A stretch of DNA of 64,000 nt from a virus. The stretch spans positions 4,934-68,933 of IMG/VR virus record IMGVR_UViG_3300042820_000065, one strand, 5' to 3'. The notes under the pieces were generated by a model. That model did no database searches. It was given only the letters and a program-made list of their open reading frames with translations, and had not been told where the DNA came from. Of this stretch, positions 1-64,000 are shown piece after piece. How positions within the stretch are numbered: the stretch's first letter is position 1; each line of letters begins with the position of its first letter. The position numbers and the translations under genes are program-made.

Positions 1-872
1 AGGGCGAGTCCTGGCCCGCTCCGAACGATATCGGCCAGGTGCCTGCCTTCGAGTTGCCCAACAATCCGCGCCTTCTCATCGGCGGCCGGAGCGAATTGTT
101 CGACCTCTGCGACATCCAGGACCGGATCAACAAGACAATCGTTGACCGGCTGATGACGCAGGACTACGGCGCGTTCCCGCAGAAGTGGGCGACCGGCTGG
201 CCCGAAGAAGACCCGAGCGGCAACCCGACCCAGCGGATCGACGTCGGTCGGGACCGGATGATCACAACCGACGTGCCGGACACGAAGTTCGGCCAGTTCG
301 CTTCGGCCGCGCTCGATGGCTACCTGATGGGCAAGAAGGAGGACGTTCACGACATGGCGGCCCGGTCCCGGACGCCTGCTCAGTACCTCCTGGGCGAATT
401 CAGCAACGTGAACGGCGAGACCCTGAAGGCGTCAGAATCGGGGCTGGTGGCCAAGGTTCGGCAGCGGATGCGCGGCATGGACGACCCGACCGAGTCCGCG
501 ATGCGTCTCGCCCGGAAGTTGGCCGGTGAGACCGTTCCTGACGACGTCATGATGGAAATCATTTGGCAGAACCCGGAATTCAGGACTGAAGGGGAACTGG
601 TCGACGCCCTGACCAAGATGGCCACGCTCGCGGTGCCGAACGAGGTGCTGTGGGAGAAGTGGGGCGCCAGTCCGCAGGAGATCGGCCGGTGGAAGGCGAT
701 CAATGAGGAAGAGGCCCAGAAGGCCGCCGCGAACGACGCCACTGCTCTCCTGGCCGACTCCTACCGGAAGAAGGCTGCTGGCGTCGGATCGAGCGCGCCG
801 GGCCAGGGCGCCAGCCCGGCTCGCGGGTCGCAGGGCGGAGCCAGTAACGCCCCGAAGAAGCCCGCCGCCTGA
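1..872 (+). CDS. Portal protein, C-terminal part (SPP1 gp6-like); 5'-truncated by the window edge
   Basis: Frame is open from base 3. Sequence (DIQDRINKTIVDRL..AFPQKW..IWQNPEFRT) resembles actinophage portals. First gene of the head module; TGA overlaps the next ATG. Confidence 0.8.
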   Translation, partial: GESWPAPNDIGQVPAFELPNNPRLLIGGRSELFDLCDIQDRINKTIVDRLMTQDYGAFPQKWATGWPEEDPSGNPTQRIDVGRDRMITTDVPDTKFGQFASAALDGYLMGKKEDVHDMAARSRTPAQYLLGEFSNVNGETLKASESGLVAKVRQRMRGMDDPTESAMRLARKLAGETVPDDVMMEIIWQNPEFRTEGELVDALTKMATLAVPNEVLWEKWGASPQEIGRWKAINEEEAQKAAANDATALLADSYRKKAAGVGSSAPGQGASPARGSQGGASNAPKKPAA

Positions 873-2998
873 TGGCCTTCTCGCTCGGTGCTGCGGCCGT
901 AGCCGTCGCGACGTCGCATCAGGCCGACATGAATGGGATCCGGGCCGTGCAGTTGGCGAAAGCGATTCGGGCCTTCCGGGATCTCGATCCTGACCACCCG
1001 ATCAAGTCGTGGATCGAGAACGTCGGCGAGCGGGTATACGTCGCCGTCTCCAGCGGCCAGGAAGCGGCGGCCGGACGGGCGGCTGACTACACCCGGCGGG
1101 CCCTGCTCGTGCAGCATCTCGATGCGATTCTGCCGGACATCAACGCCGAGAATTTCGCTGGTATCGCTTCCGACGGACGAGACATGGAGAGCCTGCTCGC
1201 CGGTGCCGCGATTCGGGTCAGTCAGGGCAAGCGGAAGGGCATGAGCAACGCGCAGGCGATGCAGGCTGGCGAGAATTGGCTCCGAATGGTCGTCTCGACC
1301 CAGATTCAGGACGCGGGTCGAGCGGCCGATTCGGTTGGTGTGGCCACGGCCGACGTGCGCCAAATGACGAGCGATGAGGTGCGGCAGCAGGCCGTTCGAG
1401 ACGGCCTGAGCGACCGGGAGAGGCTGTTGCGGCAGTTGCGTGATGCTCGGTCCACGACTGCCCTTTCTCCCTCGCGACAGGCCGACGTGGCGCGGCGGAA
1501 GCAGGAGACCCTGGATCGGATCGCTCGCAATCGAGCAGATCGACAGGCCGCTAAGAAACCGCCACCGGCCAAGATGATCGACCGGAAGCGAGTCGAGATC
1601 GGGTACATACGACTCCTGACGCCACCGTCGTGTGCCCGCTGCGTCATCCTGGCCGGGAGGTTCTATCGCTGGTCTGATGGCTTCAAAAGGCATCCGAACT
1701 GCTTCCCAGCCGGAACGATCGTCTCGGGACCGCACGCCCTAGCGGCCACGAGGCGGTGGTACGAGGGCGAACTCGTTACCATCCGCACTACCGGCGGAAA
1801 GGAGTTGTCCGTTACCGCCAATCACCCGATACTCACTGAGCGGGGTTGGATTCCGGCGACGTTCCTCCACGAAGGCGACCGCGTAGTCAGCAGCGACCGG
1901 AGTCAGGGCGCTACGCCCCTCGTAGTCCCAGACGAAAAGCAAATCCCAACCAAGATCGAGGATCTCGCTGGTCCGCTCGGCATGGCTCGTTTTAGCCGAG
2001 TGCCAACCACCCCCAAGGACTTCCATGGCGATGGGTACGACGGCGAGGTCGACGTTGTACTTACCGATAGATTTCTGGGGAATCGGTATCAGTCCTCGTT
2101 CCCGAAGCCAGACGGAGAACTTGCGCTCGCCTTCCGAGTCGTAGCCTCCGCGCTGCTCTCTTCCGAGCGACTTTTCGACGAGCCTCTCACGCGAGTGCTT
2201 CACTCCGCGCACTGCGTCGTGAGCAGGGGAGGATTGAGCGAGACGTTCAGCCGGAGTCATTCGGGACGCTCTAGTTTTCCCGGCGGCCGAACGGTTTCTG
2301 ATTTCGACACCGTGCTCCAGCAGGCGACGGCGGATTACGTTTCGACTCACTCCGTAGGAGGCGGCAATGACCAACTCGCTTTCGCCGGAGGCGTATCGCT
2401 CGACTACTCCCTGAACGTCAAGGGTGATCTCTCGCCTCGGTGGGATGCCCCGACGGGTCCTCTCTCGGTGGAAAACGCTAGTGGATATTCCAGTCGCGGC
2501 TTGGGTCTCAGCGAACGGCTCGCCGAGCAGGTATCGCTCGATTGCATCGTCGAGGTCACTAGGAATCGTTGGTCTGGCCATGTCTACAATCTGACGTCAT
2601 CGGAGGGCTGGTTCGCTGCCAACGGCATCATAGCATCGAATTGCGACTGCGTACACATTCCTGCCGTTCGGGACGTCGCTGACGACATCGCGACGGATCC
2701 GAAGCAGTACTTCAATTCGCTGTCCGAAGCGGAGCAGGACCGTCAGTTCGGGAAAGCGAACGCACAGGCCATTCGGGATGGTGCGTCCATCGGCAAGGTC
2801 GTGAATGCGCAGTCCGGAATGTATACGGCCGACGACGGAAAGCGCTACACGAACGTCGGAACGAAGAAGACGCGCAGGGGTCCTCGCGGGGGTCCGCCCG
2901 TTCTGAGGCCGACCGTGTGGCAAATCTATAAGGATGCACAGGGCAACCGCGAGCGTGCTAAGTCACTCTTGAAGTCGTACGGATACACTTCCAACTGA
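872..2998 (+). CDS. MuF-like minor head/capsid maturation protein, intein-containing (about 394 aa after splicing)
   Basis: Lies between portal and scaffold. CARC...HPN|CDCVH motif is rebuilt when residues 277-590 are removed. Confidence 0.85.
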   Translation: MAFSLGAAAVAVATSHQADMNGIRAVQLAKAIRAFRDLDPDHPIKSWIENVGERVYVAVSSGQEAAAGRAADYTRRALLVQHLDAILPDINAENFAGIASDGRDMESLLAGAAIRVSQGKRKGMSNAQAMQAGENWLRMVVSTQIQDAGRAADSVGVATADVRQMTSDEVRQQAVRDGLSDRERLLRQLRDARSTTALSPSRQADVARRKQETLDRIARNRADRQAAKKPPPAKMIDRKRVEIGYIRLLTPPSCARCVILAGRFYRWSDGFKRHPNCFPAGTIVSGPHALAATRRWYEGELVTIRTTGGKELSVTANHPILTERGWIPATFLHEGDRVVSSDRSQGATPLVVPDEKQIPTKIEDLAGPLGMARFSRVPTTPKDFHGDGYDGEVDVVLTDRFLGNRYQSSFPKPDGELALAFRVVASALLSSERLFDEPLTRVLHSAHCVVSRGGLSETFSRSHSGRSSFPGGRTVSDFDTVLQQATADYVSTHSVGGGNDQLAFAGGVSLDYSLNVKGDLSPRWDAPTGPLSVENASGYSSRGLGLSERLAEQVSLDCIVEVTRNRWSGHVYNLTSSEGWFAANGIIASNCDCVHIPAVRDVADDIATDPKQYFNSLSEAEQDRQFGKANAQAIRDGASIGKVVNAQSGMYTADDGKRYTNVGTKKTRRGPRGGPPVLRPTVWQIYKDAQGNRERAKSLLKSYGYTSN
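1700..2641 (+). mobile_element. Intein (314 aa) in the MuF-like gene
   Basis: Block A CFPAGT at 1700, block B VTANHP, block F/G HVYNLT..ANGIIASN ending at 2641, followed by Cys+1. Flanking exteins rejoin as HPNCDC. Confidence 0.93.
1739..2581 (-). CDS. Putative homing endonuclease (2 HTH-like repeats + Vsr/DUF559-type nuclease), encoded antisense inside the intein
   Basis: 280-aa ATG ORF. C-terminal SEGE..QKSIGKYNVDLAV..IAMEVLGGGWH..LGWDLLFVW matches the DUF559/Vsr pattern. N-terminus has two IERYxxGE..GIS..V.RR..G[IV] repeats. Confidence 0.85.
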   Translation of the reverse strand: MARPTIPSDLDDAIERYLLGEPFAETQAATGISTSVFHRERTRRGIPPRREITLDVQGVVERYASGESELVIAASYGVSRNVIRRRLLEHGVEIRNRSAAGKTRASRMTPAERLAQSSPAHDAVRGVKHSRERLVEKSLGREQRGGYDSEGERKFSVWLRERGLIPIPQKSIGKYNVDLAVVPIAMEVLGGGWHSAKTSHAERTSEILDLGWDLLFVWDYEGRSALTPVAADYAVAFVEERRRNPTPLSEYRVIGGNGQLLSAGSADGNEFALVPPPRGR

Positions 2999-3033
2999 TA
3001 GGCCAGCGCGAGGCTGGCACCCCATAGCAACGG

Positions 3034-3786
3034 ATGGCGCGAGGCCACCCAACTTTCGAGGAAGCAGAGACGTCCATGTCGATGTCGTTGGTACGCAAGA
3101 CGCTCTCCCCGATCGGATCCAGGCGGGACGGAAGTCTCATTTGGCCGGTCTTCGGCGCTGAAGGTGAAGGCGACGGAGGTGGGGATGGAGGCGAAGGCGG
3201 GACCGGCGATGGGAACGAGGACGACGATGGCGATTCGGAAGACGAGGACGGCGTGCTCGGTGACGCAGGTAAGGCTGCGGTCGAGCGTGAGCGCAAGGCG
3301 GCCGACCGGCTCCGCAAGAGCCTGAAGCCTTTTGCGCAACTGCGTAAAGAGACCGGGATGACGGTCGAGGAGATGCGAGAGCGCCTGCTCGGGAGTGGTT
3401 CTGGTGGATCGAACGGCAAGGGCGGCAAGGCCGATGGCGATTCGGCGGACGCGGAAGCGATCCGGCGCGAGGCGACCATCAAGGCCCAGGAGAAATCCGA
3501 TGCTCGCTACCGAAAGATGGCCGTCAAGGCCGAAGCGGTGGCATTGCTCAACGATCCTGACGACGCACACCGATACCTCGACCTGTCTTCGTACGAGGTG
3601 GACGACGACGGCGAAGTCGATTCCCGGGCAATCAAGCGGGACTTGAAGGCGCTGATCGAAGACCGCCCCTATCTGGCGAAGACGAAGAAGGCCACCGACT
3701 ATGAGGGCGGACCTCGCGGCTCCTCCGCCAAGAACGAAGGCGGAATGAGCGAAATCATCCGTCGTCAGGCCGGGTACATCCGATAG
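3034..3786 (+). CDS. Capsid scaffolding protein (alternative start 3076)
   Basis: Acidic Gly/Asp-rich N-region, then a coiled-coil-like body and a basic C-terminus. Directly upstream of the major capsid gene. Confidence 0.8.
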   Translation: MARGHPTFEEAETSMSMSLVRKTLSPIGSRRDGSLIWPVFGAEGEGDGGGDGGEGGTGDGNEDDDGDSEDEDGVLGDAGKAAVERERKAADRLRKSLKPFAQLRKETGMTVEEMRERLLGSGSGGSNGKGGKADGDSADAEAIRREATIKAQEKSDARYRKMAVKAEAVALLNDPDDAHRYLDLSSYEVDDDGEVDSRAIKRDLKALIEDRPYLAKTKKATDYEGGPRGSSAKNEGGMSEIIRRQAGYIR

Positions 3787-3840
3787 TTCCCGCTCACCAC
3801 TGCGGGGCTATCCCGTCCGGACCTTTTGGAGGTTCCAGTG

Positions 3841-4872
3841 GTGAACGTGATGTCGACTCCGATCGGCTACCGGCGCAACGGTATGCCGATCTTCGGAGTC
3901 TCCGGTGGGGCGTACAACGCCGTCACCACTCGTACCGACGTCGGCGCGCTGATCCCTGAAGAGGTCAGCAATACGATGCTCGGCAAGGCCACCGACGGTT
4001 CGGCCACGCTCGCGCTGTTCGGGTCGATTCCCGTCGGCCGGGCTCAGGTCCGACTGCCCGTCCTGGCCAGCCTGCCCGTCGCCTACTGGGTCACCGGCGA
4101 CACCGGCCTCAAGCAGACGACCGAGATCTCGTGGGCCAACAAGTACCTCAACATTGAAGAGATCGCCGTTATCATGCCGGTCCCAGACAATGTCCTGGCC
4201 GACGTTGAGGTCGACATCTGGGACGAGTCGATGCCCCTGATCGCAGAGGCTTTCGGCCGGACCCTCGATGCTGCGGTCTTCTTCGGGGCTGCTGCTCCCG
4301 CCTCGTTCCCGACCAACGTCACCGCCGCCGCGCTCGCTGCTGGCAACACGGTCGACGTCGGTACCAACGCCACGGCGGCCGGTGGTTTCTTCGGTGACAT
4401 CGACGACCTGTACGGCAAGATCGAACAGGACGGTTTCGAGGTCTCCGGCTTCGTCGGCCCGACGTCGCTGAAGGCGAAACTGCGGAAGGTTCGCGGAACC
4501 GACGGCCGGAAGTTGGACGAGGGCCGGACATCCGGCGACCTGCGGTCTCTCGACGGCTACCCGATCTCCTACTCCATGAAGTCGATGTGGCCGCTGGCCG
4601 GTGGCGCTGGCGTCAACGGCGTCCAGGCCATCGCTGGCGACTGGAGTCAGTTCGTCGTCGGCGTCCGGCAGGACATCACGATGAAGATCCTGACCGAGGC
4701 CGTCATCCAGGACAACACGGGCGCGATCGTGTTCAACCTGGCGCAGCAGGACATGACGGCCGTCCGGCTCACCTTTCGGGCGGGCTGGCAGGTCGCCAAC
4801 ACCATCAACAACGAGAACATGGTCGAATCGACCCGTTACCCGGCGGGCTACCTCCGAACGGTTGGTGCATAA
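3841..4872 (+). CDS. Major capsid protein (HK97 fold)
   Basis: GGAGG at 3828-3832 favours GTG at 3838/3841. GALIPEEV, AYWVTG..KQTT, EEIAVI and GDWSQ..GVRQDI are typical HK97-type capsid motifs. Confidence 0.92.
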   Translation: MNVMSTPIGYRRNGMPIFGVSGGAYNAVTTRTDVGALIPEEVSNTMLGKATDGSATLALFGSIPVGRAQVRLPVLASLPVAYWVTGDTGLKQTTEISWANKYLNIEEIAVIMPVPDNVLADVEVDIWDESMPLIAEAFGRTLDAAVFFGAAAPASFPTNVTAAALAAGNTVDVGTNATAAGGFFGDIDDLYGKIEQDGFEVSGFVGPTSLKAKLRKVRGTDGRKLDEGRTSGDLRSLDGYPISYSMKSMWPLAGGAGVNGVQAIAGDWSQFVVGVRQDITMKILTEAVIQDNTGAIVFNLAQQDMTAVRLTFRAGWQVANTINNENMVESTRYPAGYLRTVGA

Positions 4873-5279
4873 TGCCTGATTCCTCTCCGCTCGTCAGGAC
4901 CGTCGAGGTCGAACTCCCGGCCTCGACCATCCTGGCTACCACGTCCGAGAATGTTCGGTCGCCGTTCGCCGGGACCGTGCAGGCCGTTCGGTATCTGCCG
5001 CTGGCCTCGGTCACCGGCGCGGCGTCGCCGTCCAGCCGGACCTTGTCGCTGGTGAACCGGGGCCAGGACGGCAGCGGCTCGACCGTTGTCGCTTCGCTGG
5101 CCCTGGTCGCCACGGTCAACCTCGTCGCGTTCGACGAGAAGACCATCACGCTATCGGCTGTCGCCGGTGCGACCACCGTTGCCGAGGGTGACGTTCTGGA
5201 GTTCCGGTCGGCCGCTGTCGGCGGTACCGGACTGGTCGAGGGTGGCGGCACTGCCATCGTCGAGATTGCGAGGGTGTAA
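4872..5279 (+). CDS. Virion protein, possible capsid decoration
   Basis: TAATG coupling to the capsid gene; beta-rich, 135 aa. Confidence 0.5.
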   Translation: MPDSSPLVRTVEVELPASTILATTSENVRSPFAGTVQAVRYLPLASVTGAASPSSRTLSLVNRGQDGSGSTVVASLALVATVNLVAFDEKTITLSAVAGATTVAEGDVLEFRSAAVGGTGLVEGGGTAIVEIARV

Positions 5280-5587
5280 TGGTCGAGAAGAAGGACGTCG
5301 ATCCCCAGGGCCGGAAGGTCGATCCCGTGACCGGCAATGCCCGGCGCGTCTCGGGCAAGGACTCCGGCCTGCCCGCTGATGCGGTGGCCGAGCCCGCCAT
5401 TCAGGACCTCCACGACCAGATGGCGCTCGAACGCGAGCAGGGATTCCGTGGCGAGCCTGCGGACCCGACTCCGAACGAGCACTACACCGTGGCGGGCGTG
5501 CTCGACCCGAGCAAGCACGTTCCGGAAGAGTTCAAGCAGCAGACCGGCGTTCGGGTCATGCCGGACCCGAACTACGGCCAGAAGTAG
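5279..5587 (+). CDS. Hypothetical protein
   Basis: Translationally coupled 102-aa ORF in the head operon. Confidence 0.55.
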   Translation: MVEKKDVDPQGRKVDPVTGNARRVSGKDSGLPADAVAEPAIQDLHDQMALEREQGFRGEPADPTPNEHYTVAGVLDPSKHVPEEFKQQTGVRVMPDPNYGQK

Positions 5588-5599
5588 GAGGTCGCGCCA

Positions 5600-6067
5600 G
5601 TGTCCTACCCGGTGACTCCAGCCGATGTGGTGGCTCGCTGGCGCGCGCTTTCTGACGACGAGACGGCGGTCGCAGCAGTTCTTATCGACGATCTGTGTTC
5701 GGATCTCGATCTGCTGCGACCGTCTCTCGCTGCGGTTTTCGCCGACGCGACCGATCCTGAACTGACGGTCCTCAGCAAGACCGTCGTCCGCGTGGTAGCG
5801 CTGGCCGTGAAGCGGGCAATGCGCAACCCAGACACCCTCTCGTCCACAAACATCTCGGCCGACGGCGGGATTGCAGTTGGCTACGACAACCGGATCGAAG
5901 ACCTGAAGTCGACGAGCGCTTACCTCTCGAATGAGGATCTGGCCCTGATCGACCGGGCCATCGCGGTCGTTACCGGCGATGTCTACTCCAGCGTTCGATC
6001 CGTGAAACTGCTCGCGAATTCGCAGTACTATCCGCCCGGCGACCTGACCATTCTTCCGACACCGTGA
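5600..6067 (+). CDS. Head-to-tail adaptor
   Basis: GGAGG RBS. PVTPADV.ARWRAL..VV..AVKRAMRNPD pattern of actinophage adaptors; expected position. Confidence 0.75.
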   Translation: MSYPVTPADVVARWRALSDDETAVAAVLIDDLCSDLDLLRPSLAAVFADATDPELTVLSKTVVRVVALAVKRAMRNPDTLSSTNISADGGIAVGYDNRIEDLKSTSAYLSNEDLALIDRAIAVVTGDVYSSVRSVKLLANSQYYPPGDLTILPTP

Positions 6068-6075
6068 GGAACGAA

Positions 6076-6753
6076 ATGAACCACGAGATCAAGCCTTCCG
6101 GTCGACTGTCCCTGAAGAAGATCACCGTCCCGAAGCGGCCGAGCATCAACAGCATTAAGGACGCGATGCGCTACGGCTCCTCTCGTACGCGCTTGACGCG
6201 GCTCGGCCGGTGGCAGCACGAGAACCGTGAGAACTTCGAGCGGTCCCTGCACGATCAGGACCTTTTCGACCGGGGGCGACTCTTCGCCATCGGTCACCTC
6301 TGGCTCCAGAAGATCCGGCTCGATGGACTGGTCGAAGACTTCGGCTTGGTGTCGTGCCGCGTCGTGACCGACACCGGCGTGGCATTTATCGTGGACGCGT
6401 TCCAGAACCTCACGGAACTGGAGAACATGAAGTTCCACGCCCTTGGCACTGGCACCACGGCCGAAGCGGCGAGCCAGACCGCTCTCGTAACGGAACTGAC
6501 GACCCAGTACGCGGTTTCGTCGACACGCCCGACCGGAACGCTCGGCGAGAAGTCCGGCGACGCGAAGACGTACGAAACTGCGGCGACCATCACCACTTCT
6601 GCGACCGTGGCCGCGACCGAGCACGCCATCATGAGCCAAGCCGCGACCGGCGGTGGCGTCATGCTCGACCGGAGCGTCTTCTCCGTCGTTAACCTCGCGT
6701 CCGGCGAATCATTGCAAGCCACGTATGATTTGACCTTCCCTTCGGGTTCGTGA
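6076..6753 (+). CDS. Virion structural protein (gene 1 of fibre-like cassette A)
   Basis: ALGTGTTAEAASQTALVTE motif is common in phage fibre/baseplate proteins. Confidence 0.55.
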   Translation: MNHEIKPSGRLSLKKITVPKRPSINSIKDAMRYGSSRTRLTRLGRWQHENRENFERSLHDQDLFDRGRLFAIGHLWLQKIRLDGLVEDFGLVSCRVVTDTGVAFIVDAFQNLTELENMKFHALGTGTTAEAASQTALVTELTTQYAVSSTRPTGTLGEKSGDAKTYETAATITTSATVAATEHAIMSQAATGGGVMLDRSVFSVVNLASGESLQATYDLTFPSGS

Positions 6754-6802
6754 CCATCATGCACTAGCGTTGGCCATGATCCGACCCGCGTGGAGGTGAA
6801 AC

Positions 6803-7873
6803 ATGACCGGTACTGACCTGATGCCCAGTGGTGCCGTCATGGACACCTTTACGGGCGCGAACAACGCGGCACCGGATACGACCAACTGGTCGATGTCGTA
6901 CAACACCGGTGCAGCATCGGCGATTTCGATCCAGAGCAACCAATGCCGCCTGCGTACGGGGGCGACGAATGGCAACCGCATCTCAATGCGGCTACTCACG
7001 GCCTCTGTCTTGGGCATGGAGGTGCTGTTCGACTGGGTCGTTACGTCTTCGGGTAGTTCGGTCCCGGCCGTGTGGTTTCATACCGGCACGACGCAGGACA
7101 CGGCATACGGTCACTACTTCACTCTGAGCGATGCCGGAATGGACGTTGGGTATTCGACCGTAGCCAGTCCATACAACACCGTTGGCATCGGTAGTTATAG
7201 TCATGGATTTGTGGTCGGACAGGCCGTCAGGACGCGCATCGCTTGCTTTACTTCAGGCAGCGTAACGACGTTGAAGGCTCGGACGTGGCTTCAGTCCGGA
7301 ACCGAGAACACGAACGTATGGCAGATAAGCACTACTGATGCGCACGTTCTGACTGGCGGATATACCGGTCTGACTCACGCATCATTCAGCGCTGGGTCGA
7401 AAGACTTCTTCATCGACAACTTCGATGCCTGGGACACGGAAACCCCTACGGCGAAGACGATCGCGGTCGGTGGCTCGATCACGGTGACCGGAGCGCTGGT
7501 CAAGTCGATGCCGAAATTGTTCTCCGGCTCGATCACGGCGACTGGGGCACTGGCCAAGACTCGTGTCGTAGTGCGGGCTTTCTCCGGCTCGATCACGGCG
7601 ACCGGGACCTTCAGCAAGTTCGCGCGAAAGAAGTTCGCCGGATCAGTGATCCCGTCTGGACTCTTCGCGAAGCGGACCGGCAAGGTGTTCTCCGGCTCGA
7701 TCACGGCGACCGGGACCTCCAGCAAGTTCGCGCGAAAGAAGTTCGCCGGATCAATCACGGCCGTCAGCGACCTGACCCTCATGTCTCTGGGGCGAATCTT
7801 CGGCGTTCCTGGCATTGTTGTGGTTACGGTCCGAAAGGCCGGGGAACTGCGGGCCAGATTCAGGAGGACGTGA
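6803..7873 (+). CDS. Repeat-containing fibre-like protein (gene 2 of cassette A)
   Basis: GGAGG RBS. Beta-sandwich-like N-domain followed by about six (F/V)xGS(I/V)TxTG repeats. Confidence 0.6.
   Translation: MTGTDLMPSGAVMDTFTGANNAAPDTTNWSMSYNTGAASAISIQSNQCRLRTGATNGNRISMRLLTASVLGMEVLFDWVVTSSGSSVPAVWFHTGTTQDTAYGHYFTLSDAGMDVGYSTVASPYNTVGIGSYSHGFVVGQAVRTRIACFTSGSVTTLKARTWLQSGTENTNVWQISTTDAHVLTGGYTGLTHASFSAGSKDFFIDNFDAWDTETPTAKTIAVGGSITVTGALVKSMPKLFSGSITATGALAKTRVVVRAFSGSITATGTFSKFARKKFAGSVIPSGLFAKRTGKVFSGSITATGTSSKFARKKFAGSITAVSDLTLMSLGRIFGVPGIVVVTVRKAGELRARFRRT
7580..7753 (+). repeat. 66-bp direct repeat (7580-7645 and 7688-7753, 1 mismatch)
   Basis: ttctccggctcgatcacggcgaccgggacct(t/c)cagcaagttcgcgcgaaagaagttcgccggatca occurs twice, 108 bp apart. 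The first 23 nt also occur at about 7520. Confidence 0.9.
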
Positions 7874-8166
7874 TGGCCAGTTCGGATTACTACGAGGGCC
7901 AGCGCGCTCTGATCGAAGCCGAGTTCCGGCTCCTGGGCGTGCCGACGGACCCGACCATCATCCAGGTCATATCTCGCTCGCCGAGCGGCTCCGTCTCCGT
8001 CTTGACGTATCCAGCGGTCGAGTTGACCAGGCGTGACACCGGCCTGTTCGAGGCATCCGTGCTGCTCGGCGATTCCGGCCAGTGGCACTTCCGTGTCATC
8101 GGCGAAGGTGTTGTCGATGCGGTCACGGAGATCAATCTGGATGTTCTGCAATCGAATGTTGTCTGA
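7870..8166 (+). CDS. Small beta-rich virion protein (gene 3 of cassette A)
   Basis: 98 aa, coupled to the upstream gene, Ig-like pattern (TGLFEA..GQWHFRV.G.G). Confidence 0.5.
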   Translation: MMASSDYYEGQRALIEAEFRLLGVPTDPTIIQVISRSPSGSVSVLTYPAVELTRRDTGLFEASVLLGDSGQWHFRVIGEGVVDAVTEINLDVLQSNVV

Positions 8167-8177
8167 GAGGAAATGAA

Positions 8178-8366
8178 ATGGCCAAGCAGGAAGCCCCGCT
8201 CGAACAGCCGACTCCAGCACCGGAGCCGGTCAAGGATAAGTCCGGCGTGCATGACGGCCCGCTGCGTGACGTCGTCGCCGAGCCGTATCCCGACCGGCCG
8301 TACAGGGATGCTGTCACTCCCGAACACCTTGAAGCACTGAAGGCCGCAGGGCAGGAGCCTCGCTGA
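8178..8366 (+). CDS. Hypothetical protein
   Basis: GAGAGG RBS; 62 aa. Confidence 0.5.
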   Translation: MAKQEAPLEQPTPAPEPVKDKSGVHDGPLRDVVAEPYPDRPYRDAVTPEHLEALKAAGQEPR

Positions 8367-8367
8367 A

Positions 8368-8733
8368 ATGTCTATCATGTCGATCGTCGCCTCCGGACGT
8401 CGCCTGATCGCAACGTCGTTTCTCGACGAGGCGTACATCAGCGACCGTACGGTGGTGAAGGATTCGACTGGTGGGACGAAGCAGACCTGGATCGAACGGC
8501 CTGATCCGGTATTGAGCCGGTTCGTCGCTCTGTCCGACGATATCGCCGAGCAAGCCAACGGTACCGAATTCGGCCAGGCGACAGCGATGTGGCTGGCTCC
8601 GCTCGGAACGGATGCCGCCGAAGGCGACAAGATCCGCAATCCGATCGACGGTGGAATGTGGATCGTCACGCGCGACATCACGCCCCCGTCGAATCTAGCG
8701 ATCAGCGTCCGACTCGGGATCAGGGAGGTGTAG
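8368..8733 (+). CDS. Head-closure (stopper) protein
   Basis: DSTGG.KQTW..; size and position match SPP1 gp16-like proteins. Confidence 0.7.
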   Translation: MSIMSIVASGRRLIATSFLDEAYISDRTVVKDSTGGTKQTWIERPDPVLSRFVALSDDIAEQANGTEFGQATAMWLAPLGTDAAEGDKIRNPIDGGMWIVTRDITPPSNLAISVRLGIREV

Positions 8734-8735
8734 AC

Positions 8736-9092
8736 GTGCCGATCCGAATTCGCGTTGTCTACAACAAACTGCCGAAGATCATCGACGCGCTTCCGGTGAA
8801 CATCGACAAGGAAGTGAACGACGCAGCCACGGATATCGCGGACGTCCTGAAATCCCGCCTGTGGGTCGACACTGGAACGCTTCGTCGCGTAACGACCGAC
8901 TTCACGCCAGGCTTCAACCATGCCGAGGTGTGGATCGGTTACTACCTGGGCAAGGGGTTCTACTCCGGCTTCCAGGAGTGGGGAACGGTGAAGCAGGACG
9001 CGCGTCCGATCGTCGGTCCGACGGCTCACCAGTACGAGACGGTTTACGCCTCGAACATGGAGAAGGCCGTCCGAAAGGCGTGTGGGACGTGA
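8736..9092 (+). CDS. Neck/tail-completion protein (HK97 gp10-like)
   Basis: VDTGTLR and Y.GFQEWGTVKQ.ARP motifs; GGAGG RBS. Confidence 0.75.
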   Translation: MPIRIRVVYNKLPKIIDALPVNIDKEVNDAATDIADVLKSRLWVDTGTLRRVTTDFTPGFNHAEVWIGYYLGKGFYSGFQEWGTVKQDARPIVGPTAHQYETVYASNMEKAVRKACGT

Positions 9093-9532
9093 CGGTTTAC
9101 GACGCGGGCGAGACTGTCGACCTTATCGAGCCGTGGATTTACGCGTCTCTCCTGGCCGACTCCGACCTGATGGATCTCGTTGGCGTGGGGTCGATTTCGG
9201 GCACCCTGTCGGTCGGTGATCTAGAACCGCCCTACGTCACGTTCCTGAACCAGGACAGCCGGGACATCGTCGGAAATGCCGGGCTGATCATCTCGACATC
9301 CAATCTGTACGCGATCAAGGCGGTGGCTCGGACCGGTTCATGGGATGACGTCCGTCCGATCGCGGCCAGGATCAAGGCCCTGTTTCACCTCCCCGGCCGA
9401 GAAGTGATGGTTCCCGGCGGCAGCCTCACGAGCAATCGTGAAATATTGATCAACTACGCCGAGATCACCGAAGGCGTGCAGTATCGACATCTCGGAGCGG
9501 TCTTTCGTATCCGGGCCTCAAGAGACGAGTGA
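9089..9532 (+). CDS. Tail terminator protein
   Basis: Position; PPYVTF motif and C-terminal YRHLG..FRI. Confidence 0.65.
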   Translation: MTVYDAGETVDLIEPWIYASLLADSDLMDLVGVGSISGTLSVGDLEPPYVTFLNQDSRDIVGNAGLIISTSNLYAIKAVARTGSWDDVRPIAARIKALFHLPGREVMVPGGSLTSNREILINYAEITEGVQYRHLGAVFRIRASRDE

Positions 9533-11097
9533 TGATGAAGAAGATCAGCCCGTGGACCGGCGGCTTCGTCGCCGTGGCTGCGCTGTGTCTCGTCGGGACG
9601 GTGGCGTTCGCGGACGTCAATTCTCCCGATGGTTCGACGGCAGGAATCACGAATCCGACCCAGCAGCAGGCGCTCGATGCGAACGACACCGTCCGCAACT
9701 ACATCAACGCCCATCCTGACGCGCCCGACCCGACGACCCCTCCGGCGACAACGACCACGACGAGCAGCCCGACTCCGACCACCGACACCACGCTGCCTTC
9801 AAATTTTAAGGCGACGGCCGGTGATCAGAAGATCGTCCTGACGTGGGCGAAGCCGCTGGGCGGCACACCGACCGGATACATCTACGGTCGGGGCGGAGTC
9901 GACTCGACGGGCTACGGCCAGTACGACTCGCCGGTTCAGCCCGCCACGACGCTGACCGTCACGCTCGACAAGTTGCTCAACAACACGTCGTATCCGGTCT
10001 ATGTCGAGGCGGTGTATTCCACTGGGAACAAACGTGTCTCGCTTTCCGCTACTCCGAAAGCCACGGCCACCCCGACCGCAACCGCGACTCCCACGGCCAC
10101 AGCAACCACGGCCAGTCCGAGTCCGGCCGTAACGACGACGCCTTCGAGCGGTGGGCGAGTTTCCGGTCTGGCATGGAGTTCTGGCGTCTGGAACGACCAG
10201 GACCCAACGCAGACGGGACGTTTCGTTTCGACCGTACGCGGCGGCAAGAACGTCGACAACATTCTCGTCTACACCACGCGGACGAACCTCGCGGCCGAGA
10301 ACAACCCGACCGCATGGCGCGCCGCCCTTCCATCGACCTTCAATGGCGTGAACCAGGACATCGTTCTGGCCGTCACGACGTGGACGTCGGATGGTGCGTT
10401 CATGACGCAGGCACAGGGCCAGGCCATCGGAGCGTCGCTCTGCACGGTTGATGCGACCACGCCGAAGGTTCGGCTCGACTGGGAGATGAACCTGACCGAT
10501 GGCGCTGGATCGAACGGCGCGGCATTGACGGCCAGCAACTACGCGGCCTGGGTTGCTCGATTCCGCGCTGTCGCAACGGGAATGAAGGCCGGTTGCGCCG
10601 GACTTCAGATCGACTTCAACCCGAACCACGGAGCCGATCAGACGGCCGGTTGCAACACGAGCCCGGTCACGAGCATGTGTACCAGGCGGGCATTTCAGTC
10701 ATTGAAGGACGTCATCGACATCTACGGAATCGACACCTACGATTCCTACCCGCCGGTCAAGGCCGACAACTCGGGATGGGGCACGCGGACCAACGCGGCG
10801 AACACGAACGAGTTGGAGAATGCTCGCGCGTACGCCGTTGCGAACGGGAAGAAGTTCTCGGTCCCGGAATGGGGTACGGCCTGTAACACGAGCGGCTGCC
10901 AGTGGTCCGGCAACGCAGGTGGCGACGATCCGAACTACGCGCACCAGATGCTCGCGTGGTTCAACGTCCATGCTTCCGACATGTCATACGAGACGTACTT
11001 CAATGAGCCCGCCTCGTATATCAATTCGGATCTGATCGACTCCAGCCCGAACACCCGGGCGCAGTATCGCTCGGACGTGCTCGCGCTGGCTACGTAA
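9529..11097 (+). CDS. Signal-peptide-bearing glycoside hydrolase (FN3-like + Pro/Thr linker + GH26-like domain)
   Basis: Hydrophobic N-terminus ending AFA-D. RLDWEMN (acid/base Glu), IDIYGIDTYD and KKFSVPEWG (nucleophile Glu) fit the clan GH-A pattern. Confidence 0.7.
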   Translation: MMMKKISPWTGGFVAVAALCLVGTVAFADVNSPDGSTAGITNPTQQQALDANDTVRNYINAHPDAPDPTTPPATTTTTSSPTPTTDTTLPSNFKATAGDQKIVLTWAKPLGGTPTGYIYGRGGVDSTGYGQYDSPVQPATTLTVTLDKLLNNTSYPVYVEAVYSTGNKRVSLSATPKATATPTATATPTATATTASPSPAVTTTPSSGGRVSGLAWSSGVWNDQDPTQTGRFVSTVRGGKNVDNILVYTTRTNLAAENNPTAWRAALPSTFNGVNQDIVLAVTTWTSDGAFMTQAQGQAIGASLCTVDATTPKVRLDWEMNLTDGAGSNGAALTASNYAAWVARFRAVATGMKAGCAGLQIDFNPNHGADQTAGCNTSPVTSMCTRRAFQSLKDVIDIYGIDTYDSYPPVKADNSGWGTRTNAANTNELENARAYAVANGKKFSVPEWGTACNTSGCQWSGNAGGDDPNYAHQMLAWFNVHASDMSYETYFNEPASYINSDLIDSSPNTRAQYRSDVLALAT

Positions 11098-11782
11098 TTC
11101 CGACAGGATTCGTCGGATCGTAGTCGCCGTAACGCCCGCCGTGCCGCTTCAGGTGACACGGCGGGCACACGGTAACCAGGTTGCCAAGAGCGTTGGCGGC
11201 CTTCCAGTCACCATCGAACGAACGAAGGGATTTGATGTGATGAACGTGCGGAGTCTGACCGTTCATCAAGTCAGCGTTGCAGTCGACGCATTTCCCGTTG
11301 TCGCGCGTGATGGCGAAGGCCCGCTGGATCTGCCAGTTCGGACCGTAGTAGAACCGGCCGGGCGTAGTGCCAGACTTGCTTTGGCCGTAGCAGAACGAGG
11401 AGCAGTGGACGCGTGGCCACGACTGATAGAACTGGAATCCCTTACCGCAGTAGGCGCAGATTCCATCAATCAATGTGGCTTTCGTTCGGCACTCGCGCGA
11501 GCAGTGCTCAACGTCGCGCCACGACGGAACCTCAAACTCCTTGTGACAACCGGGGCACGTCTTCGTCGTCCACTTCGATTCGTCACGCGGTCGACCTGTA
11601 CCGCACTGACGGGAGCAGAAACGACCGACTCGGCTTGCCTTGTCCTCGAACGTCTTTCCGCAGGTTTCACAAGCGCCAACCTTTCGTTGACCGGAGCGTC
11701 GACAAGCCATCGAGCAGTATCGTGGTGTTCGGTCGGTCCGATGGGTGAATGTGTTCCCGCAGTGATTACAGATGCTGTCCAT
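11090..11782 (-). CDS. Free-standing HNH endonuclease with tandem Zn-ribbon repeats
   Basis: Four CxxCGK.F....xCSxxC repeats. C-terminal CVDC..HVHHI..NLVTVCPPCH. Probable start ATG 11782. Confidence 0.85.
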   Translation of the reverse strand: MDSICNHCGNTFTHRTDRTPRYCSMACRRSGQRKVGACETCGKTFEDKASRVGRFCSRQCGTGRPRDESKWTTKTCPGCHKEFEVPSWRDVEHCSRECRTKATLIDGICAYCGKGFQFYQSWPRVHCSSFCYGQSKSGTTPGRFYYGPNWQIQRAFAITRDNGKCVDCNADLMNGQTPHVHHIKSLRSFDGDWKAANALGNLVTVCPPCHLKRHGGRYGDYDPTNPVGIT

Positions 11783-11825
11783 ACGGACAACGTTACCACA
11801 ACTAGTTACGAAGAAGGTGGACGAT

Positions 11826-12833
11826 ATCGCTGAGAGAAGTACGATCACCCAGAGTGTTCAGATCGGCGTGGAATCGGTTCCCGGAACTGCGGTCGCTGCG
11901 AACAAGCGGCTCGGCTCCATGGGTTTCTCGCTCGGCCCGGCGACCGACTTCAACGACCTGCGGCCGATCGGCCAGAAGTACCCGTCGCTTCAGATTCTCG
12001 GCAAGGAGTGGGCGGAGGCTGATCTCGACGGATCGCCGGTCTACACCGAACTGCCGTACGCCTTCGCCTCGGTCGTCAACACTCCGACCATCGTGGAGAT
12101 TCTGGACACGGCGATCCACACCGGTGCGTACCGCTGGACGTTCCAGTCGAACACCTTCGGCGATGACAGTCCGAAAACCTTCACGGTTGAACAGGGTTCG
12201 TCGTTCCGGGCCCATCGGGTGAGTAACTGTATCCTCACCGAGTACGGGATGAAGTGGAGCCGGGACGAGATCGAACTGGACGGCTCATGGCTGGCCAAGG
12301 CGATCGACGACGGCATCACGATGACGGCCAGCCCGACCCAGTTGCCGCAGATCCCGGTGAAGCCAGCCGACCTGTCGGTCTACCTGGATCCCGAGTACGG
12401 CGACATCGGGACCACGAAGATGCTCCGGGCCCTGAAGGGCGAATTTAACATTCAGGACCGGTTCGAGCCCCTGTGGGTGGTCGATGCGGCCCAGCCGTCG
12501 TTCGTCTCCACCGTCGAGGGCGAGCCGACCGTCGAATTCAAGATGACTCAGATGGCCGATGCTCAGGCGATGGCCAACCTGACCGCGATGCGCGGTGGCG
12601 TGACTCTGTTCCTTCGGCTCGAAGGCATCGGGCCGGTCATCTACACCCCCGCTTCGGGCGACCCGATCACCCACTCGGTGAAGATCGACATCGCCGGTCA
12701 GATCTCCGACATCTCCTCATTCGATGACGAGGACGGGGTCTACGCGATCGAGTGGACCTTCGGTGCGGTCCATGACCCGGGATGGGGCAAGGCGTTCAAG
12801 ATCGAGGTCGTTACGACCACGGCAACGCTGTAA
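11826..12833 (+). CDS. Major tail protein (start ATC 11826 or GTG 11817, uncertain)
   Basis: AERSTITQSVQIGVES.PGT N-terminus; located upstream of the chaperone and tape measure genes; followed by a terminator hairpin. Confidence 0.8.
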   Translation: MAERSTITQSVQIGVESVPGTAVAANKRLGSMGFSLGPATDFNDLRPIGQKYPSLQILGKEWAEADLDGSPVYTELPYAFASVVNTPTIVEILDTAIHTGAYRWTFQSNTFGDDSPKTFTVEQGSSFRAHRVSNCILTEYGMKWSRDEIELDGSWLAKAIDDGITMTASPTQLPQIPVKPADLSVYLDPEYGDIGTTKMLRALKGEFNIQDRFEPLWVVDAAQPSFVSTVEGEPTVEFKMTQMADAQAMANLTAMRGGVTLFLRLEGIGPVIYTPASGDPITHSVKIDIAGQISDISSFDDEDGVYAIEWTFGAVHDPGWGKAFKIEVVTTTATL

Positions 12834-12850
12834 CCGACCGAGGTATGGTG

Positions 12851-12883
12851 AGGGCCGCTTCCGTTATGCGGGGCGGCCCTTTC
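12851..12883 (+). terminator. Hairpin terminator after the major tail gene
   Basis: agggccgcttccg-ttatg-cggggcggccct, a 13-bp stem including G-U pairs, followed by ttcc. Confidence 0.65.
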
Positions 12884-12905
12884 CGTACACACGACAGGAC
12901 AACTC

Positions 12906-13450
12906 ATGCGAATCTCCGGCGCACTGGCCAAGGCGAAGCCTCTCGATGTGGCTTTCGAGGGCGACGCACTGCACATCACCTATCGCCCCTCGTCTTACAC
13001 GGTCGAGGAACTGGAGAAACTGGTCGCTGACGAAGCGTCCGGCGAGAAGAAGATCGAACCGAGCCGGATCATCGACCTGGTTCAGCAGATGATCATCACC
13101 TGGGACCTGACCGAAGAGAACGGTGAGCCGATTCACCTCACCGATCGAGCACGACTGAAGCAACTCCCCTCCTCCGTTTTCACCGTCATTCTTCAGACCG
13201 TGAAGGCGGATCAGTCCGTGGGGGAAGCGGAAAGGCCCTCCGACGCTTCCTAGCGACTGAGGGGGCCGCCGGTGAGGAACCGGAATGGTACCCGCTATTG
13301 AAGGCCGCGAAGTGGATGGGTGTCCCCCCGTGGGATCTGGCCCAGAAGCCGAAATGGTGGCTCGACATAGCATTGACGGCGATGTCCGCAGAGAGTGCGG
13401 CGCAGAAGCAGAAGGCGAAGAAAGCAAATGCCAACCGTAGCCGAACTTGA
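12906..13450 (+). CDS. Tail assembly chaperone pair: G 12906-13253; GT via -1 frameshift to TGA at 13450
   Basis: Slippery G GGG GAA at 13220-13226. The -1 frame is open (SGKALRRFLA..WYPLLKAAKWMGVPPWDL) to 13450. Directly upstream of tape measure. Confidence 0.85.
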
Positions 13451-16400
13451 CATCCAGATTGATGCCGAAGACAACGCTACGGCTGTGCTCGCCGAGGTCG
13501 ACGCCCTCATCAAATCCATGGCTGGTGAGGACGTCGGCATCGACGTTGACGCTGCCACCGCAGACGCGATCCGGAACCTTCAGTCCGTCAGTGATCTGAT
13601 CGACCACATCAACGGAATGACTGCGAAGGTCAACGTTGACGCCGATACGGCTGCGGCCGAGGCGGATCTCAATGCCGTGCAGGAGGAGGTGCGAAACCTC
13701 TCCAATACGATCGCGACCATAGAAGTCAATCTCGACGACGTGCAGGTACTGACCGGATTCGCCGAGATCGAGTCAGGCATTCGGGCCATCACCGCCGATG
13801 TCGTCGAGATCCTGGTCGAGATGGATGCGTCCGATGTCCTGGCCGACATGCTTGAGATCGAGTCCGGCATGAAGGCGATTGAATCCGGCAGTCCGATCCG
13901 CATCGCGATCGAGGGGTCCGGCTTCGACACTGTCGGAAACGAACTCGTTGTCATTCAGGACCAGATGACCGCACTCGATCACGACGCCGTGACGATCTCG
14001 GTCGAGATCGTCGACCTCCCGAAACTCACTGCCGATATCGCTGCGATCGAGTCCGGCCTGAAGGATCTGGACGCCGAAGCCGTCAGTATCGAAATCGACA
14101 TTGACGACGCGAATGCGCAGCGGACCATCGCCGACATCATGACCGAACTCCAGGCGATGAAGAATAGCGCCCTGATCGACGTCGATTTCGATACGGCAGC
14201 GGCGCGCGCGAAGTTGGACGAACTCAAGGCCGAGATGAAGGAGATGCGCGATAACGACATTGCTGTCGATGCGGATATCTCCAAGGCCCTGGCCAAGATT
14301 GCGACGCTAACGTTCCTGCTGAACCGGATGGACAAGCAGGACGTCGAGATCGACGTCGATAAGGACGGTAAGGCCAGGGCCACGCTGGACCAGATCGCCA
14401 GTAAGGCCCGAACGGCTGGTCAGGGAGTCTCAGGGTTCGCCTCCGCAGTGGCGCTCATCGGCCCAGCGCTGGTCCCTCTGGGTGCTGCGGCCATCGTCGG
14501 GATAGGTGGCCTGGGTACGGCCTTCGCATCGGCTGGAATCGCCGCTGGCGCCTTCGCGCTTGTGGCCAAGACTGCCTTCTCGAACGTGATGCAGGCGAAC
14601 AAGGACCTGACCACGGCCCAGAAGCAGTACAACGAGGCCGTCACGGACAAGCAGCGGGACGCGGCCCTGGCGAAGATGAAGGCGATCTGGGATTCGCTGA
14701 CTCCGGCCGAGCAGGATGCACTGCACGCTATCAAGGACTTCTCGAAGGAGTGGCAGAGTTTCGTTGGCCAGTTCAAGCCCGAGATTCTGGACCTGGGCAC
14801 GAAGGCGCTTCAGGGATTCGCGAACTTGCTTCCCACATTGACTCCGCTCGTTGCCGGAATGGTCAAGCAGATGGGCGACCTGGAGGATGCTTCCTTCAAG
14901 GCCCTGAGTGGCAACTGGTGGCAGCAGTGGATTAACGACTTCGGCACGCAGGCTCCGTTGATCTTCGGAGACCTGGCCCGGACCGCAGGTAACCTTGTCA
15001 CCGCGTTCGCTGGAATCGTGCAGGCATTCCTACCGATGGCTACCGATATGGCGTCTGCCCTGGCGAGGTTGTCTTCCGGATGGGCCGACTGGGGGCAGAA
15101 TCTCGGTACTAACAGTGGTTTCCAGTCCTTCATGAAGTTCGTTAAGGACAATATGCCGACAGTCACCGGATTCATCGGTGCATTGGTCGAGGCGTTCGGA
15201 GATCTGTTGCAGGCCGCTGCGCCGGTCGGCGTTGCGGTCCTGGAGATTGCTACCGGCATGTTAGATCTCTGGTCTGCGTTTCAGAACGCGAACCCGGCCC
15301 TTGCCACTGCCGCCGTTGCTTTCGCCGGTATTTCGCTGGCTCTAGTCAACATCGTCGGCCCGGTGCTATCCATCGTGTCCGCTTTTTCTGCCATCGCCGA
15401 AGTGCTCGGCGTGTCGTCTCTGGCTCTATTCGGCTGGATCGCCGCAATCGTTGCGATTGGCGTTGCTCTCGTCGAGTTGTATAGCCATAGCGGCACATTC
15501 AGGGCCTTCGTCGATCTGATCGGCAGCGGTCTGGTCGGGGCCTTCAAGTTGGCCGTCAAGGCGGTGCAGGGCTTCGTTGACTTCGTCAAGCCAGCGATAG
15601 ATGCGGTCGTCACGTATATCCAGACGAAGATGGACGAGATCAAGGACTGGGCGAAAGAGTGGGGCCCGACGTTGTCAGCCGCCTGGGACAACATCACCAC
15701 TGCTGCCCAACACGTTTGGGATGCGGTTACGGCGATCTTCAAGGCCGTGAGCCCAATCCTCCTCGGTTACGTCAAGGGCATCTGGGACGGTGTCAAGGGA
15801 ATCATCGACGGGGCCATCAGCGTGATCGAGGGCATCCTCGAAATCGCGGCCGGTGTCATTTCCGGTGACTGGTCAGCCATTTGGGAAGGATTCCAGGACA
15901 TCCTCACCGGCGTCTGGGGTGGGATCACCGGATACCTGCGTGGCATCTGGGACATCATCAAGGGCATCCTCGAAGCCGGTAAGAACGTGTTCGGTCCGAT
16001 CTGGTCAGCGATTTGGGATGCCGCGAAGACTGCATTCAAGGCTGGGATCGACGCTGTCGTCACGCTCGTCAAGGACCTGCCGAACCTGATCTTGAATGGA
16101 ATCCCTGACGCTGCAACGTGGTTGGTGAAGACCGGCGCCGACATCATCGGCGGCTTGATCAGCGGAATCGCTACGGCCGCCCAGGCGGTCGGGACGTGGT
16201 TCCTAGCCCTGCCGGGCCTGATCGCCGGATGGGTCACCAGTGCTGCGACCTGGCTCCTGACGACCGGCGTCGACATGATCACCGGTCTGATCACCGGAGC
16301 ACAGCAGGCAGGCGTCAATCTCGGAGTCTGGCTCGCCGGGCTCCCGGCGCTCATCATCGGCTGGGTCGGTGATGCTCTTTCGTGGCTGGTGGCCAAGGGC

Positions 16401-18047
16401 TCCGATATGATCCAGGGCCTAATCACCGGAGCCGTGGCTGCTGCAATCAACCTTGGCATTTGGCTCGGCACGCTCGCGACGCAGATTCCGGCGATGATCG
16501 GCGATGCGACGCAATGGCTGATGCAGCATGGGGCAGACATGATCCAGGGACTCATCAACGGGGCCATTACTGCCGCAGTCAATCTCGGAACCTGGCTCTC
16601 GACGCTTCCGGCGCAGATTCAGGGCTGGGTCGTGGGCGCGATCACCTGGATCCAGCAGAACGGCATGGACCTGATCACCGGCTTCATCAATGGCATCGTG
16701 ACCAATCTTCCATTGATTACGTTGGCGCTGGCTGCCATTCCGCTGCTTATCCTGGCCGCGCTCTTGGCTATCCCGCTACTACTGGTCGCCATGGGTGTCG
16801 CTCTGATCGTCGGATTCATCCAGGGCATTCTCCAGGCCGTACCGCAGATTTCGACCGTGCTCGCAACGATCGGTGCTGTGATCACGGCTGGCTTCCAGGC
16901 GATCGTCACGAACCTCGTTACGATCGGGGCCTCGATCCTCCTGGCCGTCACTACCACCTGGCAGAGCGTCCAGACCGCGATCACGACCGCCATGACGACG
17001 ATCGGCACGGCCATATCTACTGGCTGGGCCACGATTTCGACCGCGATCAGCACGGCGATGACGGCCATCGGTACCGCTGTTACAACCGGCTGGGCAGCCA
17101 TTAGTACGACCATTACGACGGCAATGACAACGATTGGTACGGCTGTTTCTACCGGCTGGCAGGCAATCCAGACAGCGATCACGACCGCGCTCGATGCCAT
17201 CAAGACGGCAGTGACGACCGCTTGGCAGGCAATCAAGACCGCGATCACGACCGCTATGGACGCCATCAAGACGGCGATTACGACCGCTTGGGACGCAATC
17301 AAGACCGCGATCACGACGGCGATGGATTCGATCAAGACCGCGATCACTACGGCTTGGTCGGCAATCAAAACCGCTGTTACGACCGCCATGTCGGACATCA
17401 AGACGGCTATCAGCAACGGTTTTGCCGATATGCTTTCGGCCGCGAAGACCGGCATGTCGAATATCGTTAATGCGGTCAAGGACGGCTTCTCTTCAGCCAA
17501 GACGGCCGTGTCCAACGGAATCTCCGACATGCTCAGTCTCATTACCGGAAAGGTCGGAGACTTCAGGACCGCCGGTGCATCGCTGATGACTAACTTCGCC
17601 CAGGGGATTCTTGGTGGGCTGGGCTCGGCTGTTGATGCTGTCAAGAACGCCGTCAGCACGATCGGCGGACTGCTTCCCGGATCGCCCGCGAAGTGGGGTC
17701 CTCTGTCCGGCCAGGGGTGGACACAGATCCGAGGCCAGCACTTGGTGGAAGACCTGGCCGCCGGTATGGACAGCAGGACGGACAAGGTCTCGGCCGTTGC
17801 GCAGGACATCGCGGACTTAATGACGCTCGGCTCGAATTCGGCCCTGGCCTACGATCAGATCACCAGCCCGCTATCTACGGGCGGATCGGGCAGTGGATCC
17901 GGCTCCGGCTATACCATCAACGTGCAGCCCGGTGCTGTTTCCGTGCAGGTCGCGGCCGGTGCCGATCCGGCAGAAGCCAGAGCCGCATTCGACGGAGCGG
18001 ACGACCAGTTGGCAGAGAGCCTGCTGAACGCATTGAAGCGGAGGTAA
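13428..18047 (+). CDS. Tape measure protein (about 1539 aa)
   Basis: Longest ORF; Ala/Gly-rich amphipathic sequence with W-periodic and 11-aa AIKTAITTAWD-type repeats. Confidence 0.95.
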   Translation: MPTVAELDIQIDAEDNATAVLAEVDALIKSMAGEDVGIDVDAATADAIRNLQSVSDLIDHINGMTAKVNVDADTAAAEADLNAVQEEVRNLSNTIATIEVNLDDVQVLTGFAEIESGIRAITADVVEILVEMDASDVLADMLEIESGMKAIESGSPIRIAIEGSGFDTVGNELVVIQDQMTALDHDAVTISVEIVDLPKLTADIAAIESGLKDLDAEAVSIEIDIDDANAQRTIADIMTELQAMKNSALIDVDFDTAAARAKLDELKAEMKEMRDNDIAVDADISKALAKIATLTFLLNRMDKQDVEIDVDKDGKARATLDQIASKARTAGQGVSGFASAVALIGPALVPLGAAAIVGIGGLGTAFASAGIAAGAFALVAKTAFSNVMQANKDLTTAQKQYNEAVTDKQRDAALAKMKAIWDSLTPAEQDALHAIKDFSKEWQSFVGQFKPEILDLGTKALQGFANLLPTLTPLVAGMVKQMGDLEDASFKALSGNWWQQWINDFGTQAPLIFGDLARTAGNLVTAFAGIVQAFLPMATDMASALARLSSGWADWGQNLGTNSGFQSFMKFVKDNMPTVTGFIGALVEAFGDLLQAAAPVGVAVLEIATGMLDLWSAFQNANPALATAAVAFAGISLALVNIVGPVLSIVSAFSAIAEVLGVSSLALFGWIAAIVAIGVALVELYSHSGTFRAFVDLIGSGLVGAFKLAVKAVQGFVDFVKPAIDAVVTYIQTKMDEIKDWAKEWGPTLSAAWDNITTAAQHVWDAVTAIFKAVSPILLGYVKGIWDGVKGIIDGAISVIEGILEIAAGVISGDWSAIWEGFQDILTGVWGGITGYLRGIWDIIKGILEAGKNVFGPIWSAIWDAAKTAFKAGIDAVVTLVKDLPNLILNGIPDAATWLVKTGADIIGGLISGIATAAQAVGTWFLALPGLIAGWVTSAATWLLTTGVDMITGLITGAQQAGVNLGVWLAGLPALIIGWVGDALSWLVAKGSDMIQGLITGAVAAAINLGIWLGTLATQIPAMIGDATQWLMQHGADMIQGLINGAITAAVNLGTWLSTLPAQIQGWVVGAITWIQQNGMDLITGFINGIVTNLPLITLALAAIPLLILAALLAIPLLLVAMGVALIVGFIQGILQAVPQISTVLATIGAVITAGFQAIVTNLVTIGASILLAVTTTWQSVQTAITTAMTTIGTAISTGWATISTAISTAMTAIGTAVTTGWAAISTTITTAMTTIGTAVSTGWQAIQTAITTALDAIKTAVTTAWQAIKTAITTAMDAIKTAITTAWDAIKTAITTAMDSIKTAITTAWSAIKTAVTTAMSDIKTAISNGFADMLSAAKTGMSNIVNAVKDGFSSAKTAVSNGISDMLSLITGKVGDFRTAGASLMTNFAQGILGGLGSAVDAVKNAVSTIGGLLPGSPAKWGPLSGQGWTQIRGQHLVEDLAAGMDSRTDKVSAVAQDIADLMTLGSNSALAYDQITSPLSTGGSGSGSGSGYTINVQPGAVSVQVAAGADPAEARAAFDGADDQLAESLLNALKRR

Positions 18048-18050
18048 CCC

Positions 18051-21000
18051 GTGGCGACGCTGATCACGGCTGCGAATCACGGCGACAGCCTTCAGGGTTC
18101 GCCGGAGAAGCGGCTCTGCTACGGGCCGGACGGAACGCTCTGGGCACTGATCGTCGTGCAGGGCGGCCCCGGAAAGGCCCGGTTCTTCAAGAGCACGAAC
18201 GGCGGCTCAACATGGACCTACGCCGGATCGTCGGACATCGGCCTGCTTCAATCGTCAGCCGTCCCGTCATTCTTCATCGACAAGGACGGATACGCTCACG
18301 TTTCCTGGTGCACCTGGGCTCTCGATCCGCAGGTCATCAAATACGCCCGAGGCACGCCGACGACCGGTGGCGGATGGTCCTGGGCCATCACGACCGTCAG
18401 TCCGGCCGCCGGGCGGCTGAACGTCGATACCGATATCATCGCGTTCCGGAATGGAACCGGCTGGGTCGTCTGGATCGCCTACACCGTCGCATCAACCGCC
18501 GACCGCGTGGCCCGATTGAACGTAACGGCGGCCGGAGCCATCACGGTCGCCGCGACCGTGAGCGGCCCGAGCGGCGGCGCGCTGGTGAACCAGGTTGGCT
18601 CGCTCGAATTCGTGTCGACCGGTGACGGATTGACCCCGGCCGCCGTGCCGCACGTTTTCCATACCACGGCGCAGCAGGGCGCGGCCGGAGCGATCTACCT
18701 GAACAGGGCCGTCTATTCCGGCGGGAACTGGACGTGGCAGTCCGCAGTTTCGCTCGTAGCCAGCGCCCGAGTCGACAACACGACCCTCTGCACCGTTCAT
18801 GACGGCACGTACCTGATGATCGCGTACTCCGCGAACTCGGCAACGATCAACGTCTACGAATGGGACGGCACGAACACGCCGACGGCCAGGAATCCACCGG
18901 CCGCTCCGGGCGGGACTGGCAACGTACTCGGCCTGAGCATGTCCGTCGACCCGAGCACCACGAACATCTACCTCGCGTACTACGACGCGACCGACGGCGA
19001 CATCCGCTACAGCGTCTTCACTCGCGGAGCGAACACGTGGTCGGCGTGGGCCATCGCGGTCAGCCAGACTCCGCCGAGCAGCGGCGACGACGGCAAGGTC
19101 CAGTTGGTTCGTCATCCGCCAAAAGACTCTGTGGACATGATTTTCGCTCAGGGCGGCGGCACGTCCTGGTCGATCTACTACCAGCAGTTGGCGGCCCTGA
19201 CCCGCACGCCGACCGCGCCGACGCTCGTCAGTCCGGCGTCCGGCGCACTGGTCGACCTGGCCGTGGGCGGGACGTTCAAGTGGACCTACAATCAGGTGTC
19301 CGCTGGAGATACGCAGCAGGCGTGGGCTTTCCGCCGTACGCTCGGTGCCGTCGTGGACTACTGGAACAACTCGACGCAGGCTTTCCAGAGCGGCAGCGTT
19401 TACAACACCAGCGCCGCTACCTTGCCGTCCCAGGTCGCATTCCCGGCCGGGAAGTGGACGGACGGCAATACCTATCTCTGGTCCGTGAGCACGAAGTCGA
19501 GCACCGGAGCCAACTCGGCCTACGCCACCGACCGAACCGTGGTAGCCACGGCCGCACCGGTCGTCGTCGTGACCGCACCGATCGGTATTGCGTACGGCGA
19601 ATCGACCCCGCTGGTCACCTGGTCGTACACCGGACTCGATGCGCAGCGCGATTACCGCGTCCGGATCTTCACCGAAACAGTGGCTTCAGGTGGAGGTTTC
19701 GATCCATCGACCAGTACGAGCGTGTGGGACTCCGGCGTCGTCACGAGCAGCATCGCGCGATCCGTGAGAGTCGGCACGGCCCTGGGCGATTCGGTCGCAT
19801 ATCGGGCCTACCTGATCGTCACGTCTTCGGCCAGCGTGTCTTCGGCGTGGACTTACTCGGCCTTCACTGTCTCGATCAACCCTCCGCTCGGTCCGCTGAT
19901 CCAGTTGCGTGACGAGATCTGGTACGGCACAAACGTTCCCAGAGTGCGCATGGATGTACTCGGCCAGAGTAACTTTCTGTCTCTGGCGGCAGCGAACGGC
20001 CAGGGAGAGTGGGAGAACGACGCCAACGCGACGATCGCCGTGCAGGCCGACGACTCCGCCTCGCAACTCCTGGCCGGAATCAAGATGACCTCGCTGGCGT
20101 CCGGCCTGATGTCCGCCCGGACGGTGGTCGGCACGGCGCCGGTAGCGCCGTACGGTCAGCCGCAGCCGCTCGGACCGCTGTCGTTTCCGGTCATTCCCGG
20201 TGTCGTCTACACGGCGATCGGTTCGTTCAAGTCGCCGAGTACCGTTCGGGCGGCGCGCCTTTCGATTCGCTGGTACGACGCTGACGATGGAACCGGATCG
20301 CTGATCCAGCAGGATGACGGCGGCCAGGTCGCCTTGACGACGTCGGCCTACTACCAGGGTTTCGCCACGTTCACCGCACCGGTCGGTGCGAAACTGGCCC
20401 GCGTCGTCGTCAGCGTGCTCGGAGCGCTGGCCGCTGGTGAGATCTACTACGTCTCCCGGCTGGCGTTCGCCCCGGGCCGCTCGACGACCTGGCAGCAGGG
20501 CGGTTACGCCACCACGCAGACGGTTCAGGTGGAGCGGTCGCTCGATGGCGGATCGACCTGGGCCGTCGTCGTGGACCGGCTGAAGACCGACCTGTATCAG
20601 CAGGCCATCGCCCGGGACCGGCTCATGCCGTACAACACGGACGTGAAGTATCGGGCCTTCACCGTTGTCGATATCGGTGCTGCGAGCGCCCTTTCGTCGC
20701 AATCATCGCTGGTGTCGACGATCAACCTTACGCCTGACGTCTGGGCCCTGCGTGATCCGCTCGACGATGACGGCGAGATGAATGCCTACGTCATTGACTA
20801 CCAGCGCAATGACGATGAATCGAGCAGCGTCCATCGTCCGGCTGGCCGCGTCTATCCGGTCGTCGATACCGAAGGTGAGCAGGCCGCGACCGGCTCATTC
20901 ATCATCTGGGTCAAGCAGGCCGACATCGACACGGCCGTCGACGTGATCCGCAGGACGGTACCGATGATCGTGCAGTCGCCGCGTGGTGAGGTCTTCACGG

Positions 21001-21086
21001 CCAGGTTCATCCGGCGCAACTACGATGTCGATGCCCTGCGACACCGGAAGATGACCGTGACCTGGATCGAGATTCAGTCGACGTGA
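18051..21086 (+). CDS. Large minor tail protein
   Basis: GGAGG RBS; 1011 aa, beta-rich, with FN3-like and carbohydrate-binding-like segments; follows tape measure. Confidence 0.75.
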   Translation: MATLITAANHGDSLQGSPEKRLCYGPDGTLWALIVVQGGPGKARFFKSTNGGSTWTYAGSSDIGLLQSSAVPSFFIDKDGYAHVSWCTWALDPQVIKYARGTPTTGGGWSWAITTVSPAAGRLNVDTDIIAFRNGTGWVVWIAYTVASTADRVARLNVTAAGAITVAATVSGPSGGALVNQVGSLEFVSTGDGLTPAAVPHVFHTTAQQGAAGAIYLNRAVYSGGNWTWQSAVSLVASARVDNTTLCTVHDGTYLMIAYSANSATINVYEWDGTNTPTARNPPAAPGGTGNVLGLSMSVDPSTTNIYLAYYDATDGDIRYSVFTRGANTWSAWAIAVSQTPPSSGDDGKVQLVRHPPKDSVDMIFAQGGGTSWSIYYQQLAALTRTPTAPTLVSPASGALVDLAVGGTFKWTYNQVSAGDTQQAWAFRRTLGAVVDYWNNSTQAFQSGSVYNTSAATLPSQVAFPAGKWTDGNTYLWSVSTKSSTGANSAYATDRTVVATAAPVVVVTAPIGIAYGESTPLVTWSYTGLDAQRDYRVRIFTETVASGGGFDPSTSTSVWDSGVVTSSIARSVRVGTALGDSVAYRAYLIVTSSASVSSAWTYSAFTVSINPPLGPLIQLRDEIWYGTNVPRVRMDVLGQSNFLSLAAANGQGEWENDANATIAVQADDSASQLLAGIKMTSLASGLMSARTVVGTAPVAPYGQPQPLGPLSFPVIPGVVYTAIGSFKSPSTVRAARLSIRWYDADDGTGSLIQQDDGGQVALTTSAYYQGFATFTAPVGAKLARVVVSVLGALAAGEIYYVSRLAFAPGRSTTWQQGGYATTQTVQVERSLDGGSTWAVVVDRLKTDLYQQAIARDRLMPYNTDVKYRAFTVVDIGAASALSSQSSLVSTINLTPDVWALRDPLDDDGEMNAYVIDYQRNDDESSSVHRPAGRVYPVVDTEGEQAATGSFIIWVKQADIDTAVDVIRRTVPMIVQSPRGEVFTARFIRRNYDVDALRHRKMTVTWIEIQST

Positions 21087-21102
21087 GAGGAGGGCGGTAG
21101 CC

Positions 21103-22206
21103 ATCTACGCACAGAGCGATGCATTCACTGAGCAACTGAAGTCGAACAGCAGACAGTGGTCGACGCGAGCCGAGATCCTTTACAAGGGGACGGCAACCAC
21201 GGTCGATGCCGTCATCGACTCCGGTTACGTCGGCATGGACGCAGTTGCCGTTCGGCGCGAACTGCACGTCACGCTGGTTGATGCCGACGGCATCCTTACA
21301 CCCGCTTCCGCGCGAGACCTCCTGGCCCCCAAGGGGACTGAGATCCGTATGGCCAGAGGTTTGTGGATCCCCTCGATCGACGATTATGAGTGGATCCCGC
21401 TCGGTGTGTTCGGCGTGATCGAACCCGAAGTCAGAAGCCATAGCGAAGGTACAGTGCTGACGATCAAGGGATTCGACCGGGTTGATGCCATCCGGCGCCG
21501 ACGCTTCTCGTCACCGTGGACCATCACGAAAGGCACGCTGATCGAACAGGCCATCAGCGACATTGTCACGTCCCGCTTGGCCGTTCCGGTGAAGATCACG
21601 CCGACCGGCCGGACCACGACCGAGGCCGTCTTCCCGACCCTGCACGATCCATGGGACGCGATCGAGCAGTTGTGCGACGCCGGTTCGATGCAGGCATTCT
21701 TCGATCCGCTCGGCAGCCTGGTCATCGGTCCGGCGGGTGACGTCGATACCGGCATCACCTACACCGTCGGATCGGAAGTCGCTGAACTGATGAACGTTTC
21801 ACGCACGATCGACGCTGACACGACCTATTCCGGCGTCATCGTGACGGCAACGCATCCGGATCAGGACACCATTACCAGCGTCCTGTGGGATATGGATCCG
21901 GCCAGCCCGACCTACGTGCTCGGCGATTATGGTTACCAGCCCTACGGTTTCAGTTCGTCGCTGATTACTACCCAGGCCCAGGCCGACGCTGTTGCGGCGG
22001 GCCTGCTACCGCAGGTGAGCCGGATGGCGCAGGAGGTCGAGATCTACACCGTCGGCACGCCGGGGCACGACATCGGCGACACCTTCACCGTGATCGACCC
22101 GCGCAGCCGGACGAACGGAAAGTACACCGTCATCTCGGCCACGATCCCACTCCGGCCGACCCAGGAAGACCTGCTCCGCTGGCGCTGCTCTGAGAAGGTG
22201 TCCTGA
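21103..22206 (+). CDS. Minor tail/baseplate hub protein; probable ATC start
   Basis: GAGGAGG at 21087-93 precedes ATC-TAC-GCA-CAG (xYAQSDAF). No ATG/GTG/TTG in frame until 21235. Confidence 0.7.
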   Translation: MYAQSDAFTEQLKSNSRQWSTRAEILYKGTATTVDAVIDSGYVGMDAVAVRRELHVTLVDADGILTPASARDLLAPKGTEIRMARGLWIPSIDDYEWIPLGVFGVIEPEVRSHSEGTVLTIKGFDRVDAIRRRRFSSPWTITKGTLIEQAISDIVTSRLAVPVKITPTGRTTTEAVFPTLHDPWDAIEQLCDAGSMQAFFDPLGSLVIGPAGDVDTGITYTVGSEVAELMNVSRTIDADTTYSGVIVTATHPDQDTITSVLWDMDPASPTYVLGDYGYQPYGFSSSLITTQAQADAVAAGLLPQVSRMAQEVEIYTVGTPGHDIGDTFTVIDPRSRTNGKYTVISATIPLRPTQEDLLRWRCSEKVS

Positions 22207-22922
22207 TGCCCGATACGATCACCTCCCTGGCCGACGCCATCGGAGACCAACCGGCCAGCACGGCCTTCCTCGTCGGAAAGATCACGACATTGGAAGGCAC
22301 CGGCTCGTACCGGGTCAAGACCGACGTCACCGGCACCGGCTGGATCAGCCGCGACGCGGAGGCGACACTGTCCGTCGGCGATCGGGTGTGGATCCTTCAG
22401 CAGGGGCCGGTATTCTTCGTCGCCGGTAAATTGGCTGGCGCTTCAGCCTCTCCGGTCGGCGTGCTTCAGCCGTACGCCGGGGCGACCGCGCCCGTCGGCT
22501 GGTTGCTGTGCGACGGCTCGGCCGTGAGCAGGACGACGTACGCGGCGTTGTTCGGGGTCTGCGGCACAACGTACGGAGCGGGCAATGGATCGACGACGTT
22601 CAATCTCCCCAACCTGACGGACAAGGTTCCGGTCGGTACCGGCGCTAACGCCCGTGGCGCCACCGGCGGCGCGAGCACGGTCAGCCTGTCCGTGGCGCAA
22701 ATGCCAGGGCACAGCCACAATGCATCGGGTGCTCACACGCATACCGTCGTGACGACAGGGACCGCGACGGTTCAGTCTGGAACGGGCGCAACGGTCGCAT
22801 CAAATTCATCCGGAAACACCGGAGGCACCGGAACGCACCTTCATGACACAGTTGGTTCCGGATCGGCGCACGAGAACATGCCACCGTTCCAGAGTTTTCC
22901 ATACATCATCCGCGCACTATGA
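22206..22922 (+). CDS. Tail collar-domain protein
   Basis: PVGVLQPYAGATAPVGWLLCDGSAVSRTTYAALF...FNLPNL..HENMPPF is the tail-collar signature. Confidence 0.85.
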   Translation: MPDTITSLADAIGDQPASTAFLVGKITTLEGTGSYRVKTDVTGTGWISRDAEATLSVGDRVWILQQGPVFFVAGKLAGASASPVGVLQPYAGATAPVGWLLCDGSAVSRTTYAALFGVCGTTYGAGNGSTTFNLPNLTDKVPVGTGANARGATGGASTVSLSVAQMPGHSHNASGAHTHTVVTTGTATVQSGTGATVASNSSGNTGGTGTHLHDTVGSGSAHENMPPFQSFPYIIRAL

Positions 22923-22934
22923 AAAGGAGACGCC

Positions 22935-23384
22935 GTGCCGAACAGGCGAGCCAGGGCGCGCAGGCGCATCCTCGGGCTGCGCATTCCTATGACGATCGCG
23001 GAGTACCCACTCGAAGTGGGCCTGTGTTTCTGGGGCATGTTGGCCTGGGTGAACATCGTCACCGGCACCGCCCCATCGAATTCACTACGGTCCCTGCCGG
23101 ATCAGATCCAAACCGTATGGGCTGCGCTGATGATCGTGGCCACACTGACCGTCGCTTTCGGGTTGTTTCTCTGGAAGTCAGCGATCGGCCGAGGTATGTA
23201 CCTGTTCGGGACCATCCTGATCGCTTACGCAGCAGCCATTTTCGGCTTCAGCGGTTGGCACAGGGGCGGAGCCGTCGGCGGCTTCCTGCTGATGATCGGG
23301 ATCGTTTGCTTTCTCCGGGGGTGGTGGCTGAAGGAACAGGACCACGCGCTGCGCAGGGCGATGCAGAAAACCGAAGGAGACTGA
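22935..23384 (+). CDS. 4-TM membrane protein
   Basis: AAGGAG RBS; four hydrophobic segments. Confidence 0.6.
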   Translation: MPNRRARARRRILGLRIPMTIAEYPLEVGLCFWGMLAWVNIVTGTAPSNSLRSLPDQIQTVWAALMIVATLTVAFGLFLWKSAIGRGMYLFGTILIAYAAAIFGFSGWHRGGAVGGFLLMIGIVCFLRGWWLKEQDHALRRAMQKTEGD

Positions 23385-23818
23385 TGTCGGCGACCACACC
23401 GAGCCCCTGGGTGGCCGTCTTCCTGGCCATCATTTCGGGCGGCGGCCTGAAGTACCTCTACGACTCTCTGAAGGATTGGCGCAACGCAACGCCTTCGGAG
23501 ATCCGAAAGCAGTCCGTCGTCGATGCCTCGATCGTTACGGTCAGCCGGGCGCGAGATGAACTTGAGGACGACAACACCCGCATTCGGAAAGAGCGGGACG
23601 ACGATCGAACGGCCTGGCAGAATGAACGTGACCGCTACGAACGAGAGCGGGCCGCGTGGACGGCCGAGCGGCTGGCCCTGCGCAGCGAGATCGACGCGCT
23701 CCGTGAGCAACTGCTGAAGGAGCGAGAAGAATCGACCCGTCGTTACGACCGGCTCCTTGATCGCCTGGCCGACCTCTCTGCCCGCCACACCACTAGCGAA
23801 AACGAGGCTCCGAAATGA
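23384..23818 (+). CDS. Membrane-anchored coiled-coil protein (lysis region)
   Basis: N-terminal TM and charged heptad C-terminus; coupled to both neighbours. Confidence 0.6.
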   Translation: MSATTPSPWVAVFLAIISGGGLKYLYDSLKDWRNATPSEIRKQSVVDASIVTVSRARDELEDDNTRIRKERDDDRTAWQNERDRYERERAAWTAERLALRSEIDALREQLLKEREESTRRYDRLLDRLADLSARHTTSENEAPK

Positions 23819-24552
23819 CATTCACGTTCATCAAGCCGGGCCGGGGCGCATGGTCCACGGACTCGGCCAGTCACGGCCTGTACCTGCGGATCACTCCGAC
23901 TTCGACCAACCGAGCCGGTTTCATCCGCAGCCCGCTCGGCAACGAGCAGATGATCGGATCGGCCTGGGCTCGGAAGACCGACGTCACGTTCCCGTCGGAG
24001 GTGGTGTTCGAGGCCGCGAAGGTTGTACAGCGGCTCGTCGGTGCTGAACCGGACGGGCTGATCGGCGACGGAACCGGCCTGATGATCGCGAACGCCCAGA
24101 GCACACACGGCCTGAAGCGGGATGCCGTGTTCGGTCCGGTCACGGCGCGCGCTCTGGTGACGCCGATCATTGAGGAAGCGGCCGACGAGTTCAACATCCC
24201 GATCGCGGACATCGGCGGCATCGCCGTCCACGAGTCGTCCATGGATCCTGGGGCCGTGGGCGCCGTTACGGGATCCGACGTATCCTGGTTTCAGATCAAC
24301 ATGAATGCCGCAGCCGCAGCCAAGTTCACCATCGCTCAGGTGTGCGACCCGGTATTCGCGTCCCACTTCACCGCGAAAGGCATGGCGGCCTTCGTGAAGA
24401 AGTGGAAGCCGAAGGTCGGCGAGGCCCTGGCCCGTACTGGTGCCATCGCCAATCACAACTCGCCGCTTCAGGCCCAGAAATGGATGGAGACCGGCAGTCC
24501 ACAGGCTGCCTTCATTTCTCAGTACGTTTCTGACGTACGGGATGCGTGGTGA
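23815..24552 (+). CDS. Endolysin 1: peptidoglycan-binding + transglycosylase-like domain
   Basis: PG-binding VQRLVG..PDG.IG..T and D.VFGPVT; IAVHESS..WFQIN resembles the SLT catalytic motif. Confidence 0.65.
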   Translation: MTFTFIKPGRGAWSTDSASHGLYLRITPTSTNRAGFIRSPLGNEQMIGSAWARKTDVTFPSEVVFEAAKVVQRLVGAEPDGLIGDGTGLMIANAQSTHGLKRDAVFGPVTARALVTPIIEEAADEFNIPIADIGGIAVHESSMDPGAVGAVTGSDVSWFQINMNAAAAAKFTIAQVCDPVFASHFTAKGMAAFVKKWKPKVGEALARTGAIANHNSPLQAQKWMETGSPQAAFISQYVSDVRDAW

Positions 24553-25358
24553 TGATGAACGAGGACTTCTCGCCCTGGGGCGACGATTTCGATGACACCG
24601 AGCCGAACGGCGAGTATGCCTGGCTGCGGACGAAGGTCGACACCCTGGTCCCGATGGACCTGGCGATCGAGACCGGCGGCCACGAAGAGGGGGACGCCGG
24701 AGACGATTGGGCGGACAACTCCGGCGCGGACCTGTCCGGCGAACCCGTTCCCGACGAGGATGGCTTCAGGCTCCCGGACGCTGGCCGGGGAGCGGTGAGG
24801 ACGGCCAGCAAGGCGGAGGTCACGGCGATCCTGAAGGGCCTGGGGTGGCGGATCCGGACTACCGGCGAATACCGACAGGCCGTCGGAAACTTCCAGGCCG
24901 CCTACGCTATCGGTGCGAAATTGACCGTCGATCGTGCGGTCGGACCGAAAACCAGTGCGGCGCTACGGCAGGCCGACTCCCGGCGCAAGACCGGCCTGCC
25001 GACGGCGAGCGCTCACTTCTCGCTGAAGGAGTTCGGCTGCAAGTGCGGTGGGAAGTACTTGGCCTGCGCCCGGATCTGGATCAAGCGGGCTCAGATCCTC
25101 GATCTCGAAAAGTACCGCCGAGATCTCGGGGCCGGAGTTCCGATCGTGTCCGGCTGTCGCTGCGTCGGACATAACCACGACGTCGGTGGCGTTCCGAAGT
25201 CGCGCCACATGGTCGGCGATGCCACGGACATGCCGGACCGCCGGAGTCCATCCTGGTTCCGCGCGCGGGGGATCGGCAATGGATTGGGGTACAACCATTC
25301 CAACAACGAGGTCCGTCACTTCGACCAGGGCGGCGTCCGCACCTGGATCTACGTCTAG
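24546..25358 (+). CDS. Endolysin 2: PG-binding + M15-type Zn peptidase
   Basis: HFSLKEFGCKCG, SGCRC..HN..VGGVPKSRHMVGDATD and RHFD motifs. Confidence 0.85.
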   Translation: MVMMNEDFSPWGDDFDDTEPNGEYAWLRTKVDTLVPMDLAIETGGHEEGDAGDDWADNSGADLSGEPVPDEDGFRLPDAGRGAVRTASKAEVTAILKGLGWRIRTTGEYRQAVGNFQAAYAIGAKLTVDRAVGPKTSAALRQADSRRKTGLPTASAHFSLKEFGCKCGGKYLACARIWIKRAQILDLEKYRRDLGAGVPIVSGCRCVGHNHDVGGVPKSRHMVGDATDMPDRRSPSWFRARGIGNGLGYNHSNNEVRHFDQGGVRTWIYV

Positions 25359-25370
25359 GAAGGCATCAAC

Positions 25371-25718
25371 ATGCTCGGCATCGAGAAACTGATCCAGTAC
25401 GTTCTGATCGCGGTCCTGGGATCGACCGGCGCGACCGCGCTGATCACCCGCGACTTCGACCGGACCGTGGTCATCGGCCTGGTCGTCACCGCGCTCGGTG
25501 CGGCGGGCACTTACCTGGCCGCGAACACCCCGCGCCAGCCGTGGGCGAAGCAGGCCGTCGGCATCTTCACCGCTGCCGTCCTGATCATCGTCGACGCCTG
25601 GACCGATCACACCTTCACTCCGGCCGAGGTCGTTCAGGTCATTCTGGCGGCCGTCGGGGCCTGGCAGGTCGGCACCGTAGCGAACACTCTGCACGGGCCT
25701 GCTCCGATCTCGGAGTAA
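25371..25718 (+). CDS. Holin
   Basis: 115 aa, four TM segments, directly after the endolysins. Confidence 0.7.
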   Translation: MLGIEKLIQYVLIAVLGSTGATALITRDFDRTVVIGLVVTALGAAGTYLAANTPRQPWAKQAVGIFTAAVLIIVDAWTDHTFTPAEVVQVILAAVGAWQVGTVANTLHGPAPISE

Positions 25719-25733
25719 GCCTCAAATCGGACA

Positions 25734-25769
25734 CGACGGCCCCGCTGGCTCCGACTGGCGGGGCCGTCG
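25734..25769 (+). terminator. GC-rich hairpin ending the late operon
   Basis: cgacggccccgc / gcggggccgtcg, a perfect 12-bp stem. Confidence 0.65.
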
Positions 25770-25833
25770 CCGTCCCATCACGCAGAGTCATTCGGCCAGG
25801 TGAGGGGGCTGGGTCGGCGACATGGATTAGGTC

Positions 25834-25922
25834 TGTACGCGATGTTTCCGCAGGACTCAATCTCTGCTAATGTTCCTCGTACGAAGAGAGAGTATGGACG
25901 TTGCGGAAACATCGCGTACACG
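25834..25922. repeat. Inverted-repeat element A (ori/att-like)
   Basis: tgtacgcgatgtttccgca (25834-52) and its exact reverse complement (25902-20) flank an AT-richer core; homologous to 63603-63721. Confidence 0.85.
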
Positions 25923-25966
25923 GCTCGGTCTTCGGTCCCGATGTTCTACGAATTGAGGCTCCTGCG

Positions 25967-28378
25967 ATGTCCCTGCAAGCCCTGGATTACGAAGGCTCCA
26001 CTCCGTTCCGACAGGCAGCGATGGCGCTGTGGAAGTCCGGATGGAGCAACCCCCTGCCGATCGGGAACGGCAAGAGCCTCCCGCCAGCGGGCTACACGGG
26101 ATACGAGGGTCGCTCCGTCTCCTGGCCGGATCTTCAAGCATGGCTCGACGACGAGAGCACCCCGCCGAACGTAGGCATCCGGCTACAGCAGACCGTCGTC
26201 GGGATCGACGTGGACGCCTACGACGACAAGCAGGGCGCGAGCACGATCCTCCTGGCCGAAGAGACGTTGGGAAACCTGCCCGCCACGTACACCAGCACGT
26301 CCAGAGGGCCCGATCAGCCGTCCCGGATCCACTTCTACAAGGTGCCGATCGGAACGTCCCTGAAGGGGGCGGAGCGGCGTTTCGTTGAGGCGTTCGGAGC
26401 GGACGTCGAGATTATCCACTTCGGTCATCGGTATGCCGTCGTCGCGCCGTCGATCCACCCTCGCACCGGCGCGGCCTATTGCTGGTACGACAAGAACGGT
26501 GACGCACTGAAGGACGTCCCGCCGATGGACGCCATTCCGGACCTGCCGCAGCCCTGGCTGGCTGTCTTCATCACCCCATCGGAAACCGCATCATCGCATC
26601 CGAGCGACGAAGAGCGACGCTTCACGGCCCAGGCGGCAGCGTCCTGGGTCGAGAGATATGCTCTGGCGAAACTTCGGAATGCACGGAACGGTGAGATTAA
26701 TACCAGGGTCAATGAGGCCGGTGCGGTGTTCTCGCACTTCGTGCCGCTGTTCTATTCGCAAGGCGAAGCAGAGCAGATGATCTGGGCCGCTCGGGCTGAA
26801 ACTGTCGCTGATGAGGCGACGGAGGATCGTGATCGCGGTTCGATGCGCTCTGGTCTCAGTACCGAGGGATGGAAAGCGACCAAACAAATTGAAGTGGACG
26901 ATGAAGTGTCTGCTGTCGATTTCTTTACTGATGCCAGACTCGGTCCTGAATTCGCGAAGGATCGTCTGGTTGGTAAGTACAAGTTCGCCAACAAAATGTG
27001 GCTGAAATGGGACGGCCGTCGCTGGGCCGAATGCACTGAGGATGCCGCTCTGGAAGAGGCCCGCGATTGGGTGGCCGGTCGCATGGAGGGTGCCGTACGG
27101 AAGATGCGAGACGGTGCTCCCTCTCGTCCGGACGGTAAGAATCTTATCGACTGCTGGAAAACGTTCATGAAGTTGGAGAGAGTGAAGGCCGTCCTTCGCC
27201 TGAGTCGTGGCGTCCCCGGCGTTGCCGCTTCGCTGGCCGACTTTGATAGGAATCGGGACATCCTGAATACCGCGTCCGGTATCGTCAACCTTCGCACCGG
27301 AGAACTTGCCCCGTCCGACCCGAAGGCAATGTGCATGAAGTTGGCTCCGGTTCGCTACGTAGCCGGAGCCGAGAGCAAGTCGTGGACGAAAGCCCTGGAG
27401 GCGGTTCCGGAGGACTGCGTAGATTGGTTCCAGATTTTCATGGGCCAGGCGATCACTGGTTACGAGCCGACCGAAGACCGACTGCTCGTCATGCAAGGAT
27501 CTGGCGAGAACGGCAAGACGTTGGTGTTATCGCTTGGGATCCGAAACGTGATGGGCGATTACTACACCGTTCTGGACGATAAGGTTCTTCTCGGCGAGCA
27601 GGGCAGTGGTCCAAGTCCTGAACTGATGGCGTTGCGCGGCGCTCGTATCGCCGTGCTGGAGGAGACGCAAGAAGCCCGGCATCTCGATACGCAGCGATTG
27701 AAAAAAATCGTCGGCACCGGAGTCTTGACCGGCCGCTATCTGTTCAAAGACACCGTTACGTTCGACACGTCGCACACGATGATCATCAACACGAATTATC
27801 TGCCTCGGGTGAAAGAGAACGATCGAGGAACGTGGCGTCGACTTATGACTCTTCCTTTTCCGTACACGTACGTCAAGGGGAATCATGAATTACGTGAAAA
27901 TCAGCGCGTAGGTGACGTGAAATTGAAATCGAAACTCAGTAGCGACGAAGCAAAAGAGGCAATCCTTGCGTGGTTGATTGAAGGTGCGAAACTCTGGTAC
28001 CAGAACGACAAGCAGATGGACGATGAGCCGAAGCGCGTAGAGGAAGCGACGACGAAGTGGCGGGCTGAGAACGATGTCGTCCTTTCATTCATTCAGGCTG
28101 GCATCATCGAGCCGAGCATTGGGAGCCATGTGCTTTCTACGGATCTTCTAACGGCCGTTAACGGTTACCTACGAGAGCAGGGCGCTCACGAATGGACGGA
28201 CAGACTGATGGCTGATCGCTTCGGCAATCATCCAATGATGGTGAATTCGCGTGTCGAGAAGAAGCGCGTTCGAGTGAATTCACCATCAGCCGGTCCGCTA
28301 TCTCGTCCAGTTCAGGCCCACGGCCTGCCGCCGACGAGCGGGACGTACGTCGCCTGGATCGGTCTGAAGTTCGCGTGA
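25967..28378 (+). CDS. Bifunctional primase/polymerase (Prim-Pol) fused to a P4/D5-like SF3 helicase
   Basis: N-terminal NVGI..GIDVD.YD..G..T..S..HFY. C-terminal D5_N region, Walker A GSGENGKT, VLEET and INTNYLP. Confidence 0.88.
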   Translation: MSLQALDYEGSTPFRQAAMALWKSGWSNPLPIGNGKSLPPAGYTGYEGRSVSWPDLQAWLDDESTPPNVGIRLQQTVVGIDVDAYDDKQGASTILLAEETLGNLPATYTSTSRGPDQPSRIHFYKVPIGTSLKGAERRFVEAFGADVEIIHFGHRYAVVAPSIHPRTGAAYCWYDKNGDALKDVPPMDAIPDLPQPWLAVFITPSETASSHPSDEERRFTAQAAASWVERYALAKLRNARNGEINTRVNEAGAVFSHFVPLFYSQGEAEQMIWAARAETVADEATEDRDRGSMRSGLSTEGWKATKQIEVDDEVSAVDFFTDARLGPEFAKDRLVGKYKFANKMWLKWDGRRWAECTEDAALEEARDWVAGRMEGAVRKMRDGAPSRPDGKNLIDCWKTFMKLERVKAVLRLSRGVPGVAASLADFDRNRDILNTASGIVNLRTGELAPSDPKAMCMKLAPVRYVAGAESKSWTKALEAVPEDCVDWFQIFMGQAITGYEPTEDRLLVMQGSGENGKTLVLSLGIRNVMGDYYTVLDDKVLLGEQGSGPSPELMALRGARIAVLEETQEARHLDTQRLKKIVGTGVLTGRYLFKDTVTFDTSHTMIINTNYLPRVKENDRGTWRRLMTLPFPYTYVKGNHELRENQRVGDVKLKSKLSSDEAKEAILAWLIEGAKLWYQNDKQMDDEPKRVEEATTKWRAENDVVLSFIQAGIIEPSIGSHVLSTDLLTAVNGYLREQGAHEWTDRLMADRFGNHPMMVNSRVEKKRVRVNSPSAGPLSRPVQAHGLPPTSGTYVAWIGLKFA

Positions 28379-28407
28379 TGGACTGGGTCTACAACTTCCT
28401 GTAGACT
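28379..28407 (+). promoter_or_regulatory. SigA-like promoter of the conjugation operon with an overlapping palindrome
   Basis: TGGACT-N17-TAGACT. GTCTACA-N6-TGTAGAC inverted repeat at 28387-28406. Confidence 0.55.
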
Positions 28408-28429
28408 CTGCAACTCAACGACGAGGGAG

Positions 28430-28711
28430 ATGCCCATGCACGCCGCGACCATACTTGCCAAGACTCCGAATATTGACCTGAACAGCGGCATGGATACCGT
28501 TCGGCTGCTGGCGATTGCAGCGCTTGGTGTCGCCCTGATTGTTGTGTCCGTGGCTGCCGTCTTCACGGCGGGCCGCCGGGGCAACGCGAGCAAGGGCGCA
28601 AGCATCGTCGGGACCGTCGCGCTCTGTCTGATCCCGGCCGGACTCGGCACCGGCATCATCGCCATCGCCTTCGGTCGGGCCCTGATCGGTCTTATCGGCT
28701 TCAGCGCGTGA
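28430..28711 (+). CDS. Small hydrophobic T4SS protein (pilin/VirB2-like position)
   Basis: GAGGGAG RBS; 2-3 TM segments; first gene of the operon leading to VirB4. Confidence 0.5.
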   Translation: MPMHAATILAKTPNIDLNSGMDTVRLLAIAALGVALIVVSVAAVFTAGRRGNASKGASIVGTVALCLIPAGLGTGIIAIAFGRALIGLIGFSA

Positions 28712-29220
28712 GCCTGCGCCAGGTCGCCGATGGGGCTGCGAGGCAGATGAAACGGGTGTGGCTCGGGCCGAAAGGGATGCGTTGGCCGTTCGATGCGACG
28801 TTCGTTCAGTTCGGCGTGGGCGTGCTGTTCGTCGTGGCCTACTTCTTCCTGCTCTGGCTGGTCGTGCCGCCGGTCATTGCGGTCGGGGTGGCCGTGTGGC
28901 AGTTCAGCACCCGGCTGGCCCGCCTCCTCTCGGCCGAACATGAGGTGCGTACTCGGCGTCTCCTGGCCGGTTCCTGCTGGCTCCTGCTGGTCCTCCTGGC
29001 CCCGAACCCGTCCCTCTGGGTGTTCCCCATGCCGTTCTGGCTCGCCGGTCCGGCAGCGGCCATCCTCGGCGTCCTGAGCGTGCGTCAGGTCGGTCGCTTC
29101 ATCGACTGGAACCGGCCGGTCGGGTACTGGCTCGCGATGCCCCGGCGCGTCGCGGCCGGGCCCCGGCTCCGGCCGGAGCGAGAGATCAATCCCGAAGCCC
29201 TGCGACTGGAGGAATCATGA
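28708..29220 (+). CDS. TcpE/VirB3-like conjugation membrane protein
   Basis: W.GP..MRWPF..TFVQFG N-terminus, multiple TMs, immediately upstream of VirB4. Confidence 0.6.
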   Translation: MSLRQVADGAARQMKRVWLGPKGMRWPFDATFVQFGVGVLFVVAYFFLLWLVVPPVIAVGVAVWQFSTRLARLLSAEHEVRTRRLLAGSCWLLLVLLAPNPSLWVFPMPFWLAGPAAAILGVLSVRQVGRFIDWNRPVGYWLAMPRRVAAGPRLRPEREINPEALRLEES

Positions 29221-31781
29221 GGAGAGCGACGCCGAAGCCATTCATGCTCGCGCCGGAAACGAAAGAGATCATCGACAACCTGATGCTGCTGCGGGATGGC
29301 CGGGTGCTGGCCGGTTACCGCATCGGCATCCAGCGCTGGGACTACACCGGAGACGACGAGAAAATCAACCGGATCCAGTCGGCCGCTGACGTTTACGGTG
29401 CCCTGGGTGGCCGCTTCTTCCACGAGCGGGTGACGACCCGCCCGCATCCGGTCCGCGATTGGGCTGCCGCTCTGGACCGGCGCACACCCAACCCTCTACC
29501 TCAGGTCGATGGTTGCGACGAGACCTGGAACCGGCACCTGGCGCGGATGCAGGCCCGCATCGCCTCAACCGGTATGGACGACAAGTTGGTCTTCCGGTAC
29601 TTCAGCGTCGGGACCGTGTCGCCGAAAGCGCACCTGCGGGACGGAACTGACGATGCGGTGATGGCGGCCTGGGTCGAGGAACGACGCCTTTCCGACATCG
29701 TGTCCGGTTGGAACGGACGCCGGATGACCGTTCGGGAGCAGGCGTGGCTGCGAGCCCGCAGCCTGGCCCCCGGAGTGCATCCGGACGCGAAGAACTATGA
29801 CGGACCGTGGCGCGAATCGTCCCTCCCCGCCCTGTCGAATGATGTCCGCTGGAGCGAGGAGCCTTTCGACCGGACCGTTGCGATCCGTGCGTGGCAGGAC
29901 GGGATGCGGCAGGATCGGGCGGTTCAGGTGCTCACGGTCAGCCGCATGGACGACCTGCGCTACCCCGACAGCGGACTGGAGCCGTGGCAGACCTACGCCG
30001 AGCGGGCCGTCGATGCTGACGGTCGCCCGTTCGGTGTCGAGTGGTCGATCGTCGGGTATTTGAAGACCGGCCAGGAGATCAAGGGCGCGGCCGAGATGGA
30101 CCTGCGGAAGGCCATCTACCTGGAACAGGACTACCGCGATCATCAGGAGCCACCGCCCGCATCGATCGAAAAGGGTATCGGCGTAGCGAAATCCACGCGG
30201 GATCAGGTGACCGAAGGCAACGCGACGGTCGCGGGCCGGTTCGTCGGCACGATCAACGTGCTGATCTCGGGCGAGGCTCAGTATCGGGACAGGCGGATGG
30301 TCAAGTCGGCTGCCGACGTCGTCGAGGAACGGTCTGCTGCGTTCGTCCGGCTCTACTCCGGCAACGACCTGCGGATGGAATTCACTGCGGCGCGGCCACA
30401 ATCGACGAAGTTGATCGAGACGATCGTCGGCGAGCCGCACGATCGGTTCTTCAATCAGCAGCAGGTCAGGCTCGATTACCTCGCAGCCGGTCTCCCGTCC
30501 GTCTCTACCGCAGTCGGTGACGGTGCCGGTCCCTACCTCGGCTACACGCGGGGCGCGGCCCGGCGGCCGTTCATGCACGACAGCCATTACGCCACGGAAG
30601 GGCGCGGAAACCTGGGGCGTGGCAACAACATGTGGCTCATTGCCGGAGCGCTCGGGTCCGGCAAGACGATGCTCGCGGGTAGCATTATCTACCAGGCGGC
30701 CCGGCGGAACGAGCGGTGTATCTTCTCCGACCCGTCCGGCCCGATGGCGAAACTGTGCAGCCTGCCGGAACTCGCTCCCCATTCGCAGGTGATCGACCTG
30801 TTGCAGGGTGACGACGGAATTCTCAACGTTCCCAGTCTCATTCGCGAGCCATGGGCCACGGAGTACGACAAGGAAGGGGAATGGGGCCGGGCCGTCGACC
30901 GGGCCAAGGCCGAGCGCCGTGACCTCGTCGTCGACATCGCCCGCCGGTGTCTCGATTCGGATCAGTATGCCGACCCGACGACGCTCGCCGTCCTGAGGGA
31001 GGCGGCCAGGAGAGTGGACTGGTACGCCACGAAGTCGCTCTGGGATCTGGTCGACCAACTGAACCTGGACGAGTCGCCTGCGGCGCGCGCGGTGGCCGCC
31101 TCCCTGGCCGACGCTTCTCAGGCCCCGTTCCTGCGACTGCTGTTCCCTCCACGCGGCCGGATCGGTACGGCGCAACAGTTCTCAGTGATGGACAAGCGGT
31201 TCACGGTCATCTGCACGCCCGGTATCACCCGCGCTCCCGATGGCGTGCCCCGCTCGGACTGGACCGACAAGGAGAAGGGCGCGGACGCGATCCTGCGGCT
31301 GGTGGCCCTGTTCACGGACCGGCTGATCTATACCAAGCCCCGTGACGAGCGGTGCGTTGTGATCTTCGACGAGGCCGAGAGCCTGACCGATTTCGGCCCC
31401 GGCCGGGGCTTCCTGTCCCGGCTTGGCCGCGACCATAGCAAGTGGAACACGGCCGTCTATCTGTGCGTGAAATCCATTAGCGAGCAGATGCTTTCGGGGG
31501 AGTTGAGGAACTTCCTGGCCGGTGCCTGGGTCGGGCGGATGGCGAATATCGATGCCGCTACGGACATGCTGAACGTGCTGAACGTCGCGGATCGCAAGCA
31601 TGCCCGCTCGCTGATGCGGCTGTCCGAGTCGGCCCCCGGCGAGTTCGTGCATCTGGATGCCGACGGCAACGTCGGTGGCGTCCGGATCGATCTCGACTAC
31701 CATCCCCGACTGAAGGCCGCACTCCTGACCAATCCGATGCCCGATGGTGTCGACGGCTGGAACACGGAGGTGACGGTGTGA
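29217..31781 (+). CDS. virB4: VirB4-family conjugation ATPase (TcpF/ConE-like)
   Basis: 854 aa. Walker A AGALGSGKT, FSDPSG, Walker B VVIFDEAE, GRDHSKWN..V...SI and C-terminal LDADGNVG.V.ID match the Gram-positive VirB4 layout. Confidence 0.88.
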   Translation: MRRATPKPFMLAPETKEIIDNLMLLRDGRVLAGYRIGIQRWDYTGDDEKINRIQSAADVYGALGGRFFHERVTTRPHPVRDWAAALDRRTPNPLPQVDGCDETWNRHLARMQARIASTGMDDKLVFRYFSVGTVSPKAHLRDGTDDAVMAAWVEERRLSDIVSGWNGRRMTVREQAWLRARSLAPGVHPDAKNYDGPWRESSLPALSNDVRWSEEPFDRTVAIRAWQDGMRQDRAVQVLTVSRMDDLRYPDSGLEPWQTYAERAVDADGRPFGVEWSIVGYLKTGQEIKGAAEMDLRKAIYLEQDYRDHQEPPPASIEKGIGVAKSTRDQVTEGNATVAGRFVGTINVLISGEAQYRDRRMVKSAADVVEERSAAFVRLYSGNDLRMEFTAARPQSTKLIETIVGEPHDRFFNQQQVRLDYLAAGLPSVSTAVGDGAGPYLGYTRGAARRPFMHDSHYATEGRGNLGRGNNMWLIAGALGSGKTMLAGSIIYQAARRNERCIFSDPSGPMAKLCSLPELAPHSQVIDLLQGDDGILNVPSLIREPWATEYDKEGEWGRAVDRAKAERRDLVVDIARRCLDSDQYADPTTLAVLREAARRVDWYATKSLWDLVDQLNLDESPAARAVAASLADASQAPFLRLLFPPRGRIGTAQQFSVMDKRFTVICTPGITRAPDGVPRSDWTDKEKGADAILRLVALFTDRLIYTKPRDERCVVIFDEAESLTDFGPGRGFLSRLGRDHSKWNTAVYLCVKSISEQMLSGELRNFLAGAWVGRMANIDAATDMLNVLNVADRKHARSLMRLSESAPGEFVHLDADGNVGGVRIDLDYHPRLKAALLTNPMPDGVDGWNTEVTV

Positions 31782-33613
31782 GGCGCATCCGGATCGTCAT
31801 TCTCGCAGCCCTGGCTGCCGTCCTACTGCTCGCCTTCACCGCCCCGTCGGCGAAGGCCGTCGGCATTCCTGGGATCGACCTGTGTCCGAAGACGGCTCCG
31901 TTCGCAGCCTTGCCGAACGAGGGCCTGATCGGTGTGGTCGGTGAACAGCCGCAGCAGATCAGCAGTTTCAGCACATCGACCATCTGGTCAAATGGTGGAT
32001 TCGCCGGAATGTATACCACCCCATACGATCTCGGGTGCGCAGCGAACCCGGCGTCGTATCTGAAGTTGGGGTCGGCGAAAGCCAATGCGGCCACGACGAA
32101 CGCGATCCTCGGCGTCGGCTACATGGCCACGTCCGTCACGGACTCGATCGACCGACGGGCCTGGGCCCCGCAATGGATCGGTGCCTTCCTGGGCGACTTC
32201 ACGAGCCGAGCGACCGACGTCATCAGCACGAAGATCATCTATCCATTGCTCGGACTGGGCCTGATCGTCTCGTCCTGCTACATGCTGATCCGTTTCCGGG
32301 GCGGCAACGTGGCCGGAGCATCGTCTGCCGTCGGGTGGGTCTTCATCGTCCTGGCCCTCACCGCATTCGTCATCATCAGCCCCGTCTTCATCTCCTCCAG
32401 TACGCAGCGGGCCGGTGATATCGCGGTCTCGACTCTGAATGGTGGTGATAATGCATCGGATTCAACGACCGATCGAATCGTTGAGGCCGTCCACTATCAG
32501 GGCTGGCTACGCCGTACGTTCGGAACTGCCGATTCGCCGGTCGCGAAGAAGTATGGCCCGAGCCTGCTCGCGTCGGAACGTATCTCCTGGGCCGAACTCG
32601 CCTCGAACAACGATCCGGACGAGATCAAGGCATTGCGGACCGAAAAGGCCAAGCAGTTCAAGGAAATCGCTGCCAACGTCAAGGATGAGGATCCGGGCGC
32701 GTACCGCTGGCTGACCGGCGAGGCGGACGGTTCCGGCATCGCCCTGACGGAAACCCTGTACGCGCTGACGGCGTCGTTCTTCCGGTTCGCCGTCGACCTC
32801 CTGCTCGTCATGGCCACCATCCTGATCGCCATCCTCTGCCTGGTCTGGCTGGCCGGATCGCCCTACTTCGTGACCCCGTTCGGTCGGATAACCGCTGTCG
32901 GGGTACTGAATTCGACGGTCCGGTCGGTCGTCTACGTGCTTGAGGCGGCCGTCGGGTCCTGGCTGTTCGGGATCTACATGCAGGTCTCGATGCAGCCCGG
33001 CCAGAGTACCTGGTGGTCAATCCTGCTCCTGTTCGTCGGGACGCTGACGGCATGGACACTGATCCGGCCGGACCGGAAGATGCTCGCGCTGGCCACGATG
33101 GGCCATGTTCGCGGCCACGGCCGGATCGTCCGGCTCCTGACGACGATGGCGATGGCTTACCTCGGCGGTCGTACGGCAGGACGGGCTGCGGCCCGGCAGT
33201 TCCAGGAGGAGGAGGTCGACATCACGCCCGGCCGCAGCGAGGACTACGTCGCTGCTCCGCTGGGCCAGCCGGTCCACGTCCGGGTCCGGCCGGTCATGGC
33301 CGACGAGCGGGGCATCGACTCTCCGGCGGCTCCGGCGGGCGTGGTCGAGGGCGAGGTCATCTGGGACTCGGCGGACATGCCGACCCTGCCGAGCGGCGAC
33401 GTCTATCAGCGACCGCTCGCGCCGGACGGGCCGATGCCGACGCCTCCTCCGGCCGGTTCGCTCGGCGAGGTCGAGGTCTATCAGCGACCCACGCCGGTTC
33501 ACGAGGATGATCAGTACGTAACATGCCCTTGGTGCCACGGCAACGGCTGCGGCCATTGCGAATATGATGGCGTCATACCGAAATGGGTGCGGGATCAGGT
33601 GAGTCCGGAATGA
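31778..33613 (+). CDS. VirB6/TcpH-like polytopic membrane protein
   Basis: Signal-like N-terminus, about 7 TM segments, Pro-rich cytoplasmic tail; follows VirB4. Confidence 0.7.
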   Translation: MRRIRIVILAALAAVLLLAFTAPSAKAVGIPGIDLCPKTAPFAALPNEGLIGVVGEQPQQISSFSTSTIWSNGGFAGMYTTPYDLGCAANPASYLKLGSAKANAATTNAILGVGYMATSVTDSIDRRAWAPQWIGAFLGDFTSRATDVISTKIIYPLLGLGLIVSSCYMLIRFRGGNVAGASSAVGWVFIVLALTAFVIISPVFISSSTQRAGDIAVSTLNGGDNASDSTTDRIVEAVHYQGWLRRTFGTADSPVAKKYGPSLLASERISWAELASNNDPDEIKALRTEKAKQFKEIAANVKDEDPGAYRWLTGEADGSGIALTETLYALTASFFRFAVDLLLVMATILIAILCLVWLAGSPYFVTPFGRITAVGVLNSTVRSVVYVLEAAVGSWLFGIYMQVSMQPGQSTWWSILLLFVGTLTAWTLIRPDRKMLALATMGHVRGHGRIVRLLTTMAMAYLGGRTAGRAAARQFQEEEVDITPGRSEDYVAAPLGQPVHVRVRPVMADERGIDSPAAPAGVVEGEVIWDSADMPTLPSGDVYQRPLAPDGPMPTPPPAGSLGEVEVYQRPTPVHEDDQYVTCPWCHGNGCGHCEYDGVIPKWVRDQVSPE

Positions 33614-34122
33614 GAAAACTGGTCAATTGGATCTTCTACTCGAAAGAGAATCTGACCCTGGCCTTCGTTACCATGATCACCGTCATGGCCGTGGCCTTCC
33701 TGGTGTTCGTCCTGATCCAGATCCCGAAAGGTGGAGGGGCCGGTTCGCCCGTTTATCCGACCGCGACCGCCCGGCCCATCCACACCGAACTCATCCCGCC
33801 GACGACGGAGGCCCTGCCGACGATCACGAAGTCGTACGGCCCGTCCCAGCCGATCGCGCTGGAGGCCGCAGACGCCTTCCTCTCGCACGATCTGATCCGG
33901 TTCGGACGGGTGGCTCTGCCTGCTGCCGTTGAGGCCGTCAGCGACGCGCCAGAGCCTCCCGCTGCCGCCCGGGACGTGACCGGCCCGGTCGTCGTCCGCC
34001 AGGGCGGCACGACGCAGCAGACGGACGAGATCCCGACGTCCGGAGGCATGCTTCAACTGGTCATGGTGATCTCCGGCGGCCGGTGGCAGGTCAGCATGAT
34101 CCGATACGCCCCGCTGACCTGA
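33610..34122 (+). CDS. VirB8/TcpC-like bitopic protein
   Basis: Single TM, Pro/Thr linker, then an NTF2-like domain ending L.MV..GGRWQV. Confidence 0.5.
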   Translation: MRKLVNWIFYSKENLTLAFVTMITVMAVAFLVFVLIQIPKGGGAGSPVYPTATARPIHTELIPPTTEALPTITKSYGPSQPIALEAADAFLSHDLIRFGRVALPAAVEAVSDAPEPPAAARDVTGPVVVRQGGTTQQTDEIPTSGGMLQLVMVISGGRWQVSMIRYAPLT

Positions 34123-34166
34123 GCGGATAGACTGGGAAGCCCAGACCAAAAGACAGGGTGGACCCA

Positions 34167-34694
34167 ATGGCAATCGTGGCAGCGGACATCGTAAAGCGTT
34201 TCAGCGTATCGGCGGCGGCCGGTGACACGACGGCCGGAACAGCGGCCACGTCACTCGGCGACCAGATCTCAACGACCGCAATCACCGACGCGACGCTGAA
34301 CAACCTCTTCGACGACGTGTCCGGCGCGGAAGCGGCTGCCGGGATGGTCGACTACCGGTGCATCTTCGTTCTGAACAACCACGCCACGCTGACGCTGACC
34401 GGCGCGAGCATCACGATCCTGAGCCAAACCGCGCTCGGTGGCCTGATTGACATCGCGCTCGACAACATCGCCATCTCGGCGAAGGCCAGCGCATCGGCCC
34501 AGGCCGCAGCGATCGGAGCCGAAACCACCACGCCAACGGGTATCGGGGCGTTCGGGGCTGGCCCGCTGGCCATCGGTGATATCGCACCCGGTCAGGTGAA
34601 GGGCGTCTGGCTCCGCCGGACCGTGACCGCTGGCGCTGCCGCTCTGAACCCCGACGGCGTGATCCTGCGCATCTCCGGCGACACCCTCCCGTAA
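34167..34694 (+). CDS. Virion-type structural protein (gene 1 of fibre-like cassette B)
   Basis: MAIVAADIVKRFS..SLG.QIS..NNLFDDVSG.E..AG.VDYRC is a common phage hypothetical pattern. Confidence 0.55.
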   Translation: MAIVAADIVKRFSVSAAAGDTTAGTAATSLGDQISTTAITDATLNNLFDDVSGAEAAAGMVDYRCIFVLNNHATLTLTGASITILSQTALGGLIDIALDNIAISAKASASAQAAAIGAETTTPTGIGAFGAGPLAIGDIAPGQVKGVWLRRTVTAGAAALNPDGVILRISGDTLP

Positions 34695-34704
34695 GGGCTG
34701 ATCA

Positions 34705-36270
34705 GTGACGGCTCTGAGCAACACATTTGAGGGAGGCACGTCCGGAACCAACATCACGGTCGGGAACTCCGGCGGTGGTTCCGGCGACGCCTTCAGCGCG
34801 GTGTCGGTCGATGCCGCGTCGACCTGTGCGTTCGATACGTCACGAGCCGGTCATGGCCTTCAATCGCTGAAGATCGTCGGGTCGAGCAACACCGACTATG
34901 TAGCATGGACGATCTCGGGAAGTGCGGCTTATTTCCGCTGGACGTTCAGCGCTGATGCGGCACCGGCGTCGAACTCAAACATCTTCCGAATCCTCAACGG
35001 TACGACCATTATGGCCACCGTCAGGATCAACTCGACCGGGAAACTGGCGTTCCTCTACTCGTCTGGAACGCTCGGAGCAACCACCACGAACTCGGTCAAT
35101 CTGAACGGGACGTTCTTCCGGATCGAGATGTCCATCGACGCATCGGCCGGAAACATCACCCTCTACCTGTTCAACTCGCAGGATAGCAGCACGCCGACGG
35201 AAACCATCTCGGTCACGAGCAAGGCCCTGGGTGCAACGACGATGACGTCGGCCCGGCTCGGCTTCGTCGCGAACAACACATGGACGTGCTGGCTCGACGA
35301 TTTCGCCTACTCCGACGTCGGTTTGATCGGCCCCGTCTCATCCGGAACGGTCGTTACCTCCGACCTGGATCTCAGATGGCCGGTCCGTTCCATCGCGACG
35401 TCAGACCTGGATCTCCGCTGGCCGGTCCGTTCCATCGCGACGTCAGACCTGGATCTCCGCTGGCCGGTCCGTTCCATCGCGACGTCAGACCTGGATCTCA
35501 GATGGGCCGTCCGATCGGCGATCACATCGGACCTCGATACACGCTGGGCCGTCCGATCGGCGATCACATCGGACCTCGATACACGCTGGGCCGTGCGGTC
35601 TTCCGTCGTCTCGGACCTCGATACACGCTGGATCGTCAGGGCACTCCTGGCCTCGGACCTGGATCTCAGATGGGCCGTTCGGCATCTGGTCACTTCAGAT
35701 CTCGACCTTCGCTGGTCGGTTCACTCTGCCGTCACTTCAGATCTCGACGTCCGCTGGGCCGTGCGCTCGATCGTCGCGTCCGACCTTGACCTGCGCTGGG
35801 CCGTTGATGCTTCGGTCGGTGTCGTCAATTCCGATCTGAATCTCCAATGGGCGCAGCGGAACTCGGTCACATTCGACTCAGACCTACGATGGTCGGTGCG
35901 GGCCGCTATCGCGTCCGATCTGAATCTGTGCTGGGCCGTTCGGTCTTCCGTCGGTTCGGATCTCGACGTCCGCTGGCTAGTGACCGGTTCGGTCGTCAGT
36001 GACGCCGACCTGCGGTGGTCCGTCCGTTCGGTAGTCGTATCCGACGCCGATCTGCGGTGGTCGATTCGGTCCGTCCTGACATCCGATGCCGATCTTCGCT
36101 GGGCCATCAGGTCTTTCGTGCTATCGGAGTTGGATCTCCGCTGGCGTGTCCTGAACGATGGGCAGCGGAACGTCACCCTGGCCGCTCTCCTGGCCGATCA
36201 GCCTTTCACTTCTGCCGTCCTGGCGAGTCGGCCAGGACGGACTGCCACGTTAGGAGCCCAGAATGGCTAG
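34705..36270 (+). CDS. Fibre/adhesin-like protein: lectin-like N-domain + 19 x 14-aa repeats (gene 2 of cassette B)
   Basis: NTFEGG..W.DD beta-sandwich, then (T/V/A)SDLDLRWxVRSxx repeats. Confidence 0.7.
   Translation: MTALSNTFEGGTSGTNITVGNSGGGSGDAFSAVSVDAASTCAFDTSRAGHGLQSLKIVGSSNTDYVAWTISGSAAYFRWTFSADAAPASNSNIFRILNGTTIMATVRINSTGKLAFLYSSGTLGATTTNSVNLNGTFFRIEMSIDASAGNITLYLFNSQDSSTPTETISVTSKALGATTMTSARLGFVANNTWTCWLDDFAYSDVGLIGPVSSGTVVTSDLDLRWPVRSIATSDLDLRWPVRSIATSDLDLRWPVRSIATSDLDLRWAVRSAITSDLDTRWAVRSAITSDLDTRWAVRSSVVSDLDTRWIVRALLASDLDLRWAVRHLVTSDLDLRWSVHSAVTSDLDVRWAVRSIVASDLDLRWAVDASVGVVNSDLNLQWAQRNSVTFDSDLRWSVRAAIASDLNLCWAVRSSVGSDLDVRWLVTGSVVSDADLRWSVRSVVVSDADLRWSIRSVLTSDADLRWAIRSFVLSELDLRWRVLNDGQRNVTLAALLADQPFTSAVLASRPGRTATLGAQNG
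35356..36162 (+). repeat. Tandem 42-bp coding repeat, 19 units
   Basis: Units counted from the translation. The first units are near-identical DNA (tcagacctggatctccgctggccggtccgttccatcgcgacg). Confidence 0.93.
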
Positions 36271-36559
36271 TACGCTGACGCAATGGAGCCTTGCGGCCGA
36301 GACGAAAGAGTGGGTCGGCCCGATCACGGTGCTGGTCGATGACGATCCGGTGACTGGGTTCGAGATCGCCCTGACCGAGCCCGGAGCGCGGCCGACGACT
36401 TGGTCCAGCCCGACCGCCCTCGATGAAGGTCAGGGAGCCCTGGTCGGTGTCGGAACATCCTTCCCACTGGTACCGTTCAAGATATATACCCTCTGGGTCA
36501 GGTACACCGACAGCCCAGAGGTTCCGGTGCAGAAATGCGGAGAGATCAAGGTCTACTAG
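36263..36559 (+). CDS. Small beta-rich protein (gene 3 of cassette B)
   Basis: 98 aa; Y.LWVRYTDSPEVPV C-terminus, BppU-like. Confidence 0.5.
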   Translation: MASTLTQWSLAAETKEWVGPITVLVDDDPVTGFEIALTEPGARPTTWSSPTALDEGQGALVGVGTSFPLVPFKIYTLWVRYTDSPEVPVQKCGEIKVY

Positions 36560-36562
36560 CCC

Positions 36563-37450
36563 ATGAAGCCAGTCATCGCAGCGGTTATCGCCGCGCCGGT
36601 GGCTGGCCTTGCCGCCATCAGTCTCTCCCTGAGCCTGGTGACCGGCGGAGTCCCGAGTTTCAATGGGGGCGCCGTCGCTGCGCTGACGCATACGACATGC
36701 TCTGTCGGCGCCGGTCCTATGGATGGGCAGAAGGTCGCCGCTCTTGCCTATGCCGCAGGCTGGCGTGGCGAAGACCTATCGATCGCGGTGGCCATCGCAC
36801 GGGCTGAATCGAACTGGAGCGCTACGGCCAGGAACCTCAACGCCGACGGATCCACGGACTTCGGCCTGTTTCAGATCAACAGCGTGCATGCGTCGATCCT
36901 GGCCGGAGGCGACTGGGCCGATCCGGCTGCGAATGCCGTGATGGCACACCAGGTCTGGCTTGAAGCGGGAGGCTCGTTCTCCCCATGGGTCACGTTCTGG
37001 GACGGCACGTACCGACGCTACCTGGTCGACGTCACGACGTCCTGTACTGCAACGGATCCCGGAGCCGGTCCGCAGGGTGCTGACGGGCTGCGGCCCCGGG
37101 CGGAGAATGTGAAAGGGCTGGCCACGAGCCGCTGGGGAATCACGGACGTCGGCGGCTACTCATACCGTGTCATCGCTGGGACCGGCGTGCTGTCCGATCA
37201 CGCTGCCGGTCGAGCCGTCGACATCATGCTCGGGACGGACTACCAGTCCGCCGCGAAACGAGTCGAGGGCTACGACATCTCGCGATTCTTCGCAGAGAAT
37301 GCCGCAGCCCTCGGAGTGAAGTACGTGATCTACTACGACCAGATCAACACCGGGTCAGGTTGGCGTCCGTACCATCATCCGGGATGTGCCAACCCGTGCC
37401 GCGATCCGAACCTGGAACACCAGAACCACGTTCATGTGTCGGTGAAGTAG
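36563..37450 (+). CDS. Lytic transglycosylase with C-terminal peptidase-like domain (VirB1/CwlT role)
   Basis: N-terminal TM, AIARAES..DFGLFQIN (SLT), then SDHAAGRAVD..HQNHVHVS. Confidence 0.82.
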   Translation: MKPVIAAVIAAPVAGLAAISLSLSLVTGGVPSFNGGAVAALTHTTCSVGAGPMDGQKVAALAYAAGWRGEDLSIAVAIARAESNWSATARNLNADGSTDFGLFQINSVHASILAGGDWADPAANAVMAHQVWLEAGGSFSPWVTFWDGTYRRYLVDVTTSCTATDPGAGPQGADGLRPRAENVKGLATSRWGITDVGGYSYRVIAGTGVLSDHAAGRAVDIMLGTDYQSAAKRVEGYDISRFFAENAAALGVKYVIYYDQINTGSGWRPYHHPGCANPCRDPNLEHQNHVHVSVK

Positions 37451-37575
37451 GACTCGTCCAGATCGACTGGAATCAGATCGCCATCCTCGTTGACGCGATA
37501 TAACTGGTTGCCGTCATTCAGGATCTCGATGATCAGCCTGCCGATACGGATCAGTTCTTCGTCGCTCAGGTTCAC
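37432..37575 (-). CDS. Hypothetical protein
   Basis: GTG start overlaps the upstream stop; converges on the T4SS operon. Confidence 0.4.
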   Translation of the reverse strand: MNLSDEELIRIGRLIIEILNDGNQLYRVNEDGDLIPVDLDESYFTDT

Positions 37576-37763
37576 AGCGTCGCGCGGCCGGTCTTGGCGA
37601 GATCCCAGACCACGTTGGCGGCCTGAATCCACGCCTCCCGGATGGTTTCCGACTGTTCGTCGAACGTCGGCAGGGGTTCACCGTGAATCGACTTGAAGTC
37701 GACCTTCCGGCAGTAGGCCGTGTACGCGATACGGCCCCTGGATTCCCTCGTGGTGGTTGTCAT
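37572..37763 (-). CDS. Hypothetical protein
   Basis: GAGGG RBS; coupled; 63 aa. Confidence 0.55.
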   Translation of the reverse strand: MTTTTRESRGRIAYTAYCRKVDFKSIHGEPLPTFDEQSETIREAWIQAANVVWDLAKTGRATL

Positions 37764-38332
37764 TACGGTTCCCTCTCGACTCTGCTGGTCAGGTTGACGT
37801 GGTTGCATCGGCGGTACTCTTCGATCCGTACGTCCAGTCCCTGCAACTGGTAGTCCGTCAGGTGCGACTGGATCTCGCGTAGCACATCGCCCTCGCGCCC
37901 GTTCAGTTCGAGCCACTCGCTCGATTCATGCACACCGTCGTCCATGTCGATGATCCGGTACTGGATGTGGTGCCCGTGCGCGTTCGCATCTGAATGGACG
38001 ACGACGATCTGCTCAGTCACGGTGTGACTGCCGTCTTTTCGTTGCTTCAGGGCCTGTACTTCGTAGTAGACCGCCCGCAATAGATCGTCCGGACTGAGCG
38101 CATCGACGTTCAGATGTCCCTGGCCAAGTTCCATCAGGATTCTCGGCAGCCATGCGCTGTCCCGCAGCGCTTCTCGCGATTCAGCGGACACATTCTCTCC
38201 TCTCGGTTCTGATCCGTCGGTTGGAATGATGACTTCGACATAAATATCGGGAGTACGGGTCTCCCTCGCGAGGGCCGCGAGATCATCGAGAGGCGTGCCC
38301 GACCAATCGTCCCCGACGTAATGGATCGTCAC
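37763..38332 (-). CDS. Hypothetical protein
   Basis: GTG at 38332 overlaps the upstream stop. Confidence 0.55.
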   Translation of the reverse strand: MTIHYVGDDWSGTPLDDLAALARETRTPDIYVEVIIPTDGSEPRGENVSAESREALRDSAWLPRILMELGQGHLNVDALSPDDLLRAVYYEVQALKQRKDGSHTVTEQIVVVHSDANAHGHHIQYRIIDMDDGVHESSEWLELNGREGDVLREIQSHLTDYQLQGLDVRIEEYRRCNHVNLTSRVEREP

Positions 38333-38769
38333 ATCCGACCCTTGAAGTAGTCGGGGTCGTGGTGGTGCGGCTCCATATCGTTCGGTTCCCGGTGCAACTG
38401 GTCGTGCCAGTGCCGGAGCGCGGCCAGGTGAGCCTCCCCGTTGCCGGTCACCTTGTGGAAGAGGTAGCCGTGGGACAGGAGGCTGGCGGGGTCGGAGAAG
38501 ACGGACGGGACCAGCCAGACATCGTTCGGCCCTTTCCGTGCCACCTCTTCTCCGCCGAGTACGACCTGCGTGATGGCCTTCGCCTTCTCCATCTCCAGCG
38601 CGGCCGTCGAGATCACCTCGACCTGGCCTTTCGGCTCGCCGATGAACGGCGGCCGATGCTCGCGAGTCAGCGTAACCTGGGGGCCTCTCCTGGCCGAGAT
38701 CTCCCAGGTGTAGCCATCTTTCCCGCGCACCAGGTCGCCGACATCGAGGTCGGACCAGTCCATCATCAT
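38329..38769 (-). CDS. Hypothetical protein
   Basis: Coupled ORF with an SH3-like N-terminus (LDVGDLVRGKDG.TWEI). Confidence 0.6.
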   Translation of the reverse strand: MMMDWSDLDVGDLVRGKDGYTWEISARRGPQVTLTREHRPPFIGEPKGQVEVISTAALEMEKAKAITQVVLGGEEVARKGPNDVWLVPSVFSDPASLLSHGYLFHKVTGNGEAHLAALRHWHDQLHREPNDMEPHHHDPDYFKGRM

Positions 38770-38996
38770 CAGGTCCTGTCCTTCGTGATGAGTTTCCGAC
38801 ACCTCTGGCAGTCATCCATGTAGCGCAGGCACGTCCGCTCGATCTGCGAGCCGGTTCCGTACCAACCGCCGCCGAACCACTTCGGGCCTGCACCGCAGCG
38901 GGCGGACGCCATGCTGCTAGGCGACTTCCGGTCGTCGAGGAAATGCGCCTTCCCCTGACTGCTGAGAAATAGCCGCTGGTACCCCTTCTCGTCCAT
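38769..38996 (-). CDS. Small Cys-containing hypothetical protein
   Basis: Coupled; ARCG..CQRC. Confidence 0.55.
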   Translation of the reverse strand: MDEKGYQRLFLSSQGKAHFLDDRKSPSSMASARCGAGPKWFGGGWYGTGSQIERTCLRYMDDCQRCRKLITKDRT

Positions 38997-39277
38997 CAGC
39001 CCACCTTGGCGGATCGGGTCAGGATGCCGATCAGATGCTCGGTCTGCTTCAGGATGAGAAGGGTCTCCAACGACAGGTCCTGGATCTCGTAGCCGGGGTT
39101 GGACGAACTGGTCGCGACGACGAGCGCCTTCCAGCCGGACAGCATGATGTTCGCGGCAGTGCCGATCTGTTGCGCGTCCCTAGTCGTGATGCTGCTGTCG
39201 AGCACGGCCGCGAGGACGAGCGCGTTGATGTCCGTCAGCAGGTCGCCGCGCGGACCGAACAGGTTCCCGATGCTCAT
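38996..39277 (-). CDS. Hypothetical protein, first gene of the leftward operon
   Basis: GGGAGG RBS; downstream of a leftward promoter. Confidence 0.6.
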   Translation of the reverse strand: MSIGNLFGPRGDLLTDINALVLAAVLDSSITTRDAQQIGTAANIMLSGWKALVVATSSSNPGYEIQDLSLETLLILKQTEHLIGILTRSAKVG

Positions 39278-39290
39278 CGTGCCTCCCGTG

Positions 39291-39346
39291 GAGTTGTAAA
39301 GTCGGGACCAGAGTAGTTGACGAGTTGTAAAGAGTCAAGGTATCGT
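39291..39346. promoter_or_regulatory. Overlapping divergent promoters with two TTTACAACTC boxes
   Basis: Minus strand TTGACT(39338-33)-N17-TACTCT; plus strand TTGACG(39317-22)-N18-TATCGT. Boxes at 39291-300 and 39322-31. Confidence 0.7.
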
Positions 39347-39390
39347 CGGGCTGACAGAAACCGCAGGTAGATCGCCCATGGAGGGTACAA

Positions 39391-39570
39391 ATGGCACTTG
39401 AGGCCAACTACACCGATGGCTTCGGCGTCGTCGTCAGACCCGAGACCAAGGCGGTGATCAGGGAGGCCGCGAGGAAGCGGCACGTCAGCATGGCCCAACT
39501 CGTCCGGGACGCGCTCGATGCTCATCTCGACCTGATCGACGGGCGTCCGAAGAAGAGGCGCCGGGCCTGA
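39391..39570 (+). CDS. Ribbon-helix-helix (CopG-like) DNA-binding protein
   Basis: Not in the ORF track (59 aa). FGVVVRPETKAVIREAARKRHVSMAQLVRDALDAHL; GGAGGG RBS. Confidence 0.75.
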   Translation: MALEANYTDGFGVVVRPETKAVIREAARKRHVSMAQLVRDALDAHLDLIDGRPKKRRRA

Positions 39571-39776
39571 TGTTCGATACGGTCTGGTGCGTCGTGCTGG
39601 TCGTCCCCGGTTCCGGGCTCCGCGTCGTCTCGCGGCACGTCACCAGGCCGTACGCCGTGCTGATGTCAGCCCCCTACGGCCGGGCAAGAGTCATGCACGA
39701 GCGGGACGTAAGAGAGATTCAGGCCATCTATCTCAGGAGCAAACTGCATGAAGCACGTCAATATTCGCCACGTTGA
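39570..39776 (+). CDS. Hypothetical protein
   Basis: TGATG coupling. Confidence 0.45.
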   Translation: MFDTVWCVVLVVPGSGLRVVSRHVTRPYAVLMSAPYGRARVMHERDVREIQAIYLRSKLHEARQYSPR

Positions 39777-40212
39777 TCCGTTCGGATACCTCGTCAGCGA
39801 GACCTATTCATACCTGGCTGCCGCCCGCCAGGACGCGGGACCGGGCGACCAGACCGTGACCACGGACCAAGCCGCCGCCATGCTCATGCAGGAGGCGCAG
39901 GAGTCGGATCGTCGGCTGCGGATCGCCAAGCACATGAAGAACATGAGCACCGTTCTGGACGAGAACGCCCTCCTGAAGAACCAGACCCTCACCGCGCCCG
40001 AACCGACGCTGGCCCTGTCGGACGTCCCGGAGAAGGTCTGGACCATGCTCGCGTCGCTCCGGCTCGCGATGCACGGCGTCGGGCACGTCCGACCCCGAAT
40101 CCTGGCCGATGGCAGGGCATCTACGCATGAGGTCGAGTTGGTTCTGGCCGAACACGAGGTCGCTGAACTGCTGGAGAGACTGTCGGTGGCTGGCGAGAAG
40201 GTGACCACATGA
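39748..40212 (+). CDS. Hypothetical protein
   Basis: 154 aa; coupled to the exonuclease gene. Confidence 0.55.
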   Translation: MKHVNIRHVDPFGYLVSETYSYLAAARQDAGPGDQTVTTDQAAAMLMQEAQESDRRLRIAKHMKNMSTVLDENALLKNQTLTAPEPTLALSDVPEKVWTMLASLRLAMHGVGHVRPRILADGRASTHEVELVLAEHEVAELLERLSVAGEKVTT

Positions 40213-41264
40213 AGACTGATGCACTGTTCGACAAGCCGGACGATTTCTACGGCGCCGAGGATGACCCGTTCGAGCGGCCGGATCGTACCGAAGATCGCGT
40301 TCCCCGCGACGGTAATGACTGGCCGAGGATTCTTCCGCCCGGAATGGTCATGCCCGACACCATGTCCAAGCGGGACAAGGTGCTCCGGTCGTACATGCGA
40401 CCATCCGGCGCTGGCGACATCCTCGACAACCGGCACATGCTGGAACTCTGGTATCAGCGGAAGGCCGCCGAGGGCACGGCGATGAGCAAGACGCTCCAAT
40501 TGGAGTGGGCCGCAGTCGATCCGGAGGATCGTCGGAAACAGAACGGCCTCGTGAAGAAGGCGCTCGAACTGGCCCGAACGGATGAATCGGCCAGAGAGGG
40601 GACCGCCGTCCACGCCCTGACGGAACGGCACGATCTCGGCCTACCGATTCGATTCCTGCCCGATGAGTATGAGCGGGACATCCCGGCATGGATCGGCGCC
40701 ACGAAAGACTTCAAGATCCTCGACGTCGAGTGCTTCGTCGTCGAGGACATGTACCGGGCCGCAGGGACTTTCGATCGCCTGGTCTACTACTGGATACCCT
40801 GCGACATCTGCGGTAAGCACAACCGGATCCTCGACCTGAAGACCGGCCGGTCCGCCTTCGGCAAGGCCGGGATGGCGATGCAGTTGGGCATCTACGCGCA
40901 CGGCCGTTACTACGACCCGAGCACCGGCCTGCGCACGGACCTTCCGGACGTCTGCTTGTGCCGGGGAATCATCGTCCGGCTCCCCGCCGGTTCCGGTGAG
41001 GCCCATCTCGAATGGATCAACATCGGCCAGGCGTGGGAGAAGGGCCTGCCGCTACGGGTCGAACTTCAGGAGTATCAGGCCAAGAAGAACTGGGCCGTTC
41101 AGTTCGAGACCCAGCCTGACTTCACGCCCGAGATCGAGGCGTGCAACACCCGCGACGAACTGAACGCTGTGTGGCACAAGCACCGCTCGCTCTGGCTCCC
41201 CCAGCACACGCTGGCCGGAGAGAACCGAATGGAGCAGGTCCGCCTGCTCGCGGAAGGAATCTGA
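40209..41264 (+). CDS. PD-(D/E)XK exonuclease (RecB/Cas4-like)
   Basis: EGTAVH, AAGTFDRL, ILDLKTG and QLGIYA motifs. Confidence 0.85.
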   Translation: MKTDALFDKPDDFYGAEDDPFERPDRTEDRVPRDGNDWPRILPPGMVMPDTMSKRDKVLRSYMRPSGAGDILDNRHMLELWYQRKAAEGTAMSKTLQLEWAAVDPEDRRKQNGLVKKALELARTDESAREGTAVHALTERHDLGLPIRFLPDEYERDIPAWIGATKDFKILDVECFVVEDMYRAAGTFDRLVYYWIPCDICGKHNRILDLKTGRSAFGKAGMAMQLGIYAHGRYYDPSTGLRTDLPDVCLCRGIIVRLPAGSGEAHLEWINIGQAWEKGLPLRVELQEYQAKKNWAVQFETQPDFTPEIEACNTRDELNAVWHKHRSLWLPQHTLAGENRMEQVRLLAEGI

Positions 41265-41635
41265 TGGGATACCCAACGTACGAAAAGGATTTGTCGCTTG
41301 TGATGGGCGGCCGGTTGACGGACATCAGCAAGTGGATCGACGAGGCCCCGGCCAATGCCGGGAAGTCGGCGCTGGAGAATCTGCTCCTGCGTACGACGGC
41401 CAAGTTGTCCGAGGAGGTCGGTGAAGTCGGGGCCGCACTGATAGGTATGACCGGGCAGAATCCTCGCAAGGGCGTGACGCACACGATCGAGGACGTCCGG
41501 AAGGAACTGCTCGACGTGGCCCTGACTGCACTCGCGGCCGTAGAGCACCTCTCGGACAACAACGGGACGGCCGTCGATCAACTGGACGAGCACATCTTCA
41601 ACGTCTACAACCGGATGGCGAAGTCCGATGGGTAG
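41264..41635 (+). CDS. MazG-like nucleotide pyrophosphohydrolase
   Basis: KLSEEVGEV..A...KELLDVA motif. Confidence 0.8.
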   Translation: MGYPTYEKDLSLVMGGRLTDISKWIDEAPANAGKSALENLLLRTTAKLSEEVGEVGAALIGMTGQNPRKGVTHTIEDVRKELLDVALTALAAVEHLSDNNGTAVDQLDEHIFNVYNRMAKSDG

Positions 41636-41939
41636 GGACCTGTCCGACGCGTTCGACGCGATCATGCGCGAAGTCTTGGATGAGACGGCGAGCGGGTCGC
41701 GTTCCATGCACGTCGCCATCGTGATCATCGAAGAGTTCGACAAGTTGGGCTGGGACACGCACGACGAATGTAAGACCCGCGAGAACGACTGGATCGACGC
41801 AGCATTCGAGAGGACCGGTCATGTACGAGAAGCCGATCGAGCAGAGCATGCCAACGATGCTGCCGATGGGGAGCGGAACGGACCGGCCGTTTCGGGGAAG
41901 CGACCTGCGGCTAGTCGTCGGCGGCCCGGCCAACGGTGA
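41628..41939 (+). CDS. Hypothetical protein
   Basis: Overlaps the upstream stop. Confidence 0.45.
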   Translation: MGRDLSDAFDAIMREVLDETASGSRSMHVAIVIIEEFDKLGWDTHDECKTRENDWIDAAFERTGHVREADRAEHANDAADGERNGPAVSGKRPAASRRRPGQR

Positions 41940-42201
41940 GACACGCCAGGGGGCCAGTCCTGATGCGCCTCGCCTTTCCGTACAGACGCTGGCCGGTCCG
42001 ATTGACTATCTCGCGGAAGACGGCAAGACGGTTGCGGCTGTTACGACTGAATATGTGGCAAGTCGAGTTACGTTCGGTGGCCGTGTGTACCGAACCTGGC
42101 GATTGCCTTCTGATCGGCCGGAAGTGCACGCTGTCGCCACCGTGCTCGCGATGATCGACACAGATCCGCAGAAGGTGAAGTGGTGTCGCGAGATCGACTG
42201 A
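41821..42201 (+). CDS. Hypothetical protein (start uncertain)
   Basis: LVVGGPANGE motif also occurs in 47588-47818. Confidence 0.45.
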   Translation: MYEKPIEQSMPTMLPMGSGTDRPFRGSDLRLVVGGPANGETRQGASPDAPRLSVQTLAGPIDYLAEDGKTVAAVTTEYVASRVTFGGRVYRTWRLPSDRPEVHAVATVLAMIDTDPQKVKWCREID

Positions 42202-42205
42202 GCAG

Positions 42206-42233
42206 TTGACATGCACTCGCGAACCTGTAGACT
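42206..42233 (+). promoter_or_regulatory. SigA-like promoter
   Basis: TTGACA-N16-TAGACT upstream of the SSB-like gene. Confidence 0.55.
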
Positions 42234-42287
42234 GAACTCGTTCAGCAAGACGCATCGGAACGCTTCCGAACAGTCCGAAGAGAAGGA

Positions 42288-42908
42288 ATGCAAATGAGCA
42301 CTGGACCCGGCGATTTCTACGGCGACACTTCGGGTGGACCGCCGATCATTTCCTGGGATTCCCCCCGGCCCGGCGACGGCTTCAGCGGCGTGCTCCTGCC
42401 GGTCGACGTGAACGCCCCCGACGTCTCGTACGAGACGGAGTTCTCCACCAAGGTCGGCGGCGACCCGGACTACTGGCCACTGAAGGCTGGTGAAACGGAC
42501 GCGGACCTGCGTCAGAAGACCCACGCTGTCCACTACGTCAAGACGGACTTCAAGAGCAATGAGCAGATGTCGCTCAACGCCAAAAAGCGCCGGACCGAGG
42601 ACGGCGTTGAGGACGACGGGCTGCGCCGGTACTTCGTCAAGGGCGCGTCGGCCAGCAAGGGCATGACGGCGGCCCGAAAGGCTGCCGGTCTCAAGAGCAA
42701 CCAGCCCCCCCAGGTCGGCATGTACCTCACGGTGAAGTTGGTCGAGGTGCGGCCGAACGCGAAGGGCAAGGAGAATATCTTCGACGTCTCGCTGCGACCG
42801 GCCGACGCCGCGTCGAAGAAGGTCGTCGCGGACTATATCGCGGCCGAGAGCGCCAAGGTCGAGTCGGACGAGAGCGACTACCCCGGTACGGACGAACCGC
42901 CCTTCTAG
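42288..42908 (+). CDS. Single-stranded DNA-binding-like protein
   Basis: Acidic C-terminal tail ending EPPF; actinophage SSB-like pattern (RRYFVKG..A.RKAG..P.VG). Confidence 0.65.
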   Translation: MQMSTGPGDFYGDTSGGPPIISWDSPRPGDGFSGVLLPVDVNAPDVSYETEFSTKVGGDPDYWPLKAGETDADLRQKTHAVHYVKTDFKSNEQMSLNAKKRRTEDGVEDDGLRRYFVKGASASKGMTAARKAAGLKSNQPPQVGMYLTVKLVEVRPNAKGKENIFDVSLRPADAASKKVVADYIAAESAKVESDESDYPGTDEPPF

Positions 42909-43028
42909 GTCTGCGTTCCGGACGAGAGTCCCGACAAGGTGTAGCGAATGAGCCACCTAGGCGGTCCGGCCCCGTACCGTGCGCACACGGGGCACCCCCA
43001 AGCCATTTCAACCGAAAGGCAACACATC

Positions 43029-43367
43029 ATGGCGAAGACCGCAGCGGAGAAGCAGGCCGACCTGCTCTCGAAGAACCAGGCCAAGATCGACGCCATCACG
43101 GCCAAGATCGCGGACAAGGGCGACACCGACGGGGACAAGGTCGAGAAGTTGACGGCCACGGTTGCCCAGCGGGAGAAGTCGCTCGCGAAGGCTAAGGAAC
43201 TCCTGGCCAAGGCCCAGGATCCGGCCTCCAGCCTGAACGCTCAGAAGGTCGCACTGGAGAGCGAGCGGGCCTGGCTTCAGAGCATGCCGGTCGGCGGCGC
43301 AACGGTCACTCAGGACCCGCTGTTCCCGGAGGACGAGGAGATCGACGAGGACGCCGACGCGATCTGA
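43029..43367 (+). CDS. Coiled-coil hypothetical protein
   Basis: GAAAGG RBS; Lys/Ala-rich helices and an acidic tail. Confidence 0.6.
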   Translation: MAKTAAEKQADLLSKNQAKIDAITAKIADKGDTDGDKVEKLTATVAQREKSLAKAKELLAKAQDPASSLNAQKVALESERAWLQSMPVGGATVTQDPLFPEDEEIDEDADAI

Positions 43368-43372
43368 TCGAG

Positions 43373-44008
43373 ATGAACGTCAGCACCGGTTCTGCTCAGA
43401 ATGTTGGGCGGGGCCGGTGTTTTCGTTATGCTCTCGATGTGTCCACGAAGCCATGCATGACCTGTAGCCACGGCACCCGCCGACCGGGCGGCCAGAAGTG
43501 CGAGGAGTGCTGGCTCCGGACGCAACCGATCGAGGTTCGGCAGAAGGCGGCCCGGCTACGCTCCCTGGCCGTCCCGAAACCACTGCACGCCGAACGCGTC
43601 CCGACATCGGCATGGCCCGCAGGACGCCGCTGGTGCGCCGGTTGTCAATCGTTCGTGCTGCTGAAGGATTGCGGCAAGACCGCGTCCCGCTGCCGGACCT
43701 GCACCTCCGTCTCGGCCCACGCCGGAATGATTCAGCGGACGTATGGAATCACCGCCGATGAATATGCGGCGATCTTCAAGGCGCAGGGTGGTAAGTGTGG
43801 AATTTGTGGTGGACGGCCTCGTTCTGAGCGACTTGCAATTGACCATGACCACACGACTCAAGAGGTGCGAGGTCTGCTATGCTCTCGTTGTAACCACGAG
43901 TTGTTAGGAGCGGCCCATGACAGCCTTGATCTTCTTAGGAAAGCCGTTGCCTACATGGAGGAGCCTCCCGCCGGACCTATCATCGCTGCTAACCGACGAT
44001 CCGCGTAG
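43373..44008 (+). CDS. Endonuclease VII-like (Holliday junction resolvase family)
   Basis: YGIT.DEY..I...QGGKCGIC..IDHDH.T.EVRGLLCSRCN motif. Confidence 0.88.
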   Translation: MNVSTGSAQNVGRGRCFRYALDVSTKPCMTCSHGTRRPGGQKCEECWLRTQPIEVRQKAARLRSLAVPKPLHAERVPTSAWPAGRRWCAGCQSFVLLKDCGKTASRCRTCTSVSAHAGMIQRTYGITADEYAAIFKAQGGKCGICGGRPRSERLAIDHDHTTQEVRGLLCSRCNHELLGAAHDSLDLLRKAVAYMEEPPAGPIIAANRRSA

Positions 44009-44432
44009 AAATCTACGGAGATTTTCTCCAGATACTTCACTACGAGAACGAATATTGCTTCGATTCGTAGTGAAATCTTCCGGCTGCTGGGAATACTCAA
44101 AATCGAAACACTCTGCTGGCTATGGTGTGATTCGGTACGAAGGTATAACTGAGTACGTTCATCGCGTTTCGTATAGCGAGTTCGTTGGTCCCCTGATCGA
44201 GGACATGACGATTGGTCACCTCTGTCACAATCGGCCCTGCGGTAACCCATTCCACCTCCAGCAGGTAACTAATCTGGAGAACATCCTGCGTGGCACTGGT
44301 GCTTCCGCTACGAATGCCCGAAAGACTCACTGCCTGTACGGACATGAGTGGACCCAGGAGAATACGTACTGGCGACCAGACGGCGAGGGACGTCAGTGTC
44401 GGACCTGCATTCGTCGACGCTCGCACGCTTGA
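43917..44432 (+). CDS. HNH homing-endonuclease-like protein (start uncertain)
   Basis: GCWEY..GYG..YVHRVSY..HLCHNRPCGNP.HL..VT..EN..KTHC..GHE; locally lower GC. Confidence 0.8.
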   Translation: MTALIFLGKPLPTWRSLPPDLSSLLTDDPRRNLRRFSPDTSLRERILLRFVVKSSGCWEYSKSKHSAGYGVIRYEGITEYVHRVSYSEFVGPLIEDMTIGHLCHNRPCGNPFHLQQVTNLENILRGTGASATNARKTHCLYGHEWTQENTYWRPDGEGRQCRTCIRRRSHA

Positions 44433-44464
44433 CAACTCTTCTACAGGTGGTGCATACTGGTCAC
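44429..44464 (+). promoter_or_regulatory. Conserved phage promoter
   Basis: TTGACA-N18-CATACT-GGTCAC. Confidence 0.8.
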
Positions 44465-44495
44465 GCAAGCCAAGGCGAACTCAACGGAGGCCAGC

Positions 44496-44786
44496 GTGCA
44501 GATCCGCAACCGCAAGATTCGTCCCATCGCCCTCGGCTCGGCCGGGCTGGTCAGCCTCGTCGTGCTCCTTTCGGCGGGTTCCTGCGACAACAAGGTGTCC
44601 GAACCGTTCCACGACGCGCCGCGCTCGGCTCACGCCAACTCCGATCCGGCCACTGTGATCGAGATGCCGGACGGCTTCAGCAATCTGGCAACCAAGTGCA
44701 TCGCGCCCGGCATCAGGGGCACCGTCGTCTTCAAGAACGACCGATCCTACGGGTCCGTCTCGACCGTGATCGATCCGAAGTGCTGA
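44496..44786 (+). CDS. Putative lipoprotein
   Basis: Basic N-terminus, hydrophobic stretch, lipobox-like AGSC. Confidence 0.6.
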   Translation: MQIRNRKIRPIALGSAGLVSLVVLLSAGSCDNKVSEPFHDAPRSAHANSDPATVIEMPDGFSNLATKCIAPGIRGTVVFKNDRSYGSVSTVIDPKC

Positions 44787-44959
44787 ATGATCCCCTGCCC
44801 TACCCGACCGAGGAGGAATTCATGGGTGGCCTGTTCAAGTGCAACTGCGGCAACTCGTTCGACACGAACATCGAACTTCAATTCCATCGCAACAGCACGC
44901 ATCTCGCTTCAACGGTAGTTGCGCTGCCGAAGATCCTCTGGAAGCGGAAGAACCGCTGA
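44783..44959 (+). CDS. Small Zn-finger-like protein
   Basis: FKCNCG..F......H....H. Confidence 0.45.
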   Translation: MNDPLPYPTEEEFMGGLFKCNCGNSFDTNIELQFHRNSTHLASTVVALPKILWKRKNR

Positions 44960-45092
44960 TGGCCGATGACGGAGGCTACAAGGAGCAGACCTGGGTCGGC
45001 GGCAAGGCCGTCAAGACGAAGATCGTCCGCTCCATCCCGAAGACCCCGAAGCCGAAGATCGTGTTCGGGAAGAAGCGGAAGGGCTCACACTG

Positions 45093-45407
45093 ATGGACAA
45101 CGAAACGACGCTGGTCGCCGGAAAGATCCCGACGAACTGGTTCACGTCAAGGTCGGAGGAGCGGGCCCTGCGGTTCGTCTCGCACGAGGACCTGCTCGAT
45201 TCACCGAATGCGATCTACGTCCAGATCGTCAGGGACTCGTGGTGGTCAGTTCATCCGACACTCGGCTACATCTTCGCCGGGAAGTCGCCGCAGTGCAACG
45301 TAAGCAAGGTTCTCGCGAGACGGCTGACCGACAGGCTGTACCCAGGCGCCGACGTCCGCTTCGTGCATCGGGCTCTCGTCCCGATCGACCTTCGGGACTT
45401 TCTGTGA
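45093..45407 (+). CDS. Hypothetical protein
   Basis: Coupled ORF, 104 aa. Confidence 0.5.
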   Translation: MDNETTLVAGKIPTNWFTSRSEERALRFVSHEDLLDSPNAIYVQIVRDSWWSVHPTLGYIFAGKSPQCNVSKVLARRLTDRLYPGADVRFVHRALVPIDLRDFL

Positions 45408-45535
45408 ACCGCTGCGAGGTCTGTGACTATTCCCTGGCCCGGCACCTGGTCTGCGGCATGCAGGTCTGCGGCGAGCACATCTGGGCGGCCGTGGAGACGT
45501 CTCTCACCCGGGACCCATACGTCTCCGTTGCAGAG

Positions 45536-45570
45536 TTGACAACTCCGCCCAGTTAGTGCATAATGGTCAC
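45536..45570 (+). promoter_or_regulatory. Conserved phage promoter (leaderless)
   Basis: TTGACA-N17-CATAAT-GGTCAC-ATG. Confidence 0.85.
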
Positions 45571-45655
45571 ATGGGCGAAGACGAAGCCCTACGAGAGATC
45601 GTCGGGAAGATCTCGTTCCGCAACTGAATCATTCCTCGGACAGGAAGAGGTCCCC

Positions 45656-45988
45656 ATGGGAACCAAGACCGCTGGCGAGCGCTCGCACCTCACGATCGTC
45701 AACTCCGACCCGGCCAACATTCTGACCGGCGTCTCCATCCAACTCGCCATCGTCTCCGAGGCGCAGCGTCGCCCGCACCTGATGGACGGGATCTCGACGG
45801 TCCAGTGGAATCGTGACAACGGCGTGTCCGTCCTGGTGAACGACGCCGGGATCCGGCAGCACCTCGCGAACGCGCTGGGTTTCGAGCCGAAGGTCGAAGA
45901 GTACGGCATCCGGGAACTCGGAACCGGGTTCGCCCGGACCGGTGAGATGGCCGGTGTGCCGGTCATGATCTGGAACGTGGAAGCGTAA
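45656..45988 (+). CDS. Hypothetical protein
   Basis: GGAAGAGG RBS. Confidence 0.55.
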   Translation: MGTKTAGERSHLTIVNSDPANILTGVSIQLAIVSEAQRRPHLMDGISTVQWNRDNGVSVLVNDAGIRQHLANALGFEPKVEEYGIRELGTGFARTGEMAGVPVMIWNVEA

Positions 45989-46620
45989 TGCTCGGCCGCA
46001 CCCACATGCTCGGCGGCGTCGTCGCCTGGGAACTGGTCGCTCCGGCCGTCCCGGCACCGGCGGCCGTCCGGGTCGTGGGTGCGGCCTTCGCGTTGTGGGG
46101 ATCCCTCGGGCCGGACATGGATCACGTCCACTCAACCTGGTCCAACTCGTTCACCGGCGGGCCGTGGATTGCCAAGCGTCTCGGCAGGGCTGTCGGTGGG
46201 CACCGGCAGGGGACGCACAGCCTCCTCTCGATCCCGCTGTCCGGCCTGATCGTGCTGGGTCTGCTCCTCCTGGCCGAGCCTTTCATCGCCCTGCCGCAGG
46301 CCGCCCCGGTCGCCTGGGCCGTCGCTTTCTCCGTTGGCTGGACAAGTCACATCCTGGAAGACATGCTCACTGTGCAGGGAGTCGGCATCCTCTACCCGAT
46401 GACGAAACGTCGGATCAGGGTCGGTAACCTGCGCACGTCGAAAGATCGTCGCCACCTCAACTTCGGCGAGCGGCTGGTGTTCGTCACGCTGGCTGCAACC
46501 GGGTTGCTGATGGCATTGAGCATGCTCGGAGGATTCATTGACCAGACCGGACGACACGCCCCTCTCGATCACGGCGGCAGCGCTGCAAGCCGCATCGGCA
46601 CACTGCCTGCACAACCGTGA
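45988..46620 (+). CDS. Membrane metal-dependent hydrolase (YdjM-like)
   Basis: GRTH, GPDMDH, HRQGTHSLL and SHILEDMLT..G motifs. Confidence 0.82.
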   Translation: MLGRTHMLGGVVAWELVAPAVPAPAAVRVVGAAFALWGSLGPDMDHVHSTWSNSFTGGPWIAKRLGRAVGGHRQGTHSLLSIPLSGLIVLGLLLLAEPFIALPQAAPVAWAVAFSVGWTSHILEDMLTVQGVGILYPMTKRRIRVGNLRTSKDRRHLNFGERLVFVTLAATGLLMALSMLGGFIDQTGRHAPLDHGGSAASRIGTLPAQP

Positions 46621-47359
46621 CGTTGAGTCGTGCGGATACATTTTCGGCAAGAACGGTGTCGGCGATCGAGTCGTCGCCGTAGAGAACACAGCGATTGACC
46701 CGGCCGGATCGTTCGTCATGAATCCGGACGGGATACTCTCGGCCTTCGCCGAGGCGGACGGGCGGGACGAATCCCTGATCGCCGTCTACCACTCGCACCC
46801 CCGCTCGGAAGCGATCCCATCCGAAACCGACCAATCCGTACCGGATATCGAACCGGCCCAACTGGTCATCTCCCTTGCCGACGGAGCGCCACGAGCGCGG
46901 GCCTGGCGACTGCACATACCGTTCATCGGCCAGCGGGGGGCGATCGAGGTTCTCCTGCACGTTTCGGACGATGGGCAGCCGTTCCTGATGAGCCCGCCGA
47001 AGTTCCCGTGGGCCCTGATGGTCGGCAATACGGTCCAGATCTCCTACAGCCGCTACGGGCACGCCGAACACCGGACGATCCAGGCGAAAGTCATTGCCCA
47101 TGAAGGGGATGGCGTCAGGCTGGAGACACAGAAGAAGATCGACCCCCGCTCCCTGCCGATAGAACGGGTCAAGCGGGTGGCTGTTGTTGACGAGTCGGAC
47201 GCGGCGAAACGGATGCGGCAGAAGATGGTCCTGCTGGCCAGGCATGCCGGACACCTCCTGGCCGTCGGTGATTTCGAGGAGGTGTCCCGCGTGGTCGAGA
47301 TCCTGGCCGCTGCCTTCCCCACCACGATCGAACACTACGAACCGAGGAGAGGAAAATAA
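46538..47359 (+). CDS. JAB/MPN (JAMM) metalloprotease with C-terminal extension
   Basis: E.CG..G...VYHSHP...PSETD; GGAGG before TTG at 46538. Confidence 0.85.
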   Translation: MTRPDDTPLSITAAALQAASAHCLHNRDVESCGYIFGKNGVGDRVVAVENTAIDPAGSFVMNPDGILSAFAEADGRDESLIAVYHSHPRSEAIPSETDQSVPDIEPAQLVISLADGAPRARAWRLHIPFIGQRGAIEVLLHVSDDGQPFLMSPPKFPWALMVGNTVQISYSRYGHAEHRTIQAKVIAHEGDGVRLETQKKIDPRSLPIERVKRVAVVDESDAAKRMRQKMVLLARHAGHLLAVGDFEEVSRVVEILAAAFPTTIEHYEPRRGK

Positions 47360-47931
47360 TGGACGAGTTCGCCGTCGCCCTGTACGGGGCCATGCTGTCC
47401 GGGTTGGTGACCGGAGTGGCCTGGCGGAGCAGGTTTTTCGTCTGCACCTGCGGGACCGTTGCCGGTGGCGAACTCCTCTGGCTGACGTTCCTTTCCGATG
47501 TCCTGCCCGGTTCGTCCTGGCTGCACATCGGGACCGGCGTCGTGCTGATCGCTGTGTCCGCTACCTACAATCCGCCGAGAGGAAGAGATGAACCGCATAG
47601 ACGCAGTCGTGCTCGGAGGCCCGATGGACGGCCGAGAGGTCGTCATCGCGAAGGGAGCGAAGCATTGGGTATATCCGACGACGACCGGCGGGACGTTCCC
47701 TACGGAAGTGGAGCGATATCCGGTCGAGCGGAACTCGAACGGGAAATGGTTCGCCGTCTATCCGCCGCTGCACAAGAAGATCGAGGAGGCGAAAAGCCGT
47801 GGGGAACAATGGCCCTGAGCCCGACGACGACCTTGCGCTTGAGCCGGTCTGCGAAGGCTGCTCCGGTCGCGCCGGTTTCACCCGAGACTGGCATTCCGAT
47901 CTCGACCGATGGATATGTGCCGCCTGCCTGA
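47359..47931 (+). CDS. Membrane protein (C-terminal part doubtful)
   Basis: Three TM segments in the first 70 aa; the remainder overlaps other ORFs. Confidence 0.4.
   Translation: MDEFAVALYGAMLSGLVTGVAWRSRFFVCTCGTVAGGELLWLTFLSDVLPGSSWLHIGTGVVLIAVSATYNPPRGRDEPHRRSRARRPDGRPRGRHREGSEALGISDDDRRDVPYGSGAISGRAELEREMVRRLSAAAQEDRGGEKPWGTMALSPTTTLRLSRSAKAAPVAPVSPETGIPISTDGYVPPA
47588..47818 (+). CDS. Hypothetical protein
   Basis: GAGGAAGAG RBS; VLGGPMDG motif. Confidence 0.55.
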   Translation: MNRIDAVVLGGPMDGREVVIAKGAKHWVYPTTTGGTFPTEVERYPVERNSNGKWFAVYPPLHKKIEEAKSRGEQWP

Positions 47932-47989
47932 GACCGACTCGATCGACGGCGCTTAGGATTCGCACAGCGGTAGGTCGTACCATGCGCTC

Positions 47990-48871
47990 ATGAGCGAATC
48001 CTTCACGGTGACCCGAAAGACAATCGACAGTAGCGATCCCCGGCTCGGCCGTCATGTGAACCACGACAGCCGCAGCCGGGCTTTCGCGTTCCGGGCCCCG
48101 GTGGCCGTGACCTACAAGAGCGTGCTGCACGAGCGGTACATCCCGATCCTGGATCAGGGCGACCTTGGCTCCTGCACCGGCAACGCCGCGACCGGCCACA
48201 TCGGGACCGGTGACTTCTACGCACCGGCCGTGGCGCTGCACCCGACGTTCTCCGGGGATGAAACCGAAGCCCTGGCCCTCTACTCCAAGGCGACCGAACT
48301 GGACGGGTACAGCGGCACCTATCCGCCGAACGACACGGGTTCTGACGGGCTCTCGGTAGCCAAGGCCGCGAAGCAGGCCGGTTTCATCAGCGGATACCTG
48401 CACACCTTCTCGTTCGACGACTTCATGGCGGCCGTGCAGAAGCAGCCCGTCATTGTCGGCGTCAACTGGTACAGCAACATGTTCAACCCGGACGGGCGTG
48501 GGCTCGTCACGATCCCGAAAGGCGACACGGTAGAGGGCGGGCACGAGTTCGTGATCCGTGGCTACGACGACCCGACGGGGGAACTCCTGGCCGACAATTC
48601 CTGGGGGACCGGCTGGGGCGCGGCCGGTTCGTTCCGTCTCGACTCAGCCACCATGAAGCGGCTTCTATCCGAGGACGGGGACTGCACGATGTTCGTCCCG
48701 CTCACGTCATCCCCGCCCGTGCCGGACCCGGTGACGCCCGTGCCGTCCGGTGCTGACGCAGCACTGGTGACGGCCGGGAACGCGTGGGAGAAGTCGATCC
48801 TCTCGAAGATCAGCAAGGCCGGGAAACTCCGGTCTGCTTTTGACAACTGGAAGGCAGCGAACGGATACTGA
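47990..48871 (+). CDS. Papain-like (C1A) cysteine peptidase
   Basis: DQG.LGSCTG (oxyanion Gln and catalytic Cys), GGH...GYD, NSWG..WG. Confidence 0.9.
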   Translation: MSESFTVTRKTIDSSDPRLGRHVNHDSRSRAFAFRAPVAVTYKSVLHERYIPILDQGDLGSCTGNAATGHIGTGDFYAPAVALHPTFSGDETEALALYSKATELDGYSGTYPPNDTGSDGLSVAKAAKQAGFISGYLHTFSFDDFMAAVQKQPVIVGVNWYSNMFNPDGRGLVTIPKGDTVEGGHEFVIRGYDDPTGELLADNSWGTGWGAAGSFRLDSATMKRLLSEDGDCTMFVPLTSSPPVPDPVTPVPSGADAALVTAGNAWEKSILSKISKAGKLRSAFDNWKAANGY

Positions 48872-49144
48872 TCCTGCCCTATGTGGGGGTCGCTGCTGAA
48901 ATGGCATGACGAAGGCCCGGACGATTGGAAACCGTCCGGGCCTTCTGCTATTTCAGGATGTCCAGGGATCGTTGTCCCATGGGTCGGATGGGCCAGGTGC
49001 CCACGGGCCAGTGGCCTGTGCCTTTCGGCCGAAACAGGCTCTCGGCCAGGCCGGGTATGTCGTGGCCAGCCTCTCGCTCGCAACGCCAGCCGCCGGATTC
49101 CGTTGCGACGCAGCGCTTCGGAAGTCGGCGCTCGAATCGGAAAC

Positions 49145-50155
49145 TCACTTCATCACCAGGACCCTGGTGTCCGAAACGAGTTTCCGCGTCTCGGACTGAC
49201 TCTGGACGAACACGGTGTAGAGCGGGTTGTCGGTCGGCGACATCGTGATGCCTTCGCGATCCGGCAGGCCGATCAGGTGGCGCGCGTCCTGGCCACCGAA
49301 GACCTTGCCGGTCGCCTTCTCCTCGATCATGACGGCCTTCTTCCAGCCGATCGTTTCGCGCTTCGTCAACTGGTAGAACGACTTTCCCCGGCTGAACGAC
49401 CCGACGTACCGCGTCACAAACGGAGCGATCACTTCGCCAACCTGACCGACCCTCAGGTCGTGGTAAGCCTTCTTCGGGATCGGAACGAGCGCGGCTGCCG
49501 CAACGGTCTGCGGGTTCAGCGCGTCCAGGCCGGTCGAGAAGAGGGTGCGGGTGCCGCGAACGCCCGTGGCCCGCATGGTCATGAAGTTGTCGGTGGCGCG
49601 CTGGATCACCGACCCGACGTGAGCCACGCCAGCGCTCGACTTCGCGTCCCAGATCTCGCAGTTGTCGGCCGGAAAGCCGTACTGCCGGGCCTTGTCCAGA
49701 CTCCGGTGATCTGGCACGAGGGTCGCGAGGGTGAAGTTGTCCGGCTGCGTAGCGAGTAGGACAACGAGATCTTTAGGGTCGTTGTCCCGCGACGCGTTCT
49801 CCAGCCCATCCGTCACGACGAAGGTCAGGAAGGCATGATCCCCGTACATGGTTGCGGTTCTCGCCAGATCCTCCTGACTCTGGACCGTCGCGTCAATCAG
49901 CGCGGTCATGTCGCCGATGCTGTACAGGTTCGCGATCGACGGCAGGCGCAGGACGTCCTTGTCGAAGATCACGCATCGAACGTCCTTGTCGAACGTGTAG
50001 ACGCTGACTCGAACCTCGCGGTCGAGATCCTTGGAACGTCGCGCCAGGTATTCGATCTGGCCATCGACGACCTTGATCACGTCACGCTTGTGGCCGGACA
50101 TCGAGCCGGACGCGTCCATGACGATGGCGATGTGGTCGATCTGGTTTTGGATCAT
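49145..50155 (-). CDS. von Willebrand factor A domain protein
   Basis: MIDAS DASGSM, TALIDA, VVTDGLEN; GAGAGG RBS. Confidence 0.85.
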   Translation of the reverse strand: MIQNQIDHIAIVMDASGSMSGHKRDVIKVVDGQIEYLARRSKDLDREVRVSVYTFDKDVRCVIFDKDVLRLPSIANLYSIGDMTALIDATVQSQEDLARTATMYGDHAFLTFVVTDGLENASRDNDPKDLVVLLATQPDNFTLATLVPDHRSLDKARQYGFPADNCEIWDAKSSAGVAHVGSVIQRATDNFMTMRATGVRGTRTLFSTGLDALNPQTVAAAALVPIPKKAYHDLRVGQVGEVIAPFVTRYVGSFSRGKSFYQLTKRETIGWKKAVMIEEKATGKVFGGQDARHLIGLPDREGITMSPTDNPLYTVFVQSQSETRKLVSDTRVLVMK

Positions 50156-50865
50156 TTCACCTCTCCCGGGCAGGTCTTGGCGTGCTGAAAGATCTTCCAT
50201 GGTGGAGTGATCCATTCGTGGCAGCCTGGGCGCCTCATCGCTTCGTCCCCTTGCAGACCCCGGCATGGATCGCCTTCGGAATCGCTCCGTTGGTGATGTC
50301 CTTGCCGCACGAAGGACACTTCACCTTCGCCGGAGGATACGGATCGCCCTTACGTCGCCCCGGACTGTCCTGGCTGTGCTTGCCCATCGTAAACTCCTAT
50401 TGCTTCGGTGGTTTCGGTCCCTTGTGGCCTGTGAGCGCGTGATGAATGCCCCACGCGAGAGCCTGTTTCGGCAGATTGAACTTGCGCCCACATGAACACT
50501 TGAAGATCATTTGTAGAATCCCCTCTTTTTGTCGTGCTTCATGTTGCCCTTCAGGTACTTCAGCCATTTCGGATAGCAAATGGCGGCCCGCGCCGCCATT
50601 TTCGCCATGTTGGCAGTCTTGTACTTGTTGCAGGGCAGGCACGTGACCTCGGGTAGGGCCGTCAGCGCGTCCAATCCTTCCCGTTCCGCAACTTCTCGTT
50701 GTACTTTCGGCCGTTCTCGTTCGATCGGTGCTGATGCTCGGCCTTGATCTTCTTCTTCGGGCTGGCCCAGCGGGACACTTTCGGACCCATCTGCGGGCGA
50801 GCACCCTTGTTGATGAAAAACCCCACGTCGACCTCCTAGATCAGGAGCAGATCCCCGCCTGCTCT

Positions 50866-50901
50866 GTGACCATCATACACCAAACGACTCGTGGTTTACA
50901 A
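50866..50901 (-). promoter_or_regulatory. Conserved phage promoter
   Basis: TTGTAA-N18-TATGAT-GGTCAC. Confidence 0.75.
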
Positions 50902-51376
50902 CTCTCGGACCGCCCGCGTTCGTCGGAGTCGATCGGCGTGACGCACGAACCGATTCGATGATGTTCTGGATCATCCCGACGTGAGCGGCCAGGCGATCGA
51001 CGACGTCGGCCGGACTGTAGCCGTCATAATGCGGAGCCGCGTCCATGGTTTCGCAATGATCGAACATTTCCCAGTAGGCGGCCTCGATGTGGTAGGAGAT
51101 CGGACCACCGGCCGTGTTCATGCCGACGATGAACATGCCATCGAACATCGATCCGTCTTCGTGCGCCTTGGAGCGCCACGTCCGCTGCGCCGACAGGGCC
51201 GTCACGACGGCGAACAGGACGGCACGGTGTTGGTACAATTCATCGAACGTGTGGTGGCCGTCGGACACCTTGCCACTGTCGATCGGGCCGACGCTGTAGG
51301 TGTCCAGAATCCGACTCAGACCGATGCGCAGGTCGTCCTGCGTCGACTCGACCGGAAAGTTAATGCTGTCGCTCAT
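50873..51376 (-). CDS. Conserved phage hypothetical protein
   Basis: SDGHHTFDELY.HR..LF..W.SK.H.DGSMFDG.FIVG..ISYH pattern. Confidence 0.7.
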   Translation of the reverse strand: MSDSINFPVESTQDDLRIGLSRILDTYSVGPIDSGKVSDGHHTFDELYQHRAVLFAVVTALSAQRTWRSKAHEDGSMFDGMFIVGMNTAGGPISYHIEAAYWEMFDHCETMDAAPHYDGYSPADVVDRLAAHVGMIQNIIESVRASRRSTPTNAGGPRVVNHESFGV

Positions 51377-51591
51377 GATTTCCCCTCAATGACGCGGATG
51401 AGGCCGTCCCGTGATCCGTACGTCCGGACCGCTTCGATGCCGCGCTGACTACATCCGGGATGCCGCCCGCACGTCTTGGTGTGACGGCTGAAATGCTTCT
51501 GGTAGATGCGGATTGCCCAGATCGTTACGGCGCGCGGCGGAACGATACCGAGGCGCGCCAGGATCGGAATGACGCTGAACGGCTTCGCCAT
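51373..51591 (-). CDS. YidD-like membrane protein insertion efficiency factor
   Basis: IRIYQKHFS..TCGRHPGCS..GIEAVRTYG..G fits the YidD pattern IR.YQ..IS..C...P.CS...EA...G..G. Confidence 0.6.
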   Translation of the reverse strand: MAKPFSVIPILARLGIVPPRAVTIWAIRIYQKHFSRHTKTCGRHPGCSQRGIEAVRTYGSRDGLIRVIEGKS

Positions 51592-51620
51592 GAAACAGTC
51601 GCCCTGCTGCTGATCTCCCA

Positions 51621-53204
51621 TTACGGCATGCCCAATCTGTGTAGTAGTGCCCAGTCCTGCTCGGTGTTCTCGCCTTCGGCGTCGGTAGGATCGGGCACGA
51701 AAAATCCCTGATCCTCTGCGTATCCGCCCTCGTTCATCTGATAAGTGAAGCGTCCCTTCAGTTCCAGCGGGATGTCACGGCCGACGGTCGCCTTGCCGTA
51801 CAGCATCATCGCCGCGTCCCGACTGAGCGGGCCGACGCTGATCCGGCCGGGGCAGTTGTCGCGGGCGTCGCCGCCGAACCATTTCGCGTCCGGCCGCTGC
51901 GTCCCGATGATGATGTGGATCCACAACTTTCGCGCCATCGCCAGGAGCGTAGCGATGGATTCGATTGGCTCGATGGGGCTGGAGATCGTCTTGCGCTTGT
52001 TCGTCCGGATGGAGTAGCGGCCCATCCGCTTCACGTACTCGCGGTACTCGTCGATGATGACGATCCACGGCGTGAACTCAGTGACCTTCGCGCCCTCATG
52101 CTCCACGGCCCGCTGCCGTCGTTCCATCTCTCGCTCGATCTCCATGGGCATGCCGTACATCTGATCGTCTTCGGTCAGAACGGCCTTGATGCCCGGCCAG
52201 CCACGAAAACCGATTAGTTCCACGCGTTTTGGATCGAAAAGGATGAGTTCGATCTCGCCCTTGGCGGCAGCGTCGGCGCAAGCAATGATCATGCTCCGGA
52301 AGATCGACGTTTTACCGGCCAGGGTGGCACCGATGACGAGCACGTGCGGCGCGACCTTCAGGTTGACGATGGTCGAGGGTCCGATCGGCAGGAGATGCCA
52401 CGGCTTGCCCGGCGCGATGCCAGGGTGGTCGATCCGGGCGGGAAGTTCGGGCCTCTTCTCGGTGTAGAACCAGTCCTCCTGCTCGTTCCAGTCGCAACGC
52501 CACCGGCCGCCCATCTTGGCCGAGATGCGTTCCTGCACCTTCAGTTTCGCGTTGTCGTCCCGGTCGGCGAAGTCGGTGCTCCGATAGGTGACCTTGAATC
52601 CGAGACGACCAGCGCCATCGGTCGGCGTGCCGGTCGGGTAGACCTTGACGTATCCCTTGTCGCCCATCTCGGCTCGGACCGCAGCAGCGATGCGCTGGGC
52701 CGGGGTCTCGCCGGTCGGCTTCACCACCTCCGGGGTGTCGTCCTGGCCGAAAGAGGCGTGGGCCAACCCATAGGCCAGGTAGAGAGCGAGCAGCACGACG
52801 TTCCACCACATCGTCACCTGATGCAGAAGGTGCAGCGCCGGAGCGATCGGCCTGCCCTGGGCCTGAAGATAGGTGAGGTAGAGCAGGTATCCGCCCGCAC
52901 TCGCGGTCAGCGCCGGGATGATGACGCGGATGGGGTTACGGTTAGCCCTCCTCCGCGCGGTAGCGCGGGCACCGGCCTCTTCTGCGGACTTTTCCTTATG
53001 GCAGGACGGCCCGGATTTCGGGTAGCAGAGGGGCTGAAGGTTCTCCGGCTCATGCCCGCCGCCCCGGTGCTCCGGGAGAATGTGGTCGACCTGCACCTCG
53101 TCCCGTGGGAAGAGGGACTGGCAGTGCGCACATTTCACGCGATCCCCGACGGCGTGCGCGTCGAGGATCTGCATCCGGAGCGACCGGGGCAGCGGGCTGC
53201 TCAT
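51621..53204 (-). CDS. HNH - 2TM - FtsK/SpoIIIE ATPase fusion (candidate coupling protein/DNA translocase)
   Basis: CAHC..VDHILP..GG..ENLQPLC..CH; two TMs; PHVLVIGATLAGKT, DPKRVE, IIDEY, ARK..IHII.GTQRP. Confidence 0.88.
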   Translation of the reverse strand: MSSPLPRSLRMQILDAHAVGDRVKCAHCQSLFPRDEVQVDHILPEHRGGGHEPENLQPLCYPKSGPSCHKEKSAEEAGARATARRRANRNPIRVIIPALTASAGGYLLYLTYLQAQGRPIAPALHLLHQVTMWWNVVLLALYLAYGLAHASFGQDDTPEVVKPTGETPAQRIAAAVRAEMGDKGYVKVYPTGTPTDGAGRLGFKVTYRSTDFADRDDNAKLKVQERISAKMGGRWRCDWNEQEDWFYTEKRPELPARIDHPGIAPGKPWHLLPIGPSTIVNLKVAPHVLVIGATLAGKTSIFRSMIIACADAAAKGEIELILFDPKRVELIGFRGWPGIKAVLTEDDQMYGMPMEIEREMERRQRAVEHEGAKVTEFTPWIVIIDEYREYVKRMGRYSIRTNKRKTISSPIEPIESIATLLAMARKLWIHIIIGTQRPDAKWFGGDARDNCPGRISVGPLSRDAAMMLYGKATVGRDIPLELKGRFTYQMNEGGYAEDQGFFVPDPTDAEGENTEQDWALLHRLGMP

Positions 53205-53207
53205 GAA

Positions 53208-53678
53208 CTAGTCGAGTCCCCCGCCGAACATGGGCTCGATCTCGATCCACTGCCCCTTGAACGTGGCCCACGCCCGGCTGAGATGGCGGACGATCTCAGA
53301 ATCGAGGTTGTCCGTCTGGACCTCGATCAGGGCTCGGGCCAGCAAGGTCGTGGCCGAGAAGAAAGTACCCTGCGGACCCTTGATCGCTACCTTCCGGTCG
53401 AGTTGCTTCGGCTCGCCCGCGACAATCCGGGGCTCGCTGGAGTGGAAGATGAGGTCGTTCATCTCCTCCGCCAGCATGATGGCGGAGGAGTGCGTCATCT
53501 CCTCACCGGCGGCCTCGCTCGCTTGGGCGACGAGATCGATGCTGGCGGTGAGGCAGATCCACTCCGCTTCGGTCGCCGTGAGCGTGATCTCCTTCTCGTC
53601 CTCGCCGAGAATGCGCATCGTCATTTCGACTGGGACGGCGAGCATCATCCGGTCCTGGCTGGTCATCTCTTCCATCAC
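53208..53678 (-). CDS. Hypothetical protein
   Basis: GGAG RBS; in the operon with the FtsK gene. Confidence 0.55.
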   Translation of the reverse strand: MMEEMTSQDRMMLAVPVEMTMRILGEDEKEITLTATEAEWICLTASIDLVAQASEAAGEEMTHSSAIMLAEEMNDLIFHSSEPRIVAGEPKQLDRKVAIKGPQGTFFSATTLLARALIEVQTDNLDSEIVRHLSRAWATFKGQWIEIEPMFGGGLD

Positions 53679-54122
53679 TCAGTTCTCCTTGCTCGCAGGG
53701 GTGACCATGGCCTGCTCGGCGAAAGTCTTGATAGCCGAGCGCATTACGGCCTCGCCGTGCTTGACGTTGTCAGGCATCGGTCCGGCCGCATCCATCTCGG
53801 ACGCGAAGGCAGCCAGCGAGACGGCCCCGGCGACGAGCGCGGCGGCCGTGATGGGGACGGTGGTGGTCGAGGTCATGTCGGCCGCGTCCTGAAACAGGGG
53901 CGGATCGGCCTGGGTCAGCAGGGACTCGGCGATCTCGATGCCGTACTTGATGCCGCAGGCGGCCCCGAGCCGATCGAGCGGATTGGTGCTGTTCTCCAGT
54001 ATCTCGCAGAGCCGGGTGTGAGCAGTGAGCAGTGCGGACCACTCTTCGTTCGTGGCCTTGACCTCGACCACGGCCTTGTGATCGACGTCGATAGACTTCA
54101 GCAGCAGGTCGGCCTGGTCCAT
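53679..54122 (-). CDS. Hypothetical protein
   Basis: GGGAG RBS; first gene after the leftward promoter. Confidence 0.55.
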   Translation of the reverse strand: MDQADLLLKSIDVDHKAVVEVKATNEEWSALLTAHTRLCEILENSTNPLDRLGAACGIKYGIEIAESLLTQADPPLFQDAADMTSTTTVPITAAALVAGAVSLAAFASEMDAAGPMPDNVKHGEAVMRSAIKTFAEQAMVTPASKEN

Positions 54123-54156
54123 GTGAACTCCCGTTCGTGGGGGACGTCTTCGGTGT

Positions 54157-54192
54157 GAGACCATCATGCACCAGTTGTAGAAGAGGTGTCAA
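54157..54192 (-). promoter_or_regulatory. Conserved phage promoter for the FtsK operon
   Basis: TTGACA-N18-CATGAT-GGTCTC. Confidence 0.8.
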
Positions 54193-54265
54193 CTCCCCAG
54201 GTCAGGATCGTGGGTGGGCGTTCGGTGGTTCAGATTTTTTTCCGCGACAGGGCCCGAACGAACCC

Positions 54266-54301
54266 TTTACAACTCGTCTACTAGTGGTGCATGATGGTCA
54301 C
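54266..54301 (+). promoter_or_regulatory. Conserved phage promoter, divergent from 54192
   Basis: TTTACA-N18-CATGAT-GGTCAC-t-ATG. Confidence 0.8.
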
Positions 54302-54302
54302 T

Positions 54303-54743
54303 ATGACGACACAACGTGAAGCCAGGTCGCTGGCCCTGCGCCTGATGAATCAGTTCGGCCTGCTCCCCAGATGGGGCCTCGGGTTTGACAATGCCCGAAG
54401 TCGAGCCGGTTGCACGCGCGGCCGGGAACGGAAGATCACTCTGTCCCGGCACTTCGTCCAGAACAATTCGCTCGACCGGATCGAGCAGACGATCCGGCAC
54501 GAGATCGCCCACGCGCTCGTCGGGACACGCCACGGTCACGACAAGGAATGGCAGGCGATGGCCAGAGAGGTCGGTCACACCGGCGAACGGTGCTACAGCG
54601 CGGCCGACACGGTGATGCCGCTGAAGCCGTGGATCGGGGTCTGCGGCTGCGATCATGAATGGGAGCGGCACCGACTGACCGAGCGGATGCGGACGGCCAC
54701 TTGCGCCGCCTGCCACCAGCCGTTGAAGTGGAGGCACCGATGA
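54303..54743 (+). CDS. SprT-like Zn metalloprotease
   Basis: FDNARSRAG..I.LS...TIRHEIAHAL...HGH..EW..C.C motif. Confidence 0.85.
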   Translation: MTTQREARSLALRLMNQFGLLPRWGLGFDNARSRAGCTRGRERKITLSRHFVQNNSLDRIEQTIRHEIAHALVGTRHGHDKEWQAMAREVGHTGERCYSAADTVMPLKPWIGVCGCDHEWERHRLTERMRTATCAACHQPLKWRHR

Positions 54744-54858
54744 GTGGCAAGCAGAGCAAGTCGGGTCAGGTCTACTGCGCCGCCTGCCGGACGAACGTCA
54801 GCGCGAAAGCCTGGCCGATCCATCAGCGCATCCTCTGCCCCGGACCACCGAAGCGATC

Positions 54859-54893
54859 TTGACTTCAAGATCGCTCTAGTGCATGATGGTCAC
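54859..54893 (+). promoter_or_regulatory. Conserved phage promoter (leaderless)
   Basis: TTGACT-N17-CATGAT-GGTCAC-ATG. Confidence 0.8.
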
Positions 54894-55100
54894 ATGTTCA
54901 ATGAGGATGCGACCGAAGTGATCGAAGCCCTGCTCAACGTACGTGGCGACATCACATCGAAGGACCTGCCGTTCGTCCATGCTCAGGTCGCTGCGAATTA
55001 TCGCGACGAGCATCCTGGCGTGCGCTACGAATGGTGGACGGAAAAGACCGGTCCCGGACGATCCGAGATCGTATGGCGCTTATCGAAGGAGATTCCATGA
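54894..55100 (+). CDS. Hypothetical protein
   Basis: Leaderless ATG at the predicted TSS. Confidence 0.55.
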   Translation: MFNEDATEVIEALLNVRGDITSKDLPFVHAQVAANYRDEHPGVRYEWWTEKTGPGRSEIVWRLSKEIP

Positions 55101-55654
55101 CTGATCCGATGTTCGATCACAAGGCCGAACTTCCGTACGGCGGCAAGAGCCGTCGGGAGAGTGAACAGCAGGAGCGAGAGGACGAATCCAGCACGACCAC
55201 GGCTCGCCAGGCGGCCACCATCGCGTTCATCAGGGACAAGGGTACCGTCGGAGCGACGTCGAAGGAATTGCAGCGACCATTCGCGTGGGGACACGGCCAG
55301 ACGTCGGGGGCGTGCAGCGTTCTGCACAAGACCGGCCACCTGGCCCGACTGACCGAGAAGCGGGACGGCTACTACGTCTACGTAGCGCCGGAGTTCGTCG
55401 GGGGGCGAGAGATGGGCGACTATCAGCCCGCCGCCGGGCCGAGCGATCCGGTCGAGGTGATCCGGCACGTCAGCACGGTCGAGATCAGGGAGGTGCCGCG
55501 CGTCCTCTCTCCCGATGATGTCGAGTTCGTGTCCAAGGTCTTCGGGGCGTTCGCGCTGGCCGAGTCGTCCGGGACGGACGTGCTGAAGATGAAGACGAAG
55601 ACTGTCCGTCGGCTGCTCACCATCGTCTCGGAACTTCAGGAGGTCAAGGGGTGA
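55097..55654 (+). CDS. Winged-HTH-like protein
   Basis: GATSKEL...HGQTSG..S.LHKTG.LARL..RDG..VY. Confidence 0.6.
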   Translation: MTDPMFDHKAELPYGGKSRRESEQQEREDESSTTTARQAATIAFIRDKGTVGATSKELQRPFAWGHGQTSGACSVLHKTGHLARLTEKRDGYYVYVAPEFVGGREMGDYQPAAGPSDPVEVIRHVSTVEIREVPRVLSPDDVEFVSKVFGAFALAESSGTDVLKMKTKTVRRLLTIVSELQEVKG

Positions 55655-56313
55655 AGATCTCACCGCGTGGATGGGCTGTGATCGGCGAACTGCTCGGGAT
55701 CGGCCTGTCCATCGCGGCGAACGCGACGGAAGCCAGCCATCGTAAGCACGGCATGGGACCGGTCGCGGTGGCTGGCTTCATCCCGATCCTCCTGTTCGTC
55801 GCGCTCCGGATCCTCACCACGGCGAAGATCCAGGGCGGGCGACGGTGGTTCCTCTGGCCCGCGTTCGCTACTCTGGCTGCCGTTTTCGCGATCACGTCTT
55901 ACTTGGACCAGAAGGCCCTCTTGCTCGATTGGTCGTTCGATCACCTCTCGGCGCACATCCTGCCGCTGGGCATCGACGGGCTGATGGTGATCTCGGCCGT
56001 CGTGCTACTGCCCGAGGCAACCGCAGCCCTTCCGGTTGCCGCAGTCCTTGTGACTAATGATCCTCCGGTCCCGATGTTTCACGTGGAACCGGAGCCGGAT
56101 TACGTACGGCCCGTGGTGATGGCCTCGGAGGCGGCCCGGCCCCGGCGGGCGACCGCTCCGGTGACAACGGCGCCGTCGGCGACGAAGGAGGACTTCCTGC
56201 TCCGGGCAGGCACCGAAAACCCGATGACGATCGACGAGATCCACGAAAGAGACGGTGGGACAAGGCGTTCCGCTGAGAGCAAGGCGTACAGATGGAAGAA
56301 GGCGATGGGCTGA
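55651..56313 (+). CDS. DUF2637/SpdA-like multi-TM protein
   Basis: Four TMs, SI.AN, SY..Q..L and A..LPL.IDGL motifs; basic C-terminus. Confidence 0.65.
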   Translation: MKISPRGWAVIGELLGIGLSIAANATEASHRKHGMGPVAVAGFIPILLFVALRILTTAKIQGGRRWFLWPAFATLAAVFAITSYLDQKALLLDWSFDHLSAHILPLGIDGLMVISAVVLLPEATAALPVAAVLVTNDPPVPMFHVEPEPDYVRPVVMASEAARPRRATAPVTTAPSATKEDFLLRAGTENPMTIDEIHERDGGTRRSAESKAYRWKKAMG

Positions 56314-56488
56314 TGGAAGAGACGGCGGCCGGGATCGAGGCCCGGTATGCAGGACGACCGCAGGAAATGGCGGCCTATTTCGCCCAGGAGCGGAAGCGGA
56401 TCATCAGGCAGGCCCGGTGGTCGATCGCGGCAACGATCGCCATCACACTGCTCGCGACCGGTCTGCTCGTTCTGCTCGCCATCGGGGC

Positions 56489-56523
56489 TTGACGCGAGCC
56501 TACAGGTGGTGCATAATAGTCAC
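56489..56523 (+). promoter_or_regulatory. Conserved phage promoter
   Basis: TTGACG-N17-CATAAT-AGTCAC. Confidence 0.8.
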
Positions 56524-56669
56524 AACGGAATCGACCGGGAGACGCACTAGTCCTCGGCGAGACCAGGCCCCGGACCGACCAGACTACAGGGCGTGCGAGT
56601 CGCCTATGGGGCGCAACGTGCAGGACGCAGTCGTGTGCGGTGGTTTCGTTACTACGGAAGGAGAATCGC

Positions 56670-57101
56670 GTGGCACTCGATCCATTGGAAGTTCTCTCGC
56701 CAGAGGCCCAGGCCCGGTATGCTGCCATCGGCGCGGCGGCCCAGGCCCTGCGATCGGTCCGGATCATGCCAGGCGGCATCGGGCCGGGCAAGGCGGTCGG
56801 CGAGACGCAGGCGTGGGAGGTTACTTACGTGGCCGAGTTCATCCTGAACGGACCGGCCAGCGACGAGGAGCACCTCTCCGAATCGATCGAAGAACTGCGG
56901 GCTCAACTCGTCGCTGGAAACGAGCGGCGCGAGCACGACGCGGCCGACTGGAATCAGGACAACCCGAGGCCGAAGTGGCAGACGATCGGCAAGCGGGCCC
57001 CGAAGGTCGACGATCGGCCGACGCAGGCCATGGATGAGATTCCGGAGAGCGAGCGCTTGCCCCGGCCGGTTCGGCCCATCAAAGACAGCCCGCAGGCTTA
57101 G
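56670..57101 (+). CDS. Hypothetical protein
   Basis: AAGGAG RBS before GTG. Confidence 0.55.
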   Translation: MALDPLEVLSPEAQARYAAIGAAAQALRSVRIMPGGIGPGKAVGETQAWEVTYVAEFILNGPASDEEHLSESIEELRAQLVAGNERREHDAADWNQDNPRPKWQTIGKRAPKVDDRPTQAMDEIPESERLPRPVRPIKDSPQA

Positions 57102-57112
57102 GGAGCATTCGC

Positions 57113-57385
57113 ATGAGTGAGGAATTCGTCGAGTTGCGCGAAGAGGGTTACGCGATGATCGCGGGCGAGCGCTGCCCGGTCGTCGGTGTGCATCTCTGCA
57201 AGGGGACCGTGTCCCTCCGGGTCATTGTTCCGGCCGGATTCAAGGGCTGTAAGGATGGCGCGATCACGCTGTTCGGGCACGACGACAAGGGGATCGCTCA
57301 GATCCCCGAATCGATCGATCTACCGCCGGTCTCGGGTGAGGATTCGTTCGGCGTTCTGGAAGTGCCACTCGGAACGATCTCATGA
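57113..57385 (+). CDS. Hypothetical protein
   Basis: GGGAG RBS. Confidence 0.5.
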   Translation: MSEEFVELREEGYAMIAGERCPVVGVHLCKGTVSLRVIVPAGFKGCKDGAITLFGHDDKGIAQIPESIDLPPVSGEDSFGVLEVPLGTIS

Positions 57386-57693
57386 TCGTCACGTTCGGGC
57401 TGAGCCACAATGCGCAGGACGGAACGAACCTCGCGAATCGCTTCGTCGATCTGGGAACGTCCGGAGACGATCACTTTTCGCGGCTACGGGCCATCATGCT
57501 GTTCGGTCAGGAGTGGGCGTTCCTGTACGACACGGAAGCGGATGCCGGAGTGGGCATGTACGACTTGACCCAGTACGTCGTGCCGAAAGGCTGGCTGGCC
57601 CACTCGGTTCCGGCACATCGGGACGGCAAGCCATGCGATACGTGCATGCGACTCAGTCATGGCGTGAGGTTGCAAGGGAGCGGTATGAGGTGA
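57382..57693 (+). CDS. Hypothetical protein
   Basis: ATGA coupling. Confidence 0.5.
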   Translation: MIVTFGLSHNAQDGTNLANRFVDLGTSGDDHFSRLRAIMLFGQEWAFLYDTEADAGVGMYDLTQYVVPKGWLAHSVPAHRDGKPCDTCMRLSHGVRLQGSGMR

Positions 57694-57920
57694 CATGACT
57701 TCGGGATAGGAGTGAATCAGGGGGGCGACTGTAATCGATTCCCCTGATTCACTCTCCCGTTCTCCGAAGGCGCGTCAACCTCTCCGCCGGATTCCAAGGT
57801 CCGGAAGTACGGAATGGATGGTCAGAGAGATGGAGTGGCCTGCCGCGACCTGAAACCCTTGGCTCCCCAGGGGCATGACCTGACCAGCGCGTGATGCGGC
57901 GGGATGCATACCGTCAGCAC

Positions 57921-57963
57921 CGGCCCGGCCCTTGACTCACGAGGGGCCGGGCCGCTTCTGTTT
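57921..57963 (+). terminator. Intrinsic terminator
   Basis: cggcccggccc / ggccgggccg stem followed by cttctgttt. Confidence 0.7.
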
Positions 57964-57996
57964 GACATGGCCTTATGTTCGGTGCATAATGGTCAC
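57962..57996 (+). promoter_or_regulatory. Conserved phage promoter (leaderless)
   Basis: TTGACA-N17-CATAAT-GGTCAC-ATG. Confidence 0.85.
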
Positions 57997-58292
57997 ATGA
58001 TTGATGGACATTGGTGGGCGCAGGCATGGCCCGCGTTCGTGATGGCTGGGCTGGCCGTCCTGTGCTTTTGGCTCGGGCGTAGACTCAGCGAAAGGGTTGA
58101 TCCGAAATGACTATCGTCCTGATCTCGCTCATTCCGACCGCTCTGATGAGCAGTGCGTTGGCGTACATGCTGCTGCACATCCACAACGGACGCGTGAAGC
58201 ACAGGGAGCGGATGTTGAACCTACAGGCCGGTTCTGCTCTGAATCGGCACCTGCGAAATTCGAAAGCCACGAAAGATCGCGACGCGGCTTGA
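57997..58292 (+). CDS. Two coupled small membrane proteins (57997-58110 and 58107-58292)
   Basis: One TM each; leaderless start, then ATGA coupling. Confidence 0.5.
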
Positions 58293-58323
58293 CTTATTCC
58301 CCAGCCTAGTGCATGATAGTCAC
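58289..58323 (+). promoter_or_regulatory. Conserved phage promoter (leaderless)
   Basis: TTGACT-N17-CATGAT-AGTCAC-ATG. Confidence 0.8.
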
Positions 58324-58367
58324 ATGAACCGGATAATATTTCGGATCATTCCAGACCGACGAGGGAG

Positions 58368-58700
58368 ATGCGCATGCTGGCTGAAGTGACCGAGGCGATT
58401 GCCGAGGCGCACGGGTTCGACATTGCCATGGCGGTCGAGATCGGCGTCGTCCTGACGAACGCCCTGCTGTTTCTGGCCACCGTCATCACCGCGCTCTACA
58501 TGCGCAACGAGGCCCTGCGTCACCGGGTCGAGTCACAGGCGCAGCACGATCAACACGAGGAGCACATCGTGGACGGGATCGAGGCGCACGACGCGGCCGA
58601 ACTGGCGCGGATGGCGCGGATCATCGAGAAGGTGATCGATGACCAGAAGGCTTCCGGGCACGTCATTGACGACGGCGTGCCGAATCTGCGCTCGGCCTGA
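58368..58700 (+). CDS. Single-TM hypothetical protein
   Basis: GAGGGAG RBS. Confidence 0.55.
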   Translation: MRMLAEVTEAIAEAHGFDIAMAVEIGVVLTNALLFLATVITALYMRNEALRHRVESQAQHDQHEEHIVDGIEAHDAAELARMARIIEKVIDDQKASGHVIDDGVPNLRSA

Positions 58701-58712
58701 TCCGTTCCGTCA

Positions 58713-58753
58713 GTCCCGCTCGGCCTTCGGGCCCGGCGGGGCTTTCGGTTTTT
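58713..58753 (+). terminator. Intrinsic terminator with UUCG loop
   Basis: cccgctcggcc-ttcg-ggcccggcggg followed by ctttcggttttt. Confidence 0.8.
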
Positions 58754-58780
58754 AGGGCGCGGCGGCATCCGGATGATGGC

Positions 58781-58816
58781 TTGACAACTCTTCTACAGGT
58801 GGTGCATAATAGTCAC
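58781..58816 (+). promoter_or_regulatory. Conserved phage promoter (leaderless)
   Basis: TTGACA-N18-CATAAT-AGTCAC-ATG; 28 bp identical to 44429-44456. Confidence 0.85.
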
Positions 58817-58918
58817 ATGACGACGACACGGATCCCCATCCCCTGGTTCATCTTCTGGACCATCGGACTCGTCGGGTTCATCAAGATCCGTATTAACAAC
58901 CACTAGAAAGGGAACCTC

Positions 58919-59900
58919 ATGTCCAAGACGTATCGGGTCGCGAATCCGGAACGAATCCAGCGGGTGATGCACCTGCGTTCCTCGAACGCTGCCGTGCCGA
59001 TCCCGTCCCGCAAGTCGGCCACGCGCCGAGCCAACACGAAAAGCGCCGTACGAACGGCTCTACGGAAGGAATTCGCATGAGCGAGGCAACGGAATCTGTG
59101 GCCGTGACACTGATCAATGCAATGGACTCGGCCAGCGGGTTAGAGTCGCAGTTCCGGGTGGACGACGATCCGGACGACGACGTGCGCTCCGGAGGAACGA
59201 TTTTCGGAATGATCGACGACGAGACGGGCGAGCGGTTCGACGTCATCGTCTCGCGGTCGGACCGGTGAACGGCTCCGTGCCCGGCTCGGCGCTGGGAGCG
59301 AAAGAGGATGACGTCGTGGACTTGCTGACTCTGCGGCTGATGAACTACCGCAAGCGTTTCTATGCCGACGGGAGGGCGGAATTGCAGGATACGCGGGGAG
59401 TAGCGCGCGAGATCGTTCGGAATGTAGCGGCTGTCCTCGCGGAAGGGAAGGCTCATGACGGCGCTCGGTAAGAACCAGATGGGCATGTTGCTTCTGCTCG
59501 AACTTCACGGTGGATTCTGGCACGACGGGTGCGGCTGGGTGAATGTGAACCGGTCCAACACGGAACGGCTACTCGCTACGCTCGAATCGCGCGGCCGGGT
59601 CACGTCGGAGCCGTATTACGGTTCGTTTCGGGTGTACCGCAAGATCGAGGACCTTCCGTTCGATGTCTGGAACGCATGATGGCGAGGGTCCGACAGGACG
59701 TGTGGATTTGCGACGCGCCGGAATGTGATTATGAGGAACTGGCGACCGATGAGCCGCCATCGGGTTACTCAGGTGTGGTTTCGGAGCGCGCCGGGACTGG
59801 TGTGCTGAAAGAGCCCTGGTATGCATGCTGCCGGGATCACATCACGCCCGCGATCGTGGCCGTGAGCAAGGCGGCTTACGATCGCGGGTGGATGGCTTGA
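58919..59900 (+). CDS. Run of coupled small ORFs (58919-59080, 59077-59268, 59265-59471, 59455-59679, 59676-59900)
   Basis: Overlapping start/stop codons; 53-74 aa each; the first is basic (RSSNAAVP..RK). Confidence 0.5.
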
Positions 59901-59931
59901 CACCCGGCTCCATCTAGTGCATGATGGTCAC
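59897..59931 (+). promoter_or_regulatory. Conserved phage promoter
   Basis: TTGACA-N17-CATGAT-GGTCAC. Confidence 0.85.
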
Positions 59932-59959
59932 ACGAGCAGACGAGATCACTGGGAGCGTC

Positions 59960-60460
59960 ATGAACAAGAAGGACCTGAAGGTCGGCGAGGTTTACGCCTA
60001 CTCCAGCAAGCGAAGGGACAACCCGTGCGGTCGCCTGACTCCGGTTCGGCTCATCGGGATTGACGAAGAAATCGTGGTCAGGAGGTGGCTGGACGGGTCG
60101 GTTAATAAGGCGAAAGGAATCGCCGTCGAGCAGGTCGATCCGGAGACGTTCGAGCCGCTGGAAACGCGACGACCGTTCCTGATCGATGGTCCGGCTCGCC
60201 TCTGGCGGACCTGGGCCGAGCAGGTCTCTCATGGCGCGGCGGAGAAGGAGGCGCGCCTGAAGAAGATGGAGGAACAGGCCGCTCGTCGTGCGGCCGACGA
60301 GGCTGTCAATGCAGGGCTCTGGGCCGATATCGAGTATATGATCGGTCGGGAGAAGGTCGAGGAATTCGAGGAGTCCTATCGGGACGAGCCGAACGTAACG
60401 CTCCGGATCTCGGCTGCTCGGTTGCTGGAACTATTGAGGGTCGCAAGGGGGCGTGCCTGA
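59960..60460 (+). CDS. Hypothetical protein
   Basis: GGGAG RBS; MNKKDLKVGEVYAY SH3-like start. Confidence 0.6.
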   Translation: MNKKDLKVGEVYAYSSKRRDNPCGRLTPVRLIGIDEEIVVRRWLDGSVNKAKGIAVEQVDPETFEPLETRRPFLIDGPARLWRTWAEQVSHGAAEKEARLKKMEEQAARRAADEAVNAGLWADIEYMIGREKVEEFEESYRDEPNVTLRISAARLLELLRVARGRA

Positions 60461-60687
60461 TGAATGTGACGATCGCATGGAGCGACTGGCGTATCCGAAC
60501 GTCGGCGACGCAATGATGCTGGACGTTAGGGATGTGCTCTGGCTGCTGAAGGCTGCCGACGTGGTTGATCCTGCCATCGAAAACGGCTCCGGACGACTGC
60601 ACTGCATGCGATCGTCTCGGATCGGCTCCCGATCGAAGGATGGCTGGGAATCAGGCCAAGACGTACGCGGGCGTGCGGGAATGGCTC

Positions 60688-60722
60688 TTGACACCGGACG
60701 ACTGATAGTGCATGATGGTCAC
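60688..60722 (+). promoter_or_regulatory. Conserved phage promoter (leaderless)
   Basis: TTGACA-N17-CATGAT-GGTCAC-ATG. Confidence 0.85.
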
Positions 60723-61019
60723 ATGCCGAAGGAAACCTGCGACACGCACAACATGACGACAACGGAGATCAGCAAGACGGTAGCGATGGAACTGGTGGAC
60801 CGGACGGCCCGGATGAACAGAACGGGCCGTCTGGGCACCCCCTGCGGCTCGATCAACGGCTACTCGCTCGCGGAGGCGCTCTCGACGATCGAACGCGGGA
60901 CGGCCTTTCATACCGGGACGTGGGGAGCATTCCCCGTGCTCTACGTCGACACACCGCACGGTGAACACGTCTGGTACCTCAATCTCCGTGTCGCGCCGAT
61001 CAACCCCTGGGAGTCCTGA
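60723..61019 (+). CDS. Hypothetical protein
   Basis: Leaderless ATG, in frame with the longer ORF from 60453. Confidence 0.55.
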   Translation: MPKETCDTHNMTTTEISKTVAMELVDRTARMNRTGRLGTPCGSINGYSLAEALSTIERGTAFHTGTWGAFPVLYVDTPHGEHVWYLNLRVAPINPWES

Positions 61020-61165
61020 TGCCCGACACACTCCTACTGGCAATGGCGCTAGCACCGCTGGGAACCCTCTTCTTTTCTACCGGTCGGCACTACATGGAAA
61101 TCGGGACGCTCGCCCCGGGCGAGTCCAAGACGATCCCCTGGCCACCAGCCGACTGAACGGTACAG

Positions 61166-61202
61166 ACGAACCCCCCGGATGCTTCGGCACCGGGGGGTTC
61201 GT
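61166..61202. terminator. Bidirectional terminator between convergent blocks
   Basis: acgaaccccccgg-a-tgc-ttcg-gca-ccggggggttcgt. Confidence 0.8.
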
Positions 61203-61262
61203 TATGTCTAGCGCTTCTCGCAGGCGAGGACGATGCTCGGAAGGATTCTCGTGTCGGCCAGG

Positions 61263-61622
61263 CTACCTGGTCGGATGCTTCGGCCGCTTCTGGTTGCAGG
61301 AGCGATGGACGATCCGATCCCCCTGGCTGGCCGAGTTCTGCCAGAGCGGGATCGTGTGGTCGAGATCGAGATCGTCGGCCTGTTCCATGACCTCGTTGCA
61401 AAGGGGGCACGACTTGCCGTAGGCGCGCGGGAGCAGCCGCTTGCGCATCCGATCGTGCTTCTGGTCATAACCCCGCTGCTGGCGGGTACCCCTGCGGGCC
61501 TCAAACTCGGCCAGGTGAGGGGGGCAGCGGCTCTGCCCGGCCGGAACGACGATGGGGCAGAGCCGGTCATTTCCGTCATCGGTACGGATGAGTTCGACGC
61601 ACGTCCGCTTAGCCCTGGCCAT
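61263..61622 (-). CDS. HNH endonuclease (terminase-associated gp74-like pattern)
   Basis: C..H....RGT..QRGYD..H...R...CPLC...LDHT...H.SCN. Confidence 0.8.
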   Translation of the reverse strand: MARAKRTCVELIRTDDGNDRLCPIVVPAGQSRCPPHLAEFEARRGTRQQRGYDQKHDRMRKRLLPRAYGKSCPLCNEVMEQADDLDLDHTIPLWQNSASQGDRIVHRSCNQKRPKHPTR

Positions 61623-61772
61623 CGTATTCCTCCCATTCGGTCAGGAGAGATCGGAGCAGACCGCTCAGGGCGACCTGAGTTGAATCGTGATCGTTGGTCG
61701 TAATGATCGAGCCGATCAGGAGCGGTTCCTCGTCTCCGATGCCGATGTAGATCGGGATCTCTCGCGCGTCCA

Positions 61773-62345
61773 TCACGCGTCCCCTTTCAGCCGTGCCGCG
61801 AATGTAGTTGCGCTCAGGTTCGTGATGCCGGAGCCTCTGACGTAGTCGCAGCCGTTCTCGAATGAACCGTCGACCCAGTGGCCCATGAGCACTCGCGAAA
61901 TGCCGTCAGCGTCCCGCTGGTAGCCTCTGACGAGCACTGAATCGACGGCCTCGGGCGGCTTGTGACCGGCCTGGATACGAACCCGCTGATCATCCATGTT
62001 CGGCTCATTCTCCTGCCAGATAATGGCCCGTTTCTGCGTCCCGTCCGCATTGACCGGGTAGCCACGTGCGTACGTCACGATCAGGGTCAGGTCTGGATTT
62101 CCGATGATGGACTTAGCAGCCGAATTAGCACCGGATGGCATCTTGCAGGCCGTCAGGGTCGGCCAGGCAAGGCCTCTCACGCGACCCGTCCTGGTGTAGG
62201 CGATTTCGGGCTCGACCTTGACGGCGCGAACGATCGGAGGCAAGACAACGGGCGGGGCGTACGGCTCGTGCTCGGCCGCCCATCGCCTTGCCTCTCGTGG
62301 CTCCGCGCCGAAAGGCAGCGGAGGAATCACTTCGTAACCGGTCAC
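61773..62345 (-). CDS. Hypothetical protein
   Basis: Coupled to the HTH gene. Confidence 0.55.
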   Translation of the reverse strand: MTGYEVIPPLPFGAEPREARRWAAEHEPYAPPVVLPPIVRAVKVEPEIAYTRTGRVRGLAWPTLTACKMPSGANSAAKSIIGNPDLTLIVTYARGYPVNADGTQKRAIIWQENEPNMDDQRVRIQAGHKPPEAVDSVLVRGYQRDADGISRVLMGHWVDGSFENGCDYVRGSGITNLSATTFAARLKGDA

Positions 62346-62647
62346 GCCGGGGCCCGGTCGAGATCTCCGGGCTTACTGGCTCCGGCCCGGCCGATGCCCG
62401 CATTCCACCAGTCGAGGATTTCGACCCATGAATAGATGCCTCCCATGGACACCTGCGTGATCGGGGTCGGGAATCCATTCTTCTGCGTGTCCCGCCGGTT
62501 GATCCAGGTCGAGATGTTGGACCGGGTGATTTCCTTGCCCGCGTGCTTACTGAGCCGGTCCGCGATCTCGGCCACGCCGATCAGGTCCATCGCGGTCACG
62601 TCGTCGATCTCGGCCACTTCCGTGATGTCGTTACTGTATGTGCTCAT
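62342..62647 (-). CDS. AlpA/excisionase-like HTH DNA-binding protein
   Basis: LIGVAEIADRL..TRSNISTWINR..FP.P..IYSW.EI..W; GGAGG RBS. Confidence 0.75.
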   Translation of the reverse strand: MSTYSNDITEVAEIDDVTAMDLIGVAEIADRLSKHAGKEITRSNISTWINRRDTQKNGFPTPITQVSMGGIYSWVEILDWWNAGIGRAGASKPGDLDRAPA

Positions 62648-62683
62648 GTGGTGCCTCCATGTGGGCAGGGATCTCCTGGCTCC

Positions 62684-62718
62684 GTGACCATCATGCACGT
62701 ATTGGTGACCATTGTCAA
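62684..62718 (-). promoter_or_regulatory. Conserved phage promoter for the HTH gene
   Basis: TTGACA-N17-CATGAT-GGTCAC. Confidence 0.85.
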
Positions 62719-62735
62719 CGCGGAGCGGGTGTATC

Positions 62736-63347
62736 TCAGGCCATTGGGTTACTGAGCGTAGTCATGATGTGGGCCGGAAGCGGGTCCACCGTGATCACTC
62801 TGGGTTGATATACGCGCTGGATCGCCGCGTGAGTGAGTGCCCCGGACGGACTGTCCGGATGCGTCTCCGAGTACCACTCACCCGCGTGGATTACGCGCCC
62901 CTGCGAGCGCCGGAACCGGGCACCGCGTACGCGGCCCGCAGCCGTCACGCGGTGAGTGTGGATCACGCACACGCACTCGGCCGTGCGTGAGTGAGTGTCG
63001 GTGAGTGTGCGTGAGTGAGTGTCGGTGAGTGAGTGAGTGTCGGTGAGTGAGTGAGTGTCGGCGTGTGAGTGAGTGTCGGTGAGTGAGTGAGTGTCGGCGT
63101 GTGAGTGAGTGTCGGTGAGTGCGTGGTCGTCGGTGAGGACCCAGAAGGCGCTCAGACCCTTCACGCGCGGGGCTCTGGCCCACACCTGGCCGGTCCGGGT
63201 CCACTCGGTCCCGTCAGGCTCGATCTGGGTCCACGAAACGGTCTGCGGATCGCCTCCCGTGGTCACTTTCTGGGCGTGCGAGAGAACATAGGGCTCGGCC
63301 GTCCGGATCCGAGAGGGCCAGTTCGGGTCTCGATGCCTTGAAACCAT
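62736..63347 (-). CDS. Hypothetical protein with His/Thr/Asp hexapeptide repeats
   Basis: AGGAG RBS 6 nt before the ATG; HSLTDT/HSHADT repeats. Confidence 0.55.
   Translation of the reverse strand: MVSRHRDPNWPSRIRTAEPYVLSHAQKVTTGGDPQTVSWTQIEPDGTEWTRTGQVWARAPRVKGLSAFWVLTDDHALTDTHSHADTHSLTDTHSHADTHSLTDTHSLTDTHSRTLTDTHSRTAECVCVIHTHRVTAAGRVRGARFRRSQGRVIHAGEWYSETHPDSPSGALTHAAIQRVYQPRVITVDPLPAHIMTTLSNPMA
62983..63132 (+). repeat. G/T-rich 18-bp tandem repeat, 7 units plus 1 degenerate
   Basis: Units end GAGTGAGTGTCG and are built from (GTGA)n. Confidence 0.92.
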
Positions 63348-63602
63348 GATCAACTCCTGTTTTATGCGGTCGAGTTGTAAAGATGTGGCGATCCTAGCGC
63401 AGGGGCCGAAAGGACCGCTAGAGGCGAAGATGATCTTCAGGCTCCTCGGCCAGGCTCTGACCTGCGTGTTCAGAGTGTGTACGCGTTGTACTGGATGCTC
63501 AGGAACTTTATAAATCCGGACATAATGACTCTACTACTCGTAGGGTCTGACCTGGGTATCATGCGGTTTACCCCCAACGATTCACATAATGGGGCATAAG
63601 GG

Positions 63603-63721
63603 GGCAGTTCCAAGATCATGTGCGCGTTGTTCCCGCTTCTTCCCTACTTTCGTAATGTTGCTTGCACGAAGAGATAGTTCGGGTTCATCGGAAACATCGC
63701 GTACACGATCTTGGAACTGCC
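63603..63721. repeat. Inverted-repeat element B (homologue of element A)
   Basis: 33-bp arms (63603-35 / 63689-721, 4 mismatches) around a 53-bp AT-richer core. Confidence 0.88.
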
Positions 63722-63778
63722 GTCGGGGGGCCCAATCCTGGCCGATGTCTGGGGTGTTTTCGGGACCGGTTGACGGCG

Positions 63779-63795
63779 TAGTGCATAATGGTCAC
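63779..63795 (+). promoter_or_regulatory. Conserved box without a correctly spaced -35
   Basis: TAGTGCATAATGGTCAC-c-ATG; TTGACG lies only 8 nt upstream of CATAAT. Confidence 0.65.
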
Positions 63796-63796
63796 C

Positions 63797-64000
63797 ATGA
63801 CAGCCGTCCGGGTGCCCGTGCCGACTCAGCCCGCGCTGAGTCGGGCAGACCTCTGCGGGCAATTCGAGCCGCTGGATAGCCGTCGCGCCGTCGTGAGCAA
63901 CGCCGACGGGGCTCATTGGGGCATGCGGGCCGTGGGCGGGCTCTACGAGGCCGGGGGGCACGTCTGGGTAGACGTGGTCCCGGAGGCGGATTGGTGGGCT
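63797..64000 (+). CDS. Hypothetical protein, 3'-truncated
   Basis: ATG after the conserved box; frame open to the window end. Confidence 0.45.
   Translation, partial: MTAVRVPVPTQPALSRADLCGQFEPLDSRRAVVSNADGAHWGMRAVGGLYEAGGHVWVDVVPEADWWA

Follow-up and report, generated by a model that had tools for sequence, protein, structure and literature searches.

The stretch of DNA analysed here (the window, 64,000 nucleotides) is a portion of a 76-kb tailed phage genome from soil that is 98% complete. The capsid is 65% identical to Arthrobacter phage capsids, and by this kinship the phage would be a soil actinobacterial phage with an actinobacterium as host. The features considered are listed in Table 1. 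They comprise a leftward gene for a fusion of an HNH nuclease domain with an FtsK-like ATPase (protein P0001), the neighbouring genes of its operon, a T4SS-like module on the opposite strand and two inverted-repeat elements. A megablast search of plasmids and phages with the 15 kb around the HNH-FtsK gene gave no match, and a PHROGs search of the conserved unknown genes returned an exonuclease or no match.

Table 1. Coordinates of the genes, protein domains and DNA elements discussed, numbered from the first nucleotide of the window.
Feature	Position	Strand	Basis
Inverted-repeat element A, 19-nt arms, 49-nt loop, just upstream of the Prim-Pol/D5 gene	25834..25920		Alignment and DNA fold, z -5.8
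T4SS-like module core: small TM proteins of 93 and 170 aa, TcpF/VirB4-like ATPase, 611-aa polytopic membrane protein, 179-aa bitopic protein	28430..34122	+	AAA_10; TM counts
TcpF/VirB4-like ATPase, 854 aa	29217..31781	+	AAA_10, E 1e-18; NCBIfam TcpF, E 2.7e-16 over residues 413-830
TM-anchored lytic transglycosylase ending the T4SS-like module	36563..37450	+	SLT_3/SLT (Pfam); N-terminal TM helix
YidD-like gene, 82 aa (membrane-protein insertion factor family)	51373..51621	-	PF01809, E 6e-8
HNH / two-helix hairpin / FtsK-TcpA-like ATPase gene, 527 aa (P0001)	51621..53204	-	ORF and translation; Pfam HNH plus FtsK_SpoIIIE; AF2 model, pLDDT 88.5
FtsK/TcpA-type RecA-like motor, aa 270-527; Walker A G292-x4-G297-K298-T299, Walker B D385-E386, T435-Q-R-P-D439	51624..52397	-	PF01580
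Small alpha/beta domain ahead of the motor, aa 165-255 (168-250 in the model)	52440..52712	-	AF2 secondary structure
Hydrophobic helical hairpin, probable two-TM anchor, aa 91-149	52758..52934	-	AF2 helices 91-115 and 121-149
HNH nuclease domain, aa 1-85; Cys4 zinc finger C25/C28/C60/C68; catalytic D40-H41, N55, H69	52950..53204	-	PF01844, E 4e-9
Two genes upstream of P0001 in its leftward operon, 162 aa (one TM helix) and 156 aa (acidic)	53208..54167	-	ORFs
Promoter-like site at the head of the leftward operon: TTGACA, 18-nt spacer, CATGAT	54163..54192	-	Consensus scan, 10/12 matches; consensus match only
Inverted-repeat element B, homologue of A, direct orientation	63603..63721		Alignment and fold, z -6.0

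The HNH-FtsK gene and its predicted product

The gene is located among unrelated small genes of one operon. The second of the two upstream genes ends 3 nt before the HNH-FtsK start, and the ATG of the YidD-like gene overlaps its stop codon (TAATG junction). M1 was preferred over M11 as the start because the N-terminus MSSPLP is conserved in the family, M1 lies 3 nt past the upstream stop and the sequence GGGGGA is found 12 nt upstream. The two upstream genes had no Pfam or PHROG match and no BLAST match in the related genomes G001-G003, being unconserved in relatives, and the YidD-like gene is likewise absent from relatives. Contigs from RNA (metatranscriptome) libraries span 52821-54145 without mismatches but, as contigs, are no proof of transcription.

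The first-pass annotation had read an HNH domain, two hydrophobic helices and an FtsK/SpoIIIE domain from the gene, an architecture that was borne out by Pfam, by the motif alignment and by an AlphaFold2 model of the 527-aa protein with a mean pLDDT of 88.5. The HNH motif is complete (C25xxC28, D40-H41, N55, C60 and C68-H69). Pfam HNH PF01844 matched residues 25-74 (36.8 bits; cut-off 21.4) and HNH_5 matched as well. In the model, strands 37-41 and 56-60 with helix 68-87 form the beta-beta-alpha fold, and profile matches were found to the HNH domains of ZRANB3, Cas9 and Geobacter in the PDB and to the IscB model in NCBIfam. By residues and fold the N-terminal domain is classified as an HNH (beta-beta-alpha-metal) endonuclease, for which nuclease activity is predicted. 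In ZRANB3, Cas9 and IscB a motor or guide brings the HNH to cut one strand. Their HNH domains are of the same zinc-finger beta-beta-alpha-metal type, but motors and biology are unrelated and the likeness is a design analogy only.

The phage genome carries a second, small and conserved HNH gene elsewhere, and the fused HNH is therefore not simply the HNH of DNA packaging; the membrane anchor and the distance from the terminase also rule out that assignment. Another HNH ORF lies antisense within the tail region.

In this protein the hairpin shows only moderate hydrophobicity (Kyte-Doolittle 1.44 and 1.42 for the two helices), but in relatives it is clearly transmembrane, with values of up to 2.4-2.7 reached at the same position. 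Ahead of helix 1, the stretch RATARRRANR is rich in K/R, with five of these residues just before the helix. Because of this charge, and because the motor needs ATP, the HNH and the motor should both be cytoplasmic, so that the earlier placement of both domains on that side of the membrane holds. The small alpha/beta domain that follows is kept in plasmid homologues too, and relatives from plasmids and metagenomes can be aligned from about residue 155-220 onwards. R234, W239 and H260-P261-G262 are invariant in the alignment of 23 family members.

In the motor, FtsK_SpoIIIE (PF01580) matched residues 277-377 (E 4e-14, 53 bits; cut-off 24), a PHROG FtsK/SpoIIIE-like profile spanned residues 278-506, and PDB profiles over 273-507 matched FtsK (3e-20) and TcpA (4e-17). 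The best Foldseek match was TcpA (6o1x, E 6e-17), followed by the FtsK motor (chains 6t8o and 2ius, E 1e-13 to 1e-15, target-normalised TM-score about 0.6). Searches for the C-terminal gamma/wHTH domain and the 4-TM N-terminal domain of FtsK gave no PF09397 or PF13491, and the chain stops ~20 residues past the motor. Judged from these profiles and the model, the protein is a member of the FtsK/SpoIIIE ATPase family (PF01580), but not FtsK/SpoIIIE proper.

Distribution of the fusion and of the T4SS-like module

The HNH-FtsK fusion defines a conserved, uncharacterised family of at least 68 clusters at 50% identity that is found in metagenomes only. No member turned up in 72,556 sequenced plasmids or in the genomes of 50,697 isolated phages, and the HNH part was covered by no plasmid in PLSDB. 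A scan of species-representative genomes found no prophage copy; it yielded only two relatives with an FtsK domain, one from an Intrasporangium MAG and one from Microlunatus, both HNH-less. Among the 23 aligned members, no variation is seen at the HNH residues D40, H41, N55, H69, C28 and C60 or at the Walker residues G292, G297, K298, T299, D385 and E386, while C25 and C68 are at least 90% conserved. In literature searches no paper was found that brought HNH, FtsK, coupling protein and relaxase together.

Trees of 177 related motor domains, made with FastTree and IQ-TREE, separated a phage-associated clade, in which 68 of 84 members have an HNH or HNH-like N-terminus, from a sister clade containing actinobacterial conjugative-plasmid proteins, in which none of 93 has one (FastTree support 99, IQ-TREE SH-aLRT 90). 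About four label changes on the tree suffice to explain HNH presence and absence. A few members of the phage-associated clade that lie next to the same module are HNH-less, with such a version on at least one phage-like contig (L048). By sequence the fusion is old, with motors at most 30% identical and the HNH always N-terminal, ahead of the hairpin.

It is hardly credible that a homing endonuclease was captured here and persists as a selfish or vestigial appendage without a role in motor function. HNH homing endonucleases are common in phages, and the antisense HNH ORF in the tail region of this genome agrees with that; however, they are normally free-standing or located within introns or inteins, and neither the age and fixed position of the fusion, nor the few label changes, nor its invariant or at least 90% conserved catalytic residues and zinc ligands fit such an origin.

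T4SS genes had been placed about 15 kb from the HNH-FtsK gene in the first-pass annotation, and the whole VirB4-like module (28430-37450) was measured to lie 14.2 kb away. It follows the tail and lysis genes and is conserved and contiguous in G001-G003, where the transglycosylase comes right after the core. The VirB4-like ATPase was found in all of G000-G003, and also on contigs equal in length to four HNH-FtsK contigs (75515, 74612, 74468 and 41006 bp), for which co-occurrence is deduced from that match. Co-occurrence with the VirB4-like ATPase, proposed earlier as a check, was in this way found in all eight testable genomes or contigs. The FtsK gene adjoins an AAA_10 module in a plasmid-like gene order in L019 and L020, which are distant relatives, and likewise in L048, which has no HNH; L018 had no VirB4-like gene within 10 kb. 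Among isolated phages the sole match to the VirB4-like ATPase was a Tn916-type 'conjugative transposon protein', and nothing relevant on phage-encoded VirB4 in siphoviruses was found in the literature.

Since the module closes with a cell-wall hydrolase and comes after tail and lysis genes, it may be asked whether it exports proteins or serves egress or lysis, with the FtsK-like ATPase as a substrate receptor in the manner of EssC/EccC and the HNH in a regulatory or DNA-anchoring function. The motor does match EccC/EssC ATPases, but those models matched far under their cut-offs, and the type VII proteins have three tandem FtsK-like ATPase domains and an FHA/DUF N-terminus against the single ATPase of the phage protein. 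The best matches, TcpA and FtsK, both handle DNA, the intact and invariant nuclease site suggests a DNA substrate, and neither T7SS components nor WXG-like genes were seen. A role in export or egress is accordingly highly improbable.

Comparison with known DNA translocases

The nearest annotated relatives are FtsK/SpoIIIE proteins that close VirB4-containing conjugation operons of actinobacterial plasmids, with 30-36% identity over residues about 200-524. This group includes Brevibacterium pAP13, Clavibacter pCSL1, a Streptomyces plasmid and plasmids of Cutibacterium, Microbacterium and Rhodococcus. Their operons follow the same logic as the phage genes, with small TM proteins first, then an ATPase (~860 aa), a membrane protein (~660-700 aa) and a hydrolase, and FtsK last. 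The plasmid FtsK proteins differ in being about 690-700 aa long with another N-terminus and no HNH, and the phage proteins form their sister clade. When the phage VirB4-like protein was compared directly with the pAP13 ATPase by phmmer and BLAST, nothing was found at E < 0.01, whereas a profile of its phage homologues matched that ATPase collinearly (E 3.5e-7).

Among characterised systems, TcpA of C. perfringens pCW3 (PDB 6o1w/6o1x), together with the FtsK-like coupling proteins of Tn916 Orf21 type in Gram-positive MPF_FA systems, is most alike, with an N-terminal membrane anchor, a single FtsK/SpoIIIE motor and no gamma domain. TcpA is the coupling protein of pCW3 and TcpF its VirB4. The setting is similar too, as a wall hydrolase and a polytopic membrane protein are encoded alongside the TcpF/VirB4-like ATPase that partners the phage protein. 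Of the traits of FtsK-like coupling proteins of the TcpA/Orf21 type, the phage protein thus shows the TM anchor with a single motor and the VirB4 partner, but no element-encoded relaxase was found; pCW3 and Tn916 encode relaxase-type proteins of their own. It also differs from TcpA by its N-terminal HNH, by being encoded in a tailed phage and by an identity of 17-19% in the structural alignment, and kinship to TcpA, TraB and EccC rests on profile and fold scores.

With TcpA as the top fold match and the VirB4-like ATPase co-occurring, the coupling-protein type suggested earlier for the FtsK part is retained, and such a role for the HNH-FtsK protein is likely. Our preferred reading, held tentatively at a little short of an even chance, is that the gene product is the coupling or translocase ATPase in a DNA-transfer module of Gram-positive type (TcpF/VirB4 plus TcpA/FtsK), which derives from plasmids and is a stable constituent of a group of tailed actinophages of ~60-80 kb. 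Counted against it were the 14 kb and opposite strand that separate the gene from the module, the weak hydrophobicity of the hairpin in this protein, the HNH-less clade members beside the module, and L018. The question of what conjugation would gain a phage without a detected integrase was counted likewise; the tyrosine integrase family had no match in the four related genomes G000-G003.

The position of the gene in a small-gene operon away from the module, with a promoter-like site of its own, would also suit a membrane-anchored translocase-nuclease for exclusion or host takeover. Its motor would reel in the DNA of a superinfecting phage, a plasmid or the nucleoid for destruction by the HNH, independently of the VirB4-like module. 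PHROGs places phage FtsK-like proteins in the category 'moron / host takeover', the combination of motor and HNH recurs in DNA-targeting enzymes such as ZRANB3 (a PDB match), and the motor matched the FtsK-like defence components mad8 and SspH in PADLOC, although these matches are limited to the generic ATPase core. The closest annotated relatives are conjugation-operon proteins, however, and both the co-occurrence with VirB4-like genes and the plasmid-order adjacency in distant relatives are left unexplained, so that we regard this function as unlikely.

TraB of Streptomyces plasmids and AICEs offers a different model, as it is likewise a membrane-anchored FtsK-like motor of an actinobacterial mobile element. 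It is the sole transfer protein of its element, acting without a T4SS, and recognises 8-bp clt/TRS repeats by a C-terminal wHTH. A stand-alone pump of this kind would move double-stranded DNA to neighbouring cells or compartments, the HNH would open DNA in circular or concatemeric form, and a separate role would fall to the VirB4-like module. The single anchored motor and the actinobacterial host indicated by the capsid are consistent with this, and transfer of the TraB type proceeds without a relaxase (Bordeleau et al. 2012, PMC3429521). Unlike TraB, the phage protein has no C-terminal wHTH/gamma domain for clt/TRS recognition and is linked to conserved VirB4-like genes. A query with P0001 matched only four Streptomyces plasmids, of which the one inspected had a VirB4-like ATP-binding operon and not a classical TraB setting, and Arthrobacter, the host of the isolated phages closest in capsid, is non-mycelial. 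A TraB-like mode of action is for these reasons clearly improbable.

The relaxase question and possible DNA transfer

The first-pass annotation found no relaxase motif in the window, and this extends to the whole 76-kb genome: the families TrwC (PF08751), MobA/MobL (PF03389), Relaxase (PF03432), Rep_trans (PF02486) and Mob_Pre (PF01076) had no matches in the four related genomes G000-G003, that genome included. Nor did Pfam and NCBIfam identify a relaxase domain in the HNH-FtsK protein, which is not a HUH/MOB or Rep_trans member. Of 175 plasmids with a related HNH-less FtsK, 118 were typed as relaxase-less. As a recognisable relaxase is commonly missing in this class, its absence alone is weak evidence, and as most related plasmids have neither a recognisable relaxase nor an HNH, it is not evident that machinery of this class needs the HNH.

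A relaxase is recognised and pulled through the T4SS by its covalent 5' (phosphotyrosyl) adduct. HNH chemistry is hydrolytic and leaves no such adduct, and the HNH therefore could not serve as a pilot protein. It could at most substitute functionally for a relaxase, not belong to the relaxases. That it stands in for one, as proposed earlier, is a plausible hypothesis, and the earlier idea as a whole is supported in part, for the likely coupling role.

Under the preferred reading of a coupling ATPase, transfer may be depicted as follows: The HNH-FtsK protein would be anchored in the cytoplasmic membrane by its two-helix hairpin and presumably assemble into a ring-shaped FtsK-type motor. Tethered beside the motor on the cytoplasmic side, the HNH would nick or cut the DNA and provide a free end for the pump, a cut that would replace the DNA-processing step of the relaxase without a covalent pilot protein. 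The motor would pass the DNA towards an envelope channel in which the anchored transglycosylase and the polytopic and bitopic membrane proteins join the VirB4-like ATPase. The likely cargo would be the phage DNA or a part of it, handed on by the infected cell to an adjacent one with no virion involved. With no covalent link made by the HNH, the transfer chemistry would need to be new.

In its full form, the proposal is that a tailed actinophage lineage spreads its DNA, or the segment bracketed by the two inverted-repeat elements, through a phage-encoded T4SS-like channel, started by the HNH of the coupling ATPase and without a relaxase. This is of low probability; if true, it would amount to relaxase-independent conjugation free of a pilot protein and to a second, virion-free route of infection for a phage. 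A protein working as proposed would challenge the views that T4SS conjugation is initiated by a relaxase in covalent linkage with single-stranded DNA and that tailed phages spread by virions only. The strictly conserved nuclease on a coupling ATPase, together with a complete Gram-positive-type mating module in relaxase-less phage genomes, is a testable candidate for both questions and could bear on how FtsK-type conjugation pumps reach closed DNA. Even without transfer, the family marks soil actinophages with a conjugation-like module that is undescribed in cultured phages.

Inverted-repeat element A is a candidate cis site, either an ori or a transfer origin, and its tie to the HNH is speculative. 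In G003 an element with different arms was found at the position matching element A, and element B has positional counterparts in both G002 and G003.

HNH-FtsK and its family

The reading frame of HNH-FtsK is uninterrupted. In Pfam, residues 25-74 match HNH endonuclease (E 4e-9, with HNH_5 also above cut-off) and residues 277-377 match FtsK/SpoIIIE (E 4e-14), and the PHROG model 'FtsK/SpoIIIE-like protein' spans residues 278-506. The AlphaFold2 model, built from 23 homologues (mean pLDDT 88.5), displays an N-terminal HNH domain of beta-beta-alpha fold, a hairpin whose two long helices span 91-115 and 121-149, then a small alpha/beta domain (168-250) and finally a RecA-like motor (270-527). The order of HNH, two helices and FtsK/SpoIIIE domain described in the first-pass annotation is thereby confirmed. 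The hairpin of this protein is only moderately hydrophobic (1.44 and 1.42; Kyte-Doolittle, 19-residue window), whereas relatives are clearly transmembrane at that position (up to 2.4-2.7). The even number of membrane passes and the motor's need for ATP should place both HNH and motor in the cytoplasm, as had been proposed, in agreement with the K/R-rich stretch preceding helix 1. A start at M1 is favoured by the conserved MSSPLP N-terminus and the close coupling to the upstream gene; one database copy begins at M11.

About 24 clusters with this architecture were found in a search of 5.8 billion proteins, all metagenomic, 36-72% identical and in several cases located on contigs of 74-78 kb. An exhaustive HMMER search yielded 162 clusters (clustered at the 50% identity level) at E < 1e-30. 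In the family alignment, the HNH residues C25, C28, D40, H41, N55, C60, C68 and H69, the Walker A (G292...G297-K298-T299) and Walker B (D385-E386) residues and the TQRPD motif of the motor are invariant or nearly so. The intact nuclease site, together with the single ATPase domain, argues against the alternative that the T4SS-like module of this phage serves protein export or egress. Iterative searching of the collected proteins with an HMM for the HNH region detected an HNH or divergent HNH-like N-terminus also in many longer proteins (600-975 aa), some of which have an extra zinc ribbon ahead of the HNH.

A motor-domain tree of 177 sequences fell into two halves (FastTree support 99), and the same split was recovered by IQ-TREE under LG+C20 on a subsample of 79 (SH-aLRT 90). 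The half containing the query has 84 rows, 68 of them with an HNH or HNH-like N-terminus; eight of the 16 HNH-less rows are no longer than 540 aa and are probably truncated. No such N-terminus occurs among the 93 rows of the sister half, which holds all three plasmid reference proteins, and on the subsample just four gains or losses account for the HNH label. No PLSDB plasmid and no isolated phage covered the HNH part. The split, the few label changes and this lack of coverage indicate that the fusion is old, stable and clade-specific, and such deep conservation speaks against the HNH being a selfish element.

A T4SS-like module linked to HNH-FtsK

The window covers bases 4934-68933 of its source record in IMG/VR. 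This record (76,061 bp, estimated completeness 98%) is a phage genome, G000, with a terminase large subunit, an SPP1-type portal, a scaffold, a major capsid protein (65% identical to those of Arthrobacter phages, e.g. Eileen and Judy), a tape-measure-like protein of 1550 aa, endolysin-type genes and a Prim-Pol/D5 primase-helicase. Its DNA was found in soil metagenomes. The fusion is also present in three syntenic tailed phages from IMG/VR, G001 (69.5 kb), G002 (60.9 kb) and G003 (80.7 kb). A search confined to tyrosine integrases (PF00589) found none in the four genomes; these phages could be virulent or could persist without integrating.

Features of the window, with related positions in G002 and G003
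Feature	Position (strand)	Size	Details
HNH ORF	11090-11848(-)		PF01844, E 6e-8; antisense inside tail-gene region
Element A	25834-25920		19-nt arms, exact-match loop 49 nt
Membrane module	28430-37450		after tail and lysis genes and Prim-Pol gene
 small TM proteins			two
 VirB4-like ATPase		854 aa	AAA_10, E 1e-18; TcpF model, E 2.7e-16 over residues 413-830
 polytopic protein		611 aa	
 bitopic protein		179 aa	
 lytic transglycosylase			TM-anchored
Cassette	34158-36559	178, 521, 98 aa	three genes
vWA-like protein	49145-50266(-)	373 aa	PHROG 26613
WDGH-domain protein	50873-51376(-)		PF25311, E 1e-35
YidD-like gene	51373-51621(-)		'membrane protein insertion efficiency factor'
HNH-FtsK	51621-53204(-)	527 codons	
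RNA-library contigs	52821-54145		zero mismatches
Promoter-like site	54192(-)		
Small HNH gene	61263-61622(-)	119 aa	PHROG HNH endonuclease, E 2e-9
Element B	63603-63721		15-nt exact outer arms, exact-match loop 89 nt
Gene adjoining a counterpart site	63788-64066		homologue in related phage
Element counterparts, G003	45617-45705; 9538-9624		
Element counterpart, G002	52038-52130		
Cassette homologues, G002	30541-32619		

The T4SS that had been placed about 15 kb from HNH-FtsK is real, as the AAA_10 and TcpF matches and the membrane genes of the module demonstrate. Phages rarely have such a module: in a search of 50,697 genomes of isolated phages the 854-aa ATPase had matches in only two records, both with a Tn916-type 'conjugative transposon protein'. 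Its core in G001-G003 consists of a 170-aa protein, the VirB4-like ATPase, the 611-aa and 179-aa proteins (the latter without a match in G001) and an SLT hydrolase. In G000 only, the core is split by a three-gene cassette; in G001-G003 nothing separates the core from the SLT hydrolase, and the cassette homologues of G002 lie elsewhere.

VirB4-like homologues were also detected on contigs equal in length to four more HNH-FtsK contigs (75515, 74612, 74468 and 41006 bp). Co-occurrence with a VirB4-like ATPase was thus found in all eight testable cases, the four genomes and the four contigs paired by equal length. In distant relatives the FtsK gene directly follows the module. A 753-aa HNH-FtsK in locus L019, whose contig carries tail genes, has as neighbours an 829-aa AAA_10 protein, a protein of 670 aa and an NlpC/P60 hydrolase, and the 975-aa version in L020 adjoins the same gene set. 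L048 (positions 1-21995 of a 140,409 bp JGI contig) encodes an HNH-less FtsK of the phage-side clade next to an AAA_10/776-aa/M23 peptidase/DUF2637 module. A 7-deazaguanine gene set lies nearby (QueC, QueF, PTPS, radical SAM and GTP cyclohydrolase I), which suggests that a module of this kind also occurs in a large phage whose DNA is modified. These linkage data argue against a nuclease-translocase that works alone in exclusion or host takeover.

Conjugative plasmids of actinobacteria have the gene order of these three loci. The Brevibacterium plasmid pAP13, the Clavibacter plasmid pCSL1 and a Streptomyces plasmid each encode an FtsK-domain protein in an operon with a hydrolase, a large membrane protein and a VirB4-like ATPase; in pAP13 and pCSL1 it is the last gene. 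No annotated proteins are closer to the query motor than these plasmid FtsK proteins (30-36% identity), and a profile built from the VirB4-like proteins of the phages detected the pAP13 ATPase collinearly (E 3.5e-7). Among PDB folds the motor best matched the pCW3 coupling protein TcpA (E 6e-17), followed by the motor of FtsK (about 1e-15 to 1e-13) and then EccC/EssC; by sequence profile, FtsK matched at 3e-20 in two stretches and TcpA at 4e-17 over the whole motor. TcpF is the VirB4 of pCW3, and the phage thus pairs a TcpF-like with a TcpA-like ATPase, as in the Tcp conjugation system. A stand-alone dsDNA pump of the TraB kind is disfavoured by the VirB4 linkage and by the missing wHTH, as no gamma/wHTH domain was present in HNH-FtsK according to Pfam, the family alignment and the AlphaFold2 model.

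Most economically, HNH-FtsK would serve the plasmid-derived T4SS-like module of the phage as its coupling/translocase ATPase, and its HNH would process the DNA handled by the motor at the membrane. The data establish the protein's architecture, conservation and kinship, its linkage to the module and the lack of known relaxases; ring assembly, nuclease activity, the substrate, the direction in which it would be transported and any transfer between cells are inferred. A literature search found no description of an HNH-FtsK coupling-type protein or of a VirB4/TcpF-type module in a tailed actinophage; for FtsK-like genes in Streptomyces phages the literature merely records presence. The novelty, as predicted from sequence, would be a putative TcpA/FtsK-type coupling ATPase with a built-in nuclease domain, in a phage and without a relaxase.

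Relaxases, HNH nucleases and inverted repeats

Relaxases in Actinobacteria are mostly MOBF with few MOBQ (Bordeleau et al. 2012, PMC3429521), and both were covered here. Six-frame searches with TrwC, MobA_MobL, Relaxase, Rep_trans and Mob_Pre gave no match in G000-G003 even at E = 1, which extends the absence noted in the window to the whole genome and its three relatives. The conserved unknown genes matched 'exonuclease' or nothing in PHROGs. Among 175 actinobacterial plasmids with a related HNH-less FtsK (PLSDB; e.g. NC_010408 pCSL1 and NZ_CP050694), 118 are typed 'non-mobilizable' with no relaxase (MOB-suite), so an undetected relaxase is the norm in this system class. Inspection of two of the 118, pCSL1 and the plasmid of Streptomyces sp. 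891-h, nevertheless revealed VirB4-like/FtsK conjugation operons, and present typing tools seem to cover the class poorly.

By profile, the nearest solved relatives of the HNH domain are those of ZRANB3, Cas9 and Geobacter, with a weak match to the IscB model (NCBIfam). HNH domains of these types cut one strand, which would suit the making of a DNA entry point; with six copies on a hexamer, a double-strand break could also result. The HNH cannot provide the covalent pilot function of a relaxase, and transfer, if any, would therefore be chemically unlike classical conjugation.

The fused HNH is the sole Pfam-significant HNH in G001-G003. A separate small HNH gene near the right end, distinct from the fused one and conserved in all four genomes (BLAST, PHROG), may serve packaging. 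The HNH ORF in the tail-gene region, found in G000 only, looks like a homing endonuclease insertion.

Both inverted-repeat elements, A and B, on which nicking assays had been proposed, are real. Of the counterpart sites in two related phages, G002 and G003, one lies immediately upstream of Prim-Pol and another adjoins the homologue of 63788-64066. The arm word there (TGTCACAGGTGTCACAG) differs from that of G000, so that position is conserved while the arm sequences turned over. The elements are candidate cis sites, for which a transfer origin is no more likely than an origin of replication.

Downstream of HNH-FtsK on the same strand are the WDGH-domain protein and the vWA-like protein, the latter also conserved in G002, G003 and locus L005. 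The YidD-like gene, translationally coupled to HNH-FtsK (TAATG), is unusual for a phage and absent in the related genomes. Contigs from a soil metatranscriptome library match the HNH end (5' part) of HNH-FtsK and both upstream genes; they are compatible with expression, with DNA carry-over possible, and their coverage fits transcription from the promoter-like site.
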